NCBI GenBank assembly: GCA_964514655.1
Contig: CAZEQY010000001.1
Location: forward strand, 9,614-73,613
DNA length: 64,000 nucleotides
Direction of reading: 5' to 3'
Source: an uncultured bacterium
Lineage (GTDB): Bacteria; Chlamydiota; Chlamydiia; Chlamydiales; FEN-1388
The notes under the pieces are model-generated. The model made no database searches. It was given only the letters and a program-made list of their open reading frames with translations, and had not been told where the DNA came from. Positions 1-64,000 of the stretch are shown here, piece after piece; positions within the stretch are counted from its first letter, which is position 1; each line of letters starts with the position of its first letter. A program made the position numbers and the translations under genes.

Positions 1-434
1 AGGGCTTTGGCTTGGTATTTTTCTTTTTACCCCTACTGCAGCTATCGCTAGGCGAAATTTCAAAAGCACGCTACGCAAGCGCTGCCGGACTATTTAATTT
101 TATTAGAATATTAGTAGGTAGCGGTTTTGGAACATCTCTCTCCATTGTATTATGGGATAGGCGCGAGATATTTCACCATGCAAGGCTCTCAGAAGCCTCA
201 ACGAGCTTCAGACAAACTACAGCTCAGTTTTACAACCATCTTGAAAATATAAGTCCTACATTTACGCCCGATGTCAACAACGTAATCCTAGATAAAAGCA
301 TAGAGCAGCAAGCCTACATGCTTGCCACAAACGAACTCATCTGGCTTGGCGCCTGGCTCTTCATCCTGATGATCCCACTTGTCTTCCTATGCAAAACCGT
401 AAAACCCACCGATACCCACGCCGCTGCCCACTAG
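1..434 (+). CDS. MFS efflux transporter (DHA2 / EmrB-QacA type), C-terminal fragment; 5' end lies outside the window
   Basis: The reading frame is open to the window edge. The segment GLFNFIRILVGSGFGTSLSIVLWDRREIFHHARLSE, then a soluble loop and a final hydrophobic helix (LIWLGAWLFILMIPLVFL), matches the C-terminal layout of 14-TM EmrB-like pumps. Confidence 0.6.
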   Translation, partial: GFGLVFFFLPLLQLSLGEISKARYASAAGLFNFIRILVGSGFGTSLSIVLWDRREIFHHARLSEASTSFRQTTAQFYNHLENISPTFTPDVNNVILDKSIEQQAYMLATNELIWLGAWLFILMIPLVFLCKTVKPTDTHAAAH

Positions 435-435
435 A

Positions 436-951
436 CTACTGAATGTGGAAGGAATCGAAGAAGTGGTTTCTTCTGGCTTCGTTTGTGTCGTCTGTGATAA
501 GTTCAACAAGATGCTTTTTTGTAGAGATGCATAGGAAGTGTAGTGTTTTGCCATCTGTGTCTACTGAAAACTTAATGGCATATTTGGCTCCAATCTTCTT
601 AGCATCGACCCAAATTAATTCTACGCCCGGATTGCCTTTTTGAAGCTCTTTTTTATACTGCTTTCCTGTCTTTGGGAACCTTTTTGGATCAAGGCCATTG
701 AACACATGGATCACATGGGCATACTCATTGTGCCTGCCTGCCATAAACACCTGATCATTCACAAGCTCGGTTCCTGCATAGTTGGGTAGGGCTCCTGTAA
801 ATGAAATTCCACTTACCTGGTAGTAGACATCCTTCCATTCAGCACCCTCAAAGGTATGAGGAGTACCTCTTGCTCCCCAGCCTGCAGCTTGTAGAGCAGT
901 ACACGCAAATAAAACAACTAAAACAACTATATTTCTCATATTATGAACCAC
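436..951 (-). CDS. Hypothetical secreted protein
   Basis: 171-aa ORF with an N-terminal signal-like segment (MRNIVVLVVLFACTALQAAG). The start is either GTG at 951 or ATG at 939. No recognisable motif. Confidence 0.5.
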   Translation of the reverse strand: MVHNMRNIVVLVVLFACTALQAAGWGARGTPHTFEGAEWKDVYYQVSGISFTGALPNYAGTELVNDQVFMAGRHNEYAHVIHVFNGLDPKRFPKTGKQYKKELQKGNPGVELIWVDAKKIGAKYAIKFSVDTDGKTLHFLCISTKKHLVELITDDTNEARRNHFFDSFHIQ

Positions 952-1855
952 ACCCTTTATGTGTTACCGGATATAAAATTTTGTCCCACTCATGAACTCC
1001 TGAGAGGCCTGTTATGTCTATCATCCTATAGCCTGCCTGGCGGCGGATGGCATCTGTTGTCTGGTAGCGAAAAAGTGGGCATGACGCCTCGATAGCATCT
1101 TGTACGATGCAGGCTATTTCTTCTGGCTCTTGCGCAATCGGGCTGTTAGGGTCAAGCAAGCCCACCTTCTCAAAAATCTCTGCATATGGGTCGTCCTCTA
1201 CAGCAAGATTTGAGCCATAGGGAGCTTCAAAGTCAAGGTCTGTCTTAACAGGGCCGGGTTCGATTAGCGAGACGAGGATGTTCCAAGGCTTTAATGTTGT
1301 TGCCATGGTTTCAGAGATGCCCTCAAGTGCAAATTTTGTTGCTGAATATACCGATAATGATGGTACAGGCCGAAAGCCGCCTCTAGACCCAATCTGAATA
1401 ATTCTGCCGCCCATTTGTTTTCTCATAATGGGCAAAACTGCCTGACACATCCGTGTCGGACCAAAATAATTTACATCAAACAGCTTTTGCGCCTCTTGGA
1501 TGGAGATATTCTCTATTGACCCCCAGTATTCAACGCCGGCATTATTTACAAGTACGTCGATCTTCCCTTCATTTTCCATGATCGTTTTGATCGCTACATC
1601 TATTTCATCCTGCTTTGTGACATCAATATCAAGAACATGCAAGTTATCAGGATACTCATCTTGAAGAGGCCCTAAGTTTTTCATTGTAGACGTAGAGCGC
1701 TTACCCGCATATACCATATACCCTGAAGAGGCAAGCCTTTCAGCTATTGCAAACCCAATCCCTCGCGAAGCTCCCGTAATAATAACAACATCGCCCGCCT
1801 GAATACATCCAAAGAAAAGCACAAATAACGCAATAAAGTATCTCATAATTGCCAA
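941..1855 (-). CDS. Short-chain dehydrogenase/reductase (classical SDR) with an N-terminal hydrophobic anchor
   Basis: Cofactor motif TGASRGIG, NNAG, and catalytic YSATK (YxxxK). Hydrophobic N-terminus MRYFIALFVLFFGCIQA. Confidence 0.85.
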   Translation of the reverse strand: MAIMRYFIALFVLFFGCIQAGDVVIITGASRGIGFAIAERLASSGYMVYAGKRSTSTMKNLGPLQDEYPDNLHVLDIDVTKQDEIDVAIKTIMENEGKIDVLVNNAGVEYWGSIENISIQEAQKLFDVNYFGPTRMCQAVLPIMRKQMGGRIIQIGSRGGFRPVPSLSVYSATKFALEGISETMATTLKPWNILVSLIEPGPVKTDLDFEAPYGSNLAVEDDPYAEIFEKVGLLDPNSPIAQEPEEIACIVQDAIEASCPLFRYQTTDAIRRQAGYRMIDITGLSGVHEWDKILYPVTHKGCGS

Positions 1856-1940
1856 AACAATAACGCTTTTACCCCCTACAGGTCAACTATAAACCAGCTG
1901 CTTGCAATAAACTATAAGTGCATGCTAAAAAAGCGTTCAT

Positions 1941-3293
1941 ATGCATGAAAAATTCCTAAAAGTAGGCACGCTTACGCTGCTACAAATTGTCATTGTTGGC
2001 AACTTGCAGATACTGCCTCCCATTGCCCTATACAATCTTTCGCTTCCTCTACTTTTTGTGCTGGCGGCCCTATGCTTTTATCTGCCGTGCGTGCTAATGG
2101 TGGCAGAGCTTGCTACCACCCATCCGCAAACGGGCGGGGCCTACATATGGTGCCAAAAAGCTTTTGGACAAAAGGCAGGCTTTTTTACTGTAGCGCTTTT
2201 GTGGATCTCTAATGTGCTTTGGTACCCATCCATATTTTCTTTATTAGCAGCAAATCTTGCCTATATTTTTGATCCAGCTCTTGCTTCTAACAAAACATTC
2301 ATCTTAAGCTTTAGCTTAGGGATATTTTGGCTTATAACGCTTCTCAACTGTTTTGGCATTCGCTTTTCAGCCAAGATAAGCACTATATGCTGCGTAATAG
2401 GCATTATCATGCCCATGCTTTTGATTATAGCGAGTGCAGTAGTGTGGTGGCTAAAGGGAAACCCCCTTGCCCTTTCTTATGAGACGCCAGAGCCCAGCTA
2501 TCTGATATCGCTAGTAGTTTCGCTCTTTGGGATAGAAATTACGGCAGTTCACGCTGGAAATGTAGTAAATCCCAAGCGAGACTATCCTAAAAGCTTACTG
2601 ACCTCAAGCATTGCCATAATAACACTTTTACTGCTTGCGGCACTTTCTATAGCTGCAATAATCCCCCAAGAAAGTTTGAGCGTGATGACAGGACTCTTAG
2701 ACGCCCTTGTGCGCTTTTTTTCAGAAATGGGCCTTTCAAAGTGGTTGTTTTTTGTGCTTTTGCTTGTCTTTTTAGGTAATGTAGGCAGCCTCACCGCCTG
2801 GATGCTAGGCTCCACGCGCGGTATGTTTGTAGCGGCTCAAAATAACCACGTGGCAAGCTTTTTACAAAAAACAAACCGCAAAGAAGCCCCCGTCGGCGTG
2901 CTTATCTTTGAAGCTATCATCTTTACGCTCGCAACAAGCGTCTTTTTGCTCTTTACTGATGTCTCATCAACCTTTTGGCTACTTCTTGCTATAGCCTCAC
3001 AAATCACGCTTATCTACTACATACTGCTTTTTTCTTCTGCTATACGCCTTCGCTACCTTCCACAGGAGACTCAAGGCTTTATAATTCCCGGCGGCAAAGT
3101 GGCGATATGGCTCCTCATGGGCATAGGGATATGCACATCACTTGCTGCTATATGGTCAGGTTTTTTGGCGCCGGACAATTTAAGTGAAGACGAAGTCTTC
3201 TCATTCCACATAGTAATGACAACAGGGCTTATAATTGCCCTGCTACTTCCTGCCGCATTTTTTGCATGTAGATCAAAAGGAGAAACACAATGA
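1941..3293 (+). CDS. Amino acid/polyamine (APC superfamily) permease
   Basis: 450 aa and about 12 hydrophobic helices. Carries the APC-type N-terminal signature ...ELATTHPQTGGAYIW.... Confidence 0.8.
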   Translation: MHEKFLKVGTLTLLQIVIVGNLQILPPIALYNLSLPLLFVLAALCFYLPCVLMVAELATTHPQTGGAYIWCQKAFGQKAGFFTVALLWISNVLWYPSIFSLLAANLAYIFDPALASNKTFILSFSLGIFWLITLLNCFGIRFSAKISTICCVIGIIMPMLLIIASAVVWWLKGNPLALSYETPEPSYLISLVVSLFGIEITAVHAGNVVNPKRDYPKSLLTSSIAIITLLLLAALSIAAIIPQESLSVMTGLLDALVRFFSEMGLSKWLFFVLLLVFLGNVGSLTAWMLGSTRGMFVAAQNNHVASFLQKTNRKEAPVGVLIFEAIIFTLATSVFLLFTDVSSTFWLLLAIASQITLIYYILLFSSAIRLRYLPQETQGFIIPGGKVAIWLLMGIGICTSLAAIWSGFLAPDNLSEDEVFSFHIVMTTGLIIALLLPAAFFACRSKGETQ

Positions 3294-3670
3294 TTCAAAC
3301 CATCGGCGACTATTTTTATAGATACAAAAAAGCAGCTATTGGGGCTGCAAATGTTGCAAGTGCTGCATATCTCATATACACAAACCCCTCTATAACACTC
3401 CGTAGCGGCATACTGTTAAGTGCTCGAGTTCTTTCTCAGTTTGCACTGATTACAGACCACACCCTTGTTAAATGTGCAGCAAGCTTTGCAAATGCTATGA
3501 ACCTCTGCAGCTTGCAGAGCACATCAAGTGCACTTTCTTTAGGAGGATACGTTACCTACAGCTCAACAGCATCTCAAAGCCAACTTGACACCATCCTAAG
3601 TGTCTTCAACATGCTCAATTTTGGCTGGCCAAGCCGCCTTGAGCTTAGCGATGCAGCTACTCTACGCTAA
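3290..3670 (+). CDS. Hypothetical small Ala/Ser-rich protein
   Basis: Its ATG overlaps the permease stop (ATGA), which suggests translational coupling. No motif found, and its 3' end overlaps the convergent gene by 14 nt. Confidence 0.35.
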   Translation: MIQTIGDYFYRYKKAAIGAANVASAAYLIYTNPSITLRSGILLSARVLSQFALITDHTLVKCAASFANAMNLCSLQSTSSALSLGGYVTYSSTASQSQLDTILSVFNMLNFGWPSRLELSDAATLR

Positions 3671-5033
3671 AGTAGGCACTAGTCACAACTTTTCGAGCAT
3701 CGTCGATAAAAAAGCTTGCTCTATAGTTTCCTGGGGCTAGTGGGAAATTTTTTTGGCTTGTGCTGTCAAATTGGTAGGTGCCATCAATTTCAGCCCGTAG
3801 GTAGTGGGCCATGATGGGCTCATCGACATTTGTATCTACCGAAAAAATACCAATCCAATCCCAGTTATGGCCAGGAGCATTGTGCCAAAAAACCGGTATT
3901 GGCTCATTATATACGTATGACGCTTTTGAAAGCTCTAGGATTGGAGCATCATCTTTTGCCTTTGCAACAAAGTGTGCGCTAGCAAGTACATGACCAGATG
4001 ATGAAATAAGCTTGAGCACATGACGCCCCTTATTTTGCACATCAAAGCTTGTGTAGCGAGATAAAGCCCCTACCTTTTGCATACCTATACGCGTATCATT
4101 ATGATAGAGGGCTATCTTTAGTTTATCACTATTTGGCCCTTTAAAATAGACTTTCACAGCTTCTCCGATATCTACAAGGCGCTTTTCGACAGCAATGTAC
4201 ATGGGTGCATTATGTGGCTGCACATGAAAGCTCGAGACAACAACTTTATGATCAGAGGGCCACGGAGAAAATTCTTTTACGCTCACAACCTTGCTCGACA
4301 CTGTCTTTGCAGGGCCGCTTACATAAATAAAGTCGATCCTGTCATGAGGGTCATCATCTTCAGGATTCCAGCCCGGAACCTTTGGCCTAGGAGCCCACCA
4401 GGTATATCCTGGGTGCTTCTTAACGCTTTTGTGAGCCTCTCGATACGAATCTCGAAAGCCCTTTTTTTGCAATGCAAGGCTTACAGGCCACCTAAAGCTT
4501 GAGTCATCAAGCATAGATGGAGTGTTAAAGTCTCCCGATAAAAATACGGGAATATGTTTTTTTACAAGTAGTGGCAGCGCTGCAAGTTGAGGCTTTAAAG
4601 CTGCAAGGCGAACATCTTTTTCCACCTGCTTTACTTCTTGTGCGGGCTCTTTCTCTTCAAGTAGGTATGGACCGTATGGATCACTTGGCAGGTGCACATT
4701 GCTTACTGCAACCACTTTTCCTGGCTCCACTTCTATAAAGGCGTAGATGCCCTTAGTATCTTCTGGATCGATAATAGGAAACTTTGAAAGCACGCGCTGG
4801 CGTATATTGTAGTAGGGCATTCCGGTAAGCGAGGCAATATAGGGAATACGCCCCTCAGACTCCTGTATGCAAACAACATCCGCATCTTCTTTCTGTATGA
4901 TATTGACTACCTGAGAAAGACTTACAAGCGCCCCGCCATCTTCAATATTAAACTGCATGACGCTAAAGTCGCTAGCCGCCCAAAGCCGTGACACAACCCC
5001 AAAAACCAAAAAAATGAATGTGTATATACCCAT
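3657..5033 (-). CDS. Secreted endonuclease/exonuclease/phosphatase (EEP) family phosphoesterase with a C-terminal beta-sandwich-like extension
   Basis: Signal peptide MGIYTFIFLVFGVVSRLWAA. EEP motifs in order: MQFNIEDGG, CIQE, SGDFNTP, DRIDFIY, SDHKVV. About 170 extra C-terminal residues containing NWDWIGIF. Confidence 0.8.
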   Translation of the reverse strand: MGIYTFIFLVFGVVSRLWAASDFSVMQFNIEDGGALVSLSQVVNIIQKEDADVVCIQESEGRIPYIASLTGMPYYNIRQRVLSKFPIIDPEDTKGIYAFIEVEPGKVVAVSNVHLPSDPYGPYLLEEKEPAQEVKQVEKDVRLAALKPQLAALPLLVKKHIPVFLSGDFNTPSMLDDSSFRWPVSLALQKKGFRDSYREAHKSVKKHPGYTWWAPRPKVPGWNPEDDDPHDRIDFIYVSGPAKTVSSKVVSVKEFSPWPSDHKVVVSSFHVQPHNAPMYIAVEKRLVDIGEAVKVYFKGPNSDKLKIALYHNDTRIGMQKVGALSRYTSFDVQNKGRHVLKLISSSGHVLASAHFVAKAKDDAPILELSKASYVYNEPIPVFWHNAPGHNWDWIGIFSVDTNVDEPIMAHYLRAEIDGTYQFDSTSQKNFPLAPGNYRASFFIDDARKVVTSAYFSVE

Positions 5034-5089
5034 ACCCTCAGCTAACCAAACACCGAATTATTTTGCAAGCCAGCTTGTCAAACTGACGT

Positions 5090-5515
5090 TTAAGCAAAAG
5101 CAAAATCAATCGAGAAATCTGGAAAAAGGTTCTTTATTTTTGAAATCATATCAAGTGTGGCGTTACACTTCCGTTCTAAACGCTGGTAGCTATAAAGACT
5201 CTTAAAGCCCATTTTTTTAGCTGCTTCTTTCTGGGTAAGCTTTTTCTTCACGCGATGATAGCGCACCATAAATGCAAATGCAATCTCAGGATCTACACCC
5301 ACCTGCACCAAGTTGCTTTTTTTGCTTAACTTAGCGTTGGGAAGTGCGGCAAGATAATTAGATTCCGCAGGCTCTTGAAGATACATGTTCAACGCCTCTT
5401 GCATATTCTCCCACAGCTCTTCTTTGCTATCGCCTTGAGTAAGCAAGCCGTTAAGCTCCACACACTCTGCCCAAAATCCGTTAGCTTCTTTATGAATCTT
5501 AAAATGGTACTTCAT
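5090..5515 (-). CDS. hicB: HicB-family antitoxin with a C-terminal HTH
   Basis: N-terminus MKYHFKIHKEANGFWAECVELNGLLTQGDSKEELWENMQEALNMYL is HicB-like. The C-terminus LTQKEAAKKMGFKSLYSYQRLE is an XRE-like HTH. It lies 2 nt downstream of hicA. Confidence 0.85.
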   Translation of the reverse strand: MKYHFKIHKEANGFWAECVELNGLLTQGDSKEELWENMQEALNMYLQEPAESNYLAALPNAKLSKKSNLVQVGVDPEIAFAFMVRYHRVKKKLTQKEAAKKMGFKSLYSYQRLERKCNATLDMISKIKNLFPDFSIDFAFA

Positions 5516-5517
5516 GC

Positions 5518-5703
5518 TTATTCCGCCTCCAACTGTTTTAAAAGCGCTCTTTCAAGACCCTTTTTTAATTCCTTGTGATCGGGGATAATAATCGTCTTAT
5601 TGCCTTTTCGGAGCTTTCGGTGACTTCCCCTACCCTGGCCTTTAACGATTTCATAACCCCGCATCTCGAAGAGTTTGATCATCTCTCTACCGCTGAGGGG
5701 CAT
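5518..5703 (-). CDS. hicA: HicA mRNA-interferase toxin
   Basis: 61 aa. LSGREMIKLFEMRGYEIVKGQGRGSHRKL matches the HicA/YcfA fold signature (G-S-H). The upstream-toxin, downstream-antitoxin order is typical of hicAB. Confidence 0.85.
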   Translation of the reverse strand: MPLSGREMIKLFEMRGYEIVKGQGRGSHRKLRKGNKTIIIPDHKELKKGLERALLKQLEAE

Positions 5704-5800
5704 TTTTTCCTCTTTAGTTTATTACCTCAATAATACCAAATATAATTGGTATCGTCAAGACGAAAAACTACGAATTTGCAGTTTAACGCGGTTTGACTTT

Positions 5801-5985
5801 CTAGAGTAAATAGAGCGCAAGCGTCCACATCATAAGGGCCACGAGGGTATCTATGACCTTCCAGGCGATGGGCTTTTGTAGGAGTGGGGCAAAGACGCGC
5901 GAGCCGTAGGCAAGAGTAAAGAACCAACTAAAAGAAGCTACGATAGCACCAAAAGCAAAAAAGAGCTGCAGGTGCTCTTCTTCTT
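5801..5985 (-). pseudogene. Remnant of the 3' end of a LysE/ArgO-family amino-acid exporter gene
   Basis: My own translation of the minus strand gives ...HLQLFFAFGAIVASFSWFFTLAYGSRVFAPLLQKPIAWKVIDTLVALMMWTLALYLL*. It resembles the ArgO/LysE C-terminus as I recall it (FALGTISASFLWFFGLA...). There is no start codon and the N-terminal two-thirds are missing. Confidence 0.6.
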
Positions 5986-6107
5986 GTGCAGCCCTTTCCC
6001 GATAAAACCTGGCAGATCCCCCTCTACTGGCACAACTGGTCCGTCCAGTCCCCTTTTTACCAAAAGTTCACAAAAGAAATCGTGCTAAAGATAAAACGTA
6101 AGCTCGC

Positions 6108-7442
6108 TTAGGGTTCGCATAAAGCGTCAAGAGCCGCCTCCTTTGACTCTTCTAAATATTCCGGTTCAAGTACTGTAGATGCAATGGTAGAAGTAAAGAG
6201 ATTCACCGCATCAGTCGGCGGCATACTGTTTACCAATTGGATAAAATCTAGATACGGCACTCCAAAAATCGTCTCTTCATTTACGTCAGGAATCGAATAA
6301 CGAACTCCTGGCTGCGGCGCAACTGCTATACGGAAAACTGCTTCATCTACTGTAGGAGATGCAGAGGGGGTATTTCCTGAAGTTATCAATCCCCCCCCAA
6401 GATTTTGGTCTTGTACAATTGACACCAAGGCTGACTCGACTGGCAGGCTATTTTTCTTTAGCGAAGAAGCCTTATAGAATTCATAAAGGCCAATTGAAGA
6501 AGTAATATAAACCGGTTGAACAAGTGAAAATGTTGGACCATAGGTTATAAGTCCACGCGCCTTATTGAGCATCTCGTCACTTTGCAATGAGTCATTCCAC
6601 CTCTCAAGTGCTATGTTTGCCATAGCATACACACTTCCATCACCAGGAAACGATGCATACGCCTCAGCTGAGCTAAATGAAATAACTCGGGTATCGTCTG
6701 AATGGCGCATATAAGGTAGTGCATAATGGACAACTCTTTGAAATCCTGCGACTTTTACATTATAAAGACCAAGGATATCATCTCCAGTAGCTTGCTCTAA
6801 AGGACCATTCCAGTAGATTCCCGGAAGAATCACGAGGATATCAATATGACAGACCTTTTTAACATACTTTTTTATAAACTCTTTCACATCTTTTTCAAAA
6901 CGCACATCCAATTTTTTTAGTGGATATGGCGGCTTCTCATAGCAATCAGGGTATCGGGAAGTAGCTGTTACATGCGCACCCTCTTGATGAAATCGATCAG
7001 CAACAGCCTTTCCAAGACCTCTTGAACCTCCTACGACAAGCACATGTTTGCCAACAACAGATCTTGCATCACTTGTGACTTCGGGGGGATAGGCAAAAGG
7101 CTGGCATGGCTCTAATGGTGGATCAAATGGAGGATCTTGTGTAATCGTAAGAGCAGCAGGATTAACAATTATTGGATACTTGTTTAAATCAAAATTTCGA
7201 AAAGCCTTGCACATTTCCTTATGGCTTTCACAAGTAGTATTTACATTAAAAGTGACAAATCGCTCTTTTTTATTTTCTTCGCAGCAGATGCAATTTTGCA
7301 TTGAAAGATCAAGGACGCCATCTCTACTTGGCTCACGTAGTTTACTACATGTACATGAACTTGAAGCTTCTTTTGCATGTACCTGTGGAGCAAAAAAACA
7401 CAATCCTAAAAGCAGGGAGCTAAACACCTTTCTTGAAAACAT
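6108..7442 (-). CDS. Secreted atypical SDR-fold protein with a Cys-rich N-terminal extension
   Basis: The likely start is the internal Met (MFSRKVFSSLLLGLCFFAPQVHA signal peptide), not 7502. Cys cluster CTCS...CICC...C...C. Rossmann motif VVGGSRGLGKAV. The catalytic position reads YAMAN rather than YxxxK. Confidence 0.7.
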   Translation of the reverse strand: MFSRKVFSSLLLGLCFFAPQVHAKEASSSCTCSKLREPSRDGVLDLSMQNCICCEENKKERFVTFNVNTTCESHKEMCKAFRNFDLNKYPIIVNPAALTITQDPPFDPPLEPCQPFAYPPEVTSDARSVVGKHVLVVGGSRGLGKAVADRFHQEGAHVTATSRYPDCYEKPPYPLKKLDVRFEKDVKEFIKKYVKKVCHIDILVILPGIYWNGPLEQATGDDILGLYNVKVAGFQRVVHYALPYMRHSDDTRVISFSSAEAYASFPGDGSVYAMANIALERWNDSLQSDEMLNKARGLITYGPTFSLVQPVYITSSIGLYEFYKASSLKKNSLPVESALVSIVQDQNLGGGLITSGNTPSASPTVDEAVFRIAVAPQPGVRYSIPDVNEETIFGVPYLDFIQLVNSMPPTDAVNLFTSTIASTVLEPEYLEESKEAALDALCEP

Positions 7443-7531
7443 ACAACCTTCCTTGTAACAATTCGTTTGCTGTATCATAAAAGGTACGAGAAAAGCAAGC
7501 ACATTGACTTTTATGAACCCTTAGAGAACAA

Positions 7532-8332
7532 TTGTCTGTTATGGATCTAGAAGAAGTCTACTCAGCTAAATACTGCCAGCAGCTTGAAGCTGCCTATGGC
7601 AAAAATATGATGTCAGAAGGTGGCACTGAAGCTATAGAGCACCTTTTTGATTCTGTAGAGCTCCGGGGCAAAAAGGCCCTAGACATAGGCTCAGGACTTG
7701 GTGGAGTTGCCTTTTTTATTGCTGAGAAGTATGGCTGCACTGTTGTTGGCCTTGAAATTAACAGCTGGATGGTTGCTGAAGCCACAAAACGCACTCCAAA
7801 ACATCTTAAAGACAAAGTCAGTTTTGTAAAGTGCGACCCCGAATCTAAGTGGCCCTTTGCAGATAGTACTTTTGATACCATCTACAGTAAAGGCGTTCTC
7901 ACCCATGCTGAAGACAAAAATGATATCTTTCAAGAATGCTACCGTCTCCTAAAACCGGACGGCACACTTGTTATAAGCGATGCTTTAAGCTCTGAATCAA
8001 AGGTTTGGGGCGAACATATAAGTCGCCTAAACGAGCTTGAAAGCCTTAATATGTACCCGGAAAGTGAAAGTGGCTATAAGGCTCTTTTGCTAAAACATAA
8101 TTTTATCCTCAAGTCCGTTCGCGATGATCACGCCGAGTGTCACAAATGGACCCTCGATCTTATCAACAGGCTAAAAGATCCAGCCAAGCTAAGCGAACAC
8201 CTTACCTATTTTGACAAGGATGAGCTTGCAGCCCACATTGAGGGCTACGAAGCCATGCTCAAAGCACTTGAAGCAGGCGAGCTGCGATCAGTTCGTTTTA
8301 TTGCAACAAAACTCATGTTGAATAAAACCTAA
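7532..8332 (+). CDS. SAM-dependent methyltransferase resembling eukaryote-type phosphoethanolamine N-methyltransferase (PMT/PEAMT)
   Basis: SAM motif I LDIGSGLGG. YGKNMMSEGGTEA upstream and LLKPDGTLVISD downstream. At 266 aa it appears colinear with my recollection of Plasmodium PMT. The start is TTG 7532 or ATG 7541. Confidence 0.7.
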   Translation: MSVMDLEEVYSAKYCQQLEAAYGKNMMSEGGTEAIEHLFDSVELRGKKALDIGSGLGGVAFFIAEKYGCTVVGLEINSWMVAEATKRTPKHLKDKVSFVKCDPESKWPFADSTFDTIYSKGVLTHAEDKNDIFQECYRLLKPDGTLVISDALSSESKVWGEHISRLNELESLNMYPESESGYKALLLKHNFILKSVRDDHAECHKWTLDLINRLKDPAKLSEHLTYFDKDELAAHIEGYEAMLKALEAGELRSVRFIATKLMLNKT

Positions 8333-8370
8333 TTGCACTTTATTATTAAATGCTATTTAGGTGATATAAA

Positions 8371-9534
8371 ATGAAGAATTGTATTTTAGCTTTACTATTA
8401 TACGTTACTAGCTTTGCACACGCCGATGTGTTAAAACAAATTTATAATTGTGAAGTTGATGGTAACCCTTGGGCACTTGTGCAGCTAGATACCGGAGAGT
8501 TCTTTGTTGTAAACAAAAGAAGTGGCCACATTACAAATGCTGCTCCATATGTCTTTGAAACCCTCGGCTCAATTGATGACTGGCAAATAGGCGACCATGT
8601 CACCTACGGCAGGCTTTCTAATGCGCGTGGAGGCTTTGGATGGAACTCCGGAGGCACCTATCCGGTTCTTAACAACCACAATACCCGTGACTATGTAGTT
8701 CTTAAGCATAAGTATGGGCGCGGCTGGGATGCCGATCATTTCTTAGAAGATAGCGTTCGCGAGGTATATGGCAATGAAGTGATCACCGAGGGACAGATGC
8801 GGCTTATCCTGCCAAACGCTGAAACTAGGTGGAATGCATGCGAAGAAAAGCGTTGGCAAGTAGGCGACCCACTTGTAATTTTTTCTTTTAACTCAGACCT
8901 TGCTACTACATCTACGATGATTCAGCCACATGCCATCATAAACCCAGCCAGGGATGATTTTGAAACAGAATTTGAAGCAACGCGAGCCTTTTTTCCTTTC
9001 AGGAGCACTCATACCTACACCGTATCTCAGATAAAGCGCAAAAATGACAAAACAATAATCACGCTAAGCGATGGAAGCATTTGGCAACGAGATGAATATC
9101 CAAAGAATTTGAAAGCCGGCGACGTTATTGTCCTCAGGCAGCATGATCACTACCGCTGGAGAGGAGCTACTCACCATTTTAGTAACTTTCTCAAATTTTC
9201 TGCCATTCGCGTAGATACTGGAGAAGAGATAGACCTTTTTGACCTAGGCAACAAAAAAAATCGCCCTCAAGGCCAAAGCTGCGAGCGCACTCGTCACAAT
9301 CGCGAGTTTTTAATCGGTGGTAACACCCTTATTACAGTTCCAGATGATGCGACATACCAAAAGGTACTTTCCTGGGGCAAAAATGCAAAAGTTACCATTG
9401 CCATGGCAAACCATGGCGAAGGGTATATTTTAGTAAATCTCACCTCGTATCAGCGCACCTTTTGGCCAAGCTACCCCTCGCAAGATCACTGGGTTGATAT
9501 CTATACTATCTGTTTTAGCTCTGATAATACCTGA
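8371..9534 (+). CDS. Hypothetical secreted protein with four ~88-aa internal repeats
   Basis: Signal peptide MKNCILALLLYVTSFAHA. Recurring unit ends WQIGDHVTY, WQVGDPLVIF, LKAGDVIVLR and WGKNAKVTIA at about 88-aa spacing. Confidence 0.6.
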   Translation: MKNCILALLLYVTSFAHADVLKQIYNCEVDGNPWALVQLDTGEFFVVNKRSGHITNAAPYVFETLGSIDDWQIGDHVTYGRLSNARGGFGWNSGGTYPVLNNHNTRDYVVLKHKYGRGWDADHFLEDSVREVYGNEVITEGQMRLILPNAETRWNACEEKRWQVGDPLVIFSFNSDLATTSTMIQPHAIINPARDDFETEFEATRAFFPFRSTHTYTVSQIKRKNDKTIITLSDGSIWQRDEYPKNLKAGDVIVLRQHDHYRWRGATHHFSNFLKFSAIRVDTGEEIDLFDLGNKKNRPQGQSCERTRHNREFLIGGNTLITVPDDATYQKVLSWGKNAKVTIAMANHGEGYILVNLTSYQRTFWPSYPSQDHWVDIYTICFSSDNT

Positions 9535-10268
9535 GCGAGAAATTTGTCTGTGTTTGGTCGATTGATATACACATCTTGTATGTACTCTTTAAAAACAGGG
9601 TCTTCTATGATTGCAATCTTGAAATTCCAGACTTTGGAGGCATCTATAGCGACTTGTTTCCCTTTTTCGCCTGCCGGCACCAATTTACACTGTTTAAGGA
9701 CTTCTCGTATCTGCTCGTCATAGGCACTAAGTTTTTCCATGCCATCTTCTAAAAACGTTAACGCTTTTGCTTGGGCCTCGTCATCGTTTTCATCCTTCAC
9801 AAGCACCTGAGTTACGACGCCATATTGCTGAAACTCTCTAAAGACCACGTCGTAAATATCTCGGGGGTTAACTGGAAATCCATCATCGCTAAGAGAATAG
9901 CTATACAGTGCTTTTTTCCAGATGAATCGGTGTTTATCTAGTGGACCATTCAGGACAACCACCTTAAATTGAGGGCGAAATGCGGCTAGATCTTCCCTCA
10001 GCCTTCTCATAATAGCGGCAGCATATGCCGGAAGCTCATCAGGATTGTCATGAGCCAATCTTTTAAGTCGCTCAAGTGCTTCAGGTGGAATGCGGCTGTA
10101 TTTGGCATCGCCAGCCCCCTCAAGAATCAGGATCCCCGTCGTCAGGCAATGAAGGCTGATCCTATGTACGTTTACCCATACTTCATCCTGGAGTCGGTTA
10201 TTTCCAAATTCATGTTCATACGCAGTAGATAATGCAGCATGTATCTGTGAGGCTTGAGGAGGATTCAT
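9501..10268 (-). CDS. Hypothetical cytoplasmic protein
   Basis: 255-aa ORF with no signal peptide and no motif I recognise. Its 3' end overlaps the convergent gene by 34 nt. Confidence 0.5.
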   Translation of the reverse strand: MNPPQASQIHAALSTAYEHEFGNNRLQDEVWVNVHRISLHCLTTGILILEGAGDAKYSRIPPEALERLKRLAHDNPDELPAYAAAIMRRLREDLAAFRPQFKVVVLNGPLDKHRFIWKKALYSYSLSDDGFPVNPRDIYDVVFREFQQYGVVTQVLVKDENDDEAQAKALTFLEDGMEKLSAYDEQIREVLKQCKLVPAGEKGKQVAIDASKVWNFKIAIIEDPVFKEYIQDVYINRPNTDKFLAQVLSELKQIV

Positions 10269-10355
10269 ATCTTATTTCCTTGTTCGTGCAGTACAGCATA
10301 AGAAACGAAAAATTTCCCTTCCAGAAAAAAGAGCATTCAGACTTTTTGGAAGCGG

Positions 10356-11342
10356 TTATACCAGTTTGCTGCAAAGCCCCTGATCACCTACCATCCAGAT
10401 AGTATTGTTGCGGGCTTTTATAGCATGATAGTCCTTTAAGCTGCCATCTACTGCTATTGCCTTGTTGTCATGGCCCCAGGCTACACCTGAAAGATATAGA
10501 CCAGAAAGGTTGCTATCTAGCGGCTGCCAAGAGTCGCCTCCATCGCATGTGAATATAGCATTTATGCCTGGTAGATTAGATCGTGTACTTGCTGAACCAC
10601 CTACTGCGACACCCACCCTATCATTAAGAAAGGAGATTGCATGAATGCCTGAATAGGGGTCATTTTTGACTGTAGTAATGGAAGACTCAACTACTTGCCA
10701 TGACAGGCCGCGATCTCGTGAAGAAAAGATGCGCGAGCAGCTTCCTCCTGTACCAAATATGATGCCATCTCGTCCACATACAGCAAGACTAGAGTTACTT
10801 GCAGCAAAACTGTATTCGCCATCTATCGCAGGTATATTGACAACTTGCGGATGCCAGCTAAGACCCTGATCATCTGTTCGGTAGAGTATATGAAAGCCGT
10901 TGACAGGATCGCTAATGGCAACTCCAGAGTGTTCATCCCAAAAGGCAACGCCATCAAAAAAAGTGCCGGCAATATCGACATTCAACACCCTCTGCCACGT
11001 ACTGCCTCCATCAACTGTGCGATAGATACAACCTGAACTTACAACAATAGCCCTTTTGGCATCAAATGCCCAGATGGAGCGAAAGTCAAGCTCCTCTGCC
11101 CCTAAAAGCTGAAAATCTGTCCAGCTAGCACCTCCATTTACCGTGCGAGACACCCGTCCATTTGTACCGCTCACCCAAACCACGCTATCATCTAGAACAA
11201 AAAGGCCGTGAAGATCGGGCTTACCTACTATCTCAAAACTCTCTAAACAATAGTCCTGCGCTCTTGATAGAGGAATAACGCGCGCGCTGTAGCCAGCTTC
11301 TTGAGCTCCTAACGGTGGGGATAAAGGGTCTATAGAATTCAT
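10356..11342 (-). CDS. BNR/Asp-box beta-propeller protein (Ycf48/HCF136-like)
   Basis: Five Asp-box (SxDxGxTW-like) repeats: NGGASWTD, DGGSTWQR, DQGLSWHP, DRGLSWQV and DGGDSWQP. Confidence 0.8.
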   Translation of the reverse strand: MNSIDPLSPPLGAQEAGYSARVIPLSRAQDYCLESFEIVGKPDLHGLFVLDDSVVWVSGTNGRVSRTVNGGASWTDFQLLGAEELDFRSIWAFDAKRAIVVSSGCIYRTVDGGSTWQRVLNVDIAGTFFDGVAFWDEHSGVAISDPVNGFHILYRTDDQGLSWHPQVVNIPAIDGEYSFAASNSSLAVCGRDGIIFGTGGSCSRIFSSRDRGLSWQVVESSITTVKNDPYSGIHAISFLNDRVGVAVGGSASTRSNLPGINAIFTCDGGDSWQPLDSNLSGLYLSGVAWGHDNKAIAVDGSLKDYHAIKARNNTIWMVGDQGLCSKLV

Positions 11343-12199
11343 AAACCTCCTAAGATAGATGCATAGATGTTTCTGACAATAGCTTCAGAGTAGTAGCCTG
11401 AGACCTGGGCTACAAATTTTCTGATGTCTACCGGCAGCTCTTGGTGATTGGCAAAGTCTGAAATGGTACGTATCACTACAAAAGGTATTTCATATTCATG
11501 ACATATTTGTGCAACACTTGCCCCTTCCATTTCTACACAGAGAGCATCCGGAAGGCGCTCTTTGAGCTCGCGCTTATGTTGCTCTTGAGAGACTACCTGA
11601 TCGCCTGTAAGGACAAGGCCCTTTACTACTTTTGGGGTAGTGAGGCGATATTCACTCAAAATAGCCTCCGGAACCACTTTTTGAATTTGGCCTTGCGCAA
11701 ATTTTTGGGCTGCCTGATAGGCAAAAAATTCTAAAGTTGGATCCGGCGTAAGGGCTCTTATACGTAGTAAAGGAAGCTCATACTTTGGGCAAAAAGGCTC
11801 TGCATTAACATCGTGCTGCATAAGCTGATTCCCAATCACTATATCGCCAATGCCAAGCGATTGATCAACCGCTCCTGCAACGCCTGTGAAGAGCACAAGA
11901 TCTACCTTATATTCTGCAATAAGATGGGCAACGCTTGCACTAGAGGCTACCTTTCCAATGCGCGCGGCTACTAGCACGGTATCTATGCCAAAAAGCTTTC
12001 CGCGATAAAACACCCGCTTGCCTCTTTCTTCAGAAATAGGCTCTTGCATACTCTCTACAAGCCTTCCCATCTCACCAGGCACTGCACTAATAAGTCCAAC
12101 AGTTATAGGTTTGCCGCTTACAAAAAGCTCTTTTGCACTTTGTGCAAATAGCGCCTGCAGTGAACATAAGCAGCAAAAGAAAAAAATAAGACACTTCAT
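11339..12199 (-). CDS. mtnN: 5'-methylthioadenosine/S-adenosylhomocysteine nucleosidase (PNP/UDP-1 family) with an N-terminal signal peptide
   Basis: GLISAVPGE...FTGVAGA...VEMEGASVAQICHEYEIPFVVIRTISDFA is the MTAN signature. Signal peptide MKCLIFFFCCLCSLQALFAQ. Its stop overlaps the next gene's start (ATGA). Confidence 0.8.
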   Translation of the reverse strand: MKCLIFFFCCLCSLQALFAQSAKELFVSGKPITVGLISAVPGEMGRLVESMQEPISEERGKRVFYRGKLFGIDTVLVAARIGKVASSASVAHLIAEYKVDLVLFTGVAGAVDQSLGIGDIVIGNQLMQHDVNAEPFCPKYELPLLRIRALTPDPTLEFFAYQAAQKFAQGQIQKVVPEAILSEYRLTTPKVVKGLVLTGDQVVSQEQHKRELKERLPDALCVEMEGASVAQICHEYEIPFVVIRTISDFANHQELPVDIRKFVAQVSGYYSEAIVRNIYASILGGL

Positions 12200-12320
12200 A
12201 CGGGCTCCTAAAAGCTCTTAATTCTACGTAATGAGTTGGTTGCCAGCAATAAATTTTATGTCGTCTTAAAAAAAGGATATTGTTATACCTGTGCTAACAG
12301 TTTGTAAAAAAGGAGTTTTT

Positions 12321-12614
12321 ATGAAGAAAATATTGATTGCGACAGTGCTGATGATGATCTCGTTAGGGTCTATATCAGCTCGAAACATGACGCTGCCAGA
12401 AGCACAGAAAAGGCAGTTCAATCTAAAGCATCATGAAAAGCAGATTACTGCCTATCATGCCAAGATGGGAAAAAATGCTTCAAAAGAAGTTCACAGCGTA
12501 GTTGAAGGCATGAAAACCGGAAGCTATATGTATGATCTTGAGACAGCGCGCAAGGTTATGCGTGAAGTCTATGGACATCGCATGGCTCGTACAGCAAAAA
12601 ATATAAAGCAATAA
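12321..12614 (+). CDS. Small secreted protein, probably co-transcribed with the downstream beta-helix gene
   Basis: ATG at 12321 is preceded by AAGGAG. Signal peptide MKKILIATVLMMISLGSISA. It ends 9 nt before the next start. Confidence 0.5.
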   Translation: MKKILIATVLMMISLGSISARNMTLPEAQKRQFNLKHHEKQITAYHAKMGKNASKEVHSVVEGMKTGSYMYDLETARKVMREVYGHRMARTAKNIKQ

Positions 12615-12623
12615 GGAGCATCC

Positions 12624-14768
12624 ATGAAACTAAAGAACTTTGCATCATTTTTTATAGCTCTCTTTGTTGCAAGCCAGCTTTTTGCGGCAAAAAGCAGCGA
12701 CTCATCAGATGATAGCTGCTGCAAAAAGACAAAAAAATTGGTTAAACAAATTAGCCAGACAACGCAGCAAGATTTGCTTGTTGACGAGACAACGCTTTCT
12801 CTAGTCAACCAGATTAACCAAGTTACAAGAAGCGACCTAGCTGTCGATCTAGAAACGCTAGATATTGTCACACATCTTGTTGACTGCAGCTGCACCTGCA
12901 TCGTCATAAAACCAGAAGATTTTATGGATGATGAGGGCAATCTTACAGTCACATATGCGATTACCGAACCTGGTAACTACTGCCTTGGAGCAAATGTTGC
13001 CTTCTCACCTCAGGATGAATTTACTCCGGCAATCGTTATTCTTACTGACAATGTTCGCCTAGACTTAAGAGGCTTTACGCTCAGCCAGGCAAATGATACT
13101 CCAAACGCCTACGGCGTACAGATTGGAGAAGGGTATAATTACATAGATCCAAACGATGTACTTGATAACATCTCAGTATTCAATGGAACCATTAGGGATT
13201 TCAGTGCAATTGGCGTTTTTTGCTATAACGCAAGCTTTGATGATGAGTCATTTGATCAAGTCGCCTTCCAAGATCTTTCTTTTGCTGATTTGAATATTCT
13301 TGAATGCGGATCATCGCCATCCTTTGATTTTGCGTCAGGAATTGACCTCGACTCTTCAGCAGGACTTGATCCAACAAGTAGAGACCTACCGGTAGCCTAT
13401 AGAAACGTTACGGTCAATAACTGCAACGTAAATAACTGCATCGGCAACGGCGCGTTACAATTCTATACCGTAGATAATCTCGTACTAAAAAATACCCAAG
13501 CAAATAATTTAACAACTGAAGTAGATATCTTCGGCACTTTTGCTCATGCCTATTTTGGAAGAAATATCCAGATGTTTGACTGCCAAGGCAATGGCACAGG
13601 CGATTTTGACCCAAGTCCTTCCCTCTCGCAAGCTGGCGGACTTAGGCTTGAAACATCTGCCAACATCTATGTTGCTAACTGCCAGTTCAACGATACATAT
13701 GGCGAGGCGGGTTTTATCGTACAAGGAGCAAATCTAGGAGAAAACTACAATGCTGTTTATGAGAATTGCCAATTTAACAATACAGTCGGCGGTCCATTAG
13801 TTGCGTTCTTTGTTTCAGGAGCGCACGCTTCTTCAGGGGGAGATACATTTCAGGCAAATGGGCTGAAGTTTATCAATTGCCAATTCAACGGAACACGTAA
13901 TAACACAACGGACGAATCTAGTATTTTTGCTGGACTTATGCAATGCTGTGGATTTCAAACAAGAGTCGATCGAAACTTAACATTTGAAAACTGTCAGGCA
14001 TGTAATATCCAGTCTGATTCACCTCTTGTTACCACGGTGGCCGGATTTGAAATCATAAACTTTAATTTCGACCATGCTCCTGAATTTGGTGATGTTCGCA
14101 ACGTCACATTTTCAAATTGTATAGCAAGCGACATAACCGGTGTACATGAAGCTATAGGTTATGACTTTAGGGCTGCTAATGCCTCTCTTACGGAAGATCA
14201 GTCAGTTATGACAAACATAGTGCTGCAAGATTGTATCATAGAGCGTATCCAAGGCGGCTCAGATAGTGCTATTATTGCCGGCATTTCGGGCGCGCTTCTT
14301 GATACATCATCAATTGCCGACCCGGCCCCTTTTTCACAAAATAATGACTACCTCATTAGAGGCTGTCGCATTTCCGATGTGCATAGTACAAGTGAAGATA
14401 TTAGCCCCTTATCTGCCGGAATACTACTCCAATCGGTTAGTCGGCCGGTGCTGCAGCAAAATAGCGTGAGCGACTGTGACCGGGGTATTTTGTTTACGGG
14501 CATAGATGAAAACCCTCCTGGTTTTAGCGATCTTGGGATGATCCAAGAAAATGAAGTAGATAACTGCCTTATCTCTTGCTACCAAGATGATGCTCCAACG
14601 ACAACAAGTGCCTGGGTAAATAACACGGCATTTAACTGCGGAGAGATGCCATCACAATTTACAAACTACAACATCAACTTTGCAGGAACACGCCCTGTTG
14701 ATGCCGGTACCCTATCTGCCTACCCTGTAGGTGGAAACAAGTACTATAACCTCTCGTTAATTCCCTAA
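12624..14768 (+). CDS. Secreted right-handed parallel beta-helix repeat protein (family member C)
   Basis: AAGGAG RBS. Signal peptide MKLKNFASFFIALFVASQLFA. Cys clusters SCC and CSCTC. The entry block ITEPGNYCL...AIVILTDNVRLDLRGFTLS is colinear with the 28658 and 30328 paralogues. Long N/G/F/C-rich ~25-aa repeats (NCQFN, NCNVNNC). Confidence 0.8.
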   Translation: MKLKNFASFFIALFVASQLFAAKSSDSSDDSCCKKTKKLVKQISQTTQQDLLVDETTLSLVNQINQVTRSDLAVDLETLDIVTHLVDCSCTCIVIKPEDFMDDEGNLTVTYAITEPGNYCLGANVAFSPQDEFTPAIVILTDNVRLDLRGFTLSQANDTPNAYGVQIGEGYNYIDPNDVLDNISVFNGTIRDFSAIGVFCYNASFDDESFDQVAFQDLSFADLNILECGSSPSFDFASGIDLDSSAGLDPTSRDLPVAYRNVTVNNCNVNNCIGNGALQFYTVDNLVLKNTQANNLTTEVDIFGTFAHAYFGRNIQMFDCQGNGTGDFDPSPSLSQAGGLRLETSANIYVANCQFNDTYGEAGFIVQGANLGENYNAVYENCQFNNTVGGPLVAFFVSGAHASSGGDTFQANGLKFINCQFNGTRNNTTDESSIFAGLMQCCGFQTRVDRNLTFENCQACNIQSDSPLVTTVAGFEIINFNFDHAPEFGDVRNVTFSNCIASDITGVHEAIGYDFRAANASLTEDQSVMTNIVLQDCIIERIQGGSDSAIIAGISGALLDTSSIADPAPFSQNNDYLIRGCRISDVHSTSEDISPLSAGILLQSVSRPVLQQNSVSDCDRGILFTGIDENPPGFSDLGMIQENEVDNCLISCYQDDAPTTTSAWVNNTAFNCGEMPSQFTNYNINFAGTRPVDAGTLSAYPVGGNKYYNLSLIP

Positions 14769-14782
14769 GCTCACGCTTCCGA

Positions 14783-14809
14783 GGCAGGATGTTCCATCCT
14801 GCCTTTTTT
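14783..14809 (+). terminator. Rho-independent terminator after the beta-helix gene
   Basis: GGCAGGAT-gttcc-ATCCTGCC followed by TTTTTT, 15 nt after the stop codon. Confidence 0.7.
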
Positions 14810-14823
14810 CTTACAGTGAAAAG

Positions 14824-14863
14824 TGAAAGAGGCCGGATACCGTTTCATGTGCGATTTGCTCGG
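14824..14863 (+). repeat. Solo copy of the gene-start end of the transposase-associated element (REP-like)
   Basis: TGAAAGAGGCCGGATACCGtttcaTGTGCGATTTGCTC aligns with the reverse complement of 16410-16447 (TGAAAGGGGCCGGATACTGcgactCGTGCGATTTGTGC). Confidence 0.6.
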
Positions 14864-14972
14864 ATTAACAAAAAACTGCTTAAAGGCATCTGTGAAACTG
14901 TGATCACGTCTTCCTTATTCGCTTGCTATCCAGTGGCCACGCTTCTCTATTTGTTCCACTAAAAAATCTTGG

Positions 14973-15941
14973 TTAATGCGTTTGAGCATAGGCAAGGATC
15001 GGGATTTCATAGGAGCGATTGCATATCTTGGCTGCTTGGATCGCTAGCTTTATTTCGTTAATGTAGAGATTGGCATAGGGACCTTTAAATACGCCGCCGT
15101 GAAGATCAAGCTGATATTGAGTAAGGCCTGCTTGCTGTTCTAGGCCCAAAATAAGAGTCTGCAGGGCAGCTGCTGCTTCTTTTAAAATGCGCAACGCTTG
15201 TCTGTTTTGCTTGTTCGCTTCTTCAAAAACCACAGGGGATAATAGGGCAAATTCTGCAGGGGGTATCTCTTTTAAGCGGCTAATAAGCGTTCGCATTTCA
15301 TCTACACGAAAGACATCCGGCACCTCGGCAGCCTTAATAGCGCGTTTTAGCTCTGTAATATCTGAGTCTACCACTCGCTCGGCATCAGTTGCCTTGCGAT
15401 TTTCTTCAGCTGCAATGGCAGCAATGAGCGCAAGACCAATTTTATGTGCGCTTCCCTCATCGCCAAGAATAGGTCCAAGACCTCCTTCGCGAAAGGTTCT
15501 CTCTCCCCTTCGTGCTAAAGCAATAGATCCTGTGCCCGAAATAAGAGCGATGCCATCTCCTGGAAGTAGCTTTAGGGCAATTTCTGCATCCGTCATAAGT
15601 TGGATGTTCTTCTGAGGAATGCCAAACTCCATAAAGAGACGCTCCACCTTTTCCTTGGTTTGAGGAACAGCAACGCCTGCCATCCCTGCCACAATGCGGC
15701 AGCGGGGGAGGACCTCTGTAAGCTTTCTTCCTGTTGCCTTTAGTATAACCCCATTAAAAAGAGCCTGCAGCGTCTTGCGCACCGTCTCTTCGCCTACTGA
15801 GTTGATGTTTGAAGAGGGGGCCTGCACCTCTGATAGATCCATGCCCTCTTTTGTCACCGCAATACGCTCTTTTGCTTCGTCAAGAAGCCACATGAGGGTT
15901 TTAGAGCCTCCGCCATCAATACAGATAGTAATTTCTGTCAT
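14973..15941 (-). CDS. BadF/BadG/BcrA/BcrD-type ATPase, N-acetylglucosamine-kinase-like
   Basis: ICIDGGGSKT (phosphate 1), ALISGTGSIA, and GGLGPILGDEGSAHKIG, typical of NagK/BadF sugar kinases. Confidence 0.75.
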   Translation of the reverse strand: MTEITICIDGGGSKTLMWLLDEAKERIAVTKEGMDLSEVQAPSSNINSVGEETVRKTLQALFNGVILKATGRKLTEVLPRCRIVAGMAGVAVPQTKEKVERLFMEFGIPQKNIQLMTDAEIALKLLPGDGIALISGTGSIALARRGERTFREGGLGPILGDEGSAHKIGLALIAAIAAEENRKATDAERVVDSDITELKRAIKAAEVPDVFRVDEMRTLISRLKEIPPAEFALLSPVVFEEANKQNRQALRILKEAAAALQTLILGLEQQAGLTQYQLDLHGGVFKGPYANLYINEIKLAIQAAKICNRSYEIPILAYAQTH

Positions 15942-16134
15942 TAGAATCTCCTTATTTATTTTTCCCGAGCGCAGGTCATAGATACGTATTTCATTGCTCC
16001 AAAGAGCAGTCGAATCTTTAGAGGCCCATTTTTAAGACAATCAAAATATAGAGAGTGCTGCGAAATGTCAACTACTTCTCGTGGCTGTACATTTCAAAAC
16101 AAAAGATGGAGCTTTCGCCTCTCTATTTTCAAGA

Positions 16135-16447
16135 TGAAAGGGGCCGGATTTTGCAACCCTTTTGAAAGCTGGGCAGCTCTAGCTAGAACTGCTCGTGCAC
16201 TCATAACATTTCGTTGTTTATTTTCACTGATTAACTGTTCAGCTGTATATGTAAATCGAGCGCACACCAAGTTGATGAGCATATCGTGTCGCAAATCGAT
16301 GTACGCCGCTCGCCAAACTACAGTCTAATGGCTCTAACAGCAAATGAATATGATTGTCATCAAGCAAAAAGCATGAATTCGGAACGCATGTTGGGGTTGT
16401 ATAAAGTAAGCACAAATCGCACGAGTCGCAGTATCCGGCCCCTTTCA
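16135..16447 (-). mobile_element. Decayed IS200-like/RAYT-type Y1 transposase element with 20-bp terminal inverted repeats and an internally deleted, frameshifted gene
   Basis: The ends are TGAAAGGGGCCGGATTTTGC (16135-16154) and the reverse complement of 16428-16447, TGAAAGGGGCCGGATACTGC (18/20 identical). Minus-strand fragments are ...CFLLDDNHIHLLLEP (a Y1 HUH-like NHxH motif) and ...ISENKQRNVMSARAVLARAAQLSKG (start of a DnaA-C-like HTH). Confidence 0.65.
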
Positions 16448-16448
16448 C

Positions 16449-17327
16449 TCAAGGCAAAATAAACACTTTGTCCATGGGCAGTCTTCCAAACCGAGTGCCA
16501 TGCATATTTGAATAGTTATTAGGTAAATGATAGACCCATGTACAGACTGGTGCAATACCTGTTTTGGCATCGATGGGCACTACGTAGCGTACCTTCCAGG
16601 GCTTCGGAATATTTTCAAAACAAAGCCCCATTGCAGCTCTTTCTTGAATGCCCCAAGTTGATACGTGTCTACTGTCATATTGACTAAAAGAGTGCGACTG
16701 TACATATTCCTCAGCAAGTTCTTGATCAAGAATAAACCCTGCCATGTATGGATTGTCTACAGTTGTAATTAGTTGATCATCTAAAAGCATGTGATGCTGT
16801 TCAGAGACTGAAGTAGGAGACCAGTTATCAGTATTTACAAATTCTTGTGTTTCATCACGAAATTCTACCCGCAAAAAAGAGGGCAAAAGGCCGTAGGGGC
16901 GAAGAATTTCTCGATATTCAAGAAAGTAGCAAAAATTTTGCCAGCTAAGCTCCATATCGTCTTCGAGATAGATAAAGTGGGTATGTTCGCTTTGTAAAAA
17001 TTCGTCCTTAATTATTTCTTTGTGGCACCAGGTAAGTGCCAATGGATCAGCTAAATGCGGATAGGTTCTTATGTCTATTGGAGTTGTAGAGCAAGCGTTA
17101 CGTAGCATCTCATGCTTTTCATCATCTTCTGTATTTGTCACAATAATAACTTTAATCTTAGGAAATTTGCTAAGCGCTGCCACAACTTGCGATAGGTACT
17201 TTAGCCTTGCAGAGTTGTAATGAGCCGTTATTGCCACGAGAACATCAGTCTTACTTGGCTCTATGCCATATAAATTCGATGCAATAAACGAGAGTGTGAG
17301 AAAAATGAGGTTGTGTATTTTTTGCAT
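16449..17327 (-). CDS. Hypothetical secreted or anchored protein with a GT-A-like DXD motif (possible glycosyltransferase)
   Basis: N-terminal hydrophobic segment MQKIHNLIFLTLSFIASNLYG. VLVAITAHYNSARLKYLSQVVAALSKF-PKIKVIIVTN, then FIYLEDDME (DXD-like). Its stop codon lies 1 nt from the element end at 16447. Confidence 0.55.
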   Translation of the reverse strand: MQKIHNLIFLTLSFIASNLYGIEPSKTDVLVAITAHYNSARLKYLSQVVAALSKFPKIKVIIVTNTEDDEKHEMLRNACSTTPIDIRTYPHLADPLALTWCHKEIIKDEFLQSEHTHFIYLEDDMELSWQNFCYFLEYREILRPYGLLPSFLRVEFRDETQEFVNTDNWSPTSVSEQHHMLLDDQLITTVDNPYMAGFILDQELAEEYVQSHSFSQYDSRHVSTWGIQERAAMGLCFENIPKPWKVRYVVPIDAKTGIAPVCTWVYHLPNNYSNMHGTRFGRLPMDKVFILP

Positions 17328-17379
17328 GATTTGCCTTTTTTGCCTTTTTGGTCACGATCATACGCTAACTGAAAATTAT

Positions 17380-26784: not shown

Positions 26785-26908
26785 AAATGGTTCAAAACAA
26801 GTGCGAATTGAGGAAAAATGCCCTTTTCGCGGTGGCTTAAGGCACGTGTCCTTGAGTCATGTTTATGTGCTTAAACTTTAGGAAAATAAAAATAAGAAGG
26901 GGAAAACC

Positions 26909-27352
26909 ATGAAAGAAAACCAAACCGAAGTTGTTGTTCACGACAACAAAAAAGTGGTGTCGATTACCGAAGCTGCTAAGCTGAACAACGTAACACGCCA
27001 AGCTATTTACGTAGCAATTAAGCTTAACAAACTAAAAGCTACAAAAGAAACAAGCCGTTGGATGATTCACGTTGAAGATCTCAACGAGTACCGCAAGCAA
27101 AAGTATTCACGCACAAAGTCCACCTTCCAAGGTGAGTTGCTGTTTGACAACACGAAAGGTTATTATTCAGTTAACCAAGTTGCGAAAATGCTTAACGTTC
27201 CTGCGCAAAAGATCTATTACGCAACTCGCGCTGGCTACCTCAAAGCGATCCGCAAGGGCGCTGCATGGGTTGTTCGCATTGAAGATGTTAAGGGATACCA
27301 AGAATCATACTTGGCTTCAAAAGCAAACAAGAAGCAGCAACAAGCGAGCTAA
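26909..27352 (+). CDS. euo: Euo-like DNA-binding protein with two tandem excisionase/MerR-type HTH repeats
   Basis: Internal duplication: VSITEAAKLNNVTRQAIYVAIKLNKLKATKETSRWMIHVEDLNEY versus YSVNQVAKMLNVPAQKIYYATRAGYLKAIRKGAAWVVRIEDVKGY. Its position next to gltX and on the same side as recJ-secDF matches the C. trachomatis gltX-euo-recJ-secDF order as I recall it. Confidence 0.65.
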   Translation: MKENQTEVVVHDNKKVVSITEAAKLNNVTRQAIYVAIKLNKLKATKETSRWMIHVEDLNEYRKQKYSRTKSTFQGELLFDNTKGYYSVNQVAKMLNVPAQKIYYATRAGYLKAIRKGAAWVVRIEDVKGYQESYLASKANKKQQQAS

Positions 27353-27369
27353 TTGTAATGGACTGGCAG

Positions 27370-27395
27370 GTATACGACTATAAGTCGTATACTTT
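27370..27395 (+). terminator. Hairpin terminator between convergent euo-like and rRNA methyltransferase genes
   Basis: GTATACGAC-tataa-GTCGTATAC followed by TTTG. Confidence 0.55.
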
Positions 27396-27400
27396 GCAGT

Positions 27401-28528
27401 TCAGGATAGGTAAATGACCGATTCTAAGTGGCATGTCTCGGCAAACATGTCGTAGACATGTGCCCTTCGAATGGTGTAGCCACTTTGGCATAAAACTTTT
27501 AGGTCGCGAGCAAGCGTCGCCGGCATACACGATATATAGATAAGCTCCTTTGGCTTATTCTTCGTAATGATCTCCACTACTTTTTCAGATAGCCCCGTTC
27601 TTGGCGGATTTACAATCCACGTACCATATTGAGTAATTGGTAGCGTTTGGATCTTTTCACACGCCATAGCGTAAAATTCGATGTTCTGGATCTTATTTTC
27701 TTGGGCGCTTTTTTTAGCAAGGCTTATAGCATCGCCGTCAAGCTCAACCCCAAGCACCTGTCTTCCTTCTCTTGCTGCAAGAAGCGATAAAATGCCAACG
27801 CCGCAGTAGAGGTCTAAAATAGGGCCAGGAGCAACTTTTGCAAGTACATCCTTATAGAGTATAAGGGCCATTTCCGGGTTATTCTGCACAAAGACTTTAG
27901 GCGAAAAAAAGAACCGCAGCCCCTCAATCTCGCGCTCAAAGATGGCTCTATCCCCCTCTATTTTACCACCTGCCATAAAAGCCCAATCATCTTGGCTATT
28001 TCGCATAACGACAGTATGTTCTGCCTCTTTGGCGCGTACAGAACTAAAGCTCTTTTCAGAAAAAATCAGGCACCGCTCAATGGGCAATATAGTGGTATTG
28101 TCGCGAGCATAAAAGCCACACTCTTTACCGTGCAGCGTTACTTTCTGCCGGTAGCACCACTCTTTTTTTGCCGGGGTAATATCTACAGGAAAATCGACTG
28201 TACATTTTAGCGCGCGCTCTAAAGCATCGATAAGCCATTCTTTTTTATAGGCAATTTGTCCCTCATAGGCAATATGCTGCAGCTGACAGCCTCCACAGGT
28301 GCCAAAATAGGGGCAAGGCGGCTTTACTCGTAGGGGGCTTGGCTCTACAACCTCAAGAAGCTCAGCTTCAAAGTAGGACTTTTTTTTGGCAGTAATCCTT
28401 ACTACCACCACTTCATCCGGAATAACATCGGCAACAAAAATCACCCACCCTTGATGGCGTATTAACCCCTTGCCACCAAAGACTAGTTTTTGCACGCTTG
28501 CCTGTACTTGCTCGCCTATTTCAAACAT
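27401..28528 (-). CDS. 23S rRNA (uracil-C5)-methyltransferase, RumA/RlmD (TrmA) family
   Basis: N-terminal TRAM-like domain. Fe-S cysteines CPYFGTCGGCQLQH. SAM motif LDLYCGVGILSL. Catalytic ISCMPATLARD. Confidence 0.85.
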   Translation of the reverse strand: MFEIGEQVQASVQKLVFGGKGLIRHQGWVIFVADVIPDEVVVVRITAKKKSYFEAELLEVVEPSPLRVKPPCPYFGTCGGCQLQHIAYEGQIAYKKEWLIDALERALKCTVDFPVDITPAKKEWCYRQKVTLHGKECGFYARDNTTILPIERCLIFSEKSFSSVRAKEAEHTVVMRNSQDDWAFMAGGKIEGDRAIFEREIEGLRFFFSPKVFVQNNPEMALILYKDVLAKVAPGPILDLYCGVGILSLLAAREGRQVLGVELDGDAISLAKKSAQENKIQNIEFYAMACEKIQTLPITQYGTWIVNPPRTGLSEKVVEIITKNKPKELIYISCMPATLARDLKVLCQSGYTIRRAHVYDMFAETCHLESVIYLS

Positions 28529-28566
28529 AGCTTGTAAGTATAGCAGAAAAAGGGGTTTTTTCTCTT

Positions 28567-28596
28567 AATCTTAGTCTTGATCTTGATCTTAATCTC
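28567..28596. repeat. Five tandem RRTCTY hexamers
   Basis: AATCTT AGTCTT GATCTT GATCTT AATCTC. In addition, ATCTTAGTCT (28568-28577) is the inverted complement of AGACTAAGAT (28616-28625). Confidence 0.5.
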
Positions 28597-28625
28597 TATT
28601 TCAAGTGTGTGTAAGAGACTAAGAT

Positions 28626-28655
28626 GAGGGGGGGGTCCCCCCCCCTCTTTTTTTT
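28626..28655. other. G8-T-C9 homopolymer palindrome (very stable hairpin) followed by T8
   Basis: GAGGGGGGGGTCCCCCCCCCTC then TTTTTTTT. It begins 3 nt beyond the stop of the minus-strand beta-helix gene. In the plus orientation it has terminator shape, but there is no plus-strand gene upstream. Confidence 0.5.
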
Positions 28656-28657
28656 GG

Positions 28658-30313
28658 CTAGCCGCCGTTGTTGATGGAGCAGCAGATATTTGAACCCGCT
28701 ACTGGTAGCATACCAATTGGTTGAGCCTGAATTGAAGGCACATTTTCGCAATCTAAGCCGTTGTTACAAGCAGTGTTAAAATAGACCTCTGTAATGCTTC
28801 CTGAGCCTATTGATATGCCTGTATCATTCGAGTAGACGCTATTGCCTGAAATATGGTTTCCTGCATTATCTTCTACCAAAATGCCATATCTACCTGCACC
28901 CCAGATCTGGTTGCCTATGATGGCGTTTTTACCAGATGTGTTGAGGTGTACGCCAATGTCTTCAGCGTTTATCACGCAATTTTTTATAAGACACCCTTCG
29001 GCATCTGACATATTTACGCCATTGCCAAATGCTGTTAGTTGGCAATTTTCTATACTTACATCGCGGCCACTTTCAATATTTACGGCATCTGTACTAAATC
29101 CACAAAATACCGAATCTCGCACCTGCACATCACTATAGGTGGCACACTCTGCAAGACCTACATGCAATGATGCCGCTGTGTAGTTGTACTGAAATGAAGC
29201 TGGATCACATACCACATTTTCAATAAGGCAGCCTGAGCCATTGACAAGGAATATTCCCTCAAAGTTTACAACTTCAGTGGGATACTTTTTGATGTTTGTA
29301 TTGCGAATGATGATATCATTTGCAGTATTGCCTTCTGCACAATCGCCAAGCTGTATTGCATGAAATGAAGAAAATATGGACGCCTTCATGTTGCAGTGGT
29401 CGATAAGTAGATCATCTACTTTAAGCACATTGACTGTGCAGAACCACTCTGAAAAATTGCAATTTGTAAGCATGATATTTTCAGATTCACCTTCTACGTG
29501 AAAGGCAACGTTTACACGATTTGGATTATAGTCAGTTACAGGAGACTCAAAGTCGCAGCCATCTACGGTAACTCCTATAGAGCCTTGAATCCAAATTCCG
29601 GCACCATCGGCGCTATTAAACGCTACTAATGCAGCAGTTGGCGGAGCAAGATCAGAACTTTCATGGGCCTCTAGATGCGTGTTAAGCACCTTAATATCAG
29701 AAGAGTCCTCAATGAAAATTCCCTTAGTAGTATTTAAGGTATAGAGATTTGATAGCGTTGCTTTTTTCACTCCTGCAAGGTGGATAGCTGCACTTGTTGC
29801 TGTTTTAAAGATGCTTGCACCCTTAATAACGTCATTTTCAAGCGTAAACTCACTCACATTTTCTGCAAGAACGCCCTGGGCCTGGCTATCTGTAAGCGTC
29901 AGGCTGTTGTTATGAAAGTTAATGCTTACATTATCCGCCGTAACGGTAATTGCAGCATCTGATCCATTATAGACTAAATCCTTTATCACACAGTATTTAC
30001 CAGACTTAGAAATAACGATAGGCACATGGTCTATCACCTGTGTCATATCACATGGCAACGATGTATTGACAAACTGAATAACCTCGTTAATTTCCTGTTT
30101 GATGCGATTACAGCAGTGATGAACGTCTGAGTCAATCTCCTTAACATCTCCACAAATATCGCAAGACCTACTGCTAGAAGAGCTTGAGCCATGAGGCTTT
30201 TTGATCTTCGCATGTTTCTTTTTATGCTGCGCAGCCGGTAAAGCTGAAACACTCGCAAATACGCCCGCAAGCAGGGCTAAAAGGGCTATCTTTTTGTAAA
30301 AACTGATCTTCAT
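28658..30313 (-). CDS. Secreted cysteine-capped beta-helix protein (family member A)
   Basis: Signal peptide MKISFYKKIALLALLAGVFASVSA. Basic/Ser linker. CDICGD...HHCCNRI...LPCD module. SGKYCVIKDLVYNGSDAAITVTADNVSINFHNNSLTLTD. C-terminus GSNICCSINNGG. Confidence 0.8.
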   Translation of the reverse strand: MKISFYKKIALLALLAGVFASVSALPAAQHKKKHAKIKKPHGSSSSSSRSCDICGDVKEIDSDVHHCCNRIKQEINEVIQFVNTSLPCDMTQVIDHVPIVISKSGKYCVIKDLVYNGSDAAITVTADNVSINFHNNSLTLTDSQAQGVLAENVSEFTLENDVIKGASIFKTATSAAIHLAGVKKATLSNLYTLNTTKGIFIEDSSDIKVLNTHLEAHESSDLAPPTAALVAFNSADGAGIWIQGSIGVTVDGCDFESPVTDYNPNRVNVAFHVEGESENIMLTNCNFSEWFCTVNVLKVDDLLIDHCNMKASIFSSFHAIQLGDCAEGNTANDIIIRNTNIKKYPTEVVNFEGIFLVNGSGCLIENVVCDPASFQYNYTAASLHVGLAECATYSDVQVRDSVFCGFSTDAVNIESGRDVSIENCQLTAFGNGVNMSDAEGCLIKNCVINAEDIGVHLNTSGKNAIIGNQIWGAGRYGILVEDNAGNHISGNSVYSNDTGISIGSGSITEVYFNTACNNGLDCENVPSIQAQPIGMLPVAGSNICCSINNGG

Positions 30314-30327
30314 TGTATAATCCTTTG

Positions 30328-32178
30328 TTAATCTTCTATTTGACAGCAGATGTTAGAGCCGACAAGCACGATATCTGACGGAACTTGAGGCGTGCTCACA
30401 TTGATGCAGTTGGTATTACTGTTATTGCACGAGGTGTTGTAATAAGTTTCGGTGTTGCCTCCCTGATTATCGATACCAAAGACGCTACCGAAAACTCTAT
30501 TACCTCTAATGTGGTTAGCAGATGAGTTCTCATCAACAAAAATACCATAAACGCTGTTGTTAACAACTTCGCAGTTCACGACAGCATTTACAAAGCTATT
30601 TTGAATATACACACCCGAGCCAGACTCTGAATCTTGCGCATCTGCGATGAGTGAATCTCTAATTTGGCAGCCACCGGCACCACTACCTTCTCCAAAGCCT
30701 AAAATGTAGACGTTTGCGAAATTAGCGCCAAAAAACTCGCTATTTGTAAAGGTGTTGTTAGTGCCATTTTCGATGAAAAGACCAAACGCATTGTCTCCGG
30801 TTACCATGCAATTTGTAGCAAAAATGCTGTCATAGGCTAGTGCTGGAGTACAACCTGAACTATTGGCACATCCTATATGAATGGCTGCCGGTAAATACCC
30901 GTCATCGGTACTTGATGCTGTATGTACGATGACATTTTCTAAGGCAGCGCTACTTCCTTGCGCAAAGAGAAGCCCATCAAATCCCGGAACAGAGTTTTGC
31001 TGACTAAAACTTGAATCTCGTATGATGATGTTGTTTGCAAGCTCATCTTCGGTGTTAAAATCTCCAAACTGACAAAGGCAAAGATTAGAAAAAAATGCTG
31101 CAACAGCCTCCACATGGTCTATAGTAAGGTCTGTAACCTGGCTTGCATAGATCGATATTGGCCAGTCTCTAAAGGTGCTATCCTTCACGACAACGTTTTC
31201 AGAATCGCCAAAGATAAATATGCCATTTGAAGCTGTATTGGGGTCTTCGCCTATTGCAGCACCTTCAAATGTAGTTGCATCGACCCAAACGCCAATTGAA
31301 TTTTCCACCCAAACGCCAGCTCCTTGCGAAGTTACGCTATCGCCAAAAGAGCCTTCGTGATAGCGCACAAGGGCACCTACCACTTTGACATCCGTAGAAT
31401 CTATAATCTGTATACCCTTGGTAGTGTTGTAGGTGTAGATATTTTCAAGTGTTGCCTTCTGTACGTTTGTAAGCTTAACAGCTACACTTGTTGTTGTATG
31501 AAATAGCTGCTCGCCTTGGATAACGTCATTTAGCAGTGTAAATTCTGAAACATCCGTCACAACAACGCCTTGAGCATTTTGATCTGTTAAGGTGAGGCTA
31601 TGGTTATGAAAATTAAGCGTCACATTATCACTTGCTACTGTAATAGCAGCGCCGGAGCCTACATACCTAAGATCCTTTGTCACGCAGTACTTACCAGGCT
31701 GTCTGATTGTATATGGCACTGTGCTGATGGCTATTGGTGCATCGCAAGGAAACTCTGCCTGCAGTAGCTCTAAAAGCTGCCATAAAAGAGCATCTATCTC
31801 TTTGCAGCACTTTGAAACATCAGATTCCAAGTCATTAAGCTCTCTACAACCGTCACAACCAGAAGAGTTTTCATACATCTTCTTTGCTTGCATCTTTAAC
31901 TTATTTACTTTGAGCCATCTGGTAAGAGCCTGGACTTTACCCAGCGTCTGCTCGACCATCTCTTGATTGTCACTATTTTTTGCTAAAACTACAGCTTTGG
32001 CGTACTGGAGGACTTCATTTACCTCCCTACTCAATTTTTTATCTTGGATTCTCTTGGCTAGGCTTTCAAGCTTTGGCAGCGTGCCTTCAAGAGTCCTTAT
32101 GGTGTTGTCAGCAGCATGTAGAGGTGCTGTCAGTGCAAAAACTCCTAAGAGCCATGCAACAAAATACTGGTTCTTCAT
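30328..32178 (-). CDS. Secreted cysteine-capped beta-helix protein (family member B, with an N-terminal helical extension)
   Basis: Signal peptide MKNQYFVAWLLGVFALTAPLHA. About 90 aa of heptad-like helix. CDGCRE...SKCCKEI...FPCD. PGKYCVTKDLRYVGSGAAITVASDNVTLNFHNHSLTLTD. C-terminus GSNICCQIED. It lies 14 bp upstream of member A. Confidence 0.8.
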   Translation of the reverse strand: MKNQYFVAWLLGVFALTAPLHAADNTIRTLEGTLPKLESLAKRIQDKKLSREVNEVLQYAKAVVLAKNSDNQEMVEQTLGKVQALTRWLKVNKLKMQAKKMYENSSGCDGCRELNDLESDVSKCCKEIDALLWQLLELLQAEFPCDAPIAISTVPYTIRQPGKYCVTKDLRYVGSGAAITVASDNVTLNFHNHSLTLTDQNAQGVVVTDVSEFTLLNDVIQGEQLFHTTTSVAVKLTNVQKATLENIYTYNTTKGIQIIDSTDVKVVGALVRYHEGSFGDSVTSQGAGVWVENSIGVWVDATTFEGAAIGEDPNTASNGIFIFGDSENVVVKDSTFRDWPISIYASQVTDLTIDHVEAVAAFFSNLCLCQFGDFNTEDELANNIIIRDSSFSQQNSVPGFDGLLFAQGSSAALENVIVHTASSTDDGYLPAAIHIGCANSSGCTPALAYDSIFATNCMVTGDNAFGLFIENGTNNTFTNSEFFGANFANVYILGFGEGSGAGGCQIRDSLIADAQDSESGSGVYIQNSFVNAVVNCEVVNNSVYGIFVDENSSANHIRGNRVFGSVFGIDNQGGNTETYYNTSCNNSNTNCINVSTPQVPSDIVLVGSNICCQIED

Positions 32179-32237
32179 CGCTATCTCCTTGTTAAAGTTG
32201 AAACTTTAAGCAGGATGGCATAACAACGAATTTTATT

Positions 32238-33986
32238 CTATAGGATTTGAAAATCGCGAATGAGAAGCTGGATACTCGAGCCATTTACTTGGGGAGTAAA
32301 AGCAACCCGTAGTGGTAGAGGCTTCTTTTGTAGAAAGGGCAAGCGAAAAGCCTGTCCAACCGCGAGGCCTTCTAGCATGCGGTCTTCTTGTTCTAGATAC
32401 ATCTTGAGATGCTGCTTGCCGATAATTTTTGGTTCGGCAATCTGCTGGCAGTCGGCATAGAGCATAGGCGGAGGGTTACCATGGCCGTAGGGCTCTAAAA
32501 GCTTTAAGGACTCCATAAGGTCAAAGGTAAGATCATCAAAACGTACATGGGCATCAAGCTGCAGCTTTGGGGTGATGTGCTGCTCGTGCAGCTTTTCATT
32601 TGCAATGGCGATAAAGCGCTCAGTAAATTCTTCGATACAGCTTTCACGTATTGTAAGACCAGCTGCAGAGTCATGCCCACCAAAGTTTAATAAAAGATCA
32701 GATAGATCCTTTAACACGCCAAGAACAGGAAATTCAGGAATAGAACGAACAGAGCCCTTTCCTACCTGGCCATCTAAGGCAATCATGACTGTAGGTCTAT
32801 TGTACTGTTTGGAGATGCGCATTGCTAAGATGGCGATGATGCCGGGGTGCCATTTGCGAGAGGTCATGACAATAGCGCGATTTGTAAGTATTTCAGGATG
32901 CGCCTCTAGGGTTTTTTCCACGTCCTTTGTCATCTGGCGCTCTATCTTTTGTCGCTCTATGTTATAGAGGTTAAGCTCGATGGCAAGTTTTTCAGCAGCA
33001 AGAGCCTGCTTTGCTAAGAGAAGCTTAACGCCTTGCTCAGGCTCAGCTATACGGCCAAGGCTATTTAAACGAGGCGCTATCTTTGAAGCAATGATAGACG
33101 TTGTGCTATCTAATACATCCGTCTCACATATAGATAAAAGCTTTGCAAGGCCTATTCGCTTTGTCTTTCGTAGCTGCTCAAGCCCATAAGAAACTAAGAT
33201 GCGATTTTCTCCGAGCAAAAGGCCCATGTCAGAGACTGTGCCAATGGCAACAAGGTCTAAGTAGCGTTTAAGGTCCACTTTTTTAGCAGGAAGCATGCCT
33301 TCATCTACTAGATGTTCAGTAAGCGCACAGGCAAGCTTAAAGGCAACGCCAACACCAGTAAGCTCTCTATTTGGATACTCTGAACTTACAAGCTTTGGAT
33401 TGAGCGTAGCTACGCAAAGTGGAATTTTATTAGTAGGCTCATGATGGTCTGTGATGATAACGTCTATTTTATGACGAACTACTTCTTCAATCTGCTCTGC
33501 CGCTGTAATGCCGCAGTCTACTGTAATGAGAAGCGTGCAGTGAGTTTTGAGGGCATATTCAAGTGCGTCGAGGATCATACTCTGACGAAGAAGCTGCGTC
33601 CTATTCGAGATATAGTGAAATACCTTAGCGCCAACGAATGAAAGAAACTCTGCTAAAAGCGCAGTCCCCGTCATGCCGTCAACATCGTTATCTCCATAAA
33701 CTAAAATGTTTTCTTCATTCTGAATTGCCTGCATGATGCGCTGCATAGCTTGAGGCATCTCAGCAAAAAGAAAGGGATCAAGAAGATCGGGTAGCTTGCC
33801 ATAGAGGTAGTAGTGGATATCGTCAGTAGAAGTAATGCCCCGAGAGACAAGAACCTGTGCAAGCACAGGATGCAGGTGAAATTCCTGCATAATTTTTTGT
33901 AGTCGATCAGGGTCCTTCTTTGGGTCTACCCAAAGAAGGTCCTTAGTTTTTGTTAGAAATCCGGTTACCTGTATGTTGTCATTCAC
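32238..33986 (-). CDS. recJ: Single-stranded-DNA-specific exonuclease RecJ
   Basis: DHH-family motifs VYGDNDVDGMTG, DCGITA, ITDHH and GGHDSAAG. Confidence 0.9.
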   Translation of the reverse strand: MNDNIQVTGFLTKTKDLLWVDPKKDPDRLQKIMQEFHLHPVLAQVLVSRGITSTDDIHYYLYGKLPDLLDPFLFAEMPQAMQRIMQAIQNEENILVYGDNDVDGMTGTALLAEFLSFVGAKVFHYISNRTQLLRQSMILDALEYALKTHCTLLITVDCGITAAEQIEEVVRHKIDVIITDHHEPTNKIPLCVATLNPKLVSSEYPNRELTGVGVAFKLACALTEHLVDEGMLPAKKVDLKRYLDLVAIGTVSDMGLLLGENRILVSYGLEQLRKTKRIGLAKLLSICETDVLDSTTSIIASKIAPRLNSLGRIAEPEQGVKLLLAKQALAAEKLAIELNLYNIERQKIERQMTKDVEKTLEAHPEILTNRAIVMTSRKWHPGIIAILAMRISKQYNRPTVMIALDGQVGKGSVRSIPEFPVLGVLKDLSDLLLNFGGHDSAAGLTIRESCIEEFTERFIAIANEKLHEQHITPKLQLDAHVRFDDLTFDLMESLKLLEPYGHGNPPPMLYADCQQIAEPKIIGKQHLKMYLEQEDRMLEGLAVGQAFRLPFLQKKPLPLRVAFTPQVNGSSIQLLIRDFQIL

Positions 33987-36900
33987 TATGACATACTTGG
34001 TTGTAATTTCTTCCTTGTATCGCGCGTTTCAAGGAACAGAAGAATCGGCGCTGCAATAAAGAGCGACGAGAGTGTTCCCAAGAATACGCCAACCGCCATT
34101 ACAAACGAGAAGGCAAACATCGATTTACCGCCCAAGAAGACAAGGGTAAGTAGCACTAACAGTGTGATACCGGATGTCATCAAGGTTCTAGAAAGCGTTG
34201 TATTTAGAGCGTGATTAATGATTTCTCTAAAGCTCTTCTTGCGCATGAGACGCATATCTTCACGCACACGGTCAAAGACGATGATGGTATCATTTAGCGA
34301 GTAGCCAATAATCGTCATAAGCGCGCCTATGACCTCAAGGTCAATTTGCACCGGAAGTCCCATCTTATTGGCAATAGCTGCCACGCATACTGTCAAGATA
34401 ACGTCGTGGACAAGGCCAAGTACCGCCGCACATGCAAACTTCCACTCAAAGCGGAAGGCGATGTAGACAAGTACCGCAACAAGTGCAAGGCCAAGGGCCC
34501 ATATTGCGTTATTGCGCATTGCATCAGAAAACTGACCGCTCATTTGCGTCCAGCCTGTTGCTAAGCTTTGAAGCTGAGATTGCTTTACCTTAAGACCTGT
34601 AGATTCTACAGCTTTTACAAGCCATACAATGCGAGGATTTTTCTGAAAGTCGTATGAAAACTGATCTTTATCAGAAGAAAGCTCTACCGGCATCCCATGG
34701 AAAGGTTTGCCAGCTTGATCAACGCTAATGCCAAGCTGAATTCTCAAGTAGTTTGGTCTGCCAAGCTCACGAATTTGAAACTCTTTGCTTGATAAGCCTT
34801 GCTTAAGAAGTGCATGTGACACACGCTCGCGATAGTCAACAGATTTGCCGGAGGTTGTCTTTGCTTCTTGTAGATCAACAACAAGTGAGTAGCCTCCCGT
34901 AAAGTCCATACCAAAGATAGACTTATACTGCATGCTCATGACGCCAACACCAACTGCAAGCACAATACCTGTGATGATAAAGGCTGGCTTTGTATACTTT
35001 AAGAAGTCAAAGTTTGTGGCTTTGATCCACTCTGACATTTTGAGCTCTGTGTGCTCTGGATTTTGTACCCAGCCGGCAAAGAAGTAGCGTGTCATAAAGA
35101 GCACCGTAAACATCGATGCTACGATACCAATTACGAGCGTTACAGCAAAGCCGCGGATAGGGCCTGAGTCAAACTGAAGCAGAATAAGCGATGCAATGAT
35201 CGTAGTAAGGTTAGAGTCTAAGATCGCGCTAAATGCTTTTTTGTAGCCAAGGTGAATAGCAGATGCAATTCTTCCTGAGATCTTAAATTCTTCGCGAATA
35301 CGCTCAAAGACTAAGACGTTAGCATCAACTGCCATAGCAACAGTAAGGAGCATACCTGCAATACCCGGCAAGGTAAGTGCCATCTCGATGTTCTGCATAA
35401 CAGCCCAAATGATAAGCATGTTAAAGAGAACAGCAACACTTGCAACAACACCGGCAAAGCGGTAGTAGCCGATCATACAAGCTGCCACTAAGCAAATAGC
35501 AACGATAGATGCCATGATACCAGCATAACGTTCTTGTTTTCCAAGCTCTGGGCTTACGTTTTGCTCAGACAAAATTTTTGGTGTAAAGGAAAGTGATCCT
35601 GCCTTTAGGTCTGTAGCGAGCTTACTTACTTCACGCTGGGTAAAGTTACCGCTGATCATAGCATGATCGCGTAAAGAGGCATTAAGCGTTGGGTATGAAA
35701 TTACCTGACCGTTCAGGATTACTGCCATGCGCCAGCCATTGCCAGGAGCAAAGGCTTCTTTTGGAGTTCCAACAATTGCTTCTTCAGAAAACTGTGATGT
35801 CCAGTTATAAAAGTCATCTTGTGGACTTTGTGAACCATGAGCACGTCCTGAAGAATAGGAATTCTTTACGCTAAAGAGCAATACGTTACCTTTTGAGGGG
35901 TCGTAGTTTGTCTGGATATTTTCAAGACTTGAACCATCTAGGGCATAGTTTGCAAAGGTGATCATCAATGGATGGCCTCTAAAGTGCCAATCAGCCGGCT
36001 CATCGCCGCGCTCTCGAGCTATCATCGACAATGAATCATCAAAGGTGCAAGCTGGAACAAATTCTGCAGGGTTTGCTAAGCGAAGGCCTGCATCGTAGAG
36101 AATTTGCGCACTATCCTTAATGCCTGTGTTGCCAGAAGAACGAGCAGCAGCTGTCTGCAGCTTGTTATAAGCTATCTGGTTAATCTGATCTGCATCTTTT
36201 TGGTTTGTAACGACAGCTTCGTTCCAGATATCTTGTAAAAACTCATTTACATCTTTTGCAAGACTTGAGTTTGCCGGGCCATACTGCTCGTTCACTATAT
36301 AGAAGTACATAGCAGACGCTTTGATAAGCTCTGCAGCAGATAAGCCTTGAGCACCGGGGAAGTCAATTACAATCGTAGAGTTTTCAATACGGATCGTACG
36401 TTCTGATACGCCCATTTTGTTAATTCTCTGGTAGAGTTCATTAACAGCTTGGTGAAGCTCAGCGGGATCTGTAACCGGCTTATTTGCCTGATCAAGAAGT
36501 GCAATTCTAACGCTTTTACCGCCAGAAAGGTCTAAGCCCCAGCGAATAATCTTGCTATCATCGCCACGGAAGTAGGCGCTACATGCACGTTTAAAGTTTG
36601 CAAAGTAGGCATTTTCTATTGGAGATGGCACTGTAAAACGCGCAGACTTATCAAGGCTTACTTGAGCTGCTTGATAGGTTTCTTTTGCACGAAGTACATC
36701 TTCTTGAATAGCATCGTTAATACGATTTTCTGTGATGATACGCTGCTCAACGTCAGAAAACTCTAAAGTAGCAAACTCTCGGCTACCAAGCACCACAAAA
36801 TCTTCGCGTGAAGCTTTGAGTAGTGTTGAATAGTAGTCATCAAGTTCAAATACAAAGTCACGTGCAAATTCAGAGGTGTTGCCAAGAGCTTGGCCTGAAT

Positions 36901-38548
36901 AGCCGATAAAGCCCCGCTTTTGTAAAAGCGAGTTCAGTCCTGCAATGTCGCGGCTGAAGGCTTCAGCTTCTGGGCTGCCAGGAAAGCGGTTGTATTGATC
37001 AATGATATTCTGCATGCCGCGAAGGATCACGTAGATGGAGCTATGGCGAAGACCTGTAAATGGTGTATCGCGAGTCGGCGCTACTACTAAGAGGCAAAGA
37101 CGTTTTTGGCTAGCAGTTGCAGCTTCATAGCCTGCAGCATCAAAGATCGGAAGCTTGTCGTGAGTAAGGTCGTTATGTGTTGGCTTCCATTCATGAGTAA
37201 TTTCATGAAGCGCGCTTTCAGACACTGTCTTTGCTATCTGGCGAAGATCAAGTGCCATCACGCTTTGAGCCGCTGGCAAGGTGTTAAGGTTAATGCGATA
37301 GTCACTAAAACCTTGCGCAATTGTCTCATCGCAATTTTGCTGCACACGTGCAAGCTCATTCATGACGAGGCGGTTAATGTCTTCTTGCTGAATTTTTTGA
37401 AATTCTGTTTTGCCAGGTGCTGCGCGAAGGGCAGCAACATCCGGATGAAGACGCATTGTAATAGTATCACTTGCCCAATCTAGTACTAGTTCCTTAATAA
37501 GAGGGTTTCTTTGAGCGAGTGTAAGGGTATAGACGCTTGATGCTGAGCTATTTTTTTGACGCTCATCTTTTAGCCATTCTTGAACCATCTTACGAGAAAG
37601 TGGTTTTAGCGCATTTTTTTGATTGCCGGCATGTGCCTGCAATGCGCCAATTGCTTTATCTAGTACAGAAATTTGGCCCTGCACAGCTTCTGCTTTTGCA
37701 AGCTGCTCTTGGTCTAAAAGCTCGCGCTTTTCTTCTTTTGCTTTACGCATTTCGCTAAAGGCAAGTTTTTCTCTTTCTAAACTTGTCTTTGTATCTTGCA
37801 TCTTTGCTGTAAGGCGATTTACAAGACCGGAACTATCCGGCAAGTCGCTTTGGTAGAAGGCTGTAAAGTAGCGGTTTGCAAAGTCAGATCCGGCAAAGTT
37901 TTCAGATACCTTTGCAATTTTGCGGGCTAAAAAGATGATAGCCTCGCTACTATCTTTTTCATCTAATGCCGAAAGAGTCTCTTGAACTTGAGGAGATGTG
38001 CCACCAAGCACCTGTGCGATGCCGCTAAAGCGGTCGCCAACTAGGTCAAAATAGAAGTTTGTAACCTTACCAGCTTCTTGCTTAGGTGCAAACTGGAATA
38101 GCTGTTCTGGAGTTTTTTCATTAAAATGAACACCCACATTGCGCAAGATGCGTACGGTATTGTCTTGGCTTGATTCGTCAAGCAACGAAAGCTGAGCCGG
38201 AACAAAAGGAATTAAGGCACCAGCTCTTGGCAAAAATTGGCTAAATGTCTTTCGTTCATTTTCATCTGCAAATTGTACAGAGATAACTGTAGGGTCATCT
38301 TTCTGTAAAGCAACCTGCTTAGGATGTACTCCAAGTAGCTTTGAATAGGCATGAATCCACTCTTCAGATTCATTTTCAAGAGCATTTACCCTTTCTGATA
38401 TCTGTGTAGCCACACCCATAGCATACTTTTGATCGATAGGCTGTTTAAGCGGCTTCGAATAAAAAATAATGGTTGGGAGTATGTTGTAGAGAGTAAGAAC
38501 GATTACGGCGATGATAACGAAAAACTGCCAGCGTTTTTGCTTTTCCAT
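33986..38548 (-). CDS. secDF: SecD/SecF fusion protein-export membrane protein with a very large periplasmic insert
   Basis: 1520 aa. N-terminal TM segment, a periplasmic region of about 1000 aa, then two 6-TM SecD and SecF cores (LGLDLSGGKSVRI..., AVDANVLVFERIREE..., SLNDTIIVFDRVRED...). Confidence 0.9.
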   Translation of the reverse strand: MEKQKRWQFFVIIAVIVLTLYNILPTIIFYSKPLKQPIDQKYAMGVATQISERVNALENESEEWIHAYSKLLGVHPKQVALQKDDPTVISVQFADENERKTFSQFLPRAGALIPFVPAQLSLLDESSQDNTVRILRNVGVHFNEKTPEQLFQFAPKQEAGKVTNFYFDLVGDRFSGIAQVLGGTSPQVQETLSALDEKDSSEAIIFLARKIAKVSENFAGSDFANRYFTAFYQSDLPDSSGLVNRLTAKMQDTKTSLEREKLAFSEMRKAKEEKRELLDQEQLAKAEAVQGQISVLDKAIGALQAHAGNQKNALKPLSRKMVQEWLKDERQKNSSASSVYTLTLAQRNPLIKELVLDWASDTITMRLHPDVAALRAAPGKTEFQKIQQEDINRLVMNELARVQQNCDETIAQGFSDYRINLNTLPAAQSVMALDLRQIAKTVSESALHEITHEWKPTHNDLTHDKLPIFDAAGYEAATASQKRLCLLVVAPTRDTPFTGLRHSSIYVILRGMQNIIDQYNRFPGSPEAEAFSRDIAGLNSLLQKRGFIGYSGQALGNTSEFARDFVFELDDYYSTLLKASREDFVVLGSREFATLEFSDVEQRIITENRINDAIQEDVLRAKETYQAAQVSLDKSARFTVPSPIENAYFANFKRACSAYFRGDDSKIIRWGLDLSGGKSVRIALLDQANKPVTDPAELHQAVNELYQRINKMGVSERTIRIENSTIVIDFPGAQGLSAAELIKASAMYFYIVNEQYGPANSSLAKDVNEFLQDIWNEAVVTNQKDADQINQIAYNKLQTAAARSSGNTGIKDSAQILYDAGLRLANPAEFVPACTFDDSLSMIARERGDEPADWHFRGHPLMITFANYALDGSSLENIQTNYDPSKGNVLLFSVKNSYSSGRAHGSQSPQDDFYNWTSQFSEEAIVGTPKEAFAPGNGWRMAVILNGQVISYPTLNASLRDHAMISGNFTQREVSKLATDLKAGSLSFTPKILSEQNVSPELGKQERYAGIMASIVAICLVAACMIGYYRFAGVVASVAVLFNMLIIWAVMQNIEMALTLPGIAGMLLTVAMAVDANVLVFERIREEFKISGRIASAIHLGYKKAFSAILDSNLTTIIASLILLQFDSGPIRGFAVTLVIGIVASMFTVLFMTRYFFAGWVQNPEHTELKMSEWIKATNFDFLKYTKPAFIITGIVLAVGVGVMSMQYKSIFGMDFTGGYSLVVDLQEAKTTSGKSVDYRERVSHALLKQGLSSKEFQIRELGRPNYLRIQLGISVDQAGKPFHGMPVELSSDKDQFSYDFQKNPRIVWLVKAVESTGLKVKQSQLQSLATGWTQMSGQFSDAMRNNAIWALGLALVAVLVYIAFRFEWKFACAAVLGLVHDVILTVCVAAIANKMGLPVQIDLEVIGALMTIIGYSLNDTIIVFDRVREDMRLMRKKSFREIINHALNTTLSRTLMTSGITLLVLLTLVFLGGKSMFAFSFVMAVGVFLGTLSSLFIAAPILLFLETRDTRKKLQPSMS

Positions 38549-38619
38549 AGTGTCAATTCATTGGTTTTAGTTTAATTAATCTGACAAAGGGTATCAGATA
38601 TCCGCCCATCTTGTCCAAT

Positions 38620-38652
38620 AAAAAAATCCGCACCCATGGGATGAGTGCGGAT
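38620..38652 (-). terminator. Rho-independent terminator of the nucleotide transporter gene
   Basis: The minus strand reads ATCCGCAC-tcatcccatgg-GTGCGGAT followed by TTTTTTT, 24 nt after the stop. Confidence 0.7.
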
Positions 38653-38675
38653 TGTAAAGAAATACTTAACGTAGA

Positions 38676-40253
38676 CTACGCTGTCGCAGGGACGGCGTTT
38701 GCAACGGCTTCTGTGCGCTCGTTCTGTTTTGCTACTGCAGCATCGACCTTTTTAGAAAGGGCTTTTACTGCGTAGAGCCACAGAACTGCAACAACAGCAA
38801 ATACGCCAAAGGCATACGGTGCTGTTACAGAAACGATGTTTGATCCAGCGCCAGCCACAGTAGCAGCAAGCACCATCTGAAGGTTACTTTGAACAAAAGC
38901 ACCGCCAGCTTTACCGGCACGGCCGCCAATAACGTCAACTGCAGCTTTACCTTTTGTCTTAAGCTCATCATCTAAAGGAATGTATGCCATTTCTTTAGTA
39001 GAGTCAAACAGGCTGTACTTGATACCTTTTGACAAGATGATAATGCCGGCACCCAAGAAGGTAGCAGCAGCAACAGGCGTTGTAGCCATTGATGCGAGAA
39101 TAAAGTCTACCCAATCTTTTGCAAAGATAAAGGCAAAGAAGATCACGCCACCAACTGCAATCATGAGCGGAGTTACAGACGCAGCTGTAAACCAGCTTAC
39201 GCGGCGAAGAACGTTAGAACCAATCAACCAACCAAACAAGATTGTGAAGATACCTGTAAAGGTAGAGTAGTTACCCATAAAGGCGTTGTAGCCACCCTTA
39301 TCGCCAGCAAAATAGATACCAAGCTGGTTTTTCCATTGTACTTCAACGAGGTTAATAGTCACGCCGTAGGCCATGATCAATAGAGCAATCAAACCAAGTT
39401 CTGGCGATTTGAAAATAATCTTGCAACTTTCTAGAAGCGATGGCTTTTCTTTCTTCTTCTTCGGAGTGCCACCTTCAGCAGGATCATAAAAGCGCTTGTC
39501 AGTAAGAACGCTTGTATGCAACCAGCGATAGAGCATCATTGCTGCAATACCAAGCACTACTACTGCACCCATCAAGAGATAGAGAGACACTTGCCATGCT
39601 TCTTCGTGTGAAGCATAGTATTGCTTAATATCTTCAGAGCAAAAACGAACAGCCTGACCTGAAAGAATAAGTGAAAGGTTTCCAATAACGAGGAATAGTC
39701 CATAAAAACGCTTTGATTCGCGCATGCGAACAACGTGGTTAGCAAACTGCCAGAACATCAAACCGATCATCGCGCTACCCCAAATTTCAGAAAGCACGTA
39801 GAAGAGTGAATATGACCAGTAGGCATATATGTCGATAAAGCCAGTCATTGCTGGGTATGAGCTTTTTAAAGCTGCGATAGATGCCGCACTTGGGTGCAGG
39901 CTCTCGAGGTTTGGATATATCAAAAAGGCAAACACGCCAAAGAACACCAAAAATGGTGTTACGACGGCATAAAATACATTCTCCCTCGACAGGATATTTG
40001 TAAGTTTAGCGTAGATAATAACAAAAATAATCGCCGCCGGCGTTACGCAGTACAGCTTTAGAAAGGAAATAGCACCAGCTCCAGCAGAATTCACAACGAT
40101 AGTATCTTTAGTGTCGCGAAGCAGCGTGTAGTTAAACAAGATACAAAACATGATGAACGCAAGAGGCAAAAACTTCTTAAGTTCATAATTATGAATGGGC
40201 CATAAGGCCGCGCGCAACCCGGTAAATTCCGCGGTTTCTTCTTTTTGAGACAT
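38676..40253 (-). CDS. ntt: TLC-family nucleotide (ATP/ADP) transporter
   Basis: LRAALWPIHNYELKKFLPLAFIMFCILFNYTLLRDTKDTIVV... is the hallmark N-terminus of chlamydial/rickettsial Npt/Tlc carriers. About 12 TM segments. Confidence 0.9.
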   Translation of the reverse strand: MSQKEETAEFTGLRAALWPIHNYELKKFLPLAFIMFCILFNYTLLRDTKDTIVVNSAGAGAISFLKLYCVTPAAIIFVIIYAKLTNILSRENVFYAVVTPFLVFFGVFAFLIYPNLESLHPSAASIAALKSSYPAMTGFIDIYAYWSYSLFYVLSEIWGSAMIGLMFWQFANHVVRMRESKRFYGLFLVIGNLSLILSGQAVRFCSEDIKQYYASHEEAWQVSLYLLMGAVVVLGIAAMMLYRWLHTSVLTDKRFYDPAEGGTPKKKKEKPSLLESCKIIFKSPELGLIALLIMAYGVTINLVEVQWKNQLGIYFAGDKGGYNAFMGNYSTFTGIFTILFGWLIGSNVLRRVSWFTAASVTPLMIAVGGVIFFAFIFAKDWVDFILASMATTPVAAATFLGAGIIILSKGIKYSLFDSTKEMAYIPLDDELKTKGKAAVDVIGGRAGKAGGAFVQSNLQMVLAATVAGAGSNIVSVTAPYAFGVFAVVAVLWLYAVKALSKKVDAAVAKQNERTEAVANAVPATA

Positions 40254-40532
40254 ACATACTCCAACAAATTAGGTTAAAATAAGGCAGCAATCTAATAGAA
40301 ACATCTATAGTGTGCAAGCACAATTTGCTACCTTGCGTGCTACTAGCATACGACATTTACAAAAATTTTGCAATCTAACTTTTTGAAGATAAGCGAATTA
40401 AGCTGGTACCCCACGTTATTCTATTGATTTTAGAGGGAAAAACGGGTACAAATCAGGATAGTAAAAAAACGGACTCTGGTCGCTTGGCCGGAGGAAATAA
40501 TTATAACATAACCCCCTCTGCTTAAATCCTTT

Positions 40533-41927
40533 ATGGACGAAGTACTACATATTAAAGGCGGAAGTCCGCTGATTGGCGAAGTAAAAGCTGCCGGCGCGAA
40601 AAACGCTATGACTAAGCTACTTGTAGCATCGCTACTTTCTGATAAACGATGCACATTCTACAACGTGCCAAATATTGGCGACGTGGAGGTAACAGTAGCG
40701 CTATGTCGCGAAATAGGTATGCAGGTAGAGTGGGATAAAGATGCAGGCGTGCTCCAGTGCGAGACAAAAGAGCTTAAAACTTCCTACATCCCACAGCGCT
40801 TTTCAGGCTCAAATCGCATTCCCATACTTATGATCGGAGCCCTTTTAGGTAGAACTGACGAAGACATCATCGTTCCTACAGTTGGCGGCTGCAAGATAGG
40901 TAACCGCGCTGTAGAGTTTCATATCCAGGCCCTACGTCAGCTTGGGGCCACAATTGAGCTTCGCGACATGAAGCGCGAAAGCGCCTATTTTGCCCATGCT
41001 CACAACGGGCTGCAAGGCACATTAATAAACCTACCATACCCATCAGTTGGCGCCACCGAAAATACAATACTTGCCTCCATAACTGCTCGTGGAACAACAA
41101 TCATCAAAAACGCCGCCATTGAGCCGGAAATTGTCGACCTCATCCTTTTTTTGCAAAAACTAGGCGCACACATAAGTATGGACGTTGATCGCACGATCCG
41201 CATACAAGGCACCCGCAAATTTTATGATGTTGAGCACACCGTATGCTACGACCGCATCGAAGCCGCATCTTTTGGTATGGCTGCTATCGGCACGAAAGGC
41301 CGCGTATTTGTAAAAGGGGCCGATCACGTCAACATGATAACCTTCTTAAACAAGCTGCGAGAAATCGGCGGCGGCTTTAACGTTAAAAAAGATGGTATAG
41401 AGTTTTACTACGATGGCCCTTTACAAGGCGGTCTACACCTAGAAACTGACGTTCACCCCGGCTTTATGACCGACTGGCAACCTCCCTTTGTTGTCCTCCT
41501 CACACAGGCTGCAGGCACATCTATTGTCCATGAGACGGTCTATGAAAACCGTTTTGGCTTTACAGAAGCTCTAAGAGACATGGGAGCTGACATTTCCCTC
41601 TTTAAGCAATGTCTTGGAGGTAAGCTCTGTCGCTTTTCGTCTCATAGCTTCTATCACAGCATCGCCGTAAAAGGCGAAAGCGTGCTTTCCGGCAAAAAAA
41701 TTGCCATCCCTGACCTAAGAGCCGGCTTTGCCTACCTCATGGCAGCTTTGATTTCTAAGGATGAAAGCACAATTTCTGGCCTACATTTCCTCGACCGCGG
41801 CTATGAAAACCTCGTCCAAAAGCTTACAAGCCTTGGCGCAAACGTCCGTCGCACAAATAAGTCGCAGGACCAAGCAACTTCTTTTGAAGAACAAACTCAA
41901 CGCCTAAAAGTTGTAGAAGCTCTATAA
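40533..41927 (+). CDS. murA: UDP-N-acetylglucosamine 1-carboxyvinyltransferase
   Basis: IKGGSPLIGEVKAAGAKNA and the active-site loop PTVGGCKIGNRAVEFHI (Cys retained). Confidence 0.9.
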   Translation: MDEVLHIKGGSPLIGEVKAAGAKNAMTKLLVASLLSDKRCTFYNVPNIGDVEVTVALCREIGMQVEWDKDAGVLQCETKELKTSYIPQRFSGSNRIPILMIGALLGRTDEDIIVPTVGGCKIGNRAVEFHIQALRQLGATIELRDMKRESAYFAHAHNGLQGTLINLPYPSVGATENTILASITARGTTIIKNAAIEPEIVDLILFLQKLGAHISMDVDRTIRIQGTRKFYDVEHTVCYDRIEAASFGMAAIGTKGRVFVKGADHVNMITFLNKLREIGGGFNVKKDGIEFYYDGPLQGGLHLETDVHPGFMTDWQPPFVVLLTQAAGTSIVHETVYENRFGFTEALRDMGADISLFKQCLGGKLCRFSSHSFYHSIAVKGESVLSGKKIAIPDLRAGFAYLMAALISKDESTISGLHFLDRGYENLVQKLTSLGANVRRTNKSQDQATSFEEQTQRLKVVEAL

Positions 41928-41983
41928 GTCGAACAATTGCGTTATAAAAAATCAAAATACAACACCTGAGTAGGACTAAGGTT

Positions 41984-42106
41984 CTTTTGCGCTTTTGGGT
42001 TTTTGCGTTAAGTTTTTCCATTCTATACATACCTTAGAGGCTTAAAGGTATTTTCGGTAATGTAAGAGTTCAACGCAAAAACGCAAAAACCAAAAAAGCG
42101 CAAAAG
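41984..42106. repeat. Long imperfect inverted repeat built from TTTTGCG / CGCAAAA(A) units
   Basis: The left arm is CTTTTGCGCTTTTGGGTTTTTGCGTT (41984-42009). The right arm is AACGCAAAAACGCAAAAACCAAAAAAGCGCAAAAG (42072-42106). The loop is about 62 nt. It lies between murA and epmB. Confidence 0.6.
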
Positions 42107-42210
42107 AAGCTTCGTTAAACTTGCATAAATCGGCACTTTAAAGAGCATTACAAACCGTCGTGAAGAAGAAATTTAAGACTCATGGCGAATAAGATGTACA
42201 GCCTTCCCGT

Positions 42211-43239
42211 TTGATTAAAAAGTTCAAAGATGGGATACTAGCTGGCATGTCACTGCCTGTAACACCACTTTGGCGCGCAATTTTGCGCCAAAACTTTAGG
42301 ACACTTCATGAACTTGCTGCGTTTTTAGAGCTTAGCCCTGAACAAGTTAGCGCTCTTGATGATGCAGCTTCTTTCCAAGTTAATGTTCCAAGGCGCCTTG
42401 CAGAAAAATTTGATAAAAAATCTATTACGGATCCTCTTTTTCTACAGTTTGTTCCCCTAAAAATCGAGCGCGACAAGCATCCGAACTACGTCGATGATCC
42501 CGTGCGCGATGCAAGCTTTGTTCTTGAAGACAAGCTTTTACAAAAATATGACAAAAGAGCCCTTATCATCTCAACATCAGTATGTGCTATGCACTGTCGC
42601 TTTTGCTTTCGCAAAAACTTTGATTACCAAACGCAGGACAAAAGCTTTGCAGGTGAGCTTGAATTCATTCGCAAAAACCCTCACCTAGAAGAAATCATCC
42701 TCTCTGGGGGCGATCCGCTCTCGCTTTCTGATGAAGTGCTAGGCGATCTTCTTAGAAATCTGGCAAATATTCCCCACATTCGCCGCATTCGCTTTCACAC
42801 GCGCTTTATTATGGGCATACCAGAACGTGTGGACAGCTCTTTTTTAGAGCTTTTAAAGAACTGCTCCAAGCAAATCTGGTTCGTTATCCACGCAAATCAC
42901 ATACGAGAATTTGACAACGATATCTGGCATGCCTTACGCAACATACAGCTTCTTGGCATACCTGTACTTAACCAATCAGTGCTTTTAAAAGGGGTAAATG
43001 ACACGCACGACACCATGCAGGAGCTTTTTTCAGGCCTAATCGACCACGGCATTAACCCCTATTACCTACACGGCTTTGACCGCGTGCAGGGCTCTAGCCA
43101 CTTTGAAGTAGAGACTCAAAAAGGACTAGAGTTAATCGACAGCCTTATGACAAGCCTTCCTGGTTACGGCGTTCCTAAATATGTTCAGGAAATTGCCGGC
43201 AAGAAAAGTAAAACAGCTATTACATCCGCTCTACAGTAA
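42211..43239 (+). CDS. epmB: Lysine 2,3-aminomutase-like radical SAM enzyme (EF-P beta-lysylation EpmB/YjeK type)
   Basis: Radical-SAM CAMHCRFCFRK. SGGDPL. The size (342 aa) fits EpmB rather than the long KamA. TTG start. Confidence 0.75.
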   Translation: MIKKFKDGILAGMSLPVTPLWRAILRQNFRTLHELAAFLELSPEQVSALDDAASFQVNVPRRLAEKFDKKSITDPLFLQFVPLKIERDKHPNYVDDPVRDASFVLEDKLLQKYDKRALIISTSVCAMHCRFCFRKNFDYQTQDKSFAGELEFIRKNPHLEEIILSGGDPLSLSDEVLGDLLRNLANIPHIRRIRFHTRFIMGIPERVDSSFLELLKNCSKQIWFVIHANHIREFDNDIWHALRNIQLLGIPVLNQSVLLKGVNDTHDTMQELFSGLIDHGINPYYLHGFDRVQGSSHFEVETQKGLELIDSLMTSLPGYGVPKYVQEIAGKKSKTAITSALQ

Positions 43240-44938
43240 CAAGCCCAAGTAGCTGCATGCCTTCTTTAAGCACCCGTCCTGTAAGCTCTGTTAACAACAG
43301 GCGTGAATTTTGCTCGTTAGAGCCTTCTACTCGACAGTCGCGGAAGAAGTGATTAAACAGTTCGGCAAGTGCGTAGAGGTACTCTGTTAAGCGGTTTGGC
43401 ATAAGATCTTCTGCCATGAGCTCTAGCGTCTCACCAAACTGGGCAAGATGAAGGCCAAGAGCTATTTCTGAAGGATGCACAAGGGCAATTTTTGTTGTCG
43501 CGACAAGACTTTTTGGATCAACGCCAACCTTTCTGATAATACCCTGCACGCGCACATATGAGTACATCACAAAGGCTGCAGTGTTACCCTCAAAGCGAAG
43601 CATCTTATCATAGCTAAACATATAGTCGCTTATTCGGTGGCAGACAAGGTCTGAATACTTTATGGCATTTATGCCAAGAGCATGGGCCACCTTTTTTTGC
43701 TCATCTTCTGACCAGTCGGGGTTTTTCTCGTGTAAAATGGCTTCTGCTTTTACTATGGCAGCGTTGATGAGGTCGATAAGCTTTTCCGTTTCACCGGACC
43801 TCGTGCGAAACTTTTTGCCATCTGCTCCCAAAACCACCCCAAAAGGTACATGATCTGTCCGAACTTTAGCAGGATCTAAGTAATTAGCCTTTATAGCGGC
43901 TTCAAAAATCATCTGAAAGTGTGTTGATTGACCTGCATCCGTTACGATGATGATGCGGCTTGCCTTTTCTTCATGTATACGATGGCGTATCGTTGCCATG
44001 TCAGTGGTGTCGTAGTTATAGCCTCCATCTGACTTTTGGATCATAAGCGGAATTTGATGCCCGTCTAAAAAGATGCATTTTGCACCTTCAGAAAGTGTCA
44101 CAAGTCCCTTTTCTTCAAGCTCGCTTACAACACCCGCAAGTAGCGGGTTATAAAAGGACTCTCCGCGCTCCGTGATGCGAATGTCTAGGAGATCGTAAAT
44201 TTCTTGATATGCCTTGCGGGATATTTCACGAATAACATTCCAGTAGTGTAGAGCCTCTTTATCCCCGCCCTGAAGCGCTACAACCTGAAGCTGGGCTGTT
44301 TTTTTAAATGCAGGATCTTCATCAAAGCGCTTTTTAGCCGCTTTATAGTACGTTACAAGGTCTGTCAACGTTACATCTTCGAGCTCGGCAGACTCTTTCA
44401 TATAGGCTATAAGCATGCCAAAGGATGTTCCCCAGTCACCTATATGGTTTTGACGAAGTACGGTATGGCCCAAAAATTCAAACATCCTTGCAAGAGCATC
44501 CCCAATAATCGTTGAACGAAGGTGTCCAACGTGCATCTCTTTTGCTGTATTTGGGCTTGAAAAGTCTATGACAATGCGCTCTTTTTTTGGCGCTTTTATA
44601 CCAAAATGAGGCTCCTCAAGCATTTTAAAGAGCTCATTGTTCAAAAAGCTAGCCTTGAGGGTGATGTTAATAAAACCGGGTCCTGCAATTTCGAGCTTTT
44701 CGATACAATCGCTATCTATGGCGTTGCACGCTGCCACGATTTTTTCCGCAATCTGGCGTGGGTTCATCTTTAAGGCCTTTGATAGCTTCATCGCGCTATT
44801 AAACTGGTAGTGACCAAAGGCGCTTGCTGTACTTTTGACCAGTTCAATTTCGCTCGTAGCTTCCGGGAAAGCCTCTTTTGTCGCTTGAGCAAAAAAATCA
44901 TGTAAACGATCGACGATCGTGTCGGCAACTTGTGGCAT
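43220..44938 (-). CDS. argS: Arginyl-tRNA synthetase
   Basis: SSPNTAKEMHVGHLRSTIIGDA (HIGH). The C-terminus ends ...VERM, as is typical for ArgS. Confidence 0.95.
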   Translation of the reverse strand: MPQVADTIVDRLHDFFAQATKEAFPEATSEIELVKSTASAFGHYQFNSAMKLSKALKMNPRQIAEKIVAACNAIDSDCIEKLEIAGPGFINITLKASFLNNELFKMLEEPHFGIKAPKKERIVIDFSSPNTAKEMHVGHLRSTIIGDALARMFEFLGHTVLRQNHIGDWGTSFGMLIAYMKESAELEDVTLTDLVTYYKAAKKRFDEDPAFKKTAQLQVVALQGGDKEALHYWNVIREISRKAYQEIYDLLDIRITERGESFYNPLLAGVVSELEEKGLVTLSEGAKCIFLDGHQIPLMIQKSDGGYNYDTTDMATIRHRIHEEKASRIIIVTDAGQSTHFQMIFEAAIKANYLDPAKVRTDHVPFGVVLGADGKKFRTRSGETEKLIDLINAAIVKAEAILHEKNPDWSEDEQKKVAHALGINAIKYSDLVCHRISDYMFSYDKMLRFEGNTAAFVMYSYVRVQGIIRKVGVDPKSLVATTKIALVHPSEIALGLHLAQFGETLELMAEDLMPNRLTEYLYALAELFNHFFRDCRVEGSNEQNSRLLLTELTGRVLKEGMQLLGLVTVERM

Positions 44939-45029
44939 ATTGAATTCCTAAAAAGTATGATATAGTACTCGAAAATCCCTGTTAAGATCAACTTGACTTT
45001 ATCAAATAATTAATGTAGACTCGTGCCCT

Positions 45030-45569
45030 ATGGATAACGAATTGCTTTATCAGTGGCTTGTCGAATATGGAAGCATGGCACTTTTTTTCTTGCTTGCGCT
45101 TGAAATTATTGCCTTGCCTATCCCTGGCGAGCCTCTTATGGTCATTACAGGTGTTCTTCTGTCTACTGACGATCTTGCGCTATTTCCCACCCTTATTGCG
45201 GCCTATTGCGGGGCTTGTTTGGGCATTAGCATCAGCTTTTTACTCGGCAAAACCGCAGGAAGCTACCTTGTCACGAACTACGGACCTCGAATTGGCATAA
45301 CAGATGCACGTATGCAGCGCGTAAATACCTGGTTTAACCGCTTTGGCAAATGGACACTCATGATAGGATATTTTGTGCCGGGAATTCGCCACTTTACGGG
45401 GTTTACAGCCGGCATTACCTCTTTAGAGTATCGACAATTTATGCTCTTTGCCTATGTTGGCGCCTTTATTTGGGTAACAACCTTTCTTTCACTAGGCTAC
45501 TTTTTTGGCGACTACTGGCTACTCATGGTTGATAAAATTATCGACTTCTTCCGAAATTTAATCGCTTAA
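45030..45569 (+). CDS. DedA/SNARE-associated family membrane protein
   Basis: ALPIPGEPLMVITGVL... and ...GKWTLMIGYFVPGIRHFTGFTAG are DedA signatures. Confidence 0.8.
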   Translation: MDNELLYQWLVEYGSMALFFLLALEIIALPIPGEPLMVITGVLLSTDDLALFPTLIAAYCGACLGISISFLLGKTAGSYLVTNYGPRIGITDARMQRVNTWFNRFGKWTLMIGYFVPGIRHFTGFTAGITSLEYRQFMLFAYVGAFIWVTTFLSLGYFFGDYWLLMVDKIIDFFRNLIA

Positions 45570-45630
45570 CACTTGTGAAAAAAGCCATTCACAGGTAAAT
45601 TATTTGTTATTTATTGATTTAGAGGTACAA

Positions 45631-46371
45631 ATGACTAAAATGTCTTTATCAGCTGCCTTACGCAGTCAGCTAAAAGATTACCTAGAAGCGACAAAACATC
45701 CAGAGCTCATCACCACTTACCTATACTATGTTGAGCATAAATTTTCTCTTGAGCCAGTGCTTTTTGTCCGCGATAAGCTCGTCTATCAAAGCACAAGCGA
45801 CGCCGTTAGACTCCTTGAAAATGAAGGCAAACTCTGGCGCGAAACAGAAATTAAGATTGGCTACGTCACTTCTAGCGTCGACGAAAATACAAAGAAAATC
45901 TATATATGCCCCTTCACCGGTAAGGTCTTTGGCGACAACACGCACCCAAATCCACAAGATGCCATCTACGACTGGGTGTCAAAATGCCCGGAAAATACCG
46001 AACGCGTTGGCGGCCTTCGCGTAAAGCGCTTTTTCATCTCAGAAGACCCAGAGGTGATCAAAGCCTATGCAAGCAAGTTCACACCAAAAACGCCAATAAC
46101 AAAAATCGTCTTCTCTTCAGCAATTAACGGCAAGCTCTACCACTCAAAAGAAGCTGTTATCGAAGACTTTAAGGAAAACTACCTAAAACGAGTAAGCCTC
46201 GTGGAAGTCCAAAGCCAAAGCCGTTTCCAGATCGAAGAGCACTTCATGGAATTTATCCAGAAGCAGCTTGCCGAAGACAAGATTGCATCCTTTGTAGAGA
46301 TGATGTCTGAAGTCGAAGAGTTCGGCCCCTACGTCGAAAGCTGGCTTGGCGAGGTAGAACAGGAAACGTAA
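45631..46371 (+). CDS. Hypothetical cytoplasmic protein; first gene of the tsaE-engB-exonuclease cluster
   Basis: ATG 45631 is preceded by AGAGG. No known motif. Contains YICPFTGKVF...VSKCPE and an acidic C-terminus. Confidence 0.55.
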   Translation: MTKMSLSAALRSQLKDYLEATKHPELITTYLYYVEHKFSLEPVLFVRDKLVYQSTSDAVRLLENEGKLWRETEIKIGYVTSSVDENTKKIYICPFTGKVFGDNTHPNPQDAIYDWVSKCPENTERVGGLRVKRFFISEDPEVIKAYASKFTPKTPITKIVFSSAINGKLYHSKEAVIEDFKENYLKRVSLVEVQSQSRFQIEEHFMEFIQKQLAEDKIASFVEMMSEVEEFGPYVESWLGEVEQET

Positions 46372-46376
46372 AAAAG

Positions 46377-46799
46377 GTGGATACGCACTATCATTCTTGC
46401 TCAACGGAAGATACCGAAAAAGTAGCCTTAAGCCTTGCAAAAGACCTTAAAGCTGGTAGTGTTCTTGCCTTTTTTGGAGACCTAGGCACAGGCAAGACAA
46501 CCTTTATTCGATCCCTTGCTCAAAACCTCTGTGGGGTCATGCCTGAAGCTGTTTCAAGCCCCACATTTCAGTACCTCAACATCTATAATGGCAATCAAAC
46601 CGTCTATCATTTTGATCTTTATCGCCTTCAAAATGCAGATGAGTTTTTCCACATGGGCTTTGATGAGGTCTTTGACCAAGGCGGCATCACCTGCATAGAG
46701 TGGGCAGAGCGCATAGAAAAGCTACTGCCACATAACGCGATTGTAGTCAAAATCACGCACGCTGAAGAAGGTGCACGGCTCATAGAGATTGCACAATGA
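46377..46799 (+). CDS. tsaE: tRNA t6A37 biosynthesis ATPase TsaE (YjeE)
   Basis: FGDLGTGKTTFIRSLA (Walker A), SPTFQYLNIY and HFDLYRL. Confidence 0.85.
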   Translation: MDTHYHSCSTEDTEKVALSLAKDLKAGSVLAFFGDLGTGKTTFIRSLAQNLCGVMPEAVSSPTFQYLNIYNGNQTVYHFDLYRLQNADEFFHMGFDEVFDQGGITCIEWAERIEKLLPHNAIVVKITHAEEGARLIEIAQ

Positions 46800-47392
46800 A
46801 ACTGAAATGGAACAACACCCGCTTTATCAAATCGGCACTTTGGCCGGAGGAATACCCCAAATTTGGCCACCACCTCAACCAAGTTGCTATTTGCGGCCGC
46901 TCTAATGTTGGCAAGTCTTCTTTAATCAATGAGTTATGCTCAAAAAGCCAACTTGCAAAAACATCTAAAACACCCGGCAAAACCCAGTTAATTAACTTTT
47001 TTGAGATAGACGAAAGACTCATCTTTGTAGACCTTCCGGGCTACGGCTACGCAAAAGTCCCCCAAACAACAAAAGATCAGTGGGGCAAAATAATGACCAA
47101 GTACTTTGAAAAAGCCGTCCGCTTAGAACTTATCCTCTTTCTCCTAGATATCCGCCGCACACCAAATACCGAAGATCTAGAACTTCTACACTGGCTCTAC
47201 CACTACCAAAAGCCCTTTTTGCTCGTACTTACAAAAACAGATAAAGTAACTAAAAATGAACTCGAAATATGCACAAAAAACATCATAAAAGCTCTTCCCT
47301 ACGAAGGCTTTGAATATGTGCAGCACTCGAGCAAAACCCACCAAGGAACCTTTGACTTAAGGCAAAAGGTAGAACAGTATGCCACAGCTTAA
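46796..47392 (+). CDS. engB: Ribosome-biogenesis GTPase EngB/YsxC
   Basis: GRSNVGKSSLIN (G1), DLPGYGYA (G3) and TKTDK (G4). Its start overlaps the tsaE stop. Confidence 0.9.
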   Translation: MKLKWNNTRFIKSALWPEEYPKFGHHLNQVAICGRSNVGKSSLINELCSKSQLAKTSKTPGKTQLINFFEIDERLIFVDLPGYGYAKVPQTTKDQWGKIMTKYFEKAVRLELILFLLDIRRTPNTEDLELLHWLYHYQKPFLLVLTKTDKVTKNELEICTKNIIKALPYEGFEYVQHSSKTHQGTFDLRQKVEQYATA

Positions 47393-48128
47393 AAACCATA
47401 CATTTGTCTGTATAGACTGCGAATCAACAGGACTCGACCCAAAAAATGACCGTATCGTTGAAGTTGCGGCCGTTACCTTTACCTTAGATGGTATTCTTTC
47501 GGAGTTTGAGACTCTTGTGGACCCTGAAGTTGAAATTCCCCAAAACTCTATCGCCATCCACCACATCACTCAAGACATGGTACAGGGTAAACCCAAAATT
47601 GGAGAAATCTTGGGTCAGCTATTTGAATTAATAGGCCCACACCCTATTATAGGCCATGGCATCACCTACGATATCGACATTTTAGCCCATCATGCCCAGC
47701 GCTGCAATATCCCTTGCAACATACGCAAAAACCCATTTTTTGACACCCTGAGGCTTGCTCGTCTCTATGGAGAAAGCCCATCAAACTCACTAGAGACGCT
47801 CCGCCAGCACTTTAACATTGCAGAAGAAGGCGCACACAGGGCCATGAGCGATGTTATCGTCAATATCCAGGTGTTTAAAAAGCTCTCCCAGCACTTTAGA
47901 ACCCTTGAACAAATAACAGAAGCACTATCACGCCCCATCCAGATGAAAAATATGCCTCTTGGCAAACATAAAGGCCGTTCATTAAAAGAAATTCCCGTTG
48001 AATACCTACGCTGGGCAGCAAATCAGGACTTTGATCAGGACCTTTTGTACTCCCTCCGATCAGAACTTAACCGCCGAAAAAAGGGAACTTCGTTCGTCCA
48101 GTCGGCAAATCCATTCCTAAATCTCTAA
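47379..48128 (+). CDS. DnaQ/epsilon-like DEDDh 3'-5' exonuclease with a C-terminal DUF3820-like tail
   Basis: FVCIDCESTGLD (Exo I), GHGITYDIDIL (Exo II) and HRAMSDV (Exo III). Tail MPLGKHKGRSLKEIPVEYLRWAA. Confidence 0.8.
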   Translation: MPQLKNHTFVCIDCESTGLDPKNDRIVEVAAVTFTLDGILSEFETLVDPEVEIPQNSIAIHHITQDMVQGKPKIGEILGQLFELIGPHPIIGHGITYDIDILAHHAQRCNIPCNIRKNPFFDTLRLARLYGESPSNSLETLRQHFNIAEEGAHRAMSDVIVNIQVFKKLSQHFRTLEQITEALSRPIQMKNMPLGKHKGRSLKEIPVEYLRWAANQDFDQDLLYSLRSELNRRKKGTSFVQSANPFLNL

Positions 48129-48241
48129 TTATTTTTGCCTCCACACATGCCTGTGAAGCTGTTTTTTATAAAGTTCTATATATTATATGGAATAAATAAT
48201 CACAGCTTGCAATACTTAAGACAAATTGAGTATTAAGCAAT

Positions 48242-49675
48242 TTGGAACCTTTTGGAGAGAAGGCGTACAAGGAGGCAATGGAACTATCCTTTCTAGTTAT
48301 TCTACTATGTTGCTTGATCGCGGGAGCGAGTGTGTGGCTATTTACAAAAAATCAGTCCACAGAGTGCGCTCGTGCTCACTCCAATAAGCCAATTGGCTGG
48401 TTCTCTCTTGTAGGGTCCTTTGTGGCCGCACAAATTGGAGGCAGCTGGTTCTTATATCTTGTCGACTGTGCGCAGTCAGATGGCATCTACGCAATACTCT
48501 ACCCTCTTGGCAGCGCTCTTGGCCTGCTAGCACTTGGCCTTGGTCTTGGAGCAAGAATTGCTCGTCTGCAAATCTCTAGCGTTCCGGACCTTTTTGAAAA
48601 GCACTATAGAAGCTGCACACTACGAAAAATCTCCTGCTTTTTAAGCATGGCTACCCTTCTTGGACTACTTGTAGCGCAGGCTGTAGCCTTAAAAGATCTC
48701 TTTAAAGCCCTTGGCGTAAAACACGACACCCTCTTTATTGGCGCCTGGATTTCCGTCGTTTTCATCACAATACGCGGTAGAACAAATACCAAGGCATGGA
48801 TTGCCATGCTCCAGGCAGTGATTCTGCTTGGCGTTTTGGGGGCTGCCTGCTTCTTTAGTCCTGATTCACCAACTAGCAACATCACCGTCTTTGATGGCTT
48901 TAGCGGCATCGAAAGCGAGATACGTGAAGGCTTTAACTCAAAGCTTGCAGCCTACCTGCTGATGCCCTGCCTCTTTATATTTTTGGAGCCGGAAATGGTG
49001 AGAAGCGCCATGCAGGTGCGCTCAAAGAAGGAAATTTCTGTAGCGGTAGTGGTTTCTGGCATTATATTGCTCATCTGCTCGTTTGTACCCGTTTACTATG
49101 GCATAGCAGGCAAGCTTTCAGGCTCTGAAGAAAGTAGTGCAACGGGCTTTATCAGCGCAGTTGGCTCTGCTACAAACCCCATTATCACGATAGCATCTGC
49201 ATGCATCTTGATGGTTGCGATTGTTTCGGCATCTTCTGCACTTCTTTGGTCGCTAAATACCCACCTACTTATGGATTTTAGAAGCGAAACAGAGAAAAAG
49301 AAAAAATCGAGCTTCATGATAAACCTCTCTTGGGGTGGCACTATTACTTTAGGCATGCTTGCCCTTGTCTTTTCTTACGTAAATTTGGGTATTGCTTCTC
49401 TTATTTTGGGAAGTTATGAGCTCGCTGTTGTCTGCATGTTTGTTCCCCTTGTTCAAGCTGCTTTTGCCCGCTCAGATCAAGAATATCCAAAGCTTGCAGC
49501 AAGCCTATCTATGTGTTTTGGTGGCATTGGTTTTTGCCTTACCAAGTACTATGACATGAACTTTTTTCCGGAAGCCTTTTCGATTCTACTTTCATGGCTT
49601 GGCTTCATGCTCGGAAAAGCCCTATCCATCAAGGAAAAAAATGCTGACGGTCAAGGACTTAGATGTAGACAATAA
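48242..49675 (+). CDS. Sodium:solute symporter (SSF)-like membrane transporter
   Basis: About 13 hydrophobic helices. ...SSVPDLFEKHYRSCTLRKI... resembles the SSF T-x-P-E-x-L-x-x-RY region. The start is uncertain (TTG 48242 or ATG 48281). Confidence 0.55.
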   Translation: MEPFGEKAYKEAMELSFLVILLCCLIAGASVWLFTKNQSTECARAHSNKPIGWFSLVGSFVAAQIGGSWFLYLVDCAQSDGIYAILYPLGSALGLLALGLGLGARIARLQISSVPDLFEKHYRSCTLRKISCFLSMATLLGLLVAQAVALKDLFKALGVKHDTLFIGAWISVVFITIRGRTNTKAWIAMLQAVILLGVLGAACFFSPDSPTSNITVFDGFSGIESEIREGFNSKLAAYLLMPCLFIFLEPEMVRSAMQVRSKKEISVAVVVSGIILLICSFVPVYYGIAGKLSGSEESSATGFISAVGSATNPIITIASACILMVAIVSASSALLWSLNTHLLMDFRSETEKKKKSSFMINLSWGGTITLGMLALVFSYVNLGIASLILGSYELAVVCMFVPLVQAAFARSDQEYPKLAASLSMCFGGIGFCLTKYYDMNFFPEAFSILLSWLGFMLGKALSIKEKNADGQGLRCRQ

Positions 49676-50816
49676 GCGCGTTCTTGTGCGCGTTGACTTT
49701 AACGTTCCCCTAAATGATGAAGGGCAAATAACTGATGATACACGCATCAGGGCATCTTTACCTACCATCCAGTACCTACTAGACCACAATGCCATGGTTA
49801 TTCTGATGAGCCATCTTGGCCGCCCTAAAGGCAAATCGCCAAAACTCTCTTTAGAACCTTGCAGAAAGCGCCTATCTGAGCTTCTTAATAGGCCTGTTAC
49901 TATGGCTATAGATTGTATTGGCCCCGATGTTGACAAGCTAGTTGCGGACATGTTGCCACAAGATATCGTTATGCTAGAAAACCTACGTTTTTATCCGGCA
50001 GAAGAAGACCCCGATAGCGACCCTACTTTTAGCAAAAAACTGGCACAAGGCAAGGACCTCTACGTAAATGATGCCTTTGGCTGCGCCCATCGTAAACACT
50101 CATCAACTGCCTCTATCGCAACATACTTTCCTGGCAAAAGTGCATGCGGCTTTTTGCTCGAAAAAGAGATCAATCTCTTAGGAAACGCCCTTAAATCGCC
50201 AAAAAGGCCCTTTTTTGCCATCATTGGGGGAGCAAAAGTATCTACAAAAATTGGAGTCTTAAAGGCCTTAAGCAGCCAAGTTGATGCCCTGATGCTCGGA
50301 GGGGGCATGGCCTACACTTTTTTACGGGCGCTAGGAATATCAGTTGGAGATTCGCTTGTAGAACCTGGCATGGTCGACACTGCTAAAGAAATTTTAAATG
50401 GCCCTGCAAAAATCTACCTACCTCTCGATATAGTTGCTGCCACAAAATTTGACAACGACGCCCCTACAAAAACGTTCTTAGTGCAAGAGGGCATACCCTC
50501 CGGCTATCAAGGCATGGACATTGGCCCCAAAACAATTGAAGCCTGGAAAAGTGCGTTACAGAATGCCAAAACAATCCTCTGGAACGGCCCTGTAGGCGTC
50601 TTTGAGATGCCACATTTTGCAAAAGGCACCCATGCAATAGCCGAAGCTCTTGCTTCACTACAAGGAGCCATCACCATAGTTGGAGGCGGTGACTCAGTAG
50701 CTGCCGTACAAGAGTACAACCTTGCTGATAGATTCACCCATATCTCTACAGGCGGCGGGGCTGCCCTTGAATACGTTGAATTCGGCACGCTACCCGGCAT
50801 CGACGCTTTAAAATAA
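49641..50816 (+). CDS. pgk: Phosphoglycerate kinase
   Basis: MLTVKDLDVDNKRVLVRVDFNVPL... begins at ATG 49641 after AAGGAAAAAA. The 49599 start in the ORF track is an unlikely N-terminal extension. GGGDS and GGGA motifs are present. Confidence 0.95.
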   Translation: MLTVKDLDVDNKRVLVRVDFNVPLNDEGQITDDTRIRASLPTIQYLLDHNAMVILMSHLGRPKGKSPKLSLEPCRKRLSELLNRPVTMAIDCIGPDVDKLVADMLPQDIVMLENLRFYPAEEDPDSDPTFSKKLAQGKDLYVNDAFGCAHRKHSSTASIATYFPGKSACGFLLEKEINLLGNALKSPKRPFFAIIGGAKVSTKIGVLKALSSQVDALMLGGGMAYTFLRALGISVGDSLVEPGMVDTAKEILNGPAKIYLPLDIVAATKFDNDAPTKTFLVQEGIPSGYQGMDIGPKTIEAWKSALQNAKTILWNGPVGVFEMPHFAKGTHAIAEALASLQGAITIVGGGDSVAAVQEYNLADRFTHISTGGGAALEYVEFGTLPGIDALK

Positions 50817-50853
50817 TTTTTCACACAATCGGAAAAAATGAAGTACTCTAGAG

Positions 50854-50900
50854 CGCGAAGAATATGAATGAGGCTATCTTCGCGGCCTTCGCGGTTTTTT
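50854..50900 (+). terminator. Candidate pgk terminator
   Basis: CGCGAAG (50854-50860) can pair with either of two CTTCGCG copies (50878-50884 and 50887-50893). The second copy is followed by G and T6. Confidence 0.4.
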
Positions 50901-51080
50901 ACTCGAACCAAACGTAATATAAACCTTGAACATTTATCGCTTTTACGCTATGCTTTTAACTAAATTTAAAAAAAGCATTGCCCCAGATGATATTTATTGT
51001 TCTACATCTGCCGGTTTCTTCCTCAGTCAAGCGCTCCCGCGCGCAAAAGTCCCTTTATTTTGTAAACCAAAGAGTTCAGC

Positions 51081-52607
51081 ATGACAGAAAGTTTTACGCA
51101 ATTTAGTAAACTGCGGGCCTTTTTTTGGCCGGTGCATAGGCACGAGCTAAAAAAGCTTATCCCTATGCTTCTGATCTTCTTTCTTCTTAACTTTGACTAC
51201 AATATTCTTCGCGGCCTTAAAGACACTATCGTTATCACGGCTGAACATTCCGGCGCTGAAGTAATCCCATTCATTAAAGTGTGGGTAATGTTCCCTCTTT
51301 CTGTCACTTTTGCCTTTATCTACGTTCGGCTTTGTAACCGCTTTTCTCGAGAAAATGTCTTCTACATTCTTCTGTCGATGTTTTTAACCTACTTTGCGGT
51401 ATTTGCCTTTTTACTCTATCCACATCGCGAGACATTGCACTTTCATGAAACGGCAGATTTTCTCCAAACCGTTCTTCCAGAAGGCTGTAAGGGCTTTATT
51501 GCCATGTATCGCTACTGGAGTTACACGCTCTTTTATGCACTTGCAGATCTTTGGTCAAACATCATCTTAGCTCTACTCTTTTGGGGCTTTGCAAACCAGG
51601 TGACAAAGCTTCATGAAGCAAAGCGCTTTTATGGCCTCTTTGGTCTTGGCACGAACTTCTCAGGCATCATTGCCGGCCCTGTAGCCATCATGATCACTCT
51701 ATTGCCGTTTAACTCAAGCCTTGGGCTTGGTGACGATGCATGGGGACAGTCTATGACCATCCTTATCTGCCTGATCATCGCTGTCGGCTTTAGCACAATG
51801 CTTGCCTTCCGCTGGCTGCACACATCTGTTCTTAACCAAGAAATCGAACAAGAACAAGCTCTTGCAAGAGCTCAGGAAAATCCTCCGCCTAAGAAAAAAT
51901 TCTCTATGCGCGAAAACCTCCGCTATGTGCTAAGGTCTAACTACGTTCTTTCTATCGCCCTAATCATCATCGCCTATAACGTGGTGATTAACCTTGTAGA
52001 AGTATTATGGAAACACGAAGTAAGAGAGCTTTATCCCGCCCCACAAGATTACCTTATCTTCATGAACAAGGTAACAATTATGATCGGGGTACTAGCAACG
52101 CTTATGGCGCTCTTTGTCTCCGGCAACTTGATCCGCAAATTCGGCTGGACCTTTACAGCCCTAGTCACTCCGGCTATTCTCTTAGTGACAAGCCTTGGAT
52201 TTTTTGGGTTTTTCTTTTTAAAAGACCATCCTAAGCTTGTATTAAGCCTCTTTGGTGCCTCGCCTCTTTACTTAGTTGTCCTCTTTGGCACTTTGCAAAA
52301 CTGTATGAGCCGGGCAGCAAAATACACGGTCTTTGATGCAACGAAGGAAATGGCCTTTATTCCTCTTACAATAGAAGAAAAAATCAAAGGTAAAGCTGCT
52401 GTTGACGGTATCTGTAACCGCCTAGGAAAGTCCGGCGGAGCGATTATTTACCACTTTTTACTACTAGCATTTGCCTCAATTCCGGCAAGCGCCCCTTACG
52501 TTGGCCTCTTTTTGATATGTATTATTGGCCTATGGATAATGTGTGTAAACGTACTTGGTAAAAAGTTCACAGAACTTACTGCCCCCGCAGCGGCTACAGC
52601 AGTGTAA
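51081..52607 (+). CDS. ntt: TLC-family nucleotide transporter (tandem copy 1)
   Basis: LRAFFWPVHRHELKKLIPMLLIFFLLNFDYNILRGLKDTIVITAEHSGAEVIPFIKVWVM... and AKYTVFDATKEMAFIPL...KGKAAVDG. Confidence 0.9.
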   Translation: MTESFTQFSKLRAFFWPVHRHELKKLIPMLLIFFLLNFDYNILRGLKDTIVITAEHSGAEVIPFIKVWVMFPLSVTFAFIYVRLCNRFSRENVFYILLSMFLTYFAVFAFLLYPHRETLHFHETADFLQTVLPEGCKGFIAMYRYWSYTLFYALADLWSNIILALLFWGFANQVTKLHEAKRFYGLFGLGTNFSGIIAGPVAIMITLLPFNSSLGLGDDAWGQSMTILICLIIAVGFSTMLAFRWLHTSVLNQEIEQEQALARAQENPPPKKKFSMRENLRYVLRSNYVLSIALIIIAYNVVINLVEVLWKHEVRELYPAPQDYLIFMNKVTIMIGVLATLMALFVSGNLIRKFGWTFTALVTPAILLVTSLGFFGFFFLKDHPKLVLSLFGASPLYLVVLFGTLQNCMSRAAKYTVFDATKEMAFIPLTIEEKIKGKAAVDGICNRLGKSGGAIIYHFLLLAFASIPASAPYVGLFLICIIGLWIMCVNVLGKKFTELTAPAAATAV

Positions 52608-52668
52608 AATAAAATATTGATTTAAATGTTCGTTTTGTATATGATGGTGATTTACTTAGAGGAAAAGT

Positions 52669-54267
52669 ATGCGTGAGAGTGATCAAGAACCTCCAGCGTT
52701 TGGGAAAGTACGGTCATTTGTCTGGCCTATATACCGCCACGAGCTAAGAAAGCTCCTTCCAATGTTTCTCATGCTCTTTTTCGTCTGCTTTAACTACACG
52801 GTTCTACGCAACCTCAAAGACACCATTGTCATCACGGCTGAAAATTCAGGCGCTGAAGTAATCCCCTTCATCAAGGTATGGGTGATGCTGCCGGCTGCCG
52901 TCATTGCCACAATACTCTTTACCTACCTCACAAACCACTTTAAGCGATCGACAGTCTTTTACATAGTAGTCGGTACCTTCACAAGCTACTACTGCCTCTT
53001 TGCCTTTTTTATCAACCCCATGCACGAAGCTTTAACGGCAGACTCTCTTGCGCAATTTCTACATTCGGTACTTCCGCCAGGCTGTAAAGGCTTTATCACC
53101 ATGGTCAGAAACTGGCCGTTTACCCTAAACTATGTGATGTCAGAGCTTTGGAGTACAATGGTGCTCACAGTGCTTTTCTGGGGCTTTGCAAACGATATTA
53201 CCCGCATGTCAGAGGCAGCTCGCTTTTATAGCGCCCTCAACATCAGCTCTAACTCCGCCTCTATTGTCGCAGGACAAGTTGCAGTACTCCTTACCACAAA
53301 TATCTTTAACCCAAACCTCTTCTTTGGGCACGATGCGTGGTCTCAAACAATAGACAAGCTAACGCTACTTATCCTCTTTTGCGGTATAGGCATCATGCTT
53401 ACCTTCCGCTGGATGAGAAATAATGTTCTAAACGACCCTCAGTACCTTCCGGAAGAGTCTAGAGAACAAAAAGTAGAACGCAAAAAATCCAAAAAGCTGA
53501 GCTTTAGAGAAAGCCTGTCGTATGTAACACATTCTAAGTACTTCCTCTGCATCGCAGCGATGGTAGTTTCTTATAACCTCGTTATCCACATGGTAGAAGT
53601 AATATGGAAAGACCGCCTTCGCGAGCTCTATCCAAATCCAAATGACTATAACGTCTTTACAAACAACCTCACATCTGCAATGGGCATTATTTCAACGACA
53701 GCTGCGCTTGTTATGGTTGGCATTATCCGCAAGTTTGGCTGGACAAAGACTGCTCTTATTACCCCAATTGTGCTTCTTATCACCACAATTACCTTCTTTA
53801 CCTGCTTACTAGCAGACTCTAGCATTGCACCATTTGTATCTATACTACTTGGCACTACGCCGCTTGCACTTGCTGTATACTTGGGCTCTGCTCAGAATAT
53901 GTTTACAAAGGCTGCAAAATACTCGCTCTTTGACACAACAAAAGAGATGGCCTTTATTCCAATAGACCGCGAGCATAAGCTAAAAGGCAAAACAGCAATT
54001 GATGGTATTGGCTCAAGGCTTGGTAAATCTGGCGGCTCGCTTATCCACCAAGGTCTTCTTATCATCTTTGGCACACTTACATTCAGTACGCCCTATGTTG
54101 CAGCGATACTTCTAGCTGTAATACTGCTTTGGATTGTAGCTGTGCGGACACTTGGCAAGATGTTTACTGAAAAGACACGCGGCATCAACCTTACCGGCAG
54201 CGTGCCAGAAGAAGCTCCTGCAGCCCAACAAGCTCCGAGCATTGCACCAGCTGCAGCTCCAGCTTAA
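52669..54267 (+). CDS. ntt: TLC-family nucleotide transporter (tandem copy 2)
   Basis: VRSFVWPIYRHELRKLLPMFLMLFFVCFNYTVLRNLKDTIVITAENSGAEVIPFIKVWVM... and AKYSLFDTTKEMAFIPI...KGKTAIDG. Ala/Pro-rich tail. Confidence 0.9.
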   Translation: MRESDQEPPAFGKVRSFVWPIYRHELRKLLPMFLMLFFVCFNYTVLRNLKDTIVITAENSGAEVIPFIKVWVMLPAAVIATILFTYLTNHFKRSTVFYIVVGTFTSYYCLFAFFINPMHEALTADSLAQFLHSVLPPGCKGFITMVRNWPFTLNYVMSELWSTMVLTVLFWGFANDITRMSEAARFYSALNISSNSASIVAGQVAVLLTTNIFNPNLFFGHDAWSQTIDKLTLLILFCGIGIMLTFRWMRNNVLNDPQYLPEESREQKVERKKSKKLSFRESLSYVTHSKYFLCIAAMVVSYNLVIHMVEVIWKDRLRELYPNPNDYNVFTNNLTSAMGIISTTAALVMVGIIRKFGWTKTALITPIVLLITTITFFTCLLADSSIAPFVSILLGTTPLALAVYLGSAQNMFTKAAKYSLFDTTKEMAFIPIDREHKLKGKTAIDGIGSRLGKSGGSLIHQGLLIIFGTLTFSTPYVAAILLAVILLWIVAVRTLGKMFTEKTRGINLTGSVPEEAPAAQQAPSIAPAAAPA

Positions 54268-54318
54268 TCTTCTAGCACTACTTATTCGAAAAAAGCAGCT
54301 TTTTGCCTGTTGTTTTTC

Positions 54319-55773
54319 TTAATTATTTAGTGCAAAGTCGATAAAACCCTTTTCAACTTGGACTGAAACAAGTTTTACCTTTACCTTATCGCCAACATGT
54401 AGATTTGGAGGAGCGTTTAGAAGCTTTCCTTCGGTTGCTGGGGTAAAGATGCGGACCCAGCAGTTTTTTTCATTAATGCCTGTGATGATGCCATCAAATC
54501 CAGCTCCAATTTGCGAAGAAAGCAAAATTGCTGCCGCTGCTTTATTGATCTGCCTTTCGGCCTTATTTGCAGCATCTTCTTGCTGAGTACAGTGTTTTGC
54601 AAGTACTTCAAGTTCTGGGATTGTGTACGCAGTTTTTCGAGCTTTGCTATACGCTTTGTATTGACGCTGTACAAGAAGATCCGGATAGCGCCTGTTTGGG
54701 GCTGTAGAATGGGTATAGTTTGGGATTCCTAAAGCAAAATGCCCTGTATGACTTGCTTTAGGATGTTCGACAACATATTCACCACGTCCTAAAAGCTTGA
54801 TAATGGTTAACGAAAGATCGTAAAAGGCTATAGGATCTGCCTTTTTCCTTTTTACAAGAAAGGCATCCAAAGCTTTTGAATCTGGCTTTTCAGGTAGTTC
54901 TTCATTATAGCGCCTTGCAACTTCAACTATCTGATCCCAGTATTTTGGCTCTGTCACGACACGGCGCAAAATAGCAATATTTGCCTCTCTGCACGTAGTT
55001 GCCATCACTTGATTTGCCGCTATCATAAATTCTTCGATAATCTGCTCCGCAAAATTGTGCGAAGAGAGCTGCACGATAATTTGGCTCTGATTGTTAAGAT
55101 GAACTTCTGGTTGTGGAGAGTCAAGAGTAAGAGATCCTTCTGATTCTCTTTTTTTGCGTAGAAGCTGGGCTATTTCATGGTGTAGGGCTAGAGACTTTTG
55201 TACTTCTTGGTTTTGAGAAGAAAGCTCAACTTTAGCCTCAAGCCATGCTGCCACATTGTTATAGGTAAGCTTTGCATAGTTATGAACACTTGCTGAAAAA
55301 ATTGAAGAATCAACAATTTCAGCATTCTGATTGATTCGAATATACACCACCATCGCCAAACGATCTTCATTTTCATTGAGTGATGTAAGGTTAGTAGAGA
55401 GCTTTTCAGGAAGCATAGGGAAAATGAGTGCGGGCGTGTATATGGAAGTAGTATTGATCTGGGCATGTTGATCGATAGGAGAATCTTTTGCAACAAGAGC
55501 ATCAACATCAGCAACGGCAATCCACAACTCAAAATTTGTGTCCGATTGTTTAGAAGCATATGTTAGCTGGTCTAAATCGCGAGAATCATCATTATCGATC
55601 GAGCACCAGGCTAAAGACCGAAGATCCCGTATATCTCCTGATATAGCCGCAGGGGCATTTATCGATTCGAGTGCGCGAATTACTTCCTTTGGAAATTCTG
55701 GCTCAAGCCCTTTTTCCATAATGATATTTTTTGCGATCTTGCAAAGGTCTTGTTGTATATTCACAAAAACCAT
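54319..55773 (-). CDS. RNase II/R-family 3'-5' exoribonuclease (short form: RNB + S1, no N-terminal cold-shock domains)
   Basis: IDNDDSRDLDQL, HFALGIPNYTHSTAPNRRYPDLLVQRQ (RNB motif IV), and a C-terminal S1-like GIITGINEKNCWVRI. Confidence 0.8.
   Translation of the reverse strand: MVFVNIQQDLCKIAKNIIMEKGLEPEFPKEVIRALESINAPAAISGDIRDLRSLAWCSIDNDDSRDLDQLTYASKQSDTNFELWIAVADVDALVAKDSPIDQHAQINTTSIYTPALIFPMLPEKLSTNLTSLNENEDRLAMVVYIRINQNAEIVDSSIFSASVHNYAKLTYNNVAAWLEAKVELSSQNQEVQKSLALHHEIAQLLRKKRESEGSLTLDSPQPEVHLNNQSQIIVQLSSHNFAEQIIEEFMIAANQVMATTCREANIAILRRVVTEPKYWDQIVEVARRYNEELPEKPDSKALDAFLVKRKKADPIAFYDLSLTIIKLLGRGEYVVEHPKASHTGHFALGIPNYTHSTAPNRRYPDLLVQRQYKAYSKARKTAYTIPELEVLAKHCTQQEDAANKAERQINKAAAAILLSSQIGAGFDGIITGINEKNCWVRIFTPATEGKLLNAPPNLHVGDKVKVKLVSVQVEKGFIDFALNN

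Positions 55774-64000: not shown

Follow-up and report, generated by a model that had tools for sequence, protein, structure and literature searches.

A bacterial methyltransferase family with the phosphoethanolamine N-methyltransferase fold and a probably phosphate-independent substrate pocket

Phosphoethanolamine N-methyltransferase (PMT, also PEAMT; EC 2.1.1.103) is regarded as belonging to plants, nematodes and apicomplexans, and as a drug target since the hosts lack it. The usual bacterial routes to phosphatidylcholine are those of the phospholipid N-methyltransferase PmtA and the phosphatidylcholine synthase Pcs. A gene resembling PMT in 64 kb of DNA from a chlamydia-like bacterium (the whole stretch analysed, here called the window) raises the question of whether such a bacterium makes phosphocholine with a eukaryote-type enzyme, as a preliminary description of the locus had proposed along with gene exchange with eukaryotes. 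The best explanation, which is given a probability of about 0.6 and is drawn from sequence comparison, is that the gene encodes a SAM-dependent methyltransferase of PMT fold from an uncharacterised bacterial family, probably N-methylating a non-phosphorylated substrate by means of a Tyr/His pair. The family stands to the eukaryotic PMTs as a sister or a paralogue. A search of the literature found nothing relevant on a bacterial or chlamydial PMT-like enzyme.

The window is from a chlamydia-like obligate intracellular bacterium, as had been supposed. It encodes three TLC ATP/ADP translocases, a DUF2709 protein, which we take to belong to a chlamydia-specific family, a fused SecDF of 1520 aa, an ankyrin-repeat protein and several beta-helix proteins (Table 1). 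The open reading frame of the methyltransferase was found exactly where it had been described. An in-frame ATG lies three codons after its TTG, and this ATG is likely the start codon because the 263-aa product is 100% identical to a public protein (P0001, NCBI). The protein itself bears a generic annotation, 'methyltransferase domain-containing protein'. Residues are numbered throughout in the 266-aa frame that begins with the TTG at 7532.

The divergent transcription from a Cys-rich SDR-like gene that had been noticed is also present, and the true start of the latter gene is probably the Met ahead of its signal peptide, at about 7442. On the 3' side of the methyltransferase gene, 38 bp away, lies the gene of a secreted 387-aa protein without a Pfam match. 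For a survey of context, ORFs were called in the window and in 80 related loci, taking at most 8 kb of flank per side, and were clustered by all-against-all BLASTP. No neighbour conserved beyond close relatives was found in this set; the repeated neighbours were only generic SDRs, ABC transporters, sensor kinases and a Cysteiniphilum-specific block. The methyltransferase gene is a stand-alone unit whose context neither supports nor suggests a pathway. Its GC content is 0.41-0.43 against 0.38-0.48 in the flanks, a composition on which recent horizontal transfer was rejected. The gene is native to its genome, and the proposed gene exchange with eukaryotes finds no support as a recent event.

Table 1. 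Coordinates of the methyltransferase gene, its sites and surrounding features, as positions of the window.
Feature	Position	Strand	Details
PMT-like class I SAM-dependent methyltransferase CDS	7541..8332	+	263 aa from ATG at 7541
Longest ORF of the methyltransferase gene	7532..8332	+	TTG start, 266 aa
Tyr10 codon	7559..7561	+	Corresponds to PfPMT Tyr19 of the catalytic pair; family-conserved
SAM-binding motif I LDIGSGLGG, residues 50-58	7679..7705	+	D51 and G53 correspond to PfPMT D61 and G63
G121-V-L-T-H125	7892..7906	+	H125 corresponds to PfPMT His132, conserved; G121 replaces Asp128
C-terminal alpha-helical lid, residues 151-260	7982..8311	+	Phosphate-clamp region in PMTs (HMMER, MAFFT, hhalign)
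SDR-like gene, divergent from the methyltransferase gene	6108..7502	-	Signal peptide and Cys-rich N-terminal extension
Divergent intergenic region, methyltransferase gene / SDR-like gene	7443..7540	.	Short
Two sigma-70-like hexamer pairs	7433-7462 and 7504-7532	+	Consensus matches only, no evidence of function
TLC ATP/ADP translocases, three	38676-40253, 51081-52607, 52669-54267
DUF2709 protein	45604-46371

The similarity of the product to PMT is far beyond chance. When the single sequence was compared with PDB chains by phmmer, the top 11 matches were all PMT/PEAMT, led by the D128A mutant of the Plasmodium falciparum enzyme PfPMT (4r6w, E 3e-26), PfPMT itself (3uj6, E 5e-26; query 15-166 on PfPMT 24-175) and Arabidopsis PMT1/2 (E 3e-24), followed by the P. 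vivax and P. knowlesi PMTs (about 1e-22) and nematode PMT-2 (1e-13 to 1e-16); the first non-PMT was a putative sarcosine/dimethylglycine methyltransferase at 5e-13. Both of the PfPMT sequence matches quoted in the preliminary description were reproduced by this search. An alignment of the query with 39 diverse homologues (A1), used as a profile against the PDB, extended the match to PfPMT 16-265 (E 1.4e-41) and to the MT2 domain of the Arabidopsis enzyme (245-491, E about 1e-46), the best non-PMT being RebM at 5.5e-21. Likewise, hhalign of A1 against an alignment of seven canonical PMTs gave a probability of 100% and E 7e-55 over 247 columns.

The predicted structure agrees with this. An AlphaFold2 model built on A1 (mean pLDDT 95.4, pTM 0.92) retrieved the Plasmodium PMTs first in a Foldseek search of the PDB (TM 0.84-0.88, rmsd 2.3-2.9 A, 252-264 columns), then the C-domain of nematode PMT-2 (TM 0.85-0.87) and AtPMT1 (0.82), with SDMT, TleD, AtmM, RebM, MitM and GPP C-methyltransferase lower at TM 0.71-0.81. 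The complete PMT architecture is thus present, that is, the N-terminal helix, the Rossmann core and the helical lid. The query is of the same size as the single-domain Plasmodium PMT and is colinear over its full length with PfPMT (266 aa in 3uj6_A), PvPMT and PkPMT, the MT2 domain of Arabidopsis PMT1/2 and the C-domain of nematode PMT-2, at TM 0.82-0.88. The colinearity and the similar C-terminal lid that had been claimed both hold, by the profile and hhalign alignments as well as by the fold (TM 0.85-0.88 to Plasmodium PMTs, with an rmsd of 2.3 A over 253-263 columns). Identity to PfPMT is about 30% in structure-based and profile alignments, and identity to canonical PMTs is 24-31% in a trimmed alignment. 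Pfam recognised only generic domains (Methyltransf_11/31/25), and no NCBIfam model scored near its cutoff.

The part of the site that binds the methyl donor is retained. PfPMT 16-265 and AtPMT1 245-491 were rebuilt from printed alignments, their numbering was checked, and they were aligned by MAFFT with the query and 267 homologues. The SAM positions I36/S37, D61, G63, D85 and D110 of PfPMT correspond to M27/S28, D51, G53, E75 and D102 of the query. Among these, S37, D61 and G63 are conserved both in the query's family and in PMTs, and position 85 carries a conservative change, being Glu in 82% of the family and Asp in PMTs. Tyr19 and His132 form the catalytic dyad of PfPMT (PMC6705855). Y10 falls on Y19 and H125 on H132 in all four alignments made with HMMER, MAFFT and hhalign, so that the conserved dyad of the preliminary description is borne out; the query keeps the SAM-motif residues and the pair, as do 80% or more of 153 family members. 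The PMT residues E28, D122, S126, K138, D159 and Y189 are also conserved. The conservation of the pair may point to N-methylation, but does not prove it.

The other half of the active site is replaced. Tyr19, Tyr27, Tyr160, Tyr175 and Tyr181 line the phosphobase site of PfPMT, and Arg179 and Lys247 give electrostatic contacts (PMC6705855). In PvPMT the phosphate is hydrogen-bonded to Y24, Y157, Y178 and R176, equivalent to Y27, Y160, Y181 and R179 of PfPMT (PMC4357015). From PfPMT to the query, Y27 becomes L18, D128 becomes G121, Y160 becomes A151, Y175 becomes L166, R179 becomes E170 (codon 8039-8041; a charge reversal) and K247 becomes M242. Y181 becomes L172 according to HMMER and hhalign or M174 according to MAFFT, both candidates being hydrophobic; this two-residue shift is the one position at which the three methods are not concordant. 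As for Asp128, the residue altered in the crystallised D128A mutant, Saen-Oon et al. are reported to have proposed it in 2014 as a catalytic base.

These replacements extend over the family. About 150 sequences, here called group A, share the pocket signature Y-L-G-H-W-[LM]-[ED]-[LMI]-I, and across 153 group-A members Y27 is Leu in 97%, D128 is Gly in 100%, Y160 is Trp in 84%, R179 is Glu in 93%, Y181 is Leu in 72% and K247 is Ile in 83%. Against the phosphobase site of PMTs, the family as a whole reads L for Y27, G for D128, W/A for Y160, L/M for Y175, E/D for R179, L/M for Y181 and I/M for K247. A check of the phosphoethanolamine-binding residues, which the preliminary description had itself suggested, thus went against its assignment. 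A contrast of columns between the 153 group-A sequences and seven canonical PMTs identified Y14 (97%), C15 (91%), Y22 (97%) and E29 (95%) as conserved residues specific to group A, E29 lying two residues past the backbone position that binds the SAM carboxylate. In the same contrast there was no new conserved Arg or Lys in the lid; the only new conserved basic residue, K47, lies just ahead of strand beta-1, outside the lid. The loss of the phosphate-binding half is a property of the family and not decay of a single gene. Since the replacements are themselves strongly conserved, they argue that the enzyme is functional and that its pocket differs from that of PMTs.

Membership of group A is recognised by the N-terminal motif EYxxxYCxxLEAAYGxxMMSEGG together with the signature Y-L-G-H-[WACF]-[LM]-[ED]-[LMI]-[IM]. 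The query belongs to it, with VYSAKYCQQLEAAYGKNMMSEGG as its N-terminal motif and, like its closest relatives, Y-L-G-H-A-L-E-M-M as its pocket signature; it is 51-81% identical to its Chlamydiota homologues. Among the 270 aligned sequences, the canonical signature YYDHYYRYK is confined to PfPMT, AtPMT1 and a handful of proteins of ~400-550 aa, mostly di-domain. A further set of about 30 cluster representatives, group B, has the signature Y-[LIV]-E-H-W-[FM]-D-x-Q and is likewise without a curated family. Group B resembles the query's family in its PMT fold (by homology), the Tyr/His pair, a Trp at Y160 and an acid (Asp) at R179, but differs in having Glu and not Gly at D128, Gln at K247 and only 24-32% identity to the query. 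Some homologues are fused to DUF952, Cupin_2 or EutQ-like Cupin_3 domains, which are too rare to be informative for the substrate.

A neighbour-joining tree was computed from 213 sequences, no pair of which is 75% or more identical, over 254 columns with 100 bootstraps. The canonical PMT clade stands apart from all of group A, and from groups A and B together, in 100/100 bootstraps; the query shares 27-74% identity with group A, 24-32% with group B and 24-31% with canonical PMTs. The query-type group as a whole receives little exact-bipartition support (14%), and the split between groups A and B was recovered in 2/100, so that the separation from canonical PMTs is the only robust result of the tree and no claim is made on the mutual relation of A and B. 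PMT is upheld as the closest characterised and solved family, over the full length and in fold, but the tree does not place the query within the canonical PMT clade. The homology implies that PMTs and the bacterial family share an ancient origin.

The query belongs to a large bacterial family, and its description as eukaryote-type finds no support. When one genome from each bacterial and archaeal GTDB species was scanned, 437 relatives were found. The best 80 of these 437 include Chlamydiota (Rhabdochlamydiaceae, Simkaniaceae, Parachlamydiales, 'Ca. Sacchlamyda'), Dependentiae/Babeliales, Legionellales, Coxiellaceae, Piscirickettsia, Fangia, Cysteiniphilum, Facilibium, Caedibacter, several Alphaproteobacteria, one Vibrio and two Methanobacterium MAGs, the nearest among them being two MAGs, one labelled Verrucomicrobia (74%) and the other from Chlamydiales (71%). 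A collection of 5.8 billion proteins was searched twice, and each match that bore an organism name was bacterial. When 1.84 billion representatives were searched exhaustively with HMMER, 62 clusters fell below 1e-30, and plant-like di-domain PMTs came up only around 1e-23 to 1e-25. The family recurs mainly in protist- or host-associated intracellular bacteria.

Could the product still be a genuine PMT that makes phosphocholine but binds the phosphate in a manner unlike the PMTs of plants, nematodes and apicomplexans? PMTs match best in both sequence and fold, Y19/H132 and the SAM site are conserved, the length and colinearity fit PfPMT, and IMG/JGI labels several family members 'phosphoethanolamine N-methyltransferase', names that we take to be similarity-based. 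In principle, a phosphobase could be bound in another way, for example by backbone amides or a metal. Nevertheless this reading is improbable, as Asp128 and each of the six residues that bind the phosphate and phosphobase are replaced, with the charge reversed at R179 in nearly the whole family, no conserved Arg or Lys of the lid compensates for them, and the family lies outside the canonical clade with full bootstrap support. Of the genes that the proposed phosphocholine or phosphatidylcholine synthesis might use, neither choline/ethanolamine kinase, cytidylyltransferase, choline phosphotransferase, LicD nor Pcs was found among the Pfam-scanned ORFs of the 64-kb window, and no CCT, LicC, CPT, LicD or Pcs-type gene was a conserved neighbour in the 80 related loci. 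The query's family differs from the PMTs in being bacterial, in having no di-domain forms and in forming a separate clade, and no CDP-choline pathway context was found for it in these regions.

The rebuilt pocket may alternatively be taken as the mark of a C-, O- or S-methyltransferase of a lipophilic non-amine, such as a lipid, an isoprenoid, a quinone or a natural product, whose likeness to PMT reflects shared ancestry of the lid. The mostly hydrophobic pocket positions (L, W, L, L, I) are consistent with this, as is a partial match to the Pfam CMAS family (PF02353) above its cutoff (39.9 bits vs 27), in which query residues 8-155 align with positions 29-171 of a 273-position profile, short of a full-length match. 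The next structural neighbours after the PMTs, namely TleD, GPP C-methyltransferase, RebM, AtmM and MitM, also act in its favour, but they score lower than the PMTs (TM 0.71-0.81 vs 0.85-0.88; E 5e-21 or worse vs 1e-41). The UbiE, MenG, UbiG, CFA-synthase and Mtf2 models of NCBIfam fall far below their cutoffs: for example, TIGR01934 (UbiE/MenG) gives 54.2 bits vs a cutoff of 158, the UbiE models 37-45 bits vs 216-378, and the CFA models 43-45 bits vs 400-650. Moreover, the Tyr/His pair typical of N-methylating PMTs is kept, and the conserved acids E29 and E170 fit an amine or a cation better than a hydrocarbon, which makes this alternative unlikely, though conceivable. The CmaA1 motif, which we take to be GAFEH, aligns with GVLTH of the query, where its Glu presumably corresponds to Thr124.

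A further alternative is a glycine/sarcosine/dimethylglycine-type N-methyltransferase making a betaine osmolyte. The first structural neighbour that is not a PMT is the Galdieria sarcosine/dimethylglycine methyltransferase (2o57; TM 0.74), and the NCBIfam SDMT model (NF041675) gives 51.9 bits, but its cutoff is 550; the binding of a carboxylate would presumably need a basic residue too, of which none is conserved in the lid; and the family is concentrated in intracellular bacteria, not halophiles. A betaine-making enzyme is hence very improbable. The 2o57-type SDMT, RebM, AtmM, MitM and TleD share with the query a class I Rossmann core and a related lid at TM 0.71-0.81, but their N-terminal helix and lid are less similar and their profile E-values are 5e-21 or worse. 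PmtA is a class I SAM-dependent N-methyltransferase, as the query probably is, but only its Rossmann core matches (8ys9, E 6e-10, residues 48-147) and it lacks the PMT-type lid, while Pcs is a membrane enzyme unrelated to the query. Identities as UbiE, ArsM, BioC, SDMT or CFA synthase were rejected on the NCBIfam cutoffs. Against such generic families, the preliminary description was right to put PMT first, as the PMTs are truly the best matches and the generic families are not.

In the preferred reading, that of a PMT-fold enzyme with a phosphate-free substrate, the gene would encode a cytoplasmic SAM-dependent methyltransferase of small molecules. In PMTs the Tyr/His pair faces the methyl group of SAM. 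In the query the acceptor of the methyl group would be a nucleophile that Y10 and H125 hold between them, most likely the nitrogen of an amine. The distal pocket appears to have been rebuilt, the Tyr/Arg/Lys clamp giving way to a hydrophobic or aromatic lining of L18, W or A at 151, L166, L172 and I or M at 242, to which a conserved acid, E170, would be added at the position of the phosphate-binding Arg of PMTs. Asp128 is lost, and a new conserved acid, E29, would stand beside the SAM-carboxylate loop. Such a hydrophobic or aromatic pocket with an acid at the Arg site suggests, for that reason, a substrate that is free of phosphate and neutral or cationic at its distal end. On the evidence of these residues, the substrate is probably not phosphoethanolamine or another phosphobase; it would probably be neutral or cationic and carry no phosphate, as is the case for free amino alcohols, di- and polyamines and lipophilic amines.

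A more far-reaching version of the same idea holds that the family is a new class of enzyme derived from the PMT scaffold, N-methylating a phosphate-free amine (free ethanolamine, a diamine or a polyamine) and spread by horizontal transfer among protist-associated intracellular bacteria, that is, Chlamydiota, Dependentiae, Legionellales, Coxiellaceae and Piscirickettsiaceae, as a trait of host adaptation. Taken as a whole it is speculative and distinctly unlikely. If it were true, choline made from free ethanolamine would supply the Pcs route, which in bacteria depends on choline, or change the pools of the host.

What appears to be new here, as read from the aligned sequences, is a PMT scaffold with a systematically rebuilt substrate pocket that is widespread in host-associated bacteria. 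The automatic PMT label that databases such as IMG attach to family members is probably wrong. Since the fold and the Tyr/His pair of PMT are kept but the pocket is consistently phosphate-less, it is unsafe to infer bacterial phosphocholine synthesis from this PMT-like family. The family is a well-delimited uncharacterised enzyme family and not a surprising biological system, and its usefulness lies in the correction that it brings and in the defined target that it offers to enzymology. Its true substrate, if found, would add a new activity to a scaffold that has been studied well, and might explain why the gene is retained in the very reduced genomes of intracellular bacteria such as Dependentiae and Chlamydiota.

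The uncharacterised bacterial family that holds the PMT-like methyltransferase of the window includes members with additional domains. Fusions to an N-terminal DUF952, a C-terminal Cupin_2 or a C-terminal EutQ-like Cupin_3 domain occur among its homologues (for example, P0009/P0010, P0020, and P0231, all from outside the window), and these are possible Rosetta-stone hints toward the substrate of the family. A second uncharacterised PMT-like group, also outside the window (for example, P0187, P0195, P0209, and P0212), carries the pocket signature Y-[LIV]-E-H-W-[FM]-D-x-Q, with Glu, Asp, and Gln at the positions of Asp128, Arg179, and Lys247 (PfPMT numbering), and in the NCBIfam comparison it reached the cutoff of no model. 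Three loci depart from the intracellular-bacteria pattern of the methyltransferase family, namely those of two Methanobacteriota (methanogen) MAGs (L046 and L048) and of the free-living Vibrio sinus (L025), where family members occur at 36-43% identity. Their presence there could be due to horizontal transfer or to binning contamination.

The SDR-like gene is divergently oriented to the methyltransferase gene, and this pairing is not kept in the related loci, which were drawn from the best 80 of 437 relatives in GTDB species genomes. In its product, the dehydrogenase domain follows a signal peptide and ~130 aa of Cys-rich extension. MTA/SAH nucleosidases normally recycle the SAH that methyltransferases produce. 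The N-terminus of the PNP_UDP_1 protein, MKCLIFFFCCLCSLQALFAQ, resembles a signal peptide, which would be an unusual location for an SAH-recycling enzyme. The endonuclease/exonuclease/phosphatase fold includes sphingomyelinases and inositol phosphatases among its members; the secreted protein of this family in the window has a C-terminal extension of ~190 aa without a Pfam match. The two small adjoining ORFs resemble, by eye, a toxin-antitoxin pair in which the toxin is HicA-like and the antitoxin, HicB-like, has a C-terminal HTH, and a Pfam scan, covering the longer ORF only, gave no match at E<=1e-5.

Features of the window outside the methyltransferase gene
Feature	Position	Strand	Details
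Endonuclease/exonuclease/phosphatase family protein, secreted	3657-5033	-	Pfam E 5e-16
Two small adjoining ORFs	5090-5703	-	61 and 141 aa
SDR-like gene	6108-7502	-	Short-chain dehydrogenase domain, residues about 150-310
PNP_UDP_1 (MTA/SAH nucleosidase-like) protein	11339-12199	-	
Right-handed beta-helix protein	12624-14768	+	
Right-handed beta-helix protein	28658-30313	-	
Right-handed beta-helix protein	30328-32178	-	
SecD-SecF fusion	33986-38548	-	One ORF, 1520 aa
TLC-family ATP/ADP (nucleotide) transporter	38676-40253	-	Full-length; Pfam
TLC-family ATP/ADP (nucleotide) transporter	51081-52607	+	Full-length; Pfam
TLC-family ATP/ADP (nucleotide) transporter	52669-54267	+	Full-length; Pfam

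The N-terminal/periplasmic part of the SecD-SecF fusion is very long. The right-handed beta-helix proteins, two of the three also matched by NosD, are possibly adhesin- or Pmp-like surface proteins. The three TLC transporters, with Pfam E-values of 1e-175 to 1e-188, are found inside 16 kb, and two stand in tandem; such a trio is typical of energy parasites with an obligate intracellular life, as one of their hallmarks.
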